In this document: positions 1 to 32,000 of the stretch, piece by piece
Layout of the letters: every line of letters begins with the position of its first letter
How positions within the stretch are numbered: position 1 is the stretch's first letter
Assembly (NCBI RefSeq): GCF_000007225.1
Contig: NC_003364.1
Location: 1,620,001-1,652,000, forward strand
Length of the DNA: 32,000 nucleotides
Direction of reading: 5' to 3'
DNA from: Pyrobaculum aerophilum str. IM2
GTDB taxonomy: Archaea; Thermoproteota; Thermoprotei; Thermoproteales; Thermoproteaceae
Translations under genes and position numbers: made by a program
Notes under the pieces: model-generated
Told to the model about the DNA's origin: nothing
Database searches by the model: none
Seen by the model: the letters and a program-made list of their open reading frames with translations, nothing else

Positions 1-1037
1 GGCCCGCTGTGGCTAAAATCGTTGAGCCGGAGGTAGCCGTGGGGAGGACCGGCTATACGAAATACCATACTGTTCACTGCGGCCCAGACGCCATATACAT
101 CTCGGCGTTAGGAGGCCCCGACGGCAGGGAGGGGCCGGGCGGAATATTCCTACTGGATCACGACACTTTTGAGCCAATAGGCAGGTGGGAGGTCTACAGA
201 GGCCCTCAGTATTTCGCCTACGACTTCTGGTGGAATCTTCCCAGCGGCGTTATGATTACAAGCGAGTGGACCGTGCCGAGGTGTTTTGAGGAAGGCTTTA
301 GTTTAGAGTGCTTAAAAGAAGGCGCCTACGGGAATAAGCTTCATGTATGGGACTTGGCAAAGAGAAGGCATTTATACGCCATAGATCTCGGCCAGGAGCA
401 CAGAATGGTGTTAGAGGTTAGGCCTCTCCACGATCCCACTAAACTAATGGGCTTTGTAAACGTAGTGCTTAACACTAAAGATCTGTCCAGTTCCATATGG
501 CTCTGGTTTTATGAAGATGGGAAGTGGCAGGCGGAGAGGGTAATTGACATTGAGGCACAGCCTTTTGAGGGACCTCTGCCGCCTGTGTTAAAAGATTTTA
601 AAATGGTCCCGCCGCTTGTCACAGATATAGACATATCCCTCGACGACCGCTTCCTATACGTCTCTCTGTGGGGGCTTGGGGAGCTTAGACAATACGACAT
701 TACAAACCCGCACCAGCCTAGGCTGGCAGGCAGGGTGAAAATCGGCGGCTTGTATCACAGAGAGCCGCACCCCTCGGGGGCCGAGGCCACGGGGGCGCCG
801 CAGATGATCTCAGTGAGTAGAGACGGGAGGAGGGTCTACATCACTAACAGTCTTTACAGCAGTTGGAATAACCAGTTCTACCCAGGCCTCAGGGGCTGGA
901 TGGCAAAAGTAAACGTAAATCCCGAGGGGGGTTTAGAGTTAGAAAAGGAGTTTTTCGTGGACTTCGGCAGGGCCAGGGCCCACCAAGTGAGGCTTTGGGG
1001 CGGCGACGCCTCCACCGACAGCTTCTGCTACCCATAA
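1..1037 (+). CDS. Selenium-binding protein (SBP56 / methanethiol-oxidase family), C-terminal ~340 aa; the 5' end lies outside the window
   Basis: The reading frame is open to the window edge. Motifs HTVHCGPD and YDFWWNLPSGVMITSEWTVP are typical of SBP56. From memory, full-length family members are clearly longer than 342 aa, so the GTG at 9 is probably internal. Confidence 0.85.
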   Translation, partial: PAVAKIVEPEVAVGRTGYTKYHTVHCGPDAIYISALGGPDGREGPGGIFLLDHDTFEPIGRWEVYRGPQYFAYDFWWNLPSGVMITSEWTVPRCFEEGFSLECLKEGAYGNKLHVWDLAKRRHLYAIDLGQEHRMVLEVRPLHDPTKLMGFVNVVLNTKDLSSSIWLWFYEDGKWQAERVIDIEAQPFEGPLPPVLKDFKMVPPLVTDIDISLDDRFLYVSLWGLGELRQYDITNPHQPRLAGRVKIGGLYHREPHPSGAEATGAPQMISVSRDGRRVYITNSLYSSWNNQFYPGLRGWMAKVNVNPEGGLELEKEFFVDFGRARAHQVRLWGGDASTDSFCYP

Positions 1038-1040
1038 CCC

Positions 1041-1577
1041 GTGGATCTTTTTTCCCTATATCCCGTCTTATTGGGAGTTTTACACGGAGTAGACCCCAGC
1101 CGTGGGTGGCTCTTCGTGGCTTATGCCTATCATTTGGGCAAAAGCAGACTGAGGGCTATTGCCGTACTCCTGGCCCTTTGGTATGGACACAGCGCGGGCC
1201 TTTATCTCAGCTATGTGTCCTACAACCTCTTCGCCGCAGTGAAGCCGGCGCTGGCCGTAGCCCTTTTAGCCGTATCACTACTGCCGCTTTTCGTGAAGAC
1301 GCACGGGTTTATAAGGCCGTGGAGTAAGACAGGGGCGCTGTTTACAGCCGCCTTATTAGCCGGAGTTATACACGGCGGGGGGTTAATGCTCGGGGCGCTG
1401 TGCGGCTTTTCAAATGCGGCGTTTTTTATACACATAGCGACAACTCTAGCAGTAATGGGGGCCATGGCCGCCATAGCCTCGCTGTCTTTATCAATTATAA
1501 GACGTGTGTGGATAAACTACGACTATATTTATGCGGCGACTGGAATAGCCATATCCATATATCTCCTCCTGGCTTAA
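1041..1577 (+). CDS. Polytopic membrane protein with His-bearing TM motifs (possible metal permease, family unverified)
   Basis: GTG start lies 3 nt after the SBP56 stop, which suggests an operon. About 5-6 hydrophobic helices. Motifs LGVLHGVDPSRGW, WYGHSAG, GVIHGGG and FFIHIAT weakly recall RcnA/NicO/HupE-type transporters. Confidence 0.6.
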   Translation: MDLFSLYPVLLGVLHGVDPSRGWLFVAYAYHLGKSRLRAIAVLLALWYGHSAGLYLSYVSYNLFAAVKPALAVALLAVSLLPLFVKTHGFIRPWSKTGALFTAALLAGVIHGGGLMLGALCGFSNAAFFIHIATTLAVMGAMAAIASLSLSIIRRVWINYDYIYAATGIAISIYLLLA

Positions 1578-1615
1578 AAATGGGCGAGGGAAAAAAGGGG
1601 TTATTTCTAAGGGGG

Positions 1616-2104
1616 TTATTTCTGAGCGCCTATTTTCTCAGCCTCTTTTATAACCTCATCGTATGGAGGCTCGTCGCGCGGATCGTCGCTGTACCACACG
1701 TATCTGATAGTGCCGGTGGGGTCTATAATATACACAGCTCTTTTCGCCAGATGGTAAAGCGGCAGGCCGAGGAGGTTGGCTTGAACCACGTCGTACATGC
1801 CTATAACAATACGGTTGTAGTCTGACAGAAGCGGGAAGTTGAGTCTGTTGGCGTCTTTAAACGCTTTTAGCGCGAAGGGGCTGTCTACCGATATGGCTAA
1901 AACCTCGGCGTTGGCCTTGTTTAAAAGCGCCATTTTATCTCTAAATGTACACAGCTCCTTGGTGCAGACAGAGGTAAACGCGCCTGGGAAGAACAGAAGC
2001 ACTACTGGCCTCCCACGTTTTAATACCTCAGAAAGCCTCACGGGCTTTAACTCCTCGTTTAGCAATTCGAAGTCTGGCGCCTTGTCACCCACTTTCAGGA
2101 CCAT
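1616..2104 (-). CDS. bcp: Bcp/PrxQ-type peroxiredoxin (AhpC/TSA family)
   Basis: Motifs VGDKAPDFEL and FFPGAFTSVCTKELCTF (Cys-x4-Cys). I moved the start to ATG 2104 because a TTTTTAAATAC TATA-like element sits at about 2122-2132, roughly 23 nt upstream. The longer ORF start at 2134 would lie beyond that element. Confidence 0.9.
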   Translation of the reverse strand: MVLKVGDKAPDFELLNEELKPVRLSEVLKRGRPVVLLFFPGAFTSVCTKELCTFRDKMALLNKANAEVLAISVDSPFALKAFKDANRLNFPLLSDYNRIVIGMYDVVQANLLGLPLYHLAKRAVYIIDPTGTIRYVWYSDDPRDEPPYDEVIKEAEKIGAQK

Positions 2105-2115
2105 AGGCAATTGTG

Positions 2116-2137
2116 GATATGTATTTAAAAACATATC
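2116..2137. promoter_or_regulatory. 7-bp inverted repeat GATATGT/ACATATC bracketing the putative bcp TATA box
   Basis: GATATGT at 2116-2122 and ACATATC at 2131-2137, with spacer ATTTAAAA. Counted by hand. Confidence 0.4.
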
Positions 2138-2192
2138 TTAATGAAAATTAAAGACAATTTCTTTCCAATTCTTAATTCATTGTATTACCTAA

Positions 2193-2229
2193 AATATTAA
2201 ATTAAAATTCTATATTTTAATTTAATATT
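2193..2229. promoter_or_regulatory. Perfect 16-bp inverted repeat with a 5-nt spacer in the divergent bcp/rhodanese intergenic region
   Basis: AATATTAAATTAAAAT (2193-2208), TCTAT, ATTTTAATTTAATATT (2214-2229). Verified base by base. Confidence 0.5.
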
Positions 2230-2311
2230 AATTTAAGGATTCAATCATATCGTCGCATGTGAAGTTTTTGCATGTTAGAAATCTTTTTTAAATGGAATTC
2301 AATATTTTCTC

Positions 2312-3157
2312 ATGGCTGAAGTAATAGTGTCAACCGAATGGGTCCAGCAGAACTTAAACAATCCCAAGGTTAGGATTGTAGAAGTGGATTACGACCCCAC
2401 CACTGCTTACGACGCGTGGCACGTCCCAAACGCCATTTTAATAGCGTGGAAAGAATTGCGCCATCCCGTGCGGAGGGATTTCATAGAGCCTGCCGATTTC
2501 GAAAGGCTTATGTCTGAGAAGGGCATTTCCAACGACCACACAGTGGTCTTATACGGCGATTTTAACAACTGGTTTGCCACATACGCCTTCTGGCTTTTCC
2601 AGGCCTACGGCCATGAAGATGTGAGGATTATGGACGGGGGGAGAACTGCGTGGGCTAAAGAGGGCAGGCCCACGTCTAGAGAAAAGCCGAGCTTCCCCAA
2701 GACGCAGTACAAGGTTAGGCGAGTGGACTGGGGCTCTAGGAGGGCCTATCTTTGGGAAGTAATGCAAAAAGTACTACACGGCGAAGTTAAGAAAAACGTA
2801 ATTCTCGTCGACGTTAGAAGCCCGGCGGAGTACAGAGGCGAGATAACTGCGCCTCCTGAGTACGCCAACGAGCAGACTCAAGTGGGAGGCCACATACCCG
2901 GGGCAATTAACATCCCCTGGGGCCAGGCCGTGGATCCAGAGACGGGCAAGTTCAAACCGCCCGAGGTGTTAAGGCGCCTATACGAATCGGCCGGCGTGAC
3001 GCCCGACAAGGAGATTATAACATATTGCAGAATAGGGGAGAGGGCCGCCCACACTTGGTTTGTGCTTAAATACATTTTGAAATACCCAGCAGTGAGGGTA
3101 TACGACGGCTCTTGGGCCGAGTGGGGCAATTTAGTGGGCGCCCCAGTGGAAAAATAA
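2312..3157 (+). CDS. Thiosulfate/3-mercaptopyruvate sulfurtransferase (tandem rhodanese domains)
   Basis: Two-domain architecture. Active-site loop CRIGERAAHTW (CRxGxR type) lies in the C-terminal domain, and DVRSPAEYRGE is typical of the family. Confidence 0.88.
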   Translation: MAEVIVSTEWVQQNLNNPKVRIVEVDYDPTTAYDAWHVPNAILIAWKELRHPVRRDFIEPADFERLMSEKGISNDHTVVLYGDFNNWFATYAFWLFQAYGHEDVRIMDGGRTAWAKEGRPTSREKPSFPKTQYKVRRVDWGSRRAYLWEVMQKVLHGEVKKNVILVDVRSPAEYRGEITAPPEYANEQTQVGGHIPGAINIPWGQAVDPETGKFKPPEVLRRLYESAGVTPDKEIITYCRIGERAAHTWFVLKYILKYPAVRVYDGSWAEWGNLVGAPVEK

Positions 3158-3185
3158 TTTTTTCCCAGTGGAAAAATAATTTTTT
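3142..3185. repeat. Perfect 22-bp tandem duplication (CCCAGTGGAAAAATAATTTTTT x2) covering the rhodanese stop codon and a T-run
   Basis: Unit 1 is 3142-3163 and unit 2 is 3164-3185, identical at every position. The last base of copy 2 is part of the stop codon of the convergent Rieske gene. Confidence 0.9.
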
Positions 3186-3535
3186 CACACCTCCACCTCT
3201 ATCCACCCCTCGTTTTCTCTGATGGGATAGGTCCTCACCCCCATTTTTTCCTTAGGCGCGTTAGGCGCCACGTAGGGAGGCTCTAACATTGCGCCTGTCC
3301 TTAAGTCAAACACGGCGTGGTGGCACGGGCACTTGACTGTGAGATTGGCCGGATCGAGAATTCCCAGAATACACTTGGCGTGTGTACACACGGCGTCTAT
3401 GGCATACAGCCTCCCCTCCACATACGCCATGAACACGACTTTAGACTCAACCCCGGCCTCAGTCTTGACGTCTATTTTAACCGCGGCGGAGCCGGCCTTT
3501 TGCAACGCCGCCGCCGAGATAGTCCTCCTCCACAT
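3185..3535 (-). CDS. Small Rieske [2Fe-2S] domain protein
   Basis: CTH...(16 aa)...CPCH Rieske signature. I set the start to ATG 3535 (MWRRTISAAAL...) because the palindromic TATA element 3556-3565 lies about 25 nt upstream. The longer ORF to 3697 would run through the promoter. Confidence 0.8.
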   Translation of the reverse strand: MWRRTISAAALQKAGSAAVKIDVKTEAGVESKVVFMAYVEGRLYAIDAVCTHAKCILGILDPANLTVKCPCHHAVFDLRTGAMLEPPYVAPNAPKEKMGVRTYPIRENEGWIEVEV

Positions 3536-3555
3536 ATAAGTCCGTCCGATAGCTA

Positions 3556-3565
3556 TTTTTAAAAA
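3556..3565. promoter_or_regulatory. Palindromic TATA-like element TTTTTAAAAA shared by two divergent genes
   Basis: Its centre is about 25 nt from the Rieske ATG (3535, minus strand) and about 27 nt from the ATG at 3588 (plus strand). Confidence 0.5.
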
Positions 3566-3587
3566 GTATTTATGACCACAACGAAAT

Positions 3588-3847
3588 ATGACTATGAGAT
3601 TAATACCACACAGCGTGTATACGCGGTTTGTGTACACGCCCGAAGGCGGGATATACAGAAGGGAGAGGCTCAAGATGAGGTCCGTGCCTGTCGACATCGA
3701 CGTCTACGGCTGGGTTTACTGTGCGGACTGTATGACGCCGCTGTTCACGAGGGAGGAGGCCTTGAGACATGCAGAAGAGGGGCACCTTATCGCAGTGGAG
3801 TTCATGCCGGATGAGGCGGCCCCGGAGGAGATCCCCGCGGTGGACTA

Positions 3848-3848
<1 letters not shown>
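3588..3848 (+). CDS. Small protein with a C2H2-like zinc-finger pattern, first gene of the OFOR operon
   Basis: YCADC-x12-H-x4-H (CADCMTPLFTREEALRHAEEGH). Its stop TAA overlaps the ATG of the next gene (TAATG at 3846-3850). The start is uncertain; the alternative is ATG 3675. Confidence 0.55.
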
Positions 3849-6656
<2,808 letters not shown>

Positions 6657-6951
6657 GGGAGTAAATCCCCCGTAGGGATAATTTTTTGTTTACTTTTCTC
6701 ATCAGACGGGGCCTTTGCCTATACACTTTTGCCGACTCCTTTGCTCATTTCTCCGCGTTTTAAACGTCTAATCAAAAGGCGGGAGATCCCTCTTGCTGGC
6801 AAGCGATAACTTTACGAGCTGAGATCGCCAAGTAGTTTAACGCTACATCTCCTCAGGTGGCTGTTATGCCAGCCCGGCGTGTCCCCTGAGGCGTCAAGTA
6901 TAAAGGGGGCTTGTCGCTTGGGGAGAAATTTTTTAAATCTAGACGCCAATT

Positions 6952-7705
6952 GTGGGTGTGATTAATTTTGATATTGTTTTGAGCTCGCTGGTCGCCCAGG
7001 CCCCTCTCGTGGCAGTTGCAGTTTTAATCCTCTATTACACTCTGGACAAGAGAATTGACAAAGTCAAAGCCGACTTGGGAGGCCGTATTGACAAGTTAGA
7101 AAACACTGTGGAGGGTCTAAGCAACAGGATGGAAAGGCTTGAAAACTCCGTCGTTAATCTAAACAACCGGGTGGAAAAACTAGAGGGCTTATTTGCTGAA
7201 ATGAAAAGTCGTTTTGAAGAGCTGAGGAGCTCCGTGGCTGATGTTAGGGGGCGCGTGGAGAGGCTTGACGGCTTATTTGCCGAGTTGAGAAATCGCGTGG
7301 ATTTAATCGGCGCCCGTCTCAACGCCGTTAGGCGCGACGTGAGGTCGCTGGGGCGGGGCTTTTATACTTATGCTCTAATTGACTTCTTGGCGTCTAAGGG
7401 GGTTGTGAACTAGCCCGAGGCGGTGCTCCTCAAGGGCTCTCTCAAGGTGGTGGTGCCCTACGCCCAGTCTAAGTACTACACCGAGGAGGTGAGGAGGAGG
7501 CTAATAGCGCTGTTAGACAAGGAGATTAAAGACTACACGTGGGACGCTGGAGAAAATAGCCGAGGCCATATACAACGAGTACATAGAGACGGGGAGGGAG
7601 GACCTCCTAGACTACTACCCCAAGCTAATGACATTCACAGCAATAGTCAGAGGGCTGATCAGGAGGAGGGAAATGGAGAAAAGACAAAGTAGCACAGTGG
7701 CGTGA
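6952..7705 (+). pseudogene. Disrupted paralog of the TM + coiled-coil + KYYTEEVR-domain protein encoded at 30118-30768
   Basis: The N-terminus (VAVAVLILYYTLDKRI) and the SKYYTEEVRRRL segment align with the 216-aa paralog. An in-frame TAG sits at 7411-7413. A 1-nt frameshift occurs near 7543: after DYTWD the homology continues in frame 2 as TLEKIAEAIYNEYIETGREDLLDYY, ending at TGA 7703-7705. Confidence 0.75.
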
Positions 7706-7810
7706 AAAAGGCGATTTGCTACATTGCTTAACACATATTCGCGGCTGACGAGAAAGGGACAGCGCCTTAACCGTAGCAGAAGACTTTTAAATGGCGCGGA
7801 GTTGATATTT

Positions 7811-8143
7811 ATGGCAAAGGTGGCTGTTGTGGTGGTGTCTGACGACGAGAAGTTCGACTTAGCTTTAATGTTCGCATACCGTTCATATATAAATAAGAGG
7901 TTTTCAGATCTTAAAGTGCTCTTTTTCGGCCCAAGCCAGAGAAGGTTGGCGAAACTCGAAGGGGAAAATTTGAAAATTTTGTCGGAGCTCGTGCAAGCTG
8001 GCGTAGTCGACTCGGCGTGTGTTAGATACGCAGAAAACTGGGGTCTTTCTGAAGAGATTACGAAAAGGGGCGTGAGGCTTGCCTCCTTTGGTGAGAGACT
8101 AGCCGCGTTGTTAAACGACGGATACTACACAATTACTTTTTAA
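7811..8143 (+). CDS. DsrE/DsrF-like small protein (family assignment tentative)
   Basis: MAKVAVVVVSDDEKFDLALMFA... has a Rossmann-like N-terminus typical of DsrE-fold proteins. A CTTTTAAATGG TATA-like element lies about 24 nt upstream of ATG 7811. The longer ORF from 7724 is unsupported. Confidence 0.5.
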   Translation: MAKVAVVVVSDDEKFDLALMFAYRSYINKRFSDLKVLFFGPSQRRLAKLEGENLKILSELVQAGVVDSACVRYAENWGLSEEITKRGVRLASFGERLAALLNDGYYTITF

Positions 8144-8144
8144 C

Positions 8145-9473
8145 GTGTATTACGTCGCAAAAGCCAGCCAGCTTTTTATAGAGAGCGGGACGAAATTCCA
8201 ACGCGATATAATATGGGCAATGGGCGTCATGAAATTCGCCGCGGCCAGGGCAAACGCCGAATTAGGCTTGTTGAGCTGGGAGAAGGCGTATGCAATTATG
8301 GATGTGGCGAGGGAGATTATGGAGGGGCTTCACGACGGGCGTATTGTCGTAGACGTCTTCCAGACGGGATCTGGCACGGGGCTTAACATAAATGTAAACG
8401 AGGTAATTGCGCAGAGGGCTTTGGAGAAATTCGGCATCTCCCTCCACCCCAATGACGACGTAAATCTCGGCCAGTCCTCAAATGACGTAGTGCCAACTGC
8501 CATAAGGCTCGCGGTGATTAAGGCATGGAGCGATAAACTGAGGCCAAAGCTAATTAAGTTAATTGACGCGTTAGGCGCCAAGGCGGAGGAGTTTAAGACT
8601 GTTGTGAAGGCGGGGCGGACGCATTTAAGAGACGCCTTGCCCGTCACCTTCGGCCAAGAGCTCTCAGGATACCGCGACGCTTTCGCCAGAAATCTCAAGG
8701 CCCTTGAGTCTTTGGGGGAGTTTGTAAAGGAGGTGCCAATAGGCGGCACTGCGGTGGGAACTGGCGTGAACACGCACCCCTCCTTCGGGGAGAGGGTTGT
8801 GGAGATTATAAACGCCGAGACGGGCTTGGCGATAAAGAGGGGAAACCCCTTTACTGAAATGAAGCTTTTGACAGATATCCTCCTCTTCTCCGGCGGCTTG
8901 AGGGCGCTGGCTGTGGATCTGTTACGGCTCTGCCAAGACTTAAGGCTTATGTTCTCCGGGCCTTACACAGGCTTGGGGGAGATCGAACTGCCCTCGCAAG
9001 AGGAGGTGCCCGGCTCTAGCGCCATGCCGGGCAAGACTAATCCCGTCACGCTTGAGGCTACAATGCAAGCCGTTGTTTACGTGCTGGGGCTTGACGAAAC
9101 AGTGAAATGGGCCGCGTCGCTTGGGGAGTTCGAGCTGGCCATGGGGATACCTGTGGCCGGCTGGGCCACGGTAAGGGAGGTGGAGGTGCTGGCCGAGGCT
9201 TTGGGGAAAATTACTGATCTCGTGATTCTGAATATGAAGCCTAAAGTGGACATCATGAAGAGTTACGCCGAGAGATCCGCGGCGCTAATCACTTTACTCG
9301 CGCCGATAATGGGGTACGACAAGGCCAGGGAGGTGGCGGGGAGATCAATTAGAGATGTGTTGAGAGAAATGGGATTAGACGAGTCAGAAATTGAAAAATT
9401 GCTTGATCCCGCGAATTTGACTACTCCAGGTTTTAAGGTTAGGCGACGGCATAAAAACGGCTCTCAGAGCTAA
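8145..9473 (+). CDS. fumC: Class II fumarate hydratase / aspartase-family lyase
   Basis: Signature GSSAMPGKTNP, plus TGSGTGLNINVNEV, SSNDVVPTA and GRTHLRDALPVTFGQE. GTG start lies 1 nt after the previous stop. Confidence 0.88.
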   Translation: MYYVAKASQLFIESGTKFQRDIIWAMGVMKFAAARANAELGLLSWEKAYAIMDVAREIMEGLHDGRIVVDVFQTGSGTGLNINVNEVIAQRALEKFGISLHPNDDVNLGQSSNDVVPTAIRLAVIKAWSDKLRPKLIKLIDALGAKAEEFKTVVKAGRTHLRDALPVTFGQELSGYRDAFARNLKALESLGEFVKEVPIGGTAVGTGVNTHPSFGERVVEIINAETGLAIKRGNPFTEMKLLTDILLFSGGLRALAVDLLRLCQDLRLMFSGPYTGLGEIELPSQEEVPGSSAMPGKTNPVTLEATMQAVVYVLGLDETVKWAASLGEFELAMGIPVAGWATVREVEVLAEALGKITDLVILNMKPKVDIMKSYAERSAALITLLAPIMGYDKAREVAGRSIRDVLREMGLDESEIEKLLDPANLTTPGFKVRRRHKNGSQS

Positions 9474-9884
9474 TTCGACTCTCCTTTTCCCCACTCTCGC
9501 CGATGTTAGATGTGAAGTGATGTAATTATATGCCAAGCCTTTAATGCAGAAAACTGCGCCCCCTCTGGTTTACCAAACATTTAAAAAGGACGCCAAAGCC
9601 GCAATCTGTATATACAAATGTCAGCTGGGTTTTATTCAATGTTTAAATCTAAGCGCATTTCCATCAGCCTCAGGCGTCGAATAGGGCCTAAGGGGAAATC
9701 CATTAAACCTTTAAAGAACTGCCACTCCCACCACGCCCCGGGCCGGGCATAACTAATGGGCCAAAGGCTGTGGAAGCCCCTTTGGGACGGAACCGGCTAT
9801 GGGGTTGATAGTCCCGGGCTCTCTGCGGGAGGAGTAAACGCGTAGCCGCATCCCGGAGGCACCTGGGGCGAAAAGGGAACGTAA

Positions 9885-10874
9885 TTAACCGCCTCGTAGT
9901 TTTAAAATGTAATTATACGCCGAATACGCGGCTATTGCGCCGTGGGCGGCGGCTATTTGAATTTGTTTAAACCCCCTCGGCATTGCAGATGTACAATCGC
10001 CGGCGGCGAATAAACCCGGTATATTTGTCTCCATCGCCTCGTTTACTTTAACGTATCCGTCGTCGGTTGTAATTAGGCCGATCCTTTTAAAAAACTCCGC
10101 AGGCGGCTCCGCGCCGATTTCTATAAAAATTCCGTCTATTTTCAAAACCCCCTCCTCGCCGGTATCCGTCCTTTTTATTACAGCCTCTCTAAGCGCCTTA
10201 TCGCCACGCAACTCTTTTACGATTGTATTCCACAAAATTTCAATTTTCTCGTGGTTTAAGAGCTTCTGATAATGCGGCTGAGCCCTCAGTCTATCCCTTT
10301 TGTGAATTAGATATATTTTCGAGGCGTAATTTGTGAGCAATAAGGCGGCTTGCGCCGCGGCGTCGCCGCCGCCCATGACGGCTACCACTTTATCTCTAAA
10401 GAGGGGTGCGTCGCAAGGGGCGCAGTAACTCACCCCTCTTGCGTTAAACTCCTCCTCCCCTGGCACGCCTAGTTTTTTCCTACGCTCCCCAACGGCGATA
10501 ATCGCCGTTAAGCTACGAAAATCTCCGCTGTTCTCCGTCTTAATAACAAAACTACCGCCGTCTCGCCGAATATCCTCTACCTTATCCAATAGGATGGAGA
10601 CGCCGTATTTCCTAACGTGAGATTCAAATACTCTGGCTAACTCGGGGCCTTGTACGCTTCGGAAGCCGAGGTAATCCTCGATTAACCCCGCCTTTGTTAA
10701 CTGACCGCCTACATCTTCTGTTATAATAAGTGTATTTAAACCGAAACGTGTGGCGTACATAGCGGCTGCAAGCCCTGCGGGACCTCCCCCCACTATAATT
10801 ACATCTAACAACTGGCTCCCAACGGCTTCTAGGACGTCTTGGGCCAACGTGATTCTCCTTAAATCAAGTTTCAC
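9885..10874 (-). CDS. trxB: Thioredoxin reductase (FAD/NAD(P)H pyridine nucleotide-disulfide oxidoreductase)
   Basis: DVIIVGGGPAGL, redox-active CAPCD, GGGDAAAQAALLL and GDCTS motifs. I prefer the GTG 10874 start because a CTTATATC TATA-like element at about 10893-10900 lies inside the longer ORF that starts at 10907. Confidence 0.85.
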   Translation of the reverse strand: MKLDLRRITLAQDVLEAVGSQLLDVIIVGGGPAGLAAAMYATRFGLNTLIITEDVGGQLTKAGLIEDYLGFRSVQGPELARVFESHVRKYGVSILLDKVEDIRRDGGSFVIKTENSGDFRSLTAIIAVGERRKKLGVPGEEEFNARGVSYCAPCDAPLFRDKVVAVMGGGDAAAQAALLLTNYASKIYLIHKRDRLRAQPHYQKLLNHEKIEILWNTIVKELRGDKALREAVIKRTDTGEEGVLKIDGIFIEIGAEPPAEFFKRIGLITTDDGYVKVNEAMETNIPGLFAAGDCTSAMPRGFKQIQIAAAHGAIAAYSAYNYILKLRGG

Positions 10875-11048
10875 ACACTTACCACGTTGTGTAGATATAA
10901 GGATCAATTTATCGCGATTTCAATTGGCATTAAGCGCTTTGTATACATATAATGTAAAGACAAAACTTATCAAAAATATTTTTATAAAATTCATTTATTT
11001 AATACTTATTAAAAAAGTAAATTATTAATATAAAAACTAATAAACTAT

Positions 11049-11228
11049 CTAGTGGTGGTGCGGCATTCCTTGCGGCCCGTGTTTTAAGTAATGCTCTGGG
11101 TTTTTTTCAAATGCTTCTTTACACAGAGAGGAGCAGAAGTAGTACACCTTCCCCTTATACAAAGTTTTATAGCTTGCCGTGGAGGGATCTACCTCCATAC
11201 CGCATACTGGGTCAATTTCTTTGTGCAT
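11049..11228 (-). CDS. YHS/TRASH-domain metal-binding mini-protein (59 aa, below the ORF-track cutoff)
   Basis: Hand translation: MHKEIDPVCGMEVDPSTASYKTLYKGKVYYFCSSLCKEAFEKNPEHYLKHGPQGMPHHH*. It carries the DPVCGM...YYFCS..C..F...P..Y pattern of YHS/TRASH domains and a His-rich tail. Confidence 0.8.
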   Translation of the reverse strand: MHKEIDPVCGMEVDPSTASYKTLYKGKVYYFCSSLCKEAFEKNPEHYLKHGPQGMPHHH

Positions 11229-11264
11229 AGATAATAAAAAAGTGTTTATTTAAAAAATTAATGT

Positions 11265-11861
11265 TCAACCTTCAACCTCGCCGAGGTACTTACCGTGCCA
11301 ACTGTGGAACCAGACAGCGCCGTTGTAGCCGTTTACGCTGAGCATTTGCATATCGCCGCCTATTTTAAAGTGGAAGGTGTAATAGCCGGGGAAGACGTAC
11401 GCCTCTTCAATCTCGGCGCCTGGGAAATATTTAGCCAACCACCTCTCAGCTATAGACCTCGCCTCCTCTTCTGTAATCCTCATTGGAGCTCCGTACCACA
11501 TCATTGACTGCGGCTCTGGGTGTATAAAGCCGTTGGGAAATACTAAAATTTCGTATTGAGGCTTCTCGCCGATGCCGATAATTACGTAGTAACTGTTACT
11601 ATATTTCTCTATAGAAATTACATCGTACCCGGTCCTTTGTTTTACATACTCCCCTACATTACTGTCATTGACATTGGCTATGCCGCCCCACCAACCCATC
11701 ATTGGACAGCCGCCCATCATGCCGCCCCACCAATTAGCCTCACTCCCCCAGCCATATGTTGGACCTCCCCACATTGCCTGTGTGAATACCACTATAGCTA
11801 CTATAGAGGCTACTACAATTGTTATCGTCACCACCTTTAGTATTGTATTTTTGTTTTCCAT
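11265..11861 (-). CDS. Membrane-anchored PepSY-like protein with a Trp/Gly/Met-rich CPMM segment
   Basis: N-terminal TM helix, then MWGGPTYGWGSEANWWGGMMGGCPMMGWWGG. The C-terminal part (ITEEEARSIAERWL...MLSVNGYNGAVWFHSWHG) resembles PepSY. ATG 11861 lies about 26 nt from the GGTATATAC element; the alternative is GTG 11879. Confidence 0.7.
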   Translation of the reverse strand: MENKNTILKVVTITIVVASIVAIVVFTQAMWGGPTYGWGSEANWWGGMMGGCPMMGWWGGIANVNDSNVGEYVKQRTGYDVISIEKYSNSYYVIIGIGEKPQYEILVFPNGFIHPEPQSMMWYGAPMRITEEEARSIAERWLAKYFPGAEIEEAYVFPGYYTFHFKIGGDMQMLSVNGYNGAVWFHSWHGKYLGEVEG

Positions 11862-11964
11862 GTCTGTATTTGAATTCACAAGTGTATATACCTCCCGTGA
11901 AACTCTCAGGCGGAACTAACGGCGTACAGACATAAACTCTTTTAATAAACATTGTTTCACTTCT

Positions 11965-12441
11965 GTGAGACTCGTCGTTTTAATAGCACTGGCGGTTATC
12001 ACAACGTTTTTACTGGATTATGTACACGTCAAGATCATGTGCCCATTTTGCCCATTTCCATCGCCCATGCTACCCGTATTTGCCCTTCTGACTATTCTTA
12101 CGGTTGCTATATTCTACTTTTTCCTATACGGATTTAAACCTGTCAAGACGCAACCCCAGGGATTGTACTTTATAATCGCTAACTTGTTAAGGGAACCCGA
12201 GCGGTCTATTTACATAAAGGTGTATGAAAAGGGGGGCGAGGCCCAACTTTCAGAGGTGGCTAAAGAGCTTGGCTTAAGAAAACTAAGAGCTTGGAGGGCC
12301 GCCCAAAGGCTGGCGGAGAAAAAACTCGTGGTTTTAGATAAAAAAGCTGGTAGGTTAGTGGTGAGGCTGAGGCCCCTTGAAGAGCTGTCTGTACAACCAA
12401 TAAACCGCCAGAATTATAAACGCGATAAACAGAACGAATAG
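11965..12441 (+). CDS. Membrane-anchored winged-helix DNA-binding protein with a CPFCPFP motif
   Basis: Two N-terminal hydrophobic helices flank HVKIMCPFCPFPSPM. The C-terminal part GGEAQLSEVAKELGLRKLRAWRAAQRLAEKKLVVLDKKAGRLVVRL looks like a MarR/TrmB-type wHTH. GTG start lies about 20 nt after TTTTAATAAAC. Confidence 0.7.
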   Translation: MRLVVLIALAVITTFLLDYVHVKIMCPFCPFPSPMLPVFALLTILTVAIFYFFLYGFKPVKTQPQGLYFIIANLLREPERSIYIKVYEKGGEAQLSEVAKELGLRKLRAWRAAQRLAEKKLVVLDKKAGRLVVRLRPLEELSVQPINRQNYKRDKQNE

Positions 12442-12597
12442 TATAAAGCCAAATATCATCCATAGAAATCCCCACCACCCCATCCCCGGCCCCCACCATC
12501 CGCCCCACCAGCTGCCGCACATTGGACACTGGGCGTATGCAAATATAGTCAGCCCAAGCATTATTCCCACTAACAGTATTGGAGTTCTCATAGGCAT
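12355..12597 (-). CDS. 80-aa two-TM protein with an extracytoplasmic CPMCGSWWGGWWGPGMGWWG loop
   Basis: TM1, then the motif, then TM2. The motif is shared with the PepSY protein. A TTTATATTATT element lies just upstream of ATG 12597. Its 3' end overlaps the convergent wHTH gene by 87 nt. Confidence 0.65.
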   Translation of the reverse strand: MPMRTPILLVGIMLGLTIFAYAQCPMCGSWWGGWWGPGMGWWGFLWMIFGFILFVLFIAFIILAVYWLYRQLFKGPQPHH

Positions 12598-12710
12598 GAA
12601 TTACCAGTAATAATATAAATGCTCTCTGAAAATGCCCTTCTGTAAGGGTTTCACCACGTTGAAACAGAGATTTCACATAATTTAGATATTATGGGGTTTT
12701 CTCACAACAT

Positions 12711-13220
12711 ATGGCTCAAAGAAGATATCGTGTAAAAAAAGCTGGGTACCGTAAATACGTCTTTCTTGTCGCCGCTGTTGTAATAGCAATCTTGTCCGTC
12801 GTGGTAGCGATCTCGGCGCTAAAACTAATTAGCATTAAAGGCGGCGTTACCAATTACACCGCAACAAAGGCACTCTTTTACTACTCTCCGCCGTGTGGCT
12901 GTTGCGATATTTATTTGCAAAAATTAAAATCTCTTTTAGACATTGAGATAAAGGCTGTGTCTCCAGATGAGTTTTTAACGCTAAAAAGAGACATGGGTAT
13001 TCCAGAGAGCTTGCAGTCATGTCACACAATTGTCATTAACGGCAAGTATATCGAGGGTCACGTTCCCATATTGGCCGTCGCCGTTTTTGTCAACGGCGGC
13101 TTTGGAGAAGATGTGAAAGGGCTAGCCTTGCCACATAGAGAGTCAGATCCCAATACGTGGGAGGGGCCAGGATATTACGTTGTGTATAAAAACGGCACTA
13201 TATGGCGCGTCTACTCTTAA
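12711..13220 (+). CDS. Membrane-anchored DUF411/CopG-family copper-resistance protein
   Basis: N-terminal TM anchor, then YYSPPCGCCDIY...SCHTIVINGKYIEGHVP. This is the CxCC / CH / GHVP pattern of DUF411 (CopG). Confidence 0.8.
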   Translation: MAQRRYRVKKAGYRKYVFLVAAVVIAILSVVVAISALKLISIKGGVTNYTATKALFYYSPPCGCCDIYLQKLKSLLDIEIKAVSPDEFLTLKRDMGIPESLQSCHTIVINGKYIEGHVPILAVAVFVNGGFGEDVKGLALPHRESDPNTWEGPGYYVVYKNGTIWRVYS

Positions 13221-14227
13221 TTATATTAATTTTAGTTATAGTCTTAAAGGCAAGCAATGTCACTGTAGTATACTTCTGGCAACCCGGATGTCTAGGTTGT
13301 AAATATATGGAGGAGGTTGTATTTCTCGATCCCAAAGTAAAGTCCTTTCTTTCAAATATAAATTTCGAAAAGGTAGATATACGTGTAGTACAATCTATAG
13401 AGGGTTATATAGAGAGAATCGTAGTAGCACAGGGAGTAGCCTTGACATATATAAACGGCACATTTAAGGCATCAGGTAATTTACAAATGCGAATACTAGA
13501 AGTTAATAATTACGGCCGTATCCCTATTATCGGCACGCCTACTATTGTCGTTTTAGAGGTGGTGTCGGGGAAAAGATACATTAAGGGTTATCTCCTTGGC
13601 GCTTTGCCGCCCGATAAATTTCTTCTGTTTTTAAACGCTTCATTAACAAGAACAGAAATTGGCAAAGAGGCGGAAGATTTTCTACCTATAGTCCTCCTAT
13701 TTGTCGTTGTGCTGGGCGTAGCGTCTGCCATATCGCCGTGCGTTGTGCTACCCCTTGCAGTGGCTACTTCAAGGAGAAGGCTGGCTTATTTTTCCATTGG
13801 AGGTTTTTCGGGTTATGTCGCTTGGTCAGCTGCGTTGACTCTGTTCGGGTCGCCTATTGTTCTAGACAGATATCTCTCCACAGTTCTAATAATCCTACTA
13901 GGGGTTATGTACTTAATAGGCGCCCGAGGGCCTTATTGGAGAGTACAAACTTTTTTCCACAGAGTTGCGAAGGGATCTGACTTTCTCGCCGGCTTGTTTA
14001 TGCCGTTTATATCGCTTCCTTGTTTTATCCCCCTTTTCGGTATCGCCGGCGTTTTATCAATGGCGTTATTCGCCTCCCCTATGGAGAGGTTTTTGACTTT
14101 TTTCCTATTTGGCGCTACGCATACACTAGTAGTCTCTTTAATAAGCGCCATATTGAAATTACACAAATACCATGTATACATAACCCCGATTTTAATCGTC
14201 ATGGCTTTACTTTTACTATTTATCTAA
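13202..14227 (+). CDS. Thioredoxin-fold domain fused to a CcdA/DsbD-type transmembrane thiol:disulfide electron transporter
   Basis: Signal/TM segment, then VVYFWQPGCLGCKYM (CxxC). The C-terminal polytopic part has SPC (AISPCVVLPL) and LPC (ISLPCFIPLFG) motifs like CcdA/DsbD. It overlaps the CopG-like gene by 19 nt. Confidence 0.78.
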   Translation: MARLLLIILILVIVLKASNVTVVYFWQPGCLGCKYMEEVVFLDPKVKSFLSNINFEKVDIRVVQSIEGYIERIVVAQGVALTYINGTFKASGNLQMRILEVNNYGRIPIIGTPTIVVLEVVSGKRYIKGYLLGALPPDKFLLFLNASLTRTEIGKEAEDFLPIVLLFVVVLGVASAISPCVVLPLAVATSRRRLAYFSIGGFSGYVAWSAALTLFGSPIVLDRYLSTVLIILLGVMYLIGARGPYWRVQTFFHRVAKGSDFLAGLFMPFISLPCFIPLFGIAGVLSMALFASPMERFLTFFLFGATHTLVVSLISAILKLHKYHVYITPILIVMALLLLFI

Positions 14228-14751
14228 AGGCGCACCAAGAGGTTACATCAGCAACGCGAGGAGAGCCTCAATAGCGTGACTAAAAGTTCGGAACAAAGGG
14301 GCTTATTGATCGCGAGGCGCTGTTAAAAGTCTTGTACTGTTTCGGCAAAGCGTAACTTAGAGTTGGGAGTAGTTAAGAGGTAGGCCGACCGCCACGTGGA
14401 CTCAAGGGGCCGCCGGGCTGGGCTCGGGGTTATGCGAACACCTGCCTAGCCTCCATGGGCGGCCGCAGGTATCGTACCGGCGGCTTAGGCGACGCCGTCT
14501 GTAGTTGCCATCATCTGCGTCAAGCCCTGACGGAGAAGCCGCGCGGCTTTTCGGGACATGTCGAAAGCATTACCGTCAAAAATCGTACGTAAAAAAGGCG
14601 AGAATTCCGCAAAGAGATTTTTGTACTCCGTCTTATCGCTGATCGGCCTCGTGATATTATGGCGCCTTGGCCTCCTCTGATCTGTTGCCCCTATTTCCTC
14701 GCGGCGTTTATCTTGGCGCATAACGTCGTCGTGTTCGCGCTGTTGGCATCT

Positions 14752-14985
14752 ATGCCTAGATCCTTAGGCTACGCTACTTTATTCGCCGTCGTCGCGATGT
14801 TCACATTAATAGCGATCTTGTTGCCGCCGGCTGCCCTGGCGGGGTTCGTCTTGTTTGCTCCGTTGAAGCTATCGGCGTACGTCCTAGCCGTGGGGAGGAG
14901 TATAAAGATGGGAGTAGTTGTGCTGATAATATCGGCGTTGTTAGAGGCGCGCGTGATAATGGATGCGTGCTCCACCGCCCATTAG
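14752..14985 (+). CDS. Hypothetical small membrane protein (weak call)
   Basis: MPRSLGYATLFAVVAMFTLIAILLPPAALAGFVLFAPLKL... has 2-3 hydrophobic helices and no recognisable family. It competes with the minus-strand ORF 14485-14721. Confidence 0.25.
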   Translation: MPRSLGYATLFAVVAMFTLIAILLPPAALAGFVLFAPLKLSAYVLAVGRSIKMGVVVLIISALLEARVIMDACSTAH

Positions 14986-15105
14986 CGCCCTCAAATGTCG
15001 ATTTATGCCATGCCGGCGGCAACGACTGCTGTAATTATTGTTTTAGGCAGGATCTAATTCGTCTTTAGGGCGTAGGCTGGAGGACTATCTATATCTGGCG
15101 GCGCG

Positions 15106-15507
15106 TTATTGTGCCGCCAGCCTTACCAGTAAAGTTTCGACGTCTATAGCGCCTTTCGTCTTGGCCAGTAGCTCGCGGTCTTGCGTCACCAAGACTAGTC
15201 CGGAGGACTCCGCCACGTAGGCGTAGCTGGCGTCGTAGAAGGTCAAGCCCCGCTCCACGGCCACCCTCAAGACCTCGTCTAGGGGCGGGTCCTCCAACAC
15301 CTTGAAGCTGGACAACACCTTTTTCAAATGCCGAGACGCGGCGGCCCAGTCCACTCTCCCGAGCCTCGCCTCTTTCCACAACGCGTTGCCTGCCTCGTAT
15401 ATGGTCAAGTGCAGAATGGCCAGTTTCTCCCTATGTTTGATCCACTTGTCGTAATGGGCCGCGAGGGCGTATAGCGCGGAGGCGTCCACTAGGTACTCAA
15501 CGGGCAT
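15106..15507 (-). CDS. vapC: PIN-domain ribonuclease toxin VapC
   Basis: MPVEYLVDASALYAL (first acidic residue), FYDASYAYVA and LVTQDRELL motifs. It overlaps the upstream antitoxin gene by 11 nt. Confidence 0.88.
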   Translation of the reverse strand: MPVEYLVDASALYALAAHYDKWIKHREKLAILHLTIYEAGNALWKEARLGRVDWAAASRHLKKVLSSFKVLEDPPLDEVLRVAVERGLTFYDASYAYVAESSGLVLVTQDRELLAKTKGAIDVETLLVRLAAQ

Positions 15508-15721
15508 TTCGCGCCTCCCTCACCGCTTCCACCCACTCCCTCTCCGAGATGCCCGACAGCGCCCTCCTCAGCTCCTCCAGCGATTTCGCGAGCTCCTCTT
15601 CCTCGCGCCTTTTGATCTCTTCCTCCAGCGCCCTCTCGACCACCCTCCTGATATCTATACCCAGCCGTTTGGCCTTCTCCTTCAACTCCCTCCTCACTCT
15701 TACGCTGATGATGACTGACAC
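15497..15721 (-). CDS. vapB: VapB-type antitoxin (ribbon-helix-helix)
   Basis: The N-terminus SVIISVRVRRELKEKAKRLGIDIRRVVERALEEEI is typical of RHH. GTG start; gene pair with vapC. Confidence 0.8.
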   Translation of the reverse strand: MSVIISVRVRRELKEKAKRLGIDIRRVVERALEEEIKRREEEELAKSLEELRRALSGISEREWVEAVREARNAR

Positions 15722-15727
15722 GAGCTA

Positions 15728-15743
15728 ATACGCATATGCGTAT
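15728..15743. promoter_or_regulatory. Perfect 16-bp palindrome ATACGCATATGCGTAT between the vapB TATA box and its start codon (candidate operator)
   Basis: Verified base by base. It lies 7-22 nt upstream of the vapB GTG. A related CGTATACG palindrome sits at about 15754-15761. Confidence 0.6.
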
Positions 15744-16080
15744 ATAAGCTTAACGTATACGATAAACGTAATCTAGCGCAAGACGAAAAGCCACGATACG
15801 CCAAAATTTCAAGCGCTTTCAGTCTCACAGCGACGGCGCGATAAGATGGCGCCATTGCACCAACGCCGGCTACCCTACAAGATTTACATTGTACTGTTCT
15901 TTGTGATGAGTGAAAAACAGGTATTAAGGTGGAGGTGCATAAGTGGCGCCGAGAGGCTCAAGATATACGCCGCCGAGAGATACGGCTTGAGGCGGGGGAG
16001 CTATCCTCTCGCCTCCTCACAGCCGTTTTAAAGCCGGCATATTACGGCGCGGTTTTATCATAAAAACTTATATCTTACAG

Positions 16081-18465
16081 ATGATATGTTGTGTGATGGA
16101 AATATCAGTTGGGCTTAAGGTCAAGGGGCGCGAGACCGTGTTGAAAATTTTGGGCATGCACTGCGCCACTTGTTCTTTAACAGTACAAAAGGCCCTTCTC
16201 TCTGTGCCGGGGGTAAAGTGGGCTGAGGCATCGCTTGCGAGCAACGAGGCGAAGCTAGTTGTTGACCCAGAGGCCTTGGACTACTCCGAGTTGCTCAAGG
16301 CAGTGAGGCGCGTTGGCTACGACGTCTTTAGAGAATCTGCGTATATCGCCGCTGAGTTCCGGCCTGAGGAGGCCGAGGCGGCGGAGAGGCGGGTTAGGGG
16401 CTGGGGGGTGTTTTATGCCAAGGCCAACCCCGCCACCGGCGTCATTTACGTGGAATACAACCCGCTGGAGTTAGACGCGGACATGGTTGCTAAACGCTTA
16501 GAGGAGGCCGGGTATAAGGTGAGGGAGGTTAAGAAGGGCGACGTCGAGGTGGACGTAGATAGACGCGTCGCGGAGCTGGAGGCGAGGGACATAAGGCGGA
16601 GGCTTATACCAGCCGTCTTGATATCCACAGTTCTGGCTCCAACGATGTTGGGGATTAAGGTAGTGCCTCCGCTGGCGCAAATGGCCTTGACGGCAATAGT
16701 GCAATTCTACTCCGGGTGGAGGTTTATATCAGGCGCGGCGAGGGCCTTTAGGAATAAGACGGCGAATATGGACACGCTAGTCACGTTGGGCACTTTAAGC
16801 GCCTTTCTCTACAGCTCATACGCCGTATTCTCCGGGGAGCCTACTTTCTTTGAGGTCTCTGCCGTGATCATCACATTTATACTGGCTGGGAGATACATCG
16901 AGATTTTAATGAAGTTGCGCACAGGAGACGCCGTTAGGAAACTGGCGCAGCTCCAGCCCCCCAAGGCTAGAGTTAAGAGGGGGGACGAGTGGGTGGAGGT
17001 AAACGCCTCTGAGGTAAAGCCCGGCGAGGTCGTGGAGGTGAGAGAGGGCGAAAGAATACCAGTTGACGGCTATGTCGACGAGGGGGCCGGGGCCGTGGAC
17101 GAGTCGGCGTTTACCGGCGAGCCGCTTCCAGTGGAGAAAAAAGCCGGCGACTTAGTCCTGGCGGGCACCGTATTAATTAAGGGAAGGCTTTTAATAAGGG
17201 CGACGAGGACGGGAGGGGCCACCTATTTGGCGGAGGTGGTTAAACTCGTGAGGCAGGCCCAAAACGCCAGGTTGCCTATACAGAGACTCGTCGATAGGGT
17301 ATCCGGCGTTTTTACCTGGGCAGTAATGGGAGTGGCTACGGCGACCTTCGCCGCGTGGATAGCCCTGGGCGCTCCCGTTTGGCAGGCCCTCATGTTCGCA
17401 GTTGCCGTCCTCGTCGTGGCGTGTCCATGCGCTCTAGGTCTAGCCACGCCGCTCGCTATAGTTGTAGGCGTCGGCAGAGCCGCCGAGAAGGGTCTATTAA
17501 TTAAAAACCCCGAGGCTATTGAAAAGGCGCTGAGGGCAAAGTTCGTTGCTTTTGACAAAACCGGCACTCTCACCGCCGGCGCTCCCAAAGTCGTGAAGTA
17601 CGTGGGGGATGAACACGCACTTGCCCTGGCGGCGTCGGCTGAGGCGAAGTCTTCCCACCCCATCGGAGTTGCAGTGGTGGAATTCGCCATAAAGAGGGGG
17701 GCAAAGCTGGCGGAGCCTGAGGCTTATGACACGTTCCCCGGCATGGGCGTATACGCCAAAGTCAACGGGGCTGTCGTGGGGATCGGCAATGAAAAGCTAG
17801 TCGAGGGTATGGGGGCAGAGATCCCAGGGGAGATCCGCCGCGAGGCGGAGAGATACCGGGCAGAGGGCTACACAGTGGCGTATATTGTCGTAGACGGAAG
17901 AGTGAGGGGGTTTGTGGTAGTGGGCGACGAGATTAGGCAAGAGGCGCGGGACGTAGTGGAGAGGTTGAAGAGGTGGGGGTATCAGCCTGTGATAATTTCC
18001 GGCGACCACGAGGTTGCTGTGGCTAAAGTTGCGGAGAGGCTGGGCATTGGAAAATACTACGGCGGCAAAACCCCAGACGAGAAGGCAGAGATTGTGAAGG
18101 AGTTGAGAAAAGAGGGCGGGGTTATTTTCATAGGCGATGGGATTAACGACGCCCCAGCCTTGGCGTCGGCAGATATGGGCATAGCTGTGGCCACTGGGAC
18201 AGAAGTGGCGAAAGAGGCGGGAGACGTGGTGGTTAGAAGGGGCGATTTGTCTAAAGTGGCTGAATTTATTGACATCTCGAGGAAAATTATGAAAAACGCT
18301 AAATTCAACCTCTTCTGGGCTTTTGTCTACAACACCGCCCTTATACCCATATCCGCCGGCCTCTTCTACCCGGCGCTATACCTCAGGCCGGAGCTCGCCG
18401 GCTTGGCAATGGCGTTGAGTAGCATATCAGTTACTCTCAACTCCCTAAGGCTCAGAAGGGCGTAG
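16081..18465 (+). CDS. copA: Copper-translocating P1B-type ATPase CopA
   Basis: HMA domain [16 protein letters not shown] motif ([11 protein letters not shown]), DKTGTLT and [10 protein letters not shown]. The alternative start ATG 16096 fits the ATAAAAACTTATATC element better. Confidence 0.93.
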
Positions 18466-18506
18466 GAAATGATCTGTAAAGCTTAATTTACCTTTACCAA
18501 TTTGCC

Positions 18507-18869
18507 GTGTGCCTGGCAATTTTAGAAAAGGCGTCTGATGCCAGGAGCGCTATTATAAACGCTAAAAGGCTTGTATCAAAGCCCTTTGGGGAAATGACTG
18601 ATGAAGAGGCGCTTAGATATCAGCTTATAGTTTTGGTGGAGGCTTTGGCGTCTATGTGTATGAAATTCGCCCGACTGGCCTACGGCCGTTTTTACTCCTC
18701 CTACAGACAGTGTCTTGTGGAAATGGACAAGGAAATGGGCACTAACTGCGGAGATGTGCTGAGCTCTCTAATATCGCTTAGAAATCTGCTAGTTCATAGA
18801 TATTTCCAAGTCGACGATCAGAAGCTCTATAACTCAGTAAGGGGAAACTTCACTTGTGTGGAGAATTGA
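18507..18869 (+). CDS. hepT: DUF86/HepT-type HEPN domain protein (putative RNase toxin)
   Basis: LISLRNLLVHRYFQVDDQKLYNSV contains the R-x4-H HEPN motif in the DUF86 context. Confidence 0.75.
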   Translation: MCLAILEKASDARSAIINAKRLVSKPFGEMTDEEALRYQLIVLVEALASMCMKFARLAYGRFYSSYRQCLVEMDKEMGTNCGDVLSSLISLRNLLVHRYFQVDDQKLYNSVRGNFTCVEN

Positions 18870-18884
18870 GAAAGTGGTGGAAAA

Positions 18885-19247
18885 ATGCTCCCTGTATATG
18901 AGATAGACATTAAAGAGGTAGTGAAAAAACTGAGTGGGTTATTGGGCAGGAGGCGGCAAGCTGTCGTCTTCGGCTCAGCCGCTAAATGGCGAATAGTACA
19001 CGACATAGATGTCTTAATTGACGGCGCAGATTTTGACGAGGCCCTGCGCCTCGCCGTAAAGGTCGAGGAGATTTTAGGGATTCCCGCTGATGTGGTTCCC
19101 GCAGAGCTTGCCCCGCCGTGTTTAATAGCTGAGGCCTTAACGGAGGGGGTGTTAATCGCAGTTGACTGGGATTATTTTGACGAGCTTCTCTACAAGTCGG
19201 TGGGACTGTGTCAAGACGTGAAAATAAAGTGGCGCGAAATCCTCTAG
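18885..19247 (+). CDS. mntA: Minimal nucleotidyltransferase (MntA-type)
   Basis: VVFGSAAKWRIVHDIDVLI (the GS...DxD motif of pol-beta-fold NTases). It lies 15 nt downstream of the HEPN gene. Confidence 0.75.
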   Translation: MLPVYEIDIKEVVKKLSGLLGRRRQAVVFGSAAKWRIVHDIDVLIDGADFDEALRLAVKVEEILGIPADVVPAELAPPCLIAEALTEGVLIAVDWDYFDELLYKSVGLCQDVKIKWREIL

Positions 19248-19308
19248 TTTACACAAGCTTATGTCGTTTAGAAGTGCATGTAGGCGGTTTGACAAGGCGC
19301 CGGTCGCT

Positions 19309-19815
19309 TCACTGTGTTTTGGCCACAATAAGCCCCACTCCCATTAGTATATACGCCACCGCGACAATAATAAGGCCTATGGCCACTACTGCCAGCGCCG
19401 ATCCCCACCAATACAGCGTGTTTGCAATAGAGAAGAGGCTCTCGCCTATGCGGCTCTGGAGGGCCGCCAGTATGGGGCGCAAGCGGTAGGCGGAGGCCAC
19501 TTGTAACACCCACCCCGCAACCCACGCCGCGAGCCCCACGGCTAATGCCAGCCCTCTAGCCGGCAACTCCCACCACGTTCTGAGCCTCTCTAAGGAAAAG
19601 CCCAGGATCGCCTGGGCTATTCCAAAAGCCACTAATGCGGCTATGGCGTATACAAGCCACTTGGAGCGGTCCTCGCCGACGCCAATGCGCAGTTCAGCCA
19701 GAGCCACGTATAACAACACGACGCCCACCACTGAAGCGGGCCACCCGGCGAAGAAGCCAATAGCCGCTAGAAAGGCGCCCAACCCGCCCAGCACTTTAGC
19801 CGCGTCGACGTCCAT
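19309..19815 (-). CDS. Integral membrane protein (possibly DUF996-like)
   Basis: 168 aa with 4-5 hydrophobic helices. A TATATATAAAC element lies upstream of ATG 19815. The family guess is unverified. Confidence 0.6.
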   Translation of the reverse strand: MDVDAAKVLGGLGAFLAAIGFFAGWPASVVGVVLLYVALAELRIGVGEDRSKWLVYAIAALVAFGIAQAILGFSLERLRTWWELPARGLALAVGLAAWVAGWVLQVASAYRLRPILAALQSRIGESLFSIANTLYWWGSALAVVAIGLIIVAVAYILMGVGLIVAKTQ

Positions 19816-19938
19816 GAGATTATAAAAAACCCTATATATAAACTTTGAGTGTAGCCGATGGATAACAGCGGCTTTGCTGTTTTTAACGGTTAGGCCCCTG
19901 CCCGAGATAGAGGCTGTAGCTAAACAAGAGGCGTCTGA

Positions 19939-20185
19939 AATATCCAGGTTTTTAATAAATTGCGGGCGGAGGCTAGGTGCAGGGCAATTTTAAAAGCCGT
20001 GGCTGGCAAGCCCATTAGATGGTCAGAGATAAAGAGGGCTTTAGAGGCGCAGGGGGCGTGGGAATAGACGATCACAATTTCACGGAGCTGTTGCATAACT
20101 TAGAGAGGGACTTCTGGAGAAGAGGGGCAACGCCTACATTATTCCAGACCCCGTGGTCAGACTCGCCGTAGAGCGCTGTGTGTAA
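19939..20185 (+). pseudogene. Decayed C-terminal fragment of an archaeal ATPase (DUF234-type wHTH tail)
   Basis: RAILKAVAGKPIRWSEIKRALEAQG is followed by a stop. Homology then continues after frame changes as GIDDHNFTELLHNLERD and LLEKRGNAYIIPDPVVRLAVERCV*. No ATPase core lies upstream. Confidence 0.45.
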
Positions 20186-20225
20186 GACGGCGCATTTGCG
20201 CCATATGTCGCACTAATGTAGTGTT

Positions 20226-21494
20226 TTACTCCAGCCTTACCCCCGCAGTCTCCAGCAACCACTTTATTGCCACTGCTAAAGCTACTGCCACTACAATATA
20301 AGTGTACAGTATTACGCCGGCCAGCGGGTTGTTAAACAACACGCCGAGAGTCTGTACAATAGAGGGGGTGAAGCCGCCGAAAAGGCCAATGCCTATGTTA
20401 AAAGCCAGCGACATGCCGGTATATCTAACCCTCGTGGGAAACAGCTCAGCTATTGCAGTCCCCAACACGCTGAAGGTGAAGGCAGTGGTAAGTATAAGGA
20501 GGAATATTAGAAACGAGGCTAGGGCGACGTCTTTTACAAAACCCAGCCAGTAGTAAACGGGGTAGAACAACACAAGCCCCAGCGCCAGGCTTGTGATGTA
20601 TACCCTACGGCGGCCAATGCGGTCTGCGAGATAGGCGTTAATTATGTAAAAGGGCAATTGCGCCAGGGCGGCCGCCCCAACGGCTAAATTAGCATCTACT
20701 GGACTCCACTTCAATACGTTAGTCAAATAGGGGAAGATATAGCCAGTGGCCGTATAGGCCAAAACGGAGTGTCCCGCGGCTATTATAATCCCCAGCGCCA
20801 TATATACGGGATAGCGGACGAAGGCCTCTGCTATTGGGAGTCTGGAAACCCGACCCTCTTTTTTAATCTTCTCAAATAGAGGCGTCTCCGCAAGCTTATA
20901 CCTAAGCCACAGGCCAAGTGCCGTTAGCGCCAGCGATATTAAAAACGGAACTCTCCAGCCCCACGTCTCGAAATCGGCCTTGGGGAGCGAGAAGGCTGTG
21001 AACACTAAAGTGAGCGAGGAGAGGCCGAGCCCCAAGGGCGGCGTGGCCGATAGAAAGCCGGCGTAAAAAGCCCGCCTATTTTCAGGGGCATTTTCCAAAA
21101 CATAAGTCACCGCTCCGCCGTATTCCCCTCCCAGGGCAATGCCTTGGAGTATACGCAAACTAGCCAACGCCAGTGGGGCCCATACGCCTACTTGGTCATA
21201 CGTCGGGAGCAAGCCGATGAGAAAAGTGGAAACTCCCATTAATAGCAAAGTGGCCAAGAAAGTGGACTTCCTCCCTATCTTATCGCCTAAGTGGCCAAAT
21301 ACAGCCGCGCCCAGAGGCCTCACCACAAACCCCGTGGCGAATACAAGCCACGTGAGAATAACGGCGGCTACGGGATCTCCCCGCGGGAAAAATTTAGAGG
21401 CTATGTAAGGAGAAAGCGACGCATATGCGAAAAAATCATACCATTCAATTAAAGTGCCTATTGTAGAGGCCGCTACTATAAATCTGAGAGACAT
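20226..21494 (-). CDS. MFS transporter, metabolite:H+ symporter-like
   Basis: 12-TM pattern with GHLGDKIGRKSTFLATLLLMG (MFS loop 2-3 motif). A (TA)n TATA element lies about 27 nt upstream of ATG 21494. Confidence 0.85.
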   Translation of the reverse strand: MSLRFIVAASTIGTLIEWYDFFAYASLSPYIASKFFPRGDPVAAVILTWLVFATGFVVRPLGAAVFGHLGDKIGRKSTFLATLLLMGVSTFLIGLLPTYDQVGVWAPLALASLRILQGIALGGEYGGAVTYVLENAPENRRAFYAGFLSATPPLGLGLSSLTLVFTAFSLPKADFETWGWRVPFLISLALTALGLWLRYKLAETPLFEKIKKEGRVSRLPIAEAFVRYPVYMALGIIIAAGHSVLAYTATGYIFPYLTNVLKWSPVDANLAVGAAALAQLPFYIINAYLADRIGRRRVYITSLALGLVLFYPVYYWLGFVKDVALASFLIFLLILTTAFTFSVLGTAIAELFPTRVRYTGMSLAFNIGIGLFGGFTPSIVQTLGVLFNNPLAGVILYTYIVVAVALAVAIKWLLETAGVRLE

Positions 21495-21659
21495 AATACT
21501 GAGTAAAGGAGGGCTATATATATATATTAAAGTCTTAATATTTAGTTACCTGTGTTAGATATCTCCCAGACTTTAAGCCCCAGCCGAAAAATGAGCGATA
21601 ACCCAGCATGGCAATAAGAAGACCTAGGAGGTCGGGCAAGGCTTCCTCCTGCGGACGTT

Positions 21660-22727
21660 TTAAAGGTGTATTATTGGCCTCGGAACGAGCCAAAGGACGT
21701 ATATGCCAATTGCGATGAACACCGCTATTCCAACGGGTAGGGCCAGTTTAATCCACTCTTTAAAGCCAATTTTCAACACGCCTGCCATTACGATATTAGG
21801 CACGTTCCCCGGTATAGTCAGCCCTCCCGCAATAACCAGCGAGATGATAAAACTCCTCAAGGTCTCTACCGCCATTTCCGGGGTTACGAGGGCCGCGACT
21901 AATGTGGCGTTGTCAGCAACAGCGGAGAGCAGGCCGAAGACGTATAGATACTCCCTCCCGAGCTCTGCCACCGCAACTGCGAGAGGCTTGAAGAACTCGC
22001 CCAGTATAGTTAGGGCGAATATGAAAATGAAAATTTTCACGGCGCGAGTTATAACCTCTTTAAGCTCCGGCTCGTAGGGCACAACTTCCACGCCGGGCTG
22101 GCGCAGTCTCTTAAGGGAGAAGTACGCGTAGAGCGCGAAAAACGCCACAATAATAAACACCGCATCAAATAAGACGTCTACTAAGAAGAAAAAGCCCTGT
22201 TTTAATTTGGCGACGGCGATAGTGGACAGAGGCTCGCCTATTGGCAACAACGCGGCGCCTGCGCCGATAGCAAAGGCGCCATATACAGCTGCCCTAGCCT
22301 TATATGCATGGGGGGCGTTGGCAAAGCCGAGGAGTTCCGCCATTATGGCTGCGGCCACTACTGCGGAGATTACGCTACTAGACAGCCCGAGGCCGAAGAT
22401 AAGGCCGGCGATAACAGCGGGGCGGGCCAGGGCGTCGGCCTTCTCGGCCATTTTATGCCTCAAGGCGTAAAAAACAAGGCCAGCAGCAAGAACAACTTGC
22501 GTTATGCCAATAGGGATGTAGCCGATCCCCGGCTGGTAGACCGCCACGGGGTGGAGCAGAGCCTCCTTTAAAAGATGCCAACTCCACAAACCCTCCAACG
22601 TTGCACCAGCCACTGCCATGGCTAAGAAGAACAGCTCTAGATTGTGCTCAACCTTTTTTGAGAGTATAGGCAGTGCTATTAATAAGACTAGAAACACTAT
22701 TTGTAAGTAAAGCGATGAAATATCCAT
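21660..22727 (-). CDS. Ion-transporter-superfamily membrane protein (DUF1646/ArsB-NhaD-like, tentative)
   Basis: Polytopic, with IGEPLSTI, SAVADNATL and PGNVPNIV motifs. I set the start to ATG 22727 (MDISSLYLQ...) because an AAATTTATATTAAA element lies upstream of it. The longer ORF to 22862 runs through that element. Confidence 0.7.
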   Translation of the reverse strand: MDISSLYLQIVFLVLLIALPILSKKVEHNLELFFLAMAVAGATLEGLWSWHLLKEALLHPVAVYQPGIGYIPIGITQVVLAAGLVFYALRHKMAEKADALARPAVIAGLIFGLGLSSSVISAVVAAAIMAELLGFANAPHAYKARAAVYGAFAIGAGAALLPIGEPLSTIAVAKLKQGFFFLVDVLFDAVFIIVAFFALYAYFSLKRLRQPGVEVVPYEPELKEVITRAVKIFIFIFALTILGEFFKPLAVAVAELGREYLYVFGLLSAVADNATLVAALVTPEMAVETLRSFIISLVIAGGLTIPGNVPNIVMAGVLKIGFKEWIKLALPVGIAVFIAIGIYVLWLVPRPIIHL

Positions 22728-23106
22728 GCCGACCACCTTTAACAGTTTAATATAAATTTTATGGCGGCTTTGTTGCGACACAACTTCAACGCCAGATATC
22801 ACGCCATTTTGTGATAGATTATTAACAACTGCCCTGCAGCTCAATGCGATAAAGACTAGCAATACGCCTACTTCTTCAAAAGCTGGACTTTCTCTATTAG
22901 AGGATTCTGCAAGTTAGGAATGTCGTAATTTTTCACCTTCTTCGTCAGCCGTAAGAATCACGTTAATCTTGCGATTATGAACGTAGTGCGCGTCGTCCTT
23001 TTCAATGTTCAGGATAAACATCAAGACGCGTTCGATATTCCGCGTATATCGCCGCTTCCGAGCGCCAGCGGGCGAGAAAAATCAAAATCGCGTACGCGTA
23101 GGGGTC

Positions 23107-23938
23107 GTTGTGAAGACCTACAGAACAATGTTGATAAGGCGTAAAATAGAGGGATCTTCCCAAGGGGAAAGTTAGAATAAGGAAGTGGGAGGTATAATTT
23201 CAATGGGACTGAAGAAGACCTAGATTAAATAGATCAGGAAGAGGTTGAGAATGGTTGGCTAACTGAAATTAGCCTTTTCTTGGTTTAGTCTTGAAAAGCG
23301 GACTAACTTGGCTACCTTCAATTTGGCGTTAGTATTCGCCAGAGAAATTAAACCGTACTGGGCAGAGCGTCTTCTTGTTGTTGATTTAAACGCTCTTCAC
23401 AACTGCGTTGTCAGTGCCGTTGTCGGGGAACATCACATCATGACAATAGGTATTGACATGCCAAATCTGGGAAAGGTCGGCCGTATCCAAAAGAAGATTG
23501 CGCATATAAAACGCTTAAGCGCCAAGAGGGGTTACTCCTATTGCAACAGAAGTACTGAGTTGAAAAGCCGTCTTTGGCGTCTCTGGAGACCTTTCGAGGA
23601 GGTGACGGCGAGGAAATTGGTGAGACTGGCAAGGCAGTATAAGGCCGCCATCGTGCTACATTCACCAAATGACAAATCAATAAGAGCGCTGAAAGAGGGG
23701 GCAATAGTCTAAATATGATGATCTTCCTCAACCTTGGGAGATTGAGGAAGCGGCTAAAATGCCTTGCGGAGTGGTGTGGCGTGCCGTGCCTCTAAGAGAG
23801 ACTGTAATCGACAGTATGCCCCTACTGCGGGGGCCCCGGATGCTTGGCATTTCTCCCATTTTGTTGCGGCTGCGGTATGGGAAGGGCTTACCTGGATTCC
23901 TTGCCCCGGGGGCGGGGAGTAGAAAGGGGTACTATATA
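23107..23938 (+). pseudogene. tnpB: Decayed IS200/IS605-family TnpB (OrfB) gene
   Basis: The VKTYRTMLIR N-terminus is followed by stops. The 23308-23712 ORF has LVVDLNALHN (RuvC-I-like) and AAIVLHSPN, where the catalytic E is expected. Downstream, LRKRLKCLAEWCGVPCL*ERL*STVCPYCG...CGCG shows the Zn-ribbon region interrupted by stops. Confidence 0.6.
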
Positions 23939-24213
23939 GGTATTCCTTCAATAGGCTCCGGCGGTTCTCTCCTCACCCTACGGCGCCTTATCTCTAAAAC
24001 TCTAAGGTATGTCTCTAGAAATAGAGGATCCTCCAGCCTCTTCCACAAATAGCGGTAGAAGGCGTTAATAAACTCCACATAAGAGCGCCAGTAGTCGGGA
24101 TCCCCCGCTGCCGCTAGCTTGGCGAAATACTCCACAACTCTGAGGTTGTGCTCTAAATTCCTCCGCCTCTCCTTCTCAAGCTCTCCAACGAGATTCCCAT
24201 TGCCCTCGCCCAC
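23932..24213 (-). CDS. Hypothetical helical protein, or a frameshifted C-terminal part of the upstream nucleotidyltransferase
   Basis: 93-aa ORF overlapping the upstream gene by 61 nt in another frame. Its last codons overlap the end of the TnpB remnant. Confidence 0.35.
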   Translation of the reverse strand: MGEGNGNLVGELEKERRRNLEHNLRVVEYFAKLAAAGDPDYWRSYVEFINAFYRYLWKRLEDPLFLETYLRVLEIRRRRVRREPPEPIEGIPI

Positions 24214-24632
24214 ACCTCTAACAACTGCTCATTTAAAAACCCCCTCGCCTTGGCAAAATAATTAAGATAAGCGGCGTCTACTAAGTCTTTTTCAGATCCA
24301 AGCCAGAGCTTATAGGCAATTTGCAACTCTATTGGAGATATATAAAACGTCTCGCCTCTTATTCTCACCTCTACTCTATTCTCCAAGGCATAGCGCTGAT
24401 AAACAGTGCGGGGAGGCTTCACTTCAAAATTCGGCAGAAATTTTGGGGGTTTGTGGAACCTTATTGAGGCAATTCTAAACTCCTCCTCTATAGATCCCGA
24501 GAGGGTTAACGGCTTAAAGCCGCAGCCCGCAAGCCTAGAGGCGATCTCAGAGCCTGAGGAGGCCTCCACAATTATATCTATGTCGTCAGTTGACCTGCTA
24601 CGGCCTAGAAGTATTGCCACATACCCAGCCAC
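24153..24632 (-). CDS. Minimal nucleotidyltransferase-fold protein
   Basis: AGYVAILLGRSRSTDDIDIIV (G...G-x-S/R...DxD). GTG start lies about 30 nt downstream of TTTATAAAA. Confidence 0.6.
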   Translation of the reverse strand: MAGYVAILLGRSRSTDDIDIIVEASSGSEIASRLAGCGFKPLTLSGSIEEEFRIASIRFHKPPKFLPNFEVKPPRTVYQRYALENRVEVRIRGETFYISPIELQIAYKLWLGSEKDLVDAAYLNYFAKARGFLNEQLLEVWARAMGISLESLRRRGGGI

Positions 24633-24769
24633 TATTACATTACCACGACTGCAGACATTTTATAAACTCTAACACCAAGCGGTCTAACTCGTCTAACTCT
24701 CTGTCCAATACAATAATCACGCGTTAGAGGTCTGGGGAGAAATTATCTTTTACCCACGTTATTGGCTAT

Positions 24770-25606
24770 GTGTGCACCCTATACGGAAGGGAGGGCTACC
24801 ACGGCTTGTTCCTAAGGCCCATAGCGGCGCAAATGGGCTGTGAGCTAGTCCAGCTGGACTACATGGCACTGCACCGGACATACCGAAGGGGAGCTCCAGG
24901 CGTATTTTACATTGAGGACGTATGGTATAAACACGGCTCTGCGCCTTGGCCGCGCCACGCGGTGCCAGAGGCTTTTAAGGGGCTAATGGGGAGGATCTAC
25001 CCCGTCTTGGGCAACGTCCAAGTGTTTTACACAGACGGAACGGTTAACTACGTTGCTGAGGCACAGTGCGGCAAGGCAGGGCTTTTGGCAAAAAGGGGAG
25101 AGCCGCTGGTCACTGACCTGTTGCTCCCCCTCTACTTGGAAATTGGCGACGTGGCGAAGGCGCTTATAGCCGCCAAGAAGTTTTACAAGTGCGGATTGCC
25201 GTCAACACCCGCCGAGTTGGTAGAGGGCATATATTCCGGCCACTACAAAGCCGCGTATTTCTGGCTTGGATGGGCCCCCGGCGTTAAGGCGAGGCCAAAC
25301 CCAGTGTTGAAAAAAGCCCTGGCGGGCTTCTGGGGGTTAACAGTGGTGGCCGTTGAGGTGGACGTGCCAGATTCATACGCCTACCCCCCGCCTTATTTAG
25401 ACGTGGACTGGGGGCCCTATGCCCACAATAGACGGCTCGTGGAGGAGGCCAGCCCTCTGAGGGGCCGCGGATGGATGGACTTCGTGGAGGAGGTCCACGG
25501 GGTAATACACGCCTATTTACACGGCCAGGTGGAGCTGGAAAAGGCAACGCGCATAACGAAGAGGATTGAAGGCGTGTTGAGAGATGTAGGGGAGGGCCTA
25601 TATTAA
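24770..25606 (+). CDS. Hypothetical protein (278 aa, no recognisable domain)
   Basis: Long ORF with a GTG start. No motif was recognised. Confidence 0.5.
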   Translation: MCTLYGREGYHGLFLRPIAAQMGCELVQLDYMALHRTYRRGAPGVFYIEDVWYKHGSAPWPRHAVPEAFKGLMGRIYPVLGNVQVFYTDGTVNYVAEAQCGKAGLLAKRGEPLVTDLLLPLYLEIGDVAKALIAAKKFYKCGLPSTPAELVEGIYSGHYKAAYFWLGWAPGVKARPNPVLKKALAGFWGLTVVAVEVDVPDSYAYPPPYLDVDWGPYAHNRRLVEEASPLRGRGWMDFVEEVHGVIHAYLHGQVELEKATRITKRIEGVLRDVGEGLY

Positions 25607-25666
25607 GACCCTCCTCTTGGAGCTGTACGTAGAGGGGGAGGTGACGACAGACGCCAGGGAGGTTGA

Positions 25667-26029
25667 GAGGGCTGGGAGGCTGGCGGTGGGCTTCTGACCT
25701 TCCACGCCGTGTCTCATTTAGAAGGCGTAGAGGCCAGGCCCCGCGCAGGATGGCCGCCCGCGGTGTTTATAGTCGGGAGGCCAACGGCGCCGTTGCCCGG
25801 CGGCGGCGAGGTAAAGCTGAGAGAAGAGGAGCAGGTGGAGTGCGGCGAGTACGTAGAAGCGGTAGAGGAGGCTAAGAGGGCTTTGGAGAGGGGGGAGCTG
25901 TTTCAATTAGTCCTATCTAGATACCGGGCATATAGAGGCTTGGCCGACCCAGCCGCCGTGTTGAAAAAATTAATCCGCCACATGGACAGCAAGTACTATT
26001 ACTTCTTCCAATTCGGCGAACCTTTGTGA
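25667..26029 (+). pseudogene. Fragment of an anthranilate synthase component I (TrpE/PabB chorismate-binding) gene
   Basis: AGGGLLTFHAVSHLE...EYVEAVEEAKRALERGELFQLVLSRYRAY...DPAAVLKKLIRHMDSKYYYFFQFG aligns by eye with the TrpE region ...GEIFQVV-SRRF...LKKSNPSPYMFFMQ... It ends abruptly, and no catalytic C-terminal half follows. Confidence 0.65.
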
Positions 26030-26895
26030 TTAGGAAGTATTTCGTCGTCCCCATCACGCTTATTGACATGGTGAAAATGGGCACTATTTCTTCAGACGCC
26101 GTGGCTTACCTCTGGCTTATGCTTGACTACGGCCGTAATATAGTTATTGTGGGGCCGACCGGCGCTGGGAAGACCACTCTCCTCAACGCCCTTCTCTACT
26201 TGGTGAGGCTTGAGGCGAAGATTCTCACCATAGAGGACACCAGGGAGATAAATATTGTCCACGAGCACTGGCAGGCCCTGGTCACTAGGCCCAGCCGCTC
26301 CGAGGGGGTTAGGGATGTCTCCGCCTTTGATCTCCTGGCCGTTGCCATGCGCTCCCGCCCGGACTACGTAGTGGTGGGCGAGGTGAGGGGGGAGGAGGCA
26401 TACGTCTTGTTCCAGGCCTTTGGCTCGGGCCACTCCGGCGCCACAACCATACACGCGGAGACTATTGAAGACGCCATCAGGCGGCTTCTCACAAGGCCTA
26501 TGAACGTCCCGCCCATGTTAGTTGGCCTCGCCCACATATTCATCCGAATAATGAGAGTAAAAGTGGGCAACCAGATCGTCCGCAGAGTGGTGGAGATAGC
26601 GGAGAACATGGGAGTGTCCAGAGGGGGGAGGCCGAGGCTACACTACGTCTATAGGTGGAACCCAGAGCGGGACATGATGGAGCAATTGGAGGAGAGCAGA
26701 CATCTGGAGACTATTTCAAGAACTAGGTTTGTGCCCCTCGACCAGCTGAAGCGCGAGCTGGAGAGGAGGAGAGAGTTGATTTCCCTAATGGTGGAGAGGG
26801 GCTTCTCCACTCCCTACGTCGTTGCCAAGATCTTCACTATGTACCACCTAGACCCAGACAGAGCCATCGAGGCGGTGAGGACGGGGAAGATATGA
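26026..26895 (+). CDS. FlaI/VirB11/GspE-type secretion ATPase, C-terminal ATPase domain only (N-terminal domain missing)
   Basis: IRKY..PITLIDMVKMGT, Walker A GPTGAGKTTLLNAL, IEDTREI, Walker B DYVVVGEVRGEEA and a His box GHSGATTIHAE. Walker A sits at residue ~44, whereas from memory it lies much further into full-length FlaI-type ATPases. Confidence 0.75.
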   Translation: MIRKYFVVPITLIDMVKMGTISSDAVAYLWLMLDYGRNIVIVGPTGAGKTTLLNALLYLVRLEAKILTIEDTREINIVHEHWQALVTRPSRSEGVRDVSAFDLLAVAMRSRPDYVVVGEVRGEEAYVLFQAFGSGHSGATTIHAETIEDAIRRLLTRPMNVPPMLVGLAHIFIRIMRVKVGNQIVRRVVEIAENMGVSRGGRPRLHYVYRWNPERDMMEQLEESRHLETISRTRFVPLDQLKRELERRRELISLMVERGFSTPYVVAKIFTMYHLDPDRAIEAVRTGKI

Positions 26896-27677
26896 ATTTG
26901 CTATACGAGCTCTATAGACAAAGCGGCCTTGCCTACTCTTATAGGCGCTATGTTACTGCCCTTGCCGCCGTCCCAGCGGGCACAGCGGCATCCGCCGGGG
27001 CTGTCGCCGCGTTGCTCCTCGGGCCGGTTGGAGGGCTTGCCCTGGGGTTAATGGCGGGCCTGCTGGCCTTCGCCGGGCTTCTCCTATACCCCGTCCACCT
27101 AGTCTCGGCGAGGAGGAGCCATTTTGAAAATAACTTTGTCTACACCCTCGGCGTGTTGCTCCCCCTTCTAGCCGCGGGGGTTCCGCTGGGTAGGGCCGTG
27201 ACAAGACTGGCGGAGGTTGAGGAGGATAAATATATCGCAAGAGAGCTCGCCCTCGCGGCTAGGGAGATGATTGTAATGGGGGCCAGCCAAGAGGAGGCCC
27301 TGGCCCACAGCGCAGAGAGAGTGCCCAGCGTGACGTATAGAGAGACTGTGGAAGTGCTGATTAGATCTGCTAAAATAACGCAGAGAGTTGACGCAGTGTT
27401 GCTGGCGCGCCTCGACTGGCTGTTGAGGAATAAACAAGTCAGGGCCCAGTCCTTAATCAGGTCGCTGTCTCTAATGTTTGAAATCTTCGTGGTGGCGGCG
27501 ATGCTCCTGCCCCTTATGGTTTACATTGTGGCGCTGTCCTTCAGCCCCCTCGGCGCGTTAGAAGTAGGCGGCCTTGCCTTGGATCCCCTAACTCTCATGT
27601 TGTTACTGGGAGTTGTATATACGCCTATAGTTGGCACTGTATTCTATATAATATTCGATTCAATGGTGCAAATATAA
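26892..27677 (+). CDS. FlaJ/TadC-like (T2SS-F-type) membrane platform protein, single domain
   Basis: 4-nt overlap with the ATPase gene. N- and C-terminal TM helices flank a cytoplasmic helical domain (GVPLGRAVTRLAE...GASQEEALAHSAERVPS). Confidence 0.5.
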   Translation: MNLLYELYRQSGLAYSYRRYVTALAAVPAGTAASAGAVAALLLGPVGGLALGLMAGLLAFAGLLLYPVHLVSARRSHFENNFVYTLGVLLPLLAAGVPLGRAVTRLAEVEEDKYIARELALAAREMIVMGASQEEALAHSAERVPSVTYRETVEVLIRSAKITQRVDAVLLARLDWLLRNKQVRAQSLIRSLSLMFEIFVVAAMLLPLMVYIVALSFSPLGALEVGGLALDPLTLMLLLGVVYTPIVGTVFYIIFDSMVQI

Positions 27678-27742
27678 AAGAATCTATTACAATCTGTGTC
27701 TACACAGTAAAATATTTAAGTAATTTCATTAGACGGCTTCAC

Positions 27743-28030
27743 ATGTGTTTAACCAGCGATTCTGTATTGAAGTTCTATGAAGAGATTGACGCGCCGCTTA
27801 AGTTATTAATCCACTACAGACTAAAGGCGAAGTTTGGGAAGACTTTTCAGGAAATTGTCTCCGAGGATCCTCATAATGTATATAAAGCGTTATCTAAGGC
27901 GTTGGGCGTGCACAACGCAGAACTATTTCTCCATATGCTATACAACTGGCTATTGAAGAAGAACTGCGCTACGGAGTTAAAATACGTCGAGATGTTCCTT
28001 GGGAAAATCTCAGCGGTGGGGACGTCATGA
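27743..28030 (+). CDS. Small hypothetical protein (95 aa), paralog of 28564-minus
   Basis: MCLTSDSVLKFYEEIDAPLKLLI...GKTFQEIVSEDP...HNAELFLHML aligns with the convergent ORF. A TAAAATATTTAAG element lies about 27 nt upstream. Its stop overlaps the ATG of the ATPase remnant (ATGA). Confidence 0.55.
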   Translation: MCLTSDSVLKFYEEIDAPLKLLIHYRLKAKFGKTFQEIVSEDPHNVYKALSKALGVHNAELFLHMLYNWLLKKNCATELKYVEMFLGKISAVGTS

Positions 28031-28199
28031 AGTTGCGGGGAGTTACGTTAATATACGGGCCGCCCGGCGCTGGGAATACGCGTGGTATGCGCTGAACTAC
28101 GAGAAGGTGTTTTGGGCCTCTGCATTTGAGGATGAGGAGACGTTTAGAAATAACATGTCCGCGCTTGGGTATAACTTTGGGAATAAGTTGGTGTTCTGA
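28027..28199 (+). pseudogene. Remnant of a KaiC/RecA-superfamily P-loop ATPase (frameshifted and truncated)
   Basis: MKLRGVTLIYGPPGAGNTRGMR* (Walker A with K changed to N). A second frame then reads AWYALNYEKVFWASAFEDEETFRNNMSALGYNFGNKLVF*, and nothing follows. Confidence 0.55.
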
Positions 28200-28564
28200 G
28201 AGGCGCCTCTTGCCGACGTGTCGACGTTTTTCACAACATTAGTCGAGGCGGTTTTAAAAGACAAGCCGGGAGTTAGGCGGAACTCCCCTGTTAATCCATA
28301 TTTTTTTATTGCCCGGTCTATCTCCTCGGGGGTGGCGTTACACCCCATAGCTAATAGTTGCTGTTGAAATATAAGGAGCAGGAGGTGGTAGTTATGCCTA
28401 CCTGCAAATTCGGCGAAGGCTTTTAGAGCCTGCCCCGGCTCCGTGTCTATTATTTTGTCTAGCGGCTTGCCCATTGTCCTCAACGCGGCGGCGTTTATTA
28501 AAACTCTCAGCGTTGGGCTCAGCTGTTTAATCAACTCCGCTAGTGTTTTCTTGTCGAGGCACAC
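28097..28564 (-). CDS. Small hypothetical protein, paralog of 27743-28030; the C-terminal ~60 aa are probably read-through into remnant DNA
   Basis: MCLDKKTLAELIKQLSPTLRVLI...GKPLDKIIDTEP...HNYHLLLLIF aligns with the 95-aa paralog over its first ~90 aa. The tail is antisense to the ATPase remnant. Confidence 0.5.
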   Translation of the reverse strand: MCLDKKTLAELIKQLSPTLRVLINAAALRTMGKPLDKIIDTEPGQALKAFAEFAGRHNYHLLLLIFQQQLLAMGCNATPEEIDRAIKKYGLTGEFRLTPGLSFKTASTNVVKNVDTSARGASQNTNLFPKLYPSADMLFLNVSSSSNAEAQNTFS

Positions 28565-28619
28565 AGCCCCGAAAAGACACCTATATATAAATATATATGT
28601 GGCTGTTTATAAGCCGTGT

Positions 28620-29045
28620 GTGAACATCTCCGTGGACAGTAAAGAGTATGAGAGGTGTATCACCATGGCAGAGAGGACTTTATCCTCCGCCCGCCTCGAC
28701 GCGTCGCATGGGGAGTATAACTGGGCTTGTTTTAAAGCCCATCAAGCCGCTGAATTTGCCTTAAAAGCCCTATTATATGGCGTCGGCAGGCCGGCTAGGG
28801 GGCACTCCCTTACTCACTTGTTGGGGGAAGTGGCTAAATTCGCGACAGTAAGCGAAGAGGTGGCCGAGCTGTGTAGATTGCTGGACAAGTTCTACGTGCC
28901 GACGCGCTGCGTAGACGCGTGGAGTGAGGGGATCCCCTACGAGTATTTCTCTAAATCAGACGCCGAAACGGCCATAAAGGCGGCGGAGGGGGTATTGGAG
29001 TTTGTGAGGGGGGTATGGATGTCCTTAAGTGGCGGGAGGGGCTGA
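28620..29045 (+). CDS. HEPN domain protein (classical HEPN family)
   Basis: GEYNWACFKAHQAAEFALKALLYGVGRPARGHSLTHLL contains R-x4-H (RPARGH). I prefer the GTG 28620 start, about 30 nt after the TATATATAAATATATAT element; the alternative is ATG 28665. Confidence 0.78.
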   Translation: MNISVDSKEYERCITMAERTLSSARLDASHGEYNWACFKAHQAAEFALKALLYGVGRPARGHSLTHLLGEVAKFATVSEEVAELCRLLDKFYVPTRCVDAWSEGIPYEYFSKSDAETAIKAAEGVLEFVRGVWMSLSGGRG

Positions 29046-29386
29046 GGCGCAGGGCGTACGAGCTGGCCCGCCTCGTCGCGTCGTCTGTAAGCGGCACTGT
29101 GTTTCTCGTCGGCTCATACGCGCGTGGGGATTTCGCAGAGGACAGCGACATAGACGTCTTGGTGGTAGGCCGCTTCTCAGAGCCTCCTCACAAGAGGCTT
29201 CTCGACTTGAGGACTCCCCCCGGCGTTGAGGTAATTGCCTTGACCCTGGAGGAGGCGTTTAAGGCTGTGGAGAGGTGCTACCCAATTGCCCGCGACGTTG
29301 CCCTCGGCGTAGTGTTGCGAGACGACTTGGGAATTGCCGAGCGCCTTATTTCAACGGCCGCGAGGTGCGTCAGCCGGTCTCAATAA
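29015..29386 (+). CDS. Minimal nucleotidyltransferase (MNT) partner of the HEPN protein
   Basis: VFLVGSYARGDFAEDSDIDVLVV is the canonical GS-x9-11-DxD motif. It overlaps the HEPN gene by 31 nt. Confidence 0.85.
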   Translation: MDVLKWREGLRRRAYELARLVASSVSGTVFLVGSYARGDFAEDSDIDVLVVGRFSEPPHKRLLDLRTPPGVEVIALTLEEAFKAVERCYPIARDVALGVVLRDDLGIAERLISTAARCVSRSQ

Positions 29387-30035
29387 TCTTCCCATCTCTC
29401 ATTTTGGCGTATCTGTCGCAGTAAGTCAAGAGCTCTAAGTTGTGCGTTACCATTACAATTGTTATCCCCAGCTCTTTTTTCAACGTGAGGAAGGTGTCCA
29501 TGACCACTTTCGCCGTGGCGCTGTCTAAATTGCCCGTGGGCTCGTCGGCTAGCAATATGCGCGGCCTCGTGACTATGGCCCTGGCGATGGCCACTCTCTG
29601 TTGCTCGCCACCCGAAAGCTGAGTGGGCTTTTTCTTGGGATCCACGTGGCCCATCCCCACCAGCCTCAAGGCCTCAAGCGCCATCTCCCTCCTCTTTTCC
29701 TTGGGAACTCCTCTGAGAATTAGGGGCAACTCCACGTTTTCTAAAATAGACATGCGGGGTATGAGGTAGAATAATTGAAATACGAAGCCGATGTTCTTAT
29801 TGCGAAACTCGGCCAGCTGGTCGTCGTTTAAATCATTTAGCCTAGTGCCCGCCACTACCACCTCGCCCTCTGTGGGCTTGTCAACGCCCCCAACGATGTG
29901 GAGGAGAGTGGACTTGCCCGACCCGGAAGGCCCTATTAAACACTGGAAAACTCCCCTAGGCACCTCGAGGGTAACCCCCCTCAGCGCGGGATACTGGCCG
30001 TAGTACTTAACGACGTCTTTTACGACGATTTCCAC
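29370..30035 (-). CDS. ABC transporter ATP-binding protein (MacB/LolD-like subfamily)
   Basis: Walker A GPSGSGKSTLL, Q-loop, signature LSGGEQQRVAIARA, Walker B ILLADEPTGNLD and an H-loop VTHN. Confidence 0.9.
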   Translation of the reverse strand: MEIVVKDVVKYYGQYPALRGVTLEVPRGVFQCLIGPSGSGKSTLLHIVGGVDKPTEGEVVVAGTRLNDLNDDQLAEFRNKNIGFVFQLFYLIPRMSILENVELPLILRGVPKEKRREMALEALRLVGMGHVDPKKKPTQLSGGEQQRVAIARAIVTRPRILLADEPTGNLDSATAKVVMDTFLTLKKELGITIVMVTHNLELLTYCDRYAKMRDGKIIETG

Positions 30036-30117
30036 TAGCTCCTACGGCTCTGAATTAAAAAAGTTAACTCACTAAAAGTAAGGGGACAAGGTTATAAATT
30101 AACAACTGCCTTAACTT

Positions 30118-30768
30118 GTGAGTGTTGTCGACATAATTACGGCGTTTCTGCAACAAATGCCCGCCGTAGCGGTGGCCGTCGTACTTCTCTACGCCCTCCT
30201 TGATAGGAAACTAACGGCGCTAGAGCGGAGAATGGAGAAGGAGGTGGGCGAGCTGAGGGCAAAAACGTCTGAGCTCGCCGAAGAGGTAGTAGCCCAGAAA
30301 AAGGAGGTGGGGGAAAGGCTTGAAAGACTTGACAAAGGGATAGAAGAGCTGAGAGCGAAAATGGGGGAAGTTGACAAAAGGCTGTACGACCTCTCTAAAT
30401 TTATATTTTTATTTAATAAGTCTTTAATAGAAATTCACCATACTAGAGATATTGTAAGTGAATATGCCTTTATAACTCTTTCGAATCTTGTACAGATAAT
30501 ACCGCCGACAAAATCTAAATACTATACGGAAGAGGTCCGCGAGGAGCTTAAATCGCTTTTAAACAGAGTAAAGACCGGCCATTTCGATTGGAGAGATATT
30601 GCGAGATTAAAAGAGCTTGGGAAAGTAATTTACAAGGAGTGGTGGGAAACAGGTAGGGAGGACTTAATAAATTACTATTACCACCTCCAGCTGTATATCT
30701 GGCTGTTAGAGGCTAAGCTGCTGAGAGAGGGGAAAATGCCGCCTTCGCCAGAAGTTATATGGAGTTGA
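30118..30768 (+). CDS. TM-anchored coiled-coil protein with a conserved C-terminal KYYTEEVR/ETGREDL domain (multi-copy family, function unknown)
   Basis: N-terminal helix MPAVAVAVVLLYALLDRKL, about 70 aa of heptad-like E/K/L-rich sequence, then a C-terminal domain shared with the pseudogene at 6952-7705. GTG start lies about 22 nt after GTTATAAATTAAC. Confidence 0.7.
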   Translation: MSVVDIITAFLQQMPAVAVAVVLLYALLDRKLTALERRMEKEVGELRAKTSELAEEVVAQKKEVGERLERLDKGIEELRAKMGEVDKRLYDLSKFIFLFNKSLIEIHHTRDIVSEYAFITLSNLVQIIPPTKSKYYTEEVREELKSLLNRVKTGHFDWRDIARLKELGKVIYKEWWETGREDLINYYYHLQLYIWLLEAKLLREGKMPPSPEVIWS

Positions 30769-30863
30769 GCAGGAAACCCTATATGTTGTGCAAGGGGGAC
30801 CGACTGCGGTTGCCTCACGGGGCCCCTCCGGGGCTCTCAGCCGCCATGATTAATGGGAGGGGG

Positions 30864-31511
30864 TTATTTAAGCCTTTTCTTGGGGTATTTAATTAGCAGT
30901 TTGGCGTTGCGGAGAGGGGCTGGGATCCCTCCACTGGGCGGCTCGAAGCCTAACGCCTTGCTCAACAAGTCGCCTAGCCATTGGTATTCCCAGCAAGTAA
31001 TGACGTATCTCTTCAGGGGAACTGGGGGTTCTGCGAGACAACTCACCACGGCCTCCACGCCGTATCTCGCTGAGATCTCTTCTGGATCTCCGCTTTCAAT
31101 GGCCACAAAGTGGCGCTTAGGCGTTACGTAACTGTCTAATTTGTTAATTATGAGCTCCGGACCTGTGATTACCACGTTTTTCTGAAGCCTTAGCCCAAAT
31201 ACGCAAGGCCCTGAGAACACCATGAGGGGATCCTCTGGGACGTAGGCGGCTAGCTCTTCCTCTAGGGCAATTATAGGCGCAGAGACCGCCTCAAGCGCCT
31301 CCACTATCTCTGGGGTTAGGCGAGCTGGCAGTCCTTTATAGTAGGGGAGGATGAAGTGATCTATTATGTACGCCGCAGCTTCTTCTAAACCAGTGCACTT
31401 AGGCGTTGCCGTAGGAGGCGGTAGCCCTAGTTTTTTAAAGAAATCCGGCCTCTCCCACTTTCTATACGCTTGGGAGCAGAGGGCGCCCCGGACTAGCGTT
31501 TCGCATATCAT
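30864..31511 (-). CDS. Hypothetical protein (215 aa) translationally coupled to the small GTPase
   Basis: Its start ATG overlaps the GTPase stop (ATGA, 31508-31511). No recognisable motif. Confidence 0.6.
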   Translation of the reverse strand: MICETLVRGALCSQAYRKWERPDFFKKLGLPPPTATPKCTGLEEAAAYIIDHFILPYYKGLPARLTPEIVEALEAVSAPIIALEEELAAYVPEDPLMVFSGPCVFGLRLQKNVVITGPELIINKLDSYVTPKRHFVAIESGDPEEISARYGVEAVVSCLAEPPVPLKRYVITCWEYQWLGDLLSKALGFEPPSGGIPAPLRNAKLLIKYPKKRLK

Positions 31512-31978
31512 GGCAACAGCTCCATTAACCTCTCTAACGGGTCGTAAATTGCAGATATTTTAACATATCGCTGCGCGTTGAGTTTAGACAAATCTGGCTT
31601 GTGTTCTACGCCGAGTCTAGCGGCGAGATCCCTCTTGTTCCCCACAACCCATATCTCCGCGGCAGAGAGGCATTTATGATAGAGGCATAGCTTCTCAGCT
31701 ATTTCATACAAGGCGTAGAGAGTATCCGCCCTCGTCAAGTCGTAAACCAGTAGGGCCCTATCGAAAAATATGTGGATTATCCGGGACACCGTATCGACGA
31801 TGTCATTCACGTATTGGCCGGGGACGTCTAGAATATAATACCACTCCCCCTTGGCGAACACCCTGTATATGCCAGGCCTTTTCGTGGGGGCTGGGGGGTT
31901 TACGATGCCGGCCAGTCTGTACACTAGCGTGGTCTTTCCCACTCCCCCTATGCCTAGAAGTATTACATATTTCCGCAT
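31508..31978 (-). CDS. Ras-superfamily small GTPase
   Basis: G1 GIGGVGKTT, G3 DVPGQ, G4 GNKRD and G5 KISAI in the correct order and spacing within a 156-aa protein. Confidence 0.8.
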   Translation of the reverse strand: MRKYVILLGIGGVGKTTLVYRLAGIVNPPAPTKRPGIYRVFAKGEWYYILDVPGQYVNDIVDTVSRIIHIFFDRALLVYDLTRADTLYALYEIAEKLCLYHKCLSAAEIWVVGNKRDLAARLGVEHKPDLSKLNAQRYVKISAIYDPLERLMELLP

Positions 31979-32000
31979 TTTATGGAGGGGCCGTGATCAC

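Follow-up and report, generated by a model that had tools for sequence, protein, structure and literature searches.

A conserved, uncharacterised gene set beside the copper-export pump of Pyrobaculum, most likely concerned with copper outside the cell

What is the function of the short, Cys- and Met-rich genes that lie in an AT-rich patch close to a copper pump in Pyrobaculum aerophilum? The initial annotation of the window, i.e. the whole stretch of 32,000 nucleotides analyzed here, described an island at 10908-14227 with six short genes and regarded it as different from the known archaeal cop locus; the searchable literature indeed holds no description of such a locus type. Our analysis points to a conserved, uncharacterised gene set beside a copper-export pump that most likely senses and handles copper outside the cell. 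It is built partly from uncharacterised families. The link to copper is well supported, and the roles proposed for the individual genes derive from homology and context. The features are as follows.

9885..10907, minus strand: thioredoxin-reductase-like (TrxB-like) flavoprotein with CAPC (TIGR01292)
11049..11228, minus strand: YHS/TRASH-type metal-binding mini-protein, 59 aa (Pfam YHS; Cys9, Cys32, Cys36, C-terminal HHH)
11265..11879, minus strand: PepSY-like ectoprotein (ORF; N-terminal TM anchor, Met/Gly/Trp-rich linker with GGCPMMGWWGG, two repeats tentatively PepSY-like, weak in the repeat test)
11884..11903, unstranded: conserved promoter block GTATATACC-N3-CGTGAAAC (intergenic alignment of all five Pyrobaculum lineages)
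11954..11971, unstranded: candidate operator 1, GTTTCA-CTTCTG-TGAGAC, one mismatch to the palindrome, overlapping the regulator GTG start (11965)
11965..12441, plus strand: membrane-anchored one-component regulator, two TM helices and a cytoplasmic basic wHTH (hydropathy, charge, homologs)
12355..12597, minus strand: p80, small membrane protein, 80 aa (intact ORF, coding-type substitution pattern)
12648..12665, unstranded: candidate operator 2, GTTTCA-CCACGT-TGAAAC, perfect palindrome, flanked by the divergent starts of p80 and DUF411
12711..13220, plus strand: TM-anchored CopG-like (DUF411) protein (Pfam DUF411, match to 6wis)
13202..14227, plus strand: Trx-CcdA, signal anchor, thioredoxin-fold domain and six-TM CcdA-type core (Pfam, AF2, Foldseek, hhalign)
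16081..18465, plus strand: CopA, Cu(I)-type P1B-1 ATPase with N-terminal HMA domain, a functionally linked neighbour (TIGR01511)

Base composition and gene products

The interval 10908-14227 has a GC content of 0.423 (42.3%) vs 0.522 (52.2%) for the remaining window, and is the minimum among all 3.3-kb windows (mean 0.512, sd 0.031), in agreement with the proposed AT-rich island. The spot counts offered for it (25/60 G+C at 12961-13020, 38/60 at 17041-17100) are exact. GC3 ranges from 0.40 to 0.57 in the module genes, compared with 0.65-0.79 in the fumarase, copA and TA genes, and P. oguniense, P. arsenaticum, P. calidifontis and a fourth Pyrobaculum lineage show the GC dip at their own copies of the module too. 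All six short ORFs were found at the coordinates first assigned to them, every quoted Cys/Met motif is present in the translations, and copA begins 1854 nt after the module end, as estimated (~1.9 kb). The proposal that all six products face outward does not hold for the YHS protein, which has no hydrophobic segment, or for the DNA-binding domain of the regulator, which must be cytoplasmic.

The YHS mini-protein scores 68.3 bits against a Pfam cut-off of 30.3 (E 5.9e-19). Hydropathy analysis revealed neither a TM segment nor a signal peptide, so the protein is probably cytoplasmic and would serve CopA as a chaperone instead of facing outward. Its gene follows the PepSY-like gene on the same strand after 36 nt. 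CopA itself (TIGR01511, 563.7 bits; HMA, E1-E2 and Hydrolase domains; start at 16096 according to gene callers) carries a complete Cu(I) signature, with CPC at 448, YN-x4-P at 750 and M-x2-SS at 777. On the other flank, the TrxB-like flavoprotein falls slightly below the TIGR01292 cut-off (330.9 vs 343 bits) and is separated from the YHS gene by a very AT-rich spacer of 140-175 nt. It adjoins the module only in three genomes having a common fumarase-trxB site, and not in L014 or P. calidifontis; as these three share synteny, the adjacency is not independent evidence. The gene is probably a separate transcription unit outside the conserved core, and its product is a possible cytoplasmic electron source.

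The TM-anchored DUF411/CopG assignment is borne out by Pfam (40.2 vs 27 bits, E 2.8e-10) and by a match to the CopG structure 6wis (4.5e-9), in which CGCC, SCHT and GHVP align (C62-G-C64-C65, S-C104-H105-T and G-H117-V-P). The anchor is oriented N-in, with seven K+R ahead of the TM segment. CopG acts as a Cu oxidoreductase, and its gene is found in clusters with those for MCO, CopA and Cus (PMC8456105). Canonical CopG contains a Met pair, a ligand of one Cu site, whereas the Pyrobaculum protein has LPHRESDPNTWEGPGYY instead; therefore its chemistry may differ.

The stop of the DUF411 gene is overlapped by the Trx-CcdA start by 19 nt, an arrangement kept in all lineages (19-22 nt). For the thioredoxin half of the claimed fusion, Thioredoxin_2 passes marginally (27.7 vs 27 bits), and Foldseek assigns the AF2 model (pLDDT 81.9) to the Trx/DsbD-gamma fold with probability 1.0. 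A direct CcdA match was not obtained, and this half is upheld through intermediates only: hhalign connects the protein to remote relatives (E 2.9e-48), which match the solved CcdA 2n4x at 1.7e-35. The motifs comprise a DsbD-gamma-like C30-L-G-C33, S-P-C180…P184 and L-P-C274…P277, with P179, C180, C274 and P277 invariant. Profile searches therefore support YHS and DUF411 directly and CcdA transitively. Because of the gene overlap, and because outward Cys motifs co-occur with Trx-CcdA, we infer that electrons may flow from it to CopG and the CPMx proteins.

The claimed 80-aa gene evolves as a real gene, since the p80 ORF is intact in five lineages, substitutions follow position 3>1>2 in 10/10 pairs and indels are in frame. 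Its product starts like a signal peptide (…AYA|Q), followed by CPMC, a region rich in Trp and Gly, one TM segment and the cytoplasmic tail WLYRQLFKGPQPHH. The p80 3' end overlaps that of the convergent regulator gene by 87 nt, and this overlap is conserved. For the PepSY-like protein, most gene callers choose ATG 11861 over the GTG (11879) of the longest ORF. A single TM at 13-31 agrees with the claimed anchor; the PepSY domain falls under the Pfam threshold (16.8 vs 24 bits) and is assigned tentatively. A PDB search returned no relative of the family. E110, E122, M127, W128, H170, H192, W194 and H195 are invariant in its alignment.

Conservation in Pyrobaculum and beyond

In favour of the proposal, the module genes stay together in the same order in five Pyrobaculum lineages, always near copA. 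The full core (PepSY-like gene, TM-wHTH, p80, DUF411 and Trx-CcdA) is found in four of them, and the fifth, P. arsenaticum, has the core with a truncated Trx-CcdA. Gene order and each Cys motif are kept at 43-91% identity, and the distance to copA is ~0.1-2 kb throughout, with the module at three different chromosomal sites. The pump gene abuts the module directly in P. oguniense and L014, and the Trx-CcdA remnant in P. arsenaticum; a Mn-catalase gene separates the two in P. calidifontis. In L013/L014, which are one lineage, PepSY-like, McoP-type MCO, YHS and copA genes form a single strand block, the MCO matching the McoP structure 3aw5 at E 5e-182. YHS orthologs are 78-89% identical, adjoin copA in L014 and P. 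calidifontis, occur also in T. uzoniensis and L019, and are absent in P. oguniense.

Trx-CcdA is the fastest-diverging member (60% identity vs 88-91% for its neighbours), some Pyrobaculum species lack it or carry a truncated form, and its tiny family has 28 representatives among 1.84 billion proteins. Its low conservation and its truncation in P. arsenaticum suggest that it may be accessory. The gene for one remote relative (26% identity) and that for a P1B ATPase form a divergent pair; a remote relative is also found among thioredoxin and disulfide-reductase genes, not copper genes.

With at least 574 loci, the PepSY-like family has a wide distribution; we surveyed the neighbourhoods of the best 80 of these within 10 kb. 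A P1B ATPase lies in range in 23/80; 11 of these pumps have the full Cu(I) signature, others are of CPH type, and two PepSY-linked ATPases carry SPC instead of CPC. Genomes hold one to three such pumps, so that chance would place one near a PepSY-like gene in ~2% of cases. The same 80 loci include YHS in 10, DUF411 immediately downstream in 8 and MCO in 4. Among loci of at least 15 kb, a copper marker is nearby in 22/40, and about half of these long loci have none within 10 kb. TrxB-like genes are adjacent in some PepSY-like loci.

A homologous two-TM wHTH gene adjoins the PepSY gene in 12/79 loci, on the opposite strand in 10. The outer loop of these paired homologs is His/Met-rich in Nitrososphaeria and Caldarchaeales, as is typical of Cu(I) ligands on the extracytoplasmic side. 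In other phyla, genes for Met/Gly/Trp-rich SHOCT or DUF6114 small membrane proteins, analogous to p80, neighbour PepSY genes. The Nitrososphaeria cassette contains a DUF411 gene with CxCC, lacks an adjacent CcdA and is located among housekeeping genes without an efflux pump. Together with the divergence and truncation of Trx-CcdA, the cassette without CcdA indicates that coupling of reductant to CopG is not obligatory.

The regulator and candidate cis-elements

The claimed two-TM wHTH protein scores below threshold in direct Pfam searches (TrmB 14.9, MarR_2 14.1) and gains support from its homolog L024, which passes HTH_24, MarR_2 and DUF7343. Its C-terminal 104 aa hold 23 K+R, and the outer loop between the two TM helices reads H21-x3-M25-C26-P-F-C29-P-F-P-S-P-M35, a motif kept in eight homologs.

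The sequence GTTTCA-N6-TGAAAC has two matches in the window vs 0.04 expected, both in module promoter regions, and 0/100 shuffles reach two. Candidate operator 1 is identical in P. oguniense at the equivalent position. For candidate operator 2, half-sites with variable spacers occupy the equivalent position in P. oguniense, P. arsenaticum and P. calidifontis, and lie upstream of DUF411 in L018; no further sites exist elsewhere in these 16-21 kb loci. L013/L014 show separated half-sites only, and the palindrome was not found upstream of copA. The promoter block includes a GTTTCACG half-site, read toward the PepSY-like gene, with a GTTTCAC copy on the minus strand at 11897-11903. It would provide a TATA-like box ~27 nt upstream of the ATG, predicting a leaderless transcript.

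A copper-handling model and its alternatives

We consider it rather probable that the Thermoproteaceae module both senses and handles copper, chiefly as Cu(I), at the outer surface of the cytoplasmic membrane, alongside CopA efflux. CopA would export Cu(I), in keeping with its Cu(I)-type signature, and the cytoplasmic YHS protein, by analogy with TRASH chaperones, may feed the pump or buffer internal Cu. Outside, the CopG homolog would bind and redox-cycle Cu at its CxCC/His site, as suggested by P. aeruginosa CopG. Trx-CcdA, translationally coupled to it and a family member by transitive matches, would pass electrons from the cytoplasmic thioredoxin system to its external CxGC domain and keep outward Cys reduced in presumed substrates, namely CopG, p80, the PepSY-like protein and the regulator loop. 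Exposed Met/Trp/Gly/His/Cys-rich segments of the PepSY-like protein and p80 may bind Cu(I), the two acting as a buffer or relay, for example to the McoP MCO in the strand block of one lineage. The wHTH protein may sense external Cu or Cu-driven thiol oxidation via its H-x3-M-C-x2-C loop and control two divergent promoter regions, its own start included, by putative binding to the conserved palindrome. The Pyrobaculum module would elaborate, with Cys motifs and an additional Trx-CcdA, on a more general archaeal cassette made up of TM-wHTH beside PepSY-like gene, Met/Gly/Trp-rich small protein and DUF411.

The same components and chemistry could instead serve cuproenzyme biogenesis, an explanation that overlaps heavily with copper handling because the physiological purpose alone differs, and that we regard as rather unlikely. 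CopA-exported Cu(I) would then be captured for extracytoplasmic enzymes (McoP, heme-copper oxidases, denitrification enzymes), and Trx-CcdA would reduce thiols in the manner of TlpA/Sco. The position of the McoP-type MCO, encoded in one lineage between the PepSY-like gene and YHS-copA, fits this, as does the pump-free Nitrososphaeria cassette among housekeeping genes, Nitrososphaeria being strongly copper-dependent. To mature, the MCO CutO of R. capsulatus needs CopA, the small protein CutF and, partly, the CopG homolog CutG (PMC8456105). However, the module lacks an MCO in four of the five Pyrobaculum lineages, Sco, PCuAC and oxidase subunit genes were not found nearby, and a metal-type sensor regulator of its own adjacent to copA is more typical of stress or homeostasis loci. 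General extracytoplasmic repair of oxidative damage, or thiol/methionine reduction, with copper genes as mere neighbours, appears improbable. Here the Met/Trp-rich proteins would be sacrificial oxidant sinks, with electrons supplied by Trx-CcdA as in Gram-positive CcdA-Etrx-Msr pathways; streptococcal CcdA and extracytoplasmic Trx reportedly feed MsrAB (PMC7034828), and Met-rich periplasmic peptides are known to act as hypochlorite sinks (Melnyk 2015). The thiol-redox setting of a remote Trx-CcdA relative, the Mn-catalase in P. calidifontis and the TrxB-like genes next to some loci point the same way. Yet methionine sulfoxide reductase is absent from all module loci examined, Trx-CcdA is tightly coupled to a copper protein, the CopG homolog, and without a connection to metal it would be difficult to account for the P1B ATPase, YHS, MCO and DUF411 genes enriched around the PepSY family.

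Another thiophilic metal or metalloid (Ag, Hg, Cd, As, Au) in place of copper has a lower probability still. Ligands of the CxxC, CxCC and Met/His kinds are not restricted to copper, binding Ag(I), Hg(II) and Cd(II) as well, and Cu(I)-type P1B-1 pumps export Ag(I) too. The SPC variant of two PepSY-linked ATPases and the metal- and arsenic-rich springs inhabited by P. arsenaticum and relatives would suit such a role, and a SHOCT membrane protein of Haloferax is induced by silver (PMC10694973). The neighbouring pump nevertheless has the complete Cu(I) signature, CopG and multicopper oxidase are copper-specific families, and mer and ars genes were not found in the window; Ag(I) would use the Cu(I) route anyway, implying breadth of specificity rather than a distinct function. 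It is highly improbable that Trx-CcdA is a reductant pathway for cytochrome c maturation juxtaposed by chance in an AT-rich, horizontally acquired patch. The classical role of CcdA is in cytochrome c biogenesis, the UniRef name of the P. oguniense ortholog says the same, and the low GC3 hints at DNA that is foreign or poorly adapted. Against this, Ccm, Ccs, ResA or c-type cytochrome genes are not adjacent, an essential maturation factor would not be expected to belong to so tiny a family or to be absent or truncated in some Pyrobaculum species, and gene order and the DUF411 overlap are conserved although the module occupies three different chromosomal sites.

Part of the gene set is also widespread among other archaea and bacteria.

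Gene content and conservation of the module

All six short ORFs that the initial annotation had assembled into an extracytoplasmic copper and thiol-redox module were found where it had placed them, and its spot G+C counts proved exact. The AT-rich island it described was confirmed over the whole module: at 42.3% GC versus 52.2% in the rest of the window, 10908–14227 is the lowest-GC 3.3-kb stretch of the window. Features of the module and of the region up to copA are as follows.

Features of the module and adjoining genes
11049–11228 (minus strand): YHS mini-protein, 59 aa; Pfam YHS (PF04945), 68.3 bits versus a cut-off of 30.3
11265–11879: PepSY-like protein; Pfam PepSY (PF03413), 16.8 bits versus 24
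11954–11971: palindrome, copy 1; overlaps the regulator start codon
11965–12441: predicted TM-wHTH regulator; two TM helices with a 13-residue loop between them, very basic C-terminal domain
12355–12597 (minus strand): p80, 80 aa; real gene by substitution pattern
12648–12665: palindrome, copy 2, perfect; between the p80 and DUF411 starts
12711–13220: CopG-like (DUF411) protein; Pfam DUF411 (PF04214), 40.2 bits versus 27
13202–14227: Trx-CcdA fusion, 341 aa; Thioredoxin_2, 27.7 versus 27 bits
14659–14985: 108-aa multi-TM ORF, starting MAPWPPLICCPYF; GC3 host-like
15106–15507: PIN toxin
15497–15721: PF07362 antitoxin
16081–18465: CopA, P1B-1 Cu(I)/Ag(I) ATPase; TIGR01511, 563.7 versus 397; HMA, 50.5 bits

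The GC gap is due to codon usage and not to amino-acid content alone, with GC3 values of 0.40–0.57 in module genes and 0.65–0.79 in the fumarase, copA, and toxin–antitoxin genes. Low module GC3 is likewise found in four of four comparison genomes. A simple reading as a recent foreign island is not supported, as the module is at least as conserved as its flanks (81–84% nucleotide identity versus 75% for trxB) and low GC3 is kept at three different chromosomal sites; within-family exchange or weak codon adaptation could account for it. Further sharp GC dips in the window lie at 2001–2500 (0.378), 27501–28000 (0.414), and 30001–30500 (0.426). Identical copies of the window sequence occur in several hot-spring metagenomes, with a match to contig DUJP01000028.1 of MAG GCA_013329805.1.

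The YHS mini-protein passes its Pfam cut-off clearly, with C9, C32, and C36 as cysteine ligands. It had been predicted to face outward; no hydrophobic segment was found in it, and we therefore place it in the cytoplasm. CopA combines an N-terminal HMA domain with the complete Cu(I)-type signature, namely CPC at 448 (TM6), YN-x4-P at 750 (TM7), and M-x2-SS at 777 (TM8), motifs that we take from the Arguello classification as defining P1B-1. Compared with P. oguniense, whose Trx-CcdA and copA genes are separated by 90 bp, the window carries an insertion at 14228–16080, made up of 430 bp of non-coding DNA, the 108-aa ORF, and the PIN toxin and antitoxin genes. No Pfam match was obtained for the 108-aa ORF; its Cys-Cys-Pro start could be related to the metal theme or be due to chance. 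A HepT-like/Polbeta (HEPN-MNT) toxin–antitoxin pair follows copA directly at 18507–19247, so that copA is flanked by toxin–antitoxin modules on both sides.

A survey of related genomes for co-localization revealed that the gene order recurs, beside a Cu(I) pump in five lineages.

Arrangement of the module in related genomes
P. oguniense TE7: fumarase–trxB site as in the window, same order; copA 90 bp after Trx-CcdA; YHS absent, with no remnant detected
P. arsenaticum: site and order as in the window; Trx-CcdA truncated
P. calidifontis: full core at another site; Mn-catalase, copA, and YHS close by
Pyrobaculum sp. MAG (loci L013/L014): third site; copA, YHS, McoP-type multicopper oxidase (MCO), and PepSY-like genes on one strand; wHTH, p75, DUF411, and Trx-CcdA genes on the opposite strand
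T. uzoniensis: PepSY-like, YHS, and wHTH genes next to a DsbH-type thioredoxin protein

Every Cys motif is kept, in proteins at 43–91% identity, as is an overlap of 19–22 nt between the DUF411 and Trx-CcdA genes. The MCO of the Pyrobaculum sp. MAG matches P. aerophilum McoP (3aw5) with an E-value of 5e-182. TrxB was considered as a core member and rejected, its adjacency being limited to three genomes with common synteny.

The Trx-CcdA fusion and its CopG-like neighbor

Membership of the protein at 13202–14227 in the CcdA/DsbD family, as proposed initially, was not recovered by direct searches: the window protein yielded no match to Pfam DsbD_TM or DsbD_2 at E ≤ 1, and a Pyrobaculum-clade profile alone did not reach CcdA in the PDB. 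The assignment thus rests on homology through one intermediate step. Exhaustive HMMER searching among 1.84 billion proteins delimits a family of 28 cluster representatives, and alignments of the Pyrobaculum clade and of the remote relatives match each other over both domains (hhalign probability 100%, E 2.9e-48, 286 columns). The remote relatives alone match CcdA (2n4x, 1.7e-35; 5vkv, 5.5e-23) as well as the DsbD gamma domain, and Pfam DsbD_TM and DsbD_2 are matched by 8 and 5, respectively, of 19 aligned family members. All 19 aligned sequences share P179, C180, C274, and P277, which in the window protein lie in the motifs SPC180VVLP and LPC274FIP, and hydropathy and an AF2 model (pLDDT 81.9) reveal a six-helix core with cysteines in TM1 and TM4. 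A first AF2 model, based on a 4-sequence alignment, was discarded (pLDDT 49). The thioredoxin domain, carrying C30-L-G-C33, passes Thioredoxin_2 marginally, and its fold is confirmed by Foldseek (probability 1.0 to DsbD-gamma, SoxS, and Trx; TM-score (target) ~0.6). Given the intermediate homology, the invariant Pro and Cys residues, the six-helix core, and the thioredoxin fold, we therefore accept the protein as a divergent Trx-CcdA fusion.

Like CcdA/DsbD proteins, the fusion combines a six-TM core, with cysteines in TM1 and TM4 within P-C…P motifs, with an external CxxC thioredoxin-fold domain resembling DsbD-gamma. It differs from them in domain order (Trx then CcdA), in its N-terminal signal anchor, in the lack of a DsbD alpha domain, and in belonging to a very small family whose Pyrobaculum members are too divergent for direct Pfam DsbD or PDB CcdA matches. 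A further difference is a β insertion of ~45 residues in the Pyrobaculum Trx domain, modeled as a β-hairpin at residues 61–112 (AF2, block pLDDT 76–96) and kept throughout the clade. The observed fusion of a CxGC Trx domain to a CcdA core is an external-acceptor architecture, with electron transfer from cytoplasmic thioredoxin as its putative function. Trx-CcdA is the fastest-diverging member of the module, at 60% identity between the window and P. oguniense versus 88–91% for its neighbors. In P. arsenaticum (L103, 5913–6558) it is truncated, with only residues 128–309 aligning and split into 44- and 122-aa ORFs, while copA and the other module genes are intact. The gene for one remote relative forms a divergent pair with that of a P1B ATPase, and another lies among thioredoxin genes.

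The DUF411/CopG assignment is supported by a Pfam match above the cut-off that spans residues 101–141 (profile positions 1–39 of 48) and by a match to the P. aeruginosa CopG structure 6wis (4.5e-9), with which the CGCC, SCHT, and GHVP motifs align. C62-G-C64-C65, C104-H105, and H117 are invariant in 11 archaeal homologs, the P. oguniense version reading CSCC. From the basic N-terminus and the single TM helix after it, the DUF411 domain is predicted to face outward. CopG is described as an oxidoreductase of Cu that holds a tetranuclear, Cys-bridged cluster and in which a Met pair (M-x6-M) ligates a further Cu; its gene is often clustered with CueO, CopA, and Cus genes (PMC8456105). The canonical pair (LPGMPxGSPGM) was not found in the window protein, whose only Met residues are M1 and M95; the segment aligned to it is LPHRESDPNTWEG. 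Throughout the Pyrobaculum clade LPHRE…TWEGPGYY stands in place of LPGMPxGSPGM, which Nitrososphaeria homologs keep. Compared with bacterial CopG (P. aeruginosa 6wis; R. capsulatus CutG of the cutFOG operon), the Pyrobaculum protein shares DUF411, the CxCC/SCHT/GHVP motifs, an extracytoplasmic location, and the genomic company of CopA and a multicopper oxidase (PMC8456105). It differs in lacking the Met pair, in being TM-anchored at its N-terminus where the bacterial proteins are soluble and periplasmic, and in the translational coupling of its gene to the Trx-CcdA fusion, for which no bacterial equivalent is described in the searchable literature. By analogy, the DUF411 protein would bind Cu and act as a Cu(I)/Cu(II) oxidoreductase.

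PepSY-like protein, putative membrane-anchored regulator, and candidate operators

The initial PepSY assignment falls below the Pfam cut-off, with E-values under 0.01 against that profile for just 6 of the 22 family members; some databases label orthologs "PepSY domain-containing", and no PDB relative of the protein was found. In the family alignment, a TM anchor is followed by a variable Met/Gly/Trp linker (GGCPMMGWWGG in the window) and a conserved ectodomain, where certain Glu, Met, Trp, and His residues never vary and two internal repeats are weakly indicated.

Pfam scores of the regulator wHTH remain below threshold (TrmB, 14.9 versus 25.6; MarR_2, 14.1 versus 27), and a homolog in comparison locus L024 (tblastn 6.5e-14 to the window protein) passes HTH_24, MarR_2, and DUF7343. 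With membrane-tethered one-component factors, such as bacterial ToxR/CadC and archaeal TM-wHTH (DUF7343) proteins, it shares the combination of a predicted wHTH and TM segments in one polypeptide, and an extracytoplasmic signal could therefore be read directly. It differs in its N-in topology, with an outer loop of 13 residues between two TM helices and the predicted wHTH at the C-terminus, its sensor being predicted to be reduced to a His/Met/Cys loop. We know of no characterized member.

The p80 ORF represents a real gene: its reading frame is unbroken in five lineages, substitutions by codon position follow 3>1>2 in 10 of 10 pairs, and indels are all in frame. Its product has a signal-like segment ending AYA|Q and a CP(M)C motif; next come a stretch rich in Trp and Gly, a single TM helix, and a basic, conserved tail with QPHH as its last residues. 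The predicted mature N-terminal peptide is QCPMCGSWWGGWWGPGMGWWG. The regulator and p80 genes overlap convergently at their 3′ ends (12355–12441), by 70–90 nt in all five lineages (orthologous positions in loci L011, L014, L103, and L104). This overlap keeps both reading frames, and antisense or transcriptional-interference coupling is possible.

The palindrome GTTTCA-N6-TGAAAC, with at most one mismatch, occurs twice in the window versus 0.04 expected, and none of 100 shuffles reached two. Both positions are also occupied in P. oguniense, and the one between p80 and DUF411 in P. arsenaticum and P. calidifontis as well, while Pyrobaculum sp. 3827-6 has a perfect copy upstream of its DUF411 gene. 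Spacers vary between species, and no other copies were detected in those 16–21 kb comparison loci. This is the pattern expected of an operator, which makes the palindrome a candidate operator and the module's own wHTH protein its obvious putative binder. The YHS, PepSY-like, and copA genes of Pyrobaculum sp. 3827-6 each appear frameshift-split in the Logan assembly (L019, 1215–5098), and its NCBI assembly (L018) has no called gene in the copA region; these breaks may reflect assembly errors or a decaying locus. The perfect palindrome ahead of DUF411 is kept. The GTTTCAC 7-mer alone was rejected as a signal, as its four window copies versus 2.8 expected are no enrichment and only clustering and palindrome are significant; one copy (10868–10874), at an alternative GTG start (10874) among the opening codons of the trxB ORF, is probably coincidental. 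The block GTATATACC-N3-CGTGAAAC between the PepSY-like and wHTH genes is conserved in all five lineages, and its sequence suggests a half-site together with a TATA box that precedes the PepSY-like ATG by ~27 nt. In a promoter and terminator scan, sigma-70 matches were in no excess over shuffles, the sigma-70 model not being applicable to archaea.

Scanning genomes with the PepSY-like alignment identified at least 574 loci, in Thermoproteota, Nitrososphaeria, Bathyarchaeia, Methanosarcina, Chloroflexota, Thermus, Actinomycetes, and other groups. Among the best 80, a P1B ATPase lies within 10 kb in 23 (11 with the full Cu(I) signature, others of CPH (CopB) type), YHS is present in 10, DUF411 immediately downstream in 8, and MCO in 4; at least one copper marker occurs in 22 of 40 loci of 15 kb or more. 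The commonest immediate neighbors are SHOCT proteins (17), wHTH regulators (12–14), and DUF6114 (10), the small ones resembling p80 in that TM helices come after an N-terminal segment rich in Met, Gly, and Trp. In 12 archaeal loci the PepSY-like gene has as its partner a homolog of the 2-TM wHTH gene, and ten of these loci, belonging to Nitrososphaeria, Caldarchaeales, and allied lineages, encode a protein whose outer loop is His/Met-rich and Cys-free. The Nitrososphaeria unit (TM-wHTH | PepSY-like, DUF6114, DUF411) is self-contained among housekeeping genes. Five loci from Nitrososphaeria and Thermoproteota MAGs (L036, L038, L046, L051, and L081, ~9200–11600) harbor this cassette followed by YCII- and BP74_N-domain genes, with housekeeping flanks, a Cys-free His/Met loop, and the canonical CopG Met motif.

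Proposed role in copper handling and comparison with known systems

We link the module to copper because the cluster holds two copper-specific families (CopG and MCO), adjoins a Cu(I) pump in five lineages, includes a PepSY-like family statistically associated with copper genes across phyla, and has His/Met/Cys chemistry in every outward segment. In the most economical mechanism, which reaches beyond the homology, topology, conservation, and cis-element statistics shown here, CopA, aided by YHS, would export Cu(I), which the PepSY-like protein and p80 would bind outside the cell. The CopG-like protein might then redox-cycle or transfer Cu(I), electrons from Trx-CcdA would keep the outward cysteines reduced, and the membrane-anchored wHTH would sense external Cu or Cu-driven thiol oxidation and regulate both divergent units (11049–11879 and 11965–14227) via the palindrome.

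The preferred model has four rivals: cuproenzyme maturation, which overlaps strongly with it; repair of oxidative damage; the handling of thiophilic metals other than copper; and cytochrome c maturation in a cluster formed by chance. For Trx-CcdA as supplier of reductant, the evidence points both ways: the idea fits the finding that the loop, the linker, and the small protein carry Cys in the lineage that also has Trx-CcdA, and is weakened because Trx-CcdA diverges rapidly and is truncated in P. arsenaticum, and because Nitrososphaeria CxCC DUF411 proteins lack an adjacent CcdA.

CopA, YHS, CopG, and CcdA are known families. With the Sulfolobus-type cop locus (CopR/CopT, CopM/TRASH chaperone, CopA), the window shares a small TRASH/YHS protein and a Cu(I) P1B ATPase. 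As the initial annotation had stated, the module is otherwise unlike that locus: no cytoplasmic HTH(+TRASH) regulator of CopR/CopT type was found in the window beside chaperone and copA, the ORFs between module and copA being the 108-aa membrane ORF and the PIN/antitoxin pair, and the sole TRASH/YHS match the 59-aa protein. The window regulator is instead membrane-anchored with a predicted outer sensor loop, the YHS gene does not adjoin copA, and four extra extracytoplasmic or membrane components are present. The bacterial analogue of DsbD-type copper support is the Scs system (suppressor of copper sensitivity) of Salmonella and Caulobacter, comprising the DsbD-like reductase ScsB with ScsC and ScsD. 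In both, a DsbD-family membrane reductase feeds, or in Pyrobaculum would feed, extracytoplasmic Trx-fold or Cu-binding proteins, which protects the envelope from copper in Scs. The partners differ (CopG-like, PepSY-like, and p80 versus the unrelated ScsC, ScsD, and CueP), and the window system is archaeal and without an ScsB-type N-terminal domain.

In the searchable literature we found no description of this archaeal module arrangement, of CopG coupled to a Trx-CcdA fusion, of a membrane-anchored wHTH with sensor loop and candidate operator, or of a copper link of the PepSY-like or Met/Gly/Trp-rich small-protein families; the published PepSY work found concerns unrelated multi-TM PepSY proteins. 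To our knowledge, the extracytoplasmic side of archaeal copper handling is virtually uncharted, as the systems described (CopA, TRASH chaperone, CopR/CopT) all act within the cell, and we know of no physiological reductant of bacterial CopG. As testable leads, the locus offers a defined pathway outside the cytoplasm, a candidate for the redox partner of CopG, and, together with its candidate operator, a protein that may be a metal sensor embedded in the membrane; its small thermostable parts and this candidate operator make in-vitro work straightforward.

Tentatively, and leaning somewhat against it ourselves, we consider that TM-wHTH, PepSY-like, and Met/Gly/Trp-rich small membrane proteins (p80/SHOCT/DUF6114), often with a CopG-like protein, might constitute an unrecognized, widespread system for extracytoplasmic Cu sensing and buffering. 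Its archaeal membrane-seated factor would read external Cu(I) by the 13-residue His/Met/Cys loop, and the Pyrobaculum variant would have switched its outward ligands to Cys and recruited a dedicated Trx-CcdA as reductant. The locus provides a functional lead for three orphan families (PepSY-like, Met/Gly/Trp-rich SHOCT/DUF6114, and TM-wHTH/DUF7343) present in hundreds of genomes, including those of copper-dependent ammonia-oxidizing archaea. An independent bacterial trio was observed in a Dehalococcoidia MAG (L086, 1019–3932), where a TrxB-like gene lies directly upstream of the PepSY-like gene, with YHS close by.

Follow-up and report, generated by a model that had tools for sequence, protein, structure and literature searches.

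Two segments rich in Trp, Gly, Met and Cys, one in a small membrane protein and the other in a PepSY-like protein of Pyrobaculum aerophilum, are best explained as extracytoplasmic soft-ligand stretches of two accessory proteins of a copper-efflux island, an explanation that, taken whole, we rate at about an even chance. Judging from sequence, the carriers of the motif are two uncharacterised, co-conserved families, and both genes sit in a conserved copper-resistance island within the window (the whole 32,000-nucleotide stretch of DNA that was analysed). Direct binding of Cu(I) by the segments is plausible. The features concerned are:

9885–10907, minus strand: thioredoxin-disulfide reductase homologue at the island edge (TIGR01292, 331 bits, just below the cut-off of 343)
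11049–11228, minus strand: YHS/TRASH-type metal-binding protein, 59 residues, ending in HHH (Pfam YHS, 5.9e-19)
11265–11879, minus strand: membrane-anchored PepSY-like protein, 204 residues, with an N-terminal transmembrane (TM) anchor, a Gly/Trp/Met-rich linker ending in CPM and two PepSY-like α/β modules
11682–11774, minus strand: linker MWGGPTYGWGSEANWWGGMMGGCPMMGWWGG of the PepSY-like protein, predicted to be disordered and ending in CPM
11965–12441, plus strand: membrane-anchored winged helix-turn-helix (wHTH) regulator, with TM1, loop DYVHVKIMCPFCPFPSPM, TM2 and then the wHTH
12355–12597, minus strand: small membrane protein, 80 residues, with a signal-peptide-like N-terminus (..AYA↓Q), ectodomain QCPMCGSWWGGWWGPGMGWWG, one TM helix and cytoplasmic tail YRQLFKGPQPHH
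12469–12531, minus strand: Cys/Trp/Gly-rich motif QCPMCGSWWGGWWGPGMGWWG of the small protein, from orthologue conservation and dN/dS
12711–13220, plus strand: CopG/DUF411 homologue with a signal anchor and a CGCC motif (Pfam DUF411, 2.8e-10; PDB 6WIS, 4.5e-9)
13202–14227, plus strand: thioredoxin-like domain (CLGC; Thioredoxin_2) joined to a polytopic membrane domain that contains SPC and LPC cysteines
16081–18465, plus strand: P1B-type copper ATPase, CopA (HMA MHCATC, CPC and DKTGT; sequence motifs and profile search)

Composition and mutual likeness of the two segments

ORF translations place one segment at 11682–11774, behind the membrane anchor of the PepSY-like ORF, where the anchor is followed by MWGG...GGCPMMGWWGG, and the other at 12469–12531, ahead of the TM helix in the 80-residue ORF, confirming the locations given in an earlier, sequence-only reading of this DNA. 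The enrichment described there is also borne out. Relative to the 16 ORFs of the window (5,728 residues), Trp accounts for 19–29% of the two segments (1.5% in the ORFs), Gly for 33–36% (8.4%) and Met for 10–16% (1.9%). In composition-preserving shuffles, the local alignment score of one segment against the other is modestly unusual (p ~0.014), and the occurrence of C-P-M in both, with composition held, has p ~1.7e-4; the best-scoring alignment register differs from that of the earlier reading. At the DNA level, the likeness is that expected from Trp, Gly and Met codons alone. Identical runs reach at most 11 nt, which gives no hint of recent gene conversion; a recent duplication or conversion between the two genes was rejected on these grounds. 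As peptides, QCPMCGSWWGGWWGPGMGWWG and GGMMGGCPMMGWWGG represent the candidate Cu(I)/Ag(I)-binding segments.

Topology and predicted disorder

Neither segment contains a charged residue, and Lys and Arg follow beyond the TM helix. Together with the signal-peptide-like N-terminus and the AXA-type cleavage site of the small protein, these charges predict that the segments face outward.

The suggestion that AlphaFold might reveal a structured loop was not borne out. Residues 36–66 of the PepSY-like protein have a pLDDT below 50, and residues 23–39 of the small protein, with a pLDDT of ~57, form a coil between predicted helices 5–22 and 40–73; no defined binding site is present in the AF2 models of either protein. 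The CPMC sequence is reminiscent of an HMA/Atx1-type site, but neither an HMA match nor, in the motif region of the small protein, anything other than coil was found. Likewise, no folded domain corresponding to a CusF-type OB-fold with a Met2His site is predicted in either segment, and the Trp/Met chemistry is the sole resemblance.

The small membrane protein is a conserved gene

The small ORF, absent from the gene calls of two NCBI Pyrobaculum assemblies, is a real gene, and its motif is under purifying selection. The dN/dS of the gene ranges between 0.1 and 0.46. AQCP(M)CG..WWGG is invariant among six Pyrobaculum-type orthologues, as is WLYRQ, and in the motif columns of the window and locus L014 there are 6 synonymous changes in 10.7 synonymous sites and 1 non-synonymous change in 52 sites. 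The C-terminus lies 12 residues past the TM helix (...YRQLFKGPQPHH). A genome scan with the small-family alignment returned 64 stretches that matched the patterns, of which only that of P. oguniense was confirmed.

Two TM helices had been assigned to this protein; the first looks like a cleavable signal peptide instead. Most family members have a Lys/Arg-containing n-region followed by a variable h-region, and small residues occupy positions −3 and −1 in all 11 members, with Ala at −1 in 10. A lipobox reading of ..YAQC was rejected, since Gln at −1 is atypical and the residues of the family agree with cleavage by signal peptidase I at an AXA-type site. An NCBIfam match to the PA0050 family was also discarded, as it covers the signal peptide only (18 bits; cut-off 45).

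The conserved core of the small-protein family is CPxC, CPC or CC, and CPxC is retained in distant members and in a SHOCT protein of Meiothermus. WWGG, on the other hand, is a Pyrobaculum-level composition, with most relatives being rich in Gly, Met and Pro. The proposed shared core CPM-x-G-(S)-WWGG is real and conserved as a motif, but it is not one discrete element common to both proteins, as the conserved cores differ by family.

Conservation is stronger evidence against chance than the alignment score. It bears on the explanation that the motif is meaningless low-complexity sequence, such as a flexible stalk made by replication slippage, and that the resemblance between the proteins is a compositional coincidence. 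This explanation, which we consider very improbable and largely refuted, would account for the modest shuffle result, the disorder that AF2 predicts in the linker, the lack of WWGG conservation outside Pyrobaculum and the unstable linker length (the linker differs in length by 28 residues from that of a near-identical copy in locus L009). It is contradicted by the near-zero non-synonymous against saturated synonymous change in the small-protein motif, by the retention of CPxC and CP[ML] across domains of life and by the consistent co-occurrence with copper genes. Low complexity without conservation in orthologues, one of the outcomes named against the motif in the sequence-only reading, is at odds with the near-invariant motif of the small protein.

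The copper island

The genes for the thioredoxin-membrane fusion, DUF411 protein, small protein, regulator and PepSY-like protein occur together in Pyrobaculum contigs and genomes. The YHS gene adjoins CopA in loci L001 and L003, and a multicopper oxidase gene is adjacent in L001. In the DUF411 homologue, the CGCC and SCHT..EGHVP sequences align with PDB 6WIS; neither motif-bearing protein matches DUF411 itself. CopG is a copper-binding oxidoreductase. The product of 13202–14227 could be called DsbD/CcdA-like by its arrangement only. Pfam and PDB sequence searches matched nothing in its membrane half, and the CcdA identity previously given to this neighbour could not be confirmed. The fusion is conserved in L001, L003 and L009 and is fragmented in P. 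arsenaticum. The copper context of the motif, as first proposed, recurs across genera and domains of life.

The PepSY-like protein

The PepSY-like protein scores 16.8 bits against Pfam PepSY (PF03413; E 0.0089), below the cut-off of 24, and its relatives score 19–21 bits or do not match; a PDB sequence search with the family profile gave no matches. The tandem modules (α helix plus β-sheet) are predicted with pLDDT above 90, and the best Foldseek matches of the model, although weak (E ~1e-2, TM-score 0.24–0.31), are PepSY proteins. The family is widespread, with at least 574 metagenomic relatives (574 of 600 among the pattern matches listed).

The linker ends in G-C-P-[ML]-x-G in about a quarter to a third of the family, and CP[ML] recurs just ahead of the first module in distant lineages, as GCPMMG, GCPMFG, NCPLFG and GCPMGG, together with GCPCQG. 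However, 49 of 77 PepSY-like linkers are Cys-free, as are most SHOCT tails, and since many members carry no Cys, it is inessential to the core function of the family. The modules themselves have invariant His, Met, Glu and Trp positions (H120, E122, M127, W128, H170, M179, H192 and H195), all within the folded domain. The function could in fact reside in these conserved His, Met and Glu residues, leaving the linker as a mere tether.

Such an arrangement is part of an alternative in which the Gly/Trp/Met segments serve for interfacial assembly or anchoring: a Trp collar and Gly packing would hold the small and PepSY-like proteins, and possibly also the regulator or CopA, together at the membrane surface, with Cys in a structural or redox-switch role and the metal chemistry residing in the PepSY-like His/Met/Glu residues or in CopG. 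Besides the invariant residues of the folded domain and the absence of Cys from most members, it draws on the position of the Gly/Trp runs exactly where the TM helix begins (the AF2 helix starts at G40), on aromatic and Gly-rich stretches beside a TM helix in three protein types, including a cupredoxin and the regulator loop, and on the tight gene pairing, which suggests a physical complex. We nevertheless consider it rather unlikely: Met makes up 12% of the linkers across the family, a content unexpected for a pure packing or interfacial module but usual in segments that bind Cu(I); CPxC does not vary, and purifying selection on it is strong; and the presumed sensing loop of the regulator consists of similar Cys/Met-rich sequence.

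The membrane-anchored regulator

The regulator has a CPFC of its own in the loop between its TM helices. Its wHTH is 40% identical to a Vulcanisaeta regulator of the MarR_2/DUF7343 type (E 4e-12), and its Pfam matches are all sub-threshold. The gene is convergent with the small gene, which it overlaps by 87 nt, an orientation found in all Pyrobaculum loci (overlap 87–99 nt where measured). The same convergent pair is present in Vulcanisaeta-type loci that have no PepSY-like gene. Distant members of the small-protein family adjoin a cupredoxin, whose Tyr/Gly/Trp linker contains no Cys, and a homologous regulator, whose loop reads HCMGMMCG.

This arrangement raises the possibility that the small protein is a co-sensor or modulator of the regulator, its CPMC and the CPFC loop jointly sensing copper or thiol redox and controlling transcription of the island, much as small membrane proteins modulate sensor kinases. 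The constancy of the convergent neighbours, also where the PepSY-like gene is missing, the Cys pair in a predicted outward loop of both proteins and the homology of the regulators across the Pyrobaculum and Vulcanisaeta-type lineages would fit such a role. Against it, the small or SHOCT protein is paired in L013 and in bacteria with a PepSY-like gene or CopA, without such a regulator, and because of their convergent orientation the small gene and the regulator are not co-transcribed. We regard this role as quite improbable, and it is compatible with, rather than exclusive of, a Cu(I)-acceptor function.

The gene pair in other archaea and bacteria and its relation to SHOCT proteins

In L013, from a different archaeal lineage, the small gene and the PepSY-like gene are 2 nt apart. 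Among the matches listed, a small same-strand ORF encoding a Gly/Met/Trp-rich tail and one TM helix lies directly upstream in 28 of 60 PepSY-like loci with enough upstream sequence. Those tested as examples contain a SHOCT domain, and bacterial neighbours of PepSY-like genes match SHOCT at 1e-9 to 1e-5. A gene for a P1B ATPase, YHS protein, multicopper oxidase or DUF411 protein is present in 20 of the 29 listed loci of at least 8 kb. Seventeen loci among these matches bear an ATPase gene, which in 9 of them lies on the same strand and no more than 700 bp away, and P1B copper ATPases are frequently part of the operon. Of 19 ATPase ORFs above 500 residues, 17 contain CPC or CPH. No copper gene was found nearby in L013 (within 7 kb), in the Streptomyces H2 match or in 9 of the 29 long loci. 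A plasmid copper island of Meiothermus taiwanensis encodes DUF411, multicopper oxidase, SHOCT, PepSY-like, CopA and HMA proteins and a metal-sensitive regulator, with the SHOCT protein starting MGWCPWCSYGYGMMGGWGW (MGWCPWC). A Streptomyces plasmid encodes SHOCT, PepSY-like, DUF305, DUF3105 and CopC proteins.

Profile comparison relates the small family to the SHOCT set (hhalign probability 96%, E 2.7e-9, over 33 columns covering MGWWG, the TM helix and WLxRxL), and jackhmmer seeded with a SHOCT ORF finds the Pyrobaculum small proteins at 1e-5 to 1e-9; both scores are inflated, as the likeness rests on a TM helix and low-complexity sequence. The small protein shares with a SHOCT subgroup the uncharged Gly/Met/Trp-rich tail, single TM helix and W-L-x-R. 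SHOCT membrane proteins (PF09851; e.g. WP_013156689.1 of M. taiwanensis) have the same kind of N-terminal tail, sometimes with CPWC or WWCG, followed by one TM helix and W-L-x-R-x-L, and likewise adjoin genes for the PepSY-like family and P1B copper ATPases. The Pyrobaculum protein differs in lacking the SHOCT domain (~28 residues, conserved R..A.GEI), with no match in a Pfam search even at E up to 5, in its additional signal-peptide-like N-terminal extension and in containing far more Trp. The earlier statement that the motif is not a described domain holds insofar as no Pfam or NCBIfam model covers either segment; it fails in that the small protein matches the tail and TM helix of bacterial proteins annotated as SHOCT domain-containing, and the motif is neither archaea-specific nor wholly undescribed. 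In short, the motif is an archaeal form, SHOCT-less and enriched in Trp, of a kind of soft-ligand segment already known.

SHOCT proteins are of uncharacterised function (PMC3581485). SHOCT and DUF302 genes lie beside copper islands in Cuniculiplasma and Mia14 (PMC5498576), and silver induces a SHOCT membrane protein in Haloferax (PMC10694973). Apart from these two passing mentions (PMC5498576, PMC10694973), our literature search on the motif, the regulator type, and PepSY or SHOCT proteins with copper found nothing on these proteins.

Comparison with known copper-binding and PepSY proteins

The motif has the soft-ligand chemistry (Cys, Met, Trp) and the predicted extracytoplasmic location of known Met-rich and CxxC copper segments, and a similar placement in copper islands beside CopG, CopA and, in sister loci, multicopper oxidase. 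Ligands of Cu(I) include CxxC and Met-rich motifs, to which CusF adds a Trp cation-π contact. Among copper-resistance proteins, such segments comprise the Met-rich inserts of CueO, PcoA and CopA-type proteins, the MxCxxC of Atx1/CopZ and the Met2His site of CusF with its Trp. Unlike these, the motif has neither a ferredoxin-like nor an OB fold, being predicted as disordered or interfacial; its spacing differs from that of classic MxxM repeats, and its carriers belong to two families without a described function.

PepSY proteins (PF03413; e.g. the C-terminal domain of YpeB, 5BOI, and CD1622, 4EXR) are extracytoplasmic and membrane-anchored, as is predicted here, and the tandem modules predicted here match them weakly in structure. 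The PepSY-like family is set apart by an invariant His/Met/Glu/Trp signature of its own and by inserts rich in Gly and Met, and the protein of the window has no link to M4 peptidases. PepSY_TM proteins (CrpH, copper-linked in Bordetella) are polytopic, unlike the single-anchor protein here. CopL, a lipoprotein encoded in the cop operons of Staphylococcus and Bacillus that binds Cu(I) outside the cell while tethered to the membrane, has folded DUF1541 domains. As a surface-tethered copper binder encoded beside a copper ATPase in organisms without CusCFBA, it offers a functional analogy only, and no sequence or fold relationship is expected.

Proposed function

Returning to the preferred explanation, the segments would be membrane-proximal, mostly unstructured stretches in which the thiolates of Cys, the thioethers of Met and the indoles of Trp are set in a matrix of Gly. 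The 80-residue protein is probably exported and cleaved after AYA. Its mature form would then begin with QCPMC..., carry a Trp/Gly collar at the interface with the membrane, cross the bilayer as a single TM helix and end in a short, basic tail in the cytoplasm. The protein would be a SHOCT-less relative of the N-terminal module (Gly/Met/Trp tail and TM helix) of bacterial SHOCT membrane proteins. The 204-residue protein would be a signal-anchored tandem PepSY-like protein whose linker closes with the recurrent G-C-P-M-x-G site. On leaving CopA, Cu(I) could bind at the membrane surface to the CPMC pair and the CPM/Met/Trp linker and then be handed to CopG/DUF411 (in sister loci also to the multicopper oxidase) for oxidation; a further recipient may be the membrane-bound regulator encoded alongside, which would sense Cu(I) with its Cys/Met loop. 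Keeping the outward cysteines reduced might fall to the thioredoxin-like membrane fusion and the thioredoxin reductase, a role weakened by the fragmentation of the fusion in P. arsenaticum and by a membrane half that is not recognisably CcdA.

A broader reading, which we put forward tentatively and with some doubt, is that the tail-plus-TM protein, whether or not it has a SHOCT domain, acts with the tandem PepSY-like protein as a widespread and hitherto unrecognised extracytoplasmic Cu(I) acceptor or relay. It would dock at P1B copper ATPases in archaea, and in bacteria apparently without a route of the CusF/CusCBA kind. Tethered at the membrane surface, disordered brushes of soft ligands would accept Cu(I) from the pump and deliver it to CopG or the multicopper oxidase and, in the Thermoproteales, to the membrane-bound wHTH sensor.

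To our knowledge, good descriptions of an extracellular acceptor of Cu(I) after CopA exist only for Gram-negative CusF systems and a few lipoproteins such as CopL. This analysis adds a conserved small gene beyond the existing calls of the two assemblies and points to an archaeal family of membrane-anchored wHTH regulators, whose Cys/Met loops may sense extracellular metal. The two families, annotated as hypothetical or SHOCT domain-containing, are linked genetically with one another and with copper ATPases, CopG and multicopper oxidases in lineages from the Thermoproteales to the Thermales and Actinomycetes, and are a concrete candidate for the post-CopA Cu(I) step.

Genomic context of the two segments

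The Trp/Gly/Met-rich segments belong to two membrane proteins encoded in a copper island.

Features in and around the copper island (window coordinates)
9885-10907: thioredoxin reductase
11049-11228: YHS/TRASH protein
11265-11879, minus strand: PepSY-like gene; N-terminal hydrophobic anchor, then MWGGPTYGWGSEANWWGGMMGGCPMMGWWGG, then a ~135-aa C-terminal region (residues 67-204)
11682-11774, minus strand: MWGGPTYGWGSEANWWGGMMGGCPMMGWWGG stretch of the PepSY-like protein
11965-12441, plus strand: 158-aa winged-helix regulator; TM1, loop DYVHVKIMCPFCPFPSPM, TM2, then wHTH
12355-12597, minus strand: small gene, 80 aa; MPMRTPILLVGIMLGLTIFAYA-QCPMCGSWWGGWWGPGMGWWG-FLWMIFGFILFVLFIAFIILAVYWLY-RQLFKGPQPHH
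12469-12531, minus strand: motif of the small protein
12711-13220: DUF411 protein
13202-14227, plus strand: fusion of a thioredoxin-like domain (CLGC) and a polytopic membrane domain (SPC and LPC cysteines)
14659-14985, plus strand: conserved 108-aa hydrophobic ORF, also in the Pyrobaculum locus L009
15106-15721, minus strand: PIN-domain ORF with an upstream 74-aa partner; PIN by the same position as the PF01850-called L009 gene
16081-18465: P1B ATPase (HMA, CPC, DKTGT), ~2 kb beyond the thioredoxin fusion

The G+C content is 43-46% across the island (10000-14000) versus 51-57% in the flanks, consistent with horizontal acquisition. The 108-aa ORF, which has no family match, and the PIN-domain ORF with its partner sit between the island and copA. 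The alignment of the DUF411 protein with the CopG structure (6WIS) covers the CGCC motif. The sequence-only reading of a Cu(I)-binding or membrane-interfacial element is partly supported: the conserved motif and the copper neighbourhood stand, but the neighbour that it called CcdA is not confirmed, as the membrane half of the thioredoxin fusion has no Pfam model or PDB sequence match.

The order of thioredoxin-membrane fusion and DUF411, small protein and regulator, and PepSY-like protein is kept in Pyrobaculum contigs and genomes. CopA and YHS genes adjoin the cassette at two Pyrobaculum loci (L001 and L003), with a multicopper oxidase gene at L001. The fusion gene appears split in P. arsenaticum (122 + 44 aa; L010 8069-8558). 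C-terminal His runs, kept in orthologues, occur in the YHS protein (..GMPHHH) as well as in the small protein (..GPQPHH).

Composition and resemblance of the segments

The segments read from the sequence, described as sharing a core CPM-x-G-(S)-WWGG, are indeed found in the two proteins (11682-11774 and 12469-12531); the best Smith-Waterman alignment falls in another register. Compared to 16 window ORFs, the segments are enriched in Trp (19-29% vs 1.5%), Gly (33-36% vs 8.4%) and Met (10-16% vs 1.9%). Their alignment score has p ~0.014 against composition-preserving shuffles, and the presence of C-P-M in both has p ~1.7e-4, given composition. Judged on the two segments alone, the resemblance exceeds chance only modestly. 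Neither segment is located in an HMA or CusF-type fold. Gene conversion between them was considered and no sign of it was seen; their likeness at the DNA level is that expected from Trp, Gly and Met codons.

A P. aerophilum assembly encodes a protein with 100% identity to the 204-aa PepSY-like protein. In another PepSY-like protein (L009 9983-10696), otherwise ~98% identical, the linker differs in length from that at 11682-11774 by 28 aa, in frame; the length of the Gly/Met/Trp linker is evolutionarily unstable.

Selection on the small gene

Searching a 5.8-billion-sequence database yielded five close relatives of the small ORF, which is also encoded in three Pyrobaculum genome records (P. oguniense, a P. 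aerophilum assembly and P. arsenaticum). The gene calls omit it for P. aerophilum GCA_003400145 (L009 9265-9504) and P. arsenaticum DSM 13514 (L010 9303-9524), and it is called as a truncated 35-aa ORF at L013 (~7761-7988), from another archaeal lineage. Orthologues share an invariant A-Q-C-P-(M)-C-G, W-W-G-G, TM helix and W-L-Y-R-Q..K-G.Q.H-H. Pairwise dN/dS values range from 0.11 to 0.46; within the motif columns, synonymous change approaches saturation, whereas non-synonymous change stays at ~0-3% (window vs the related locus L014: 6 changes in 10.7 synonymous sites and 1 in 52.3 non-synonymous sites). Given these orthologues, the invariant motif and the dN/dS values, the small ORF is a real gene whose motif is under purifying selection. 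This evolutionary evidence, above the segment-to-segment score, is the decisive case against chance: pure low-complexity coincidence, which the modest pairwise resemblance could have suggested, is effectively excluded.

Of 1.84 billion representatives searched exhaustively with HMMER, only 16 were relatives at E <1e-3. Nearly all of the small ones keep CPxC, CPC or CC, followed by (M)GWWG, the TM helix and WLxRQ.

Predicted structure and topology

The N-terminal hydrophobic stretch of the small protein has a K/R n-region in most family members and a variable h-region. Position -1 is Ala in 10 of 11 members, and the residues at -3 and -1 are small in every one; the stretch is predicted to behave like a cleavable signal peptide. 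The motif lacks charged residues, and R and K come after the TM helix. A structured loop had been raised as a point to check; the AF2 model shows coil at residues 23-39 (pLDDT ~57), between helices 5-22 and 40-73 (the latter with pLDDT >90). The PepSY-like protein has a single anchor, and its residues 36-66 (pLDDT <50) precede two confident helix + sheet modules. Based on the signal-peptide-like N-terminus, the uncharged motif, R/K past the TM helix and the low pLDDT, both segments are predicted to be extracellular, membrane-adjacent and flexible, which agrees with the topology first expected. In the PDB, the PepSY-like modules best match the tandem-PepSY proteins 4EXR and 5BOI, albeit weakly; the protein appears PepSY-like in predicted fold, but its Pfam match is sub-threshold.

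The regulator and related archaeal loci

The small gene and the regulator gene are convergent, with an 87-nt overlap at the 3' end of the latter (12355-12441); the strand opposite the small protein's TM helix encodes the regulator's Lys/Gln/Asn-rich tail. The overlap is 87-99 nt in Pyrobaculum (L001 8133-8219; L003 8136-8234), but only 4 nt in Vulcanisaeta. The regulator has no Pfam assignment above threshold. Its loop HVKIMCPFCPFPSPM, between two TM helices, is predicted to face outward, and its Cys pair is kept in orthologues; the membrane-anchored protein may sense extracellular metal as a one-component system. Homologues elsewhere carry a HCMGMMCG loop (Vulcanisaeta, L005-L007) or a Met/Trp/Gly-rich loop (related locus L028).

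Vulcanisaeta-type small genes are convergent with the gene for a homologous regulator (40% identity in the wHTH, E 4e-12) and come after that for a membrane-anchored, SoxE-like cupredoxin; the cupredoxin's linker, just past the anchor, is extremely rich in Tyr, Gly and Trp (YYYYYYYGYYRGPGYY...WMWSWMWG). Two of three such loci have tiny 47-57-aa ORFs (MCMGH...coiled coil...HDH) between the cupredoxin and the small protein, which may encode cytoplasmic Cys/His metal-binding peptides.

Features of Vulcanisaeta-type loci
L005 5018-5827: SoxE-like cupredoxin
L005 5838-6011: tiny MCMGH...HDH ORF
L006 5271-5999: SoxE-like cupredoxin
L007 485-1246: SoxE-like cupredoxin
L007 1252-1395: tiny MCMGH...HDH ORF

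In one protein (P0052), what looks like the N-terminus of this cupredoxin runs straight into the small protein, the product either of a deletion or of chimeric assembly. At L013, a mis-called small ORF 2 nt after the PepSY-like gene consists of MLLPILLALTAAPAMACPWCGWGGAWGMMGWGWGGWWWFG, a TM helix and WLLKQ.

The wider PepSY-like family and its SHOCT partner

At least 574 metagenomic stretches encode a PepSY-like relative (574 of 600 among the matches listed). The family reaches members at ~30% identity. An anchor and a linker rich in Gly, Met and Trp are common to all, a further insert of this kind follows PEPGPNMMWNTKYGHM in most, and conservation is high at the C-terminus. Family-wide, 20 residues do not vary: Y98, E110, E122, M127, W128, A140, A144, F163, Y166, Y167, T168, H170, M179, S181, V182, G187, H192, W194, H195 and G196. 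These bear on the main rival to a metal-binding role of the segments, namely that the segments would be an interfacial assembly module and the chemistry would reside in conserved His/Met residues of the PepSY-like domain.

Among 80 analyzed loci from the metagenome matches listed, the linkers average 25% Gly, 12% Met, 10% Pro and 3.6% Trp. Cys occurs in 28 of 77 linkers (C-P in 21), typically as G-C-P-[ML]-[MFG]-G directly before the first module. In 36/80 loci there is a gene for a small single-TM protein whose Gly/Met/Trp tail is uncharged; among the 60 loci with enough upstream sequence, 28 have it directly upstream in the same orientation. Tested examples carry a SHOCT domain. Of 29 loci spanning at least 8 kb, 20 encode a copper-related protein of one of four types (P1B ATPase, YHS, multicopper oxidase or DUF411). 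Among the 17 loci with an ATPase, nine place the pump on the same strand and less than 700 bp away, and 17 of 19 ATPase ORFs >500 aa contain CPC or CPH.

On Meiothermus taiwanensis plasmid pMtWR-220, genes for DUF411, a four-helix-bundle copper protein, a multicopper oxidase and DUF302 are followed by SHOCT (start MGWCPWCSYGYGMMGGWGW), PepSY-like, CopA, DUF305, an HMA protein and a metal-sensitive regulator. A Streptomyces plasmid cluster contains SHOCT, PepSY-like, DUF305, DUF3105 and CopC; a second Streptomyces match has no copper gene within 5 kb. At L021, the interval between a PepSY-like gene (linker SGCPCQGW) and DUF411 encodes a further Met/Trp-rich membrane partner in the same cassette type, a polytopic protein of 128 aa (3087-3470) that has WRGMMMPMMMWW in a loop.

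The small protein shares its tail + TM module and neighbourhood with a SHOCT subgroup, but falls outside SHOCT because it lacks the defining domain. Profile-profile comparison with the SHOCT set gave 96% probability (E 2.7e-9) over MGWWG + TM + WLxRxL, a score open to TM and low-complexity bias. The paper describing SHOCT draws no copper link (PMC3581485). We found only two reports linking SHOCT to copper or silver, both in passing: one notes that copper islands of archaea have SHOCT and DUF302 genes as neighbours (PMC5498576), the other that silver induces a SHOCT membrane protein in Haloferax (PMC10694973).

Functional implications

The motif is the Pyrobaculum form (Trp-enriched, Cys-bearing and SHOCT-less) of a recurrent soft-ligand, low-complexity ectodomain segment. 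The segment occurs in two families of undescribed function, which are conserved together and found alongside copper efflux genes in Bacteria as well as Archaea.

The most economical mechanism, with its binding, transfer and redox steps all inferred, would have Cu(I) captured at the outer surface of the membrane and passed on from there. The CPMC pair could provide bis-thiolate coordination of Cu(I), and the CPM/Met/Trp linker could contribute thioether and cation-pi contacts. Possible recipients are CopG, a multicopper oxidase and the regulator's Cys/Met loop, and the thioredoxin module might keep the thiols reduced. The small protein could also act as a co-sensor with the regulator, which is compatible with either this mechanism or the assembly role.

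Soft-ligand segments of copper islands are already known as a kind; here they sit on uncharacterized carriers. The finding is not startling for a copper specialist, but offers a clean, testable lead to a widespread, unstudied gene pair, including a small gene missing from existing gene calls.
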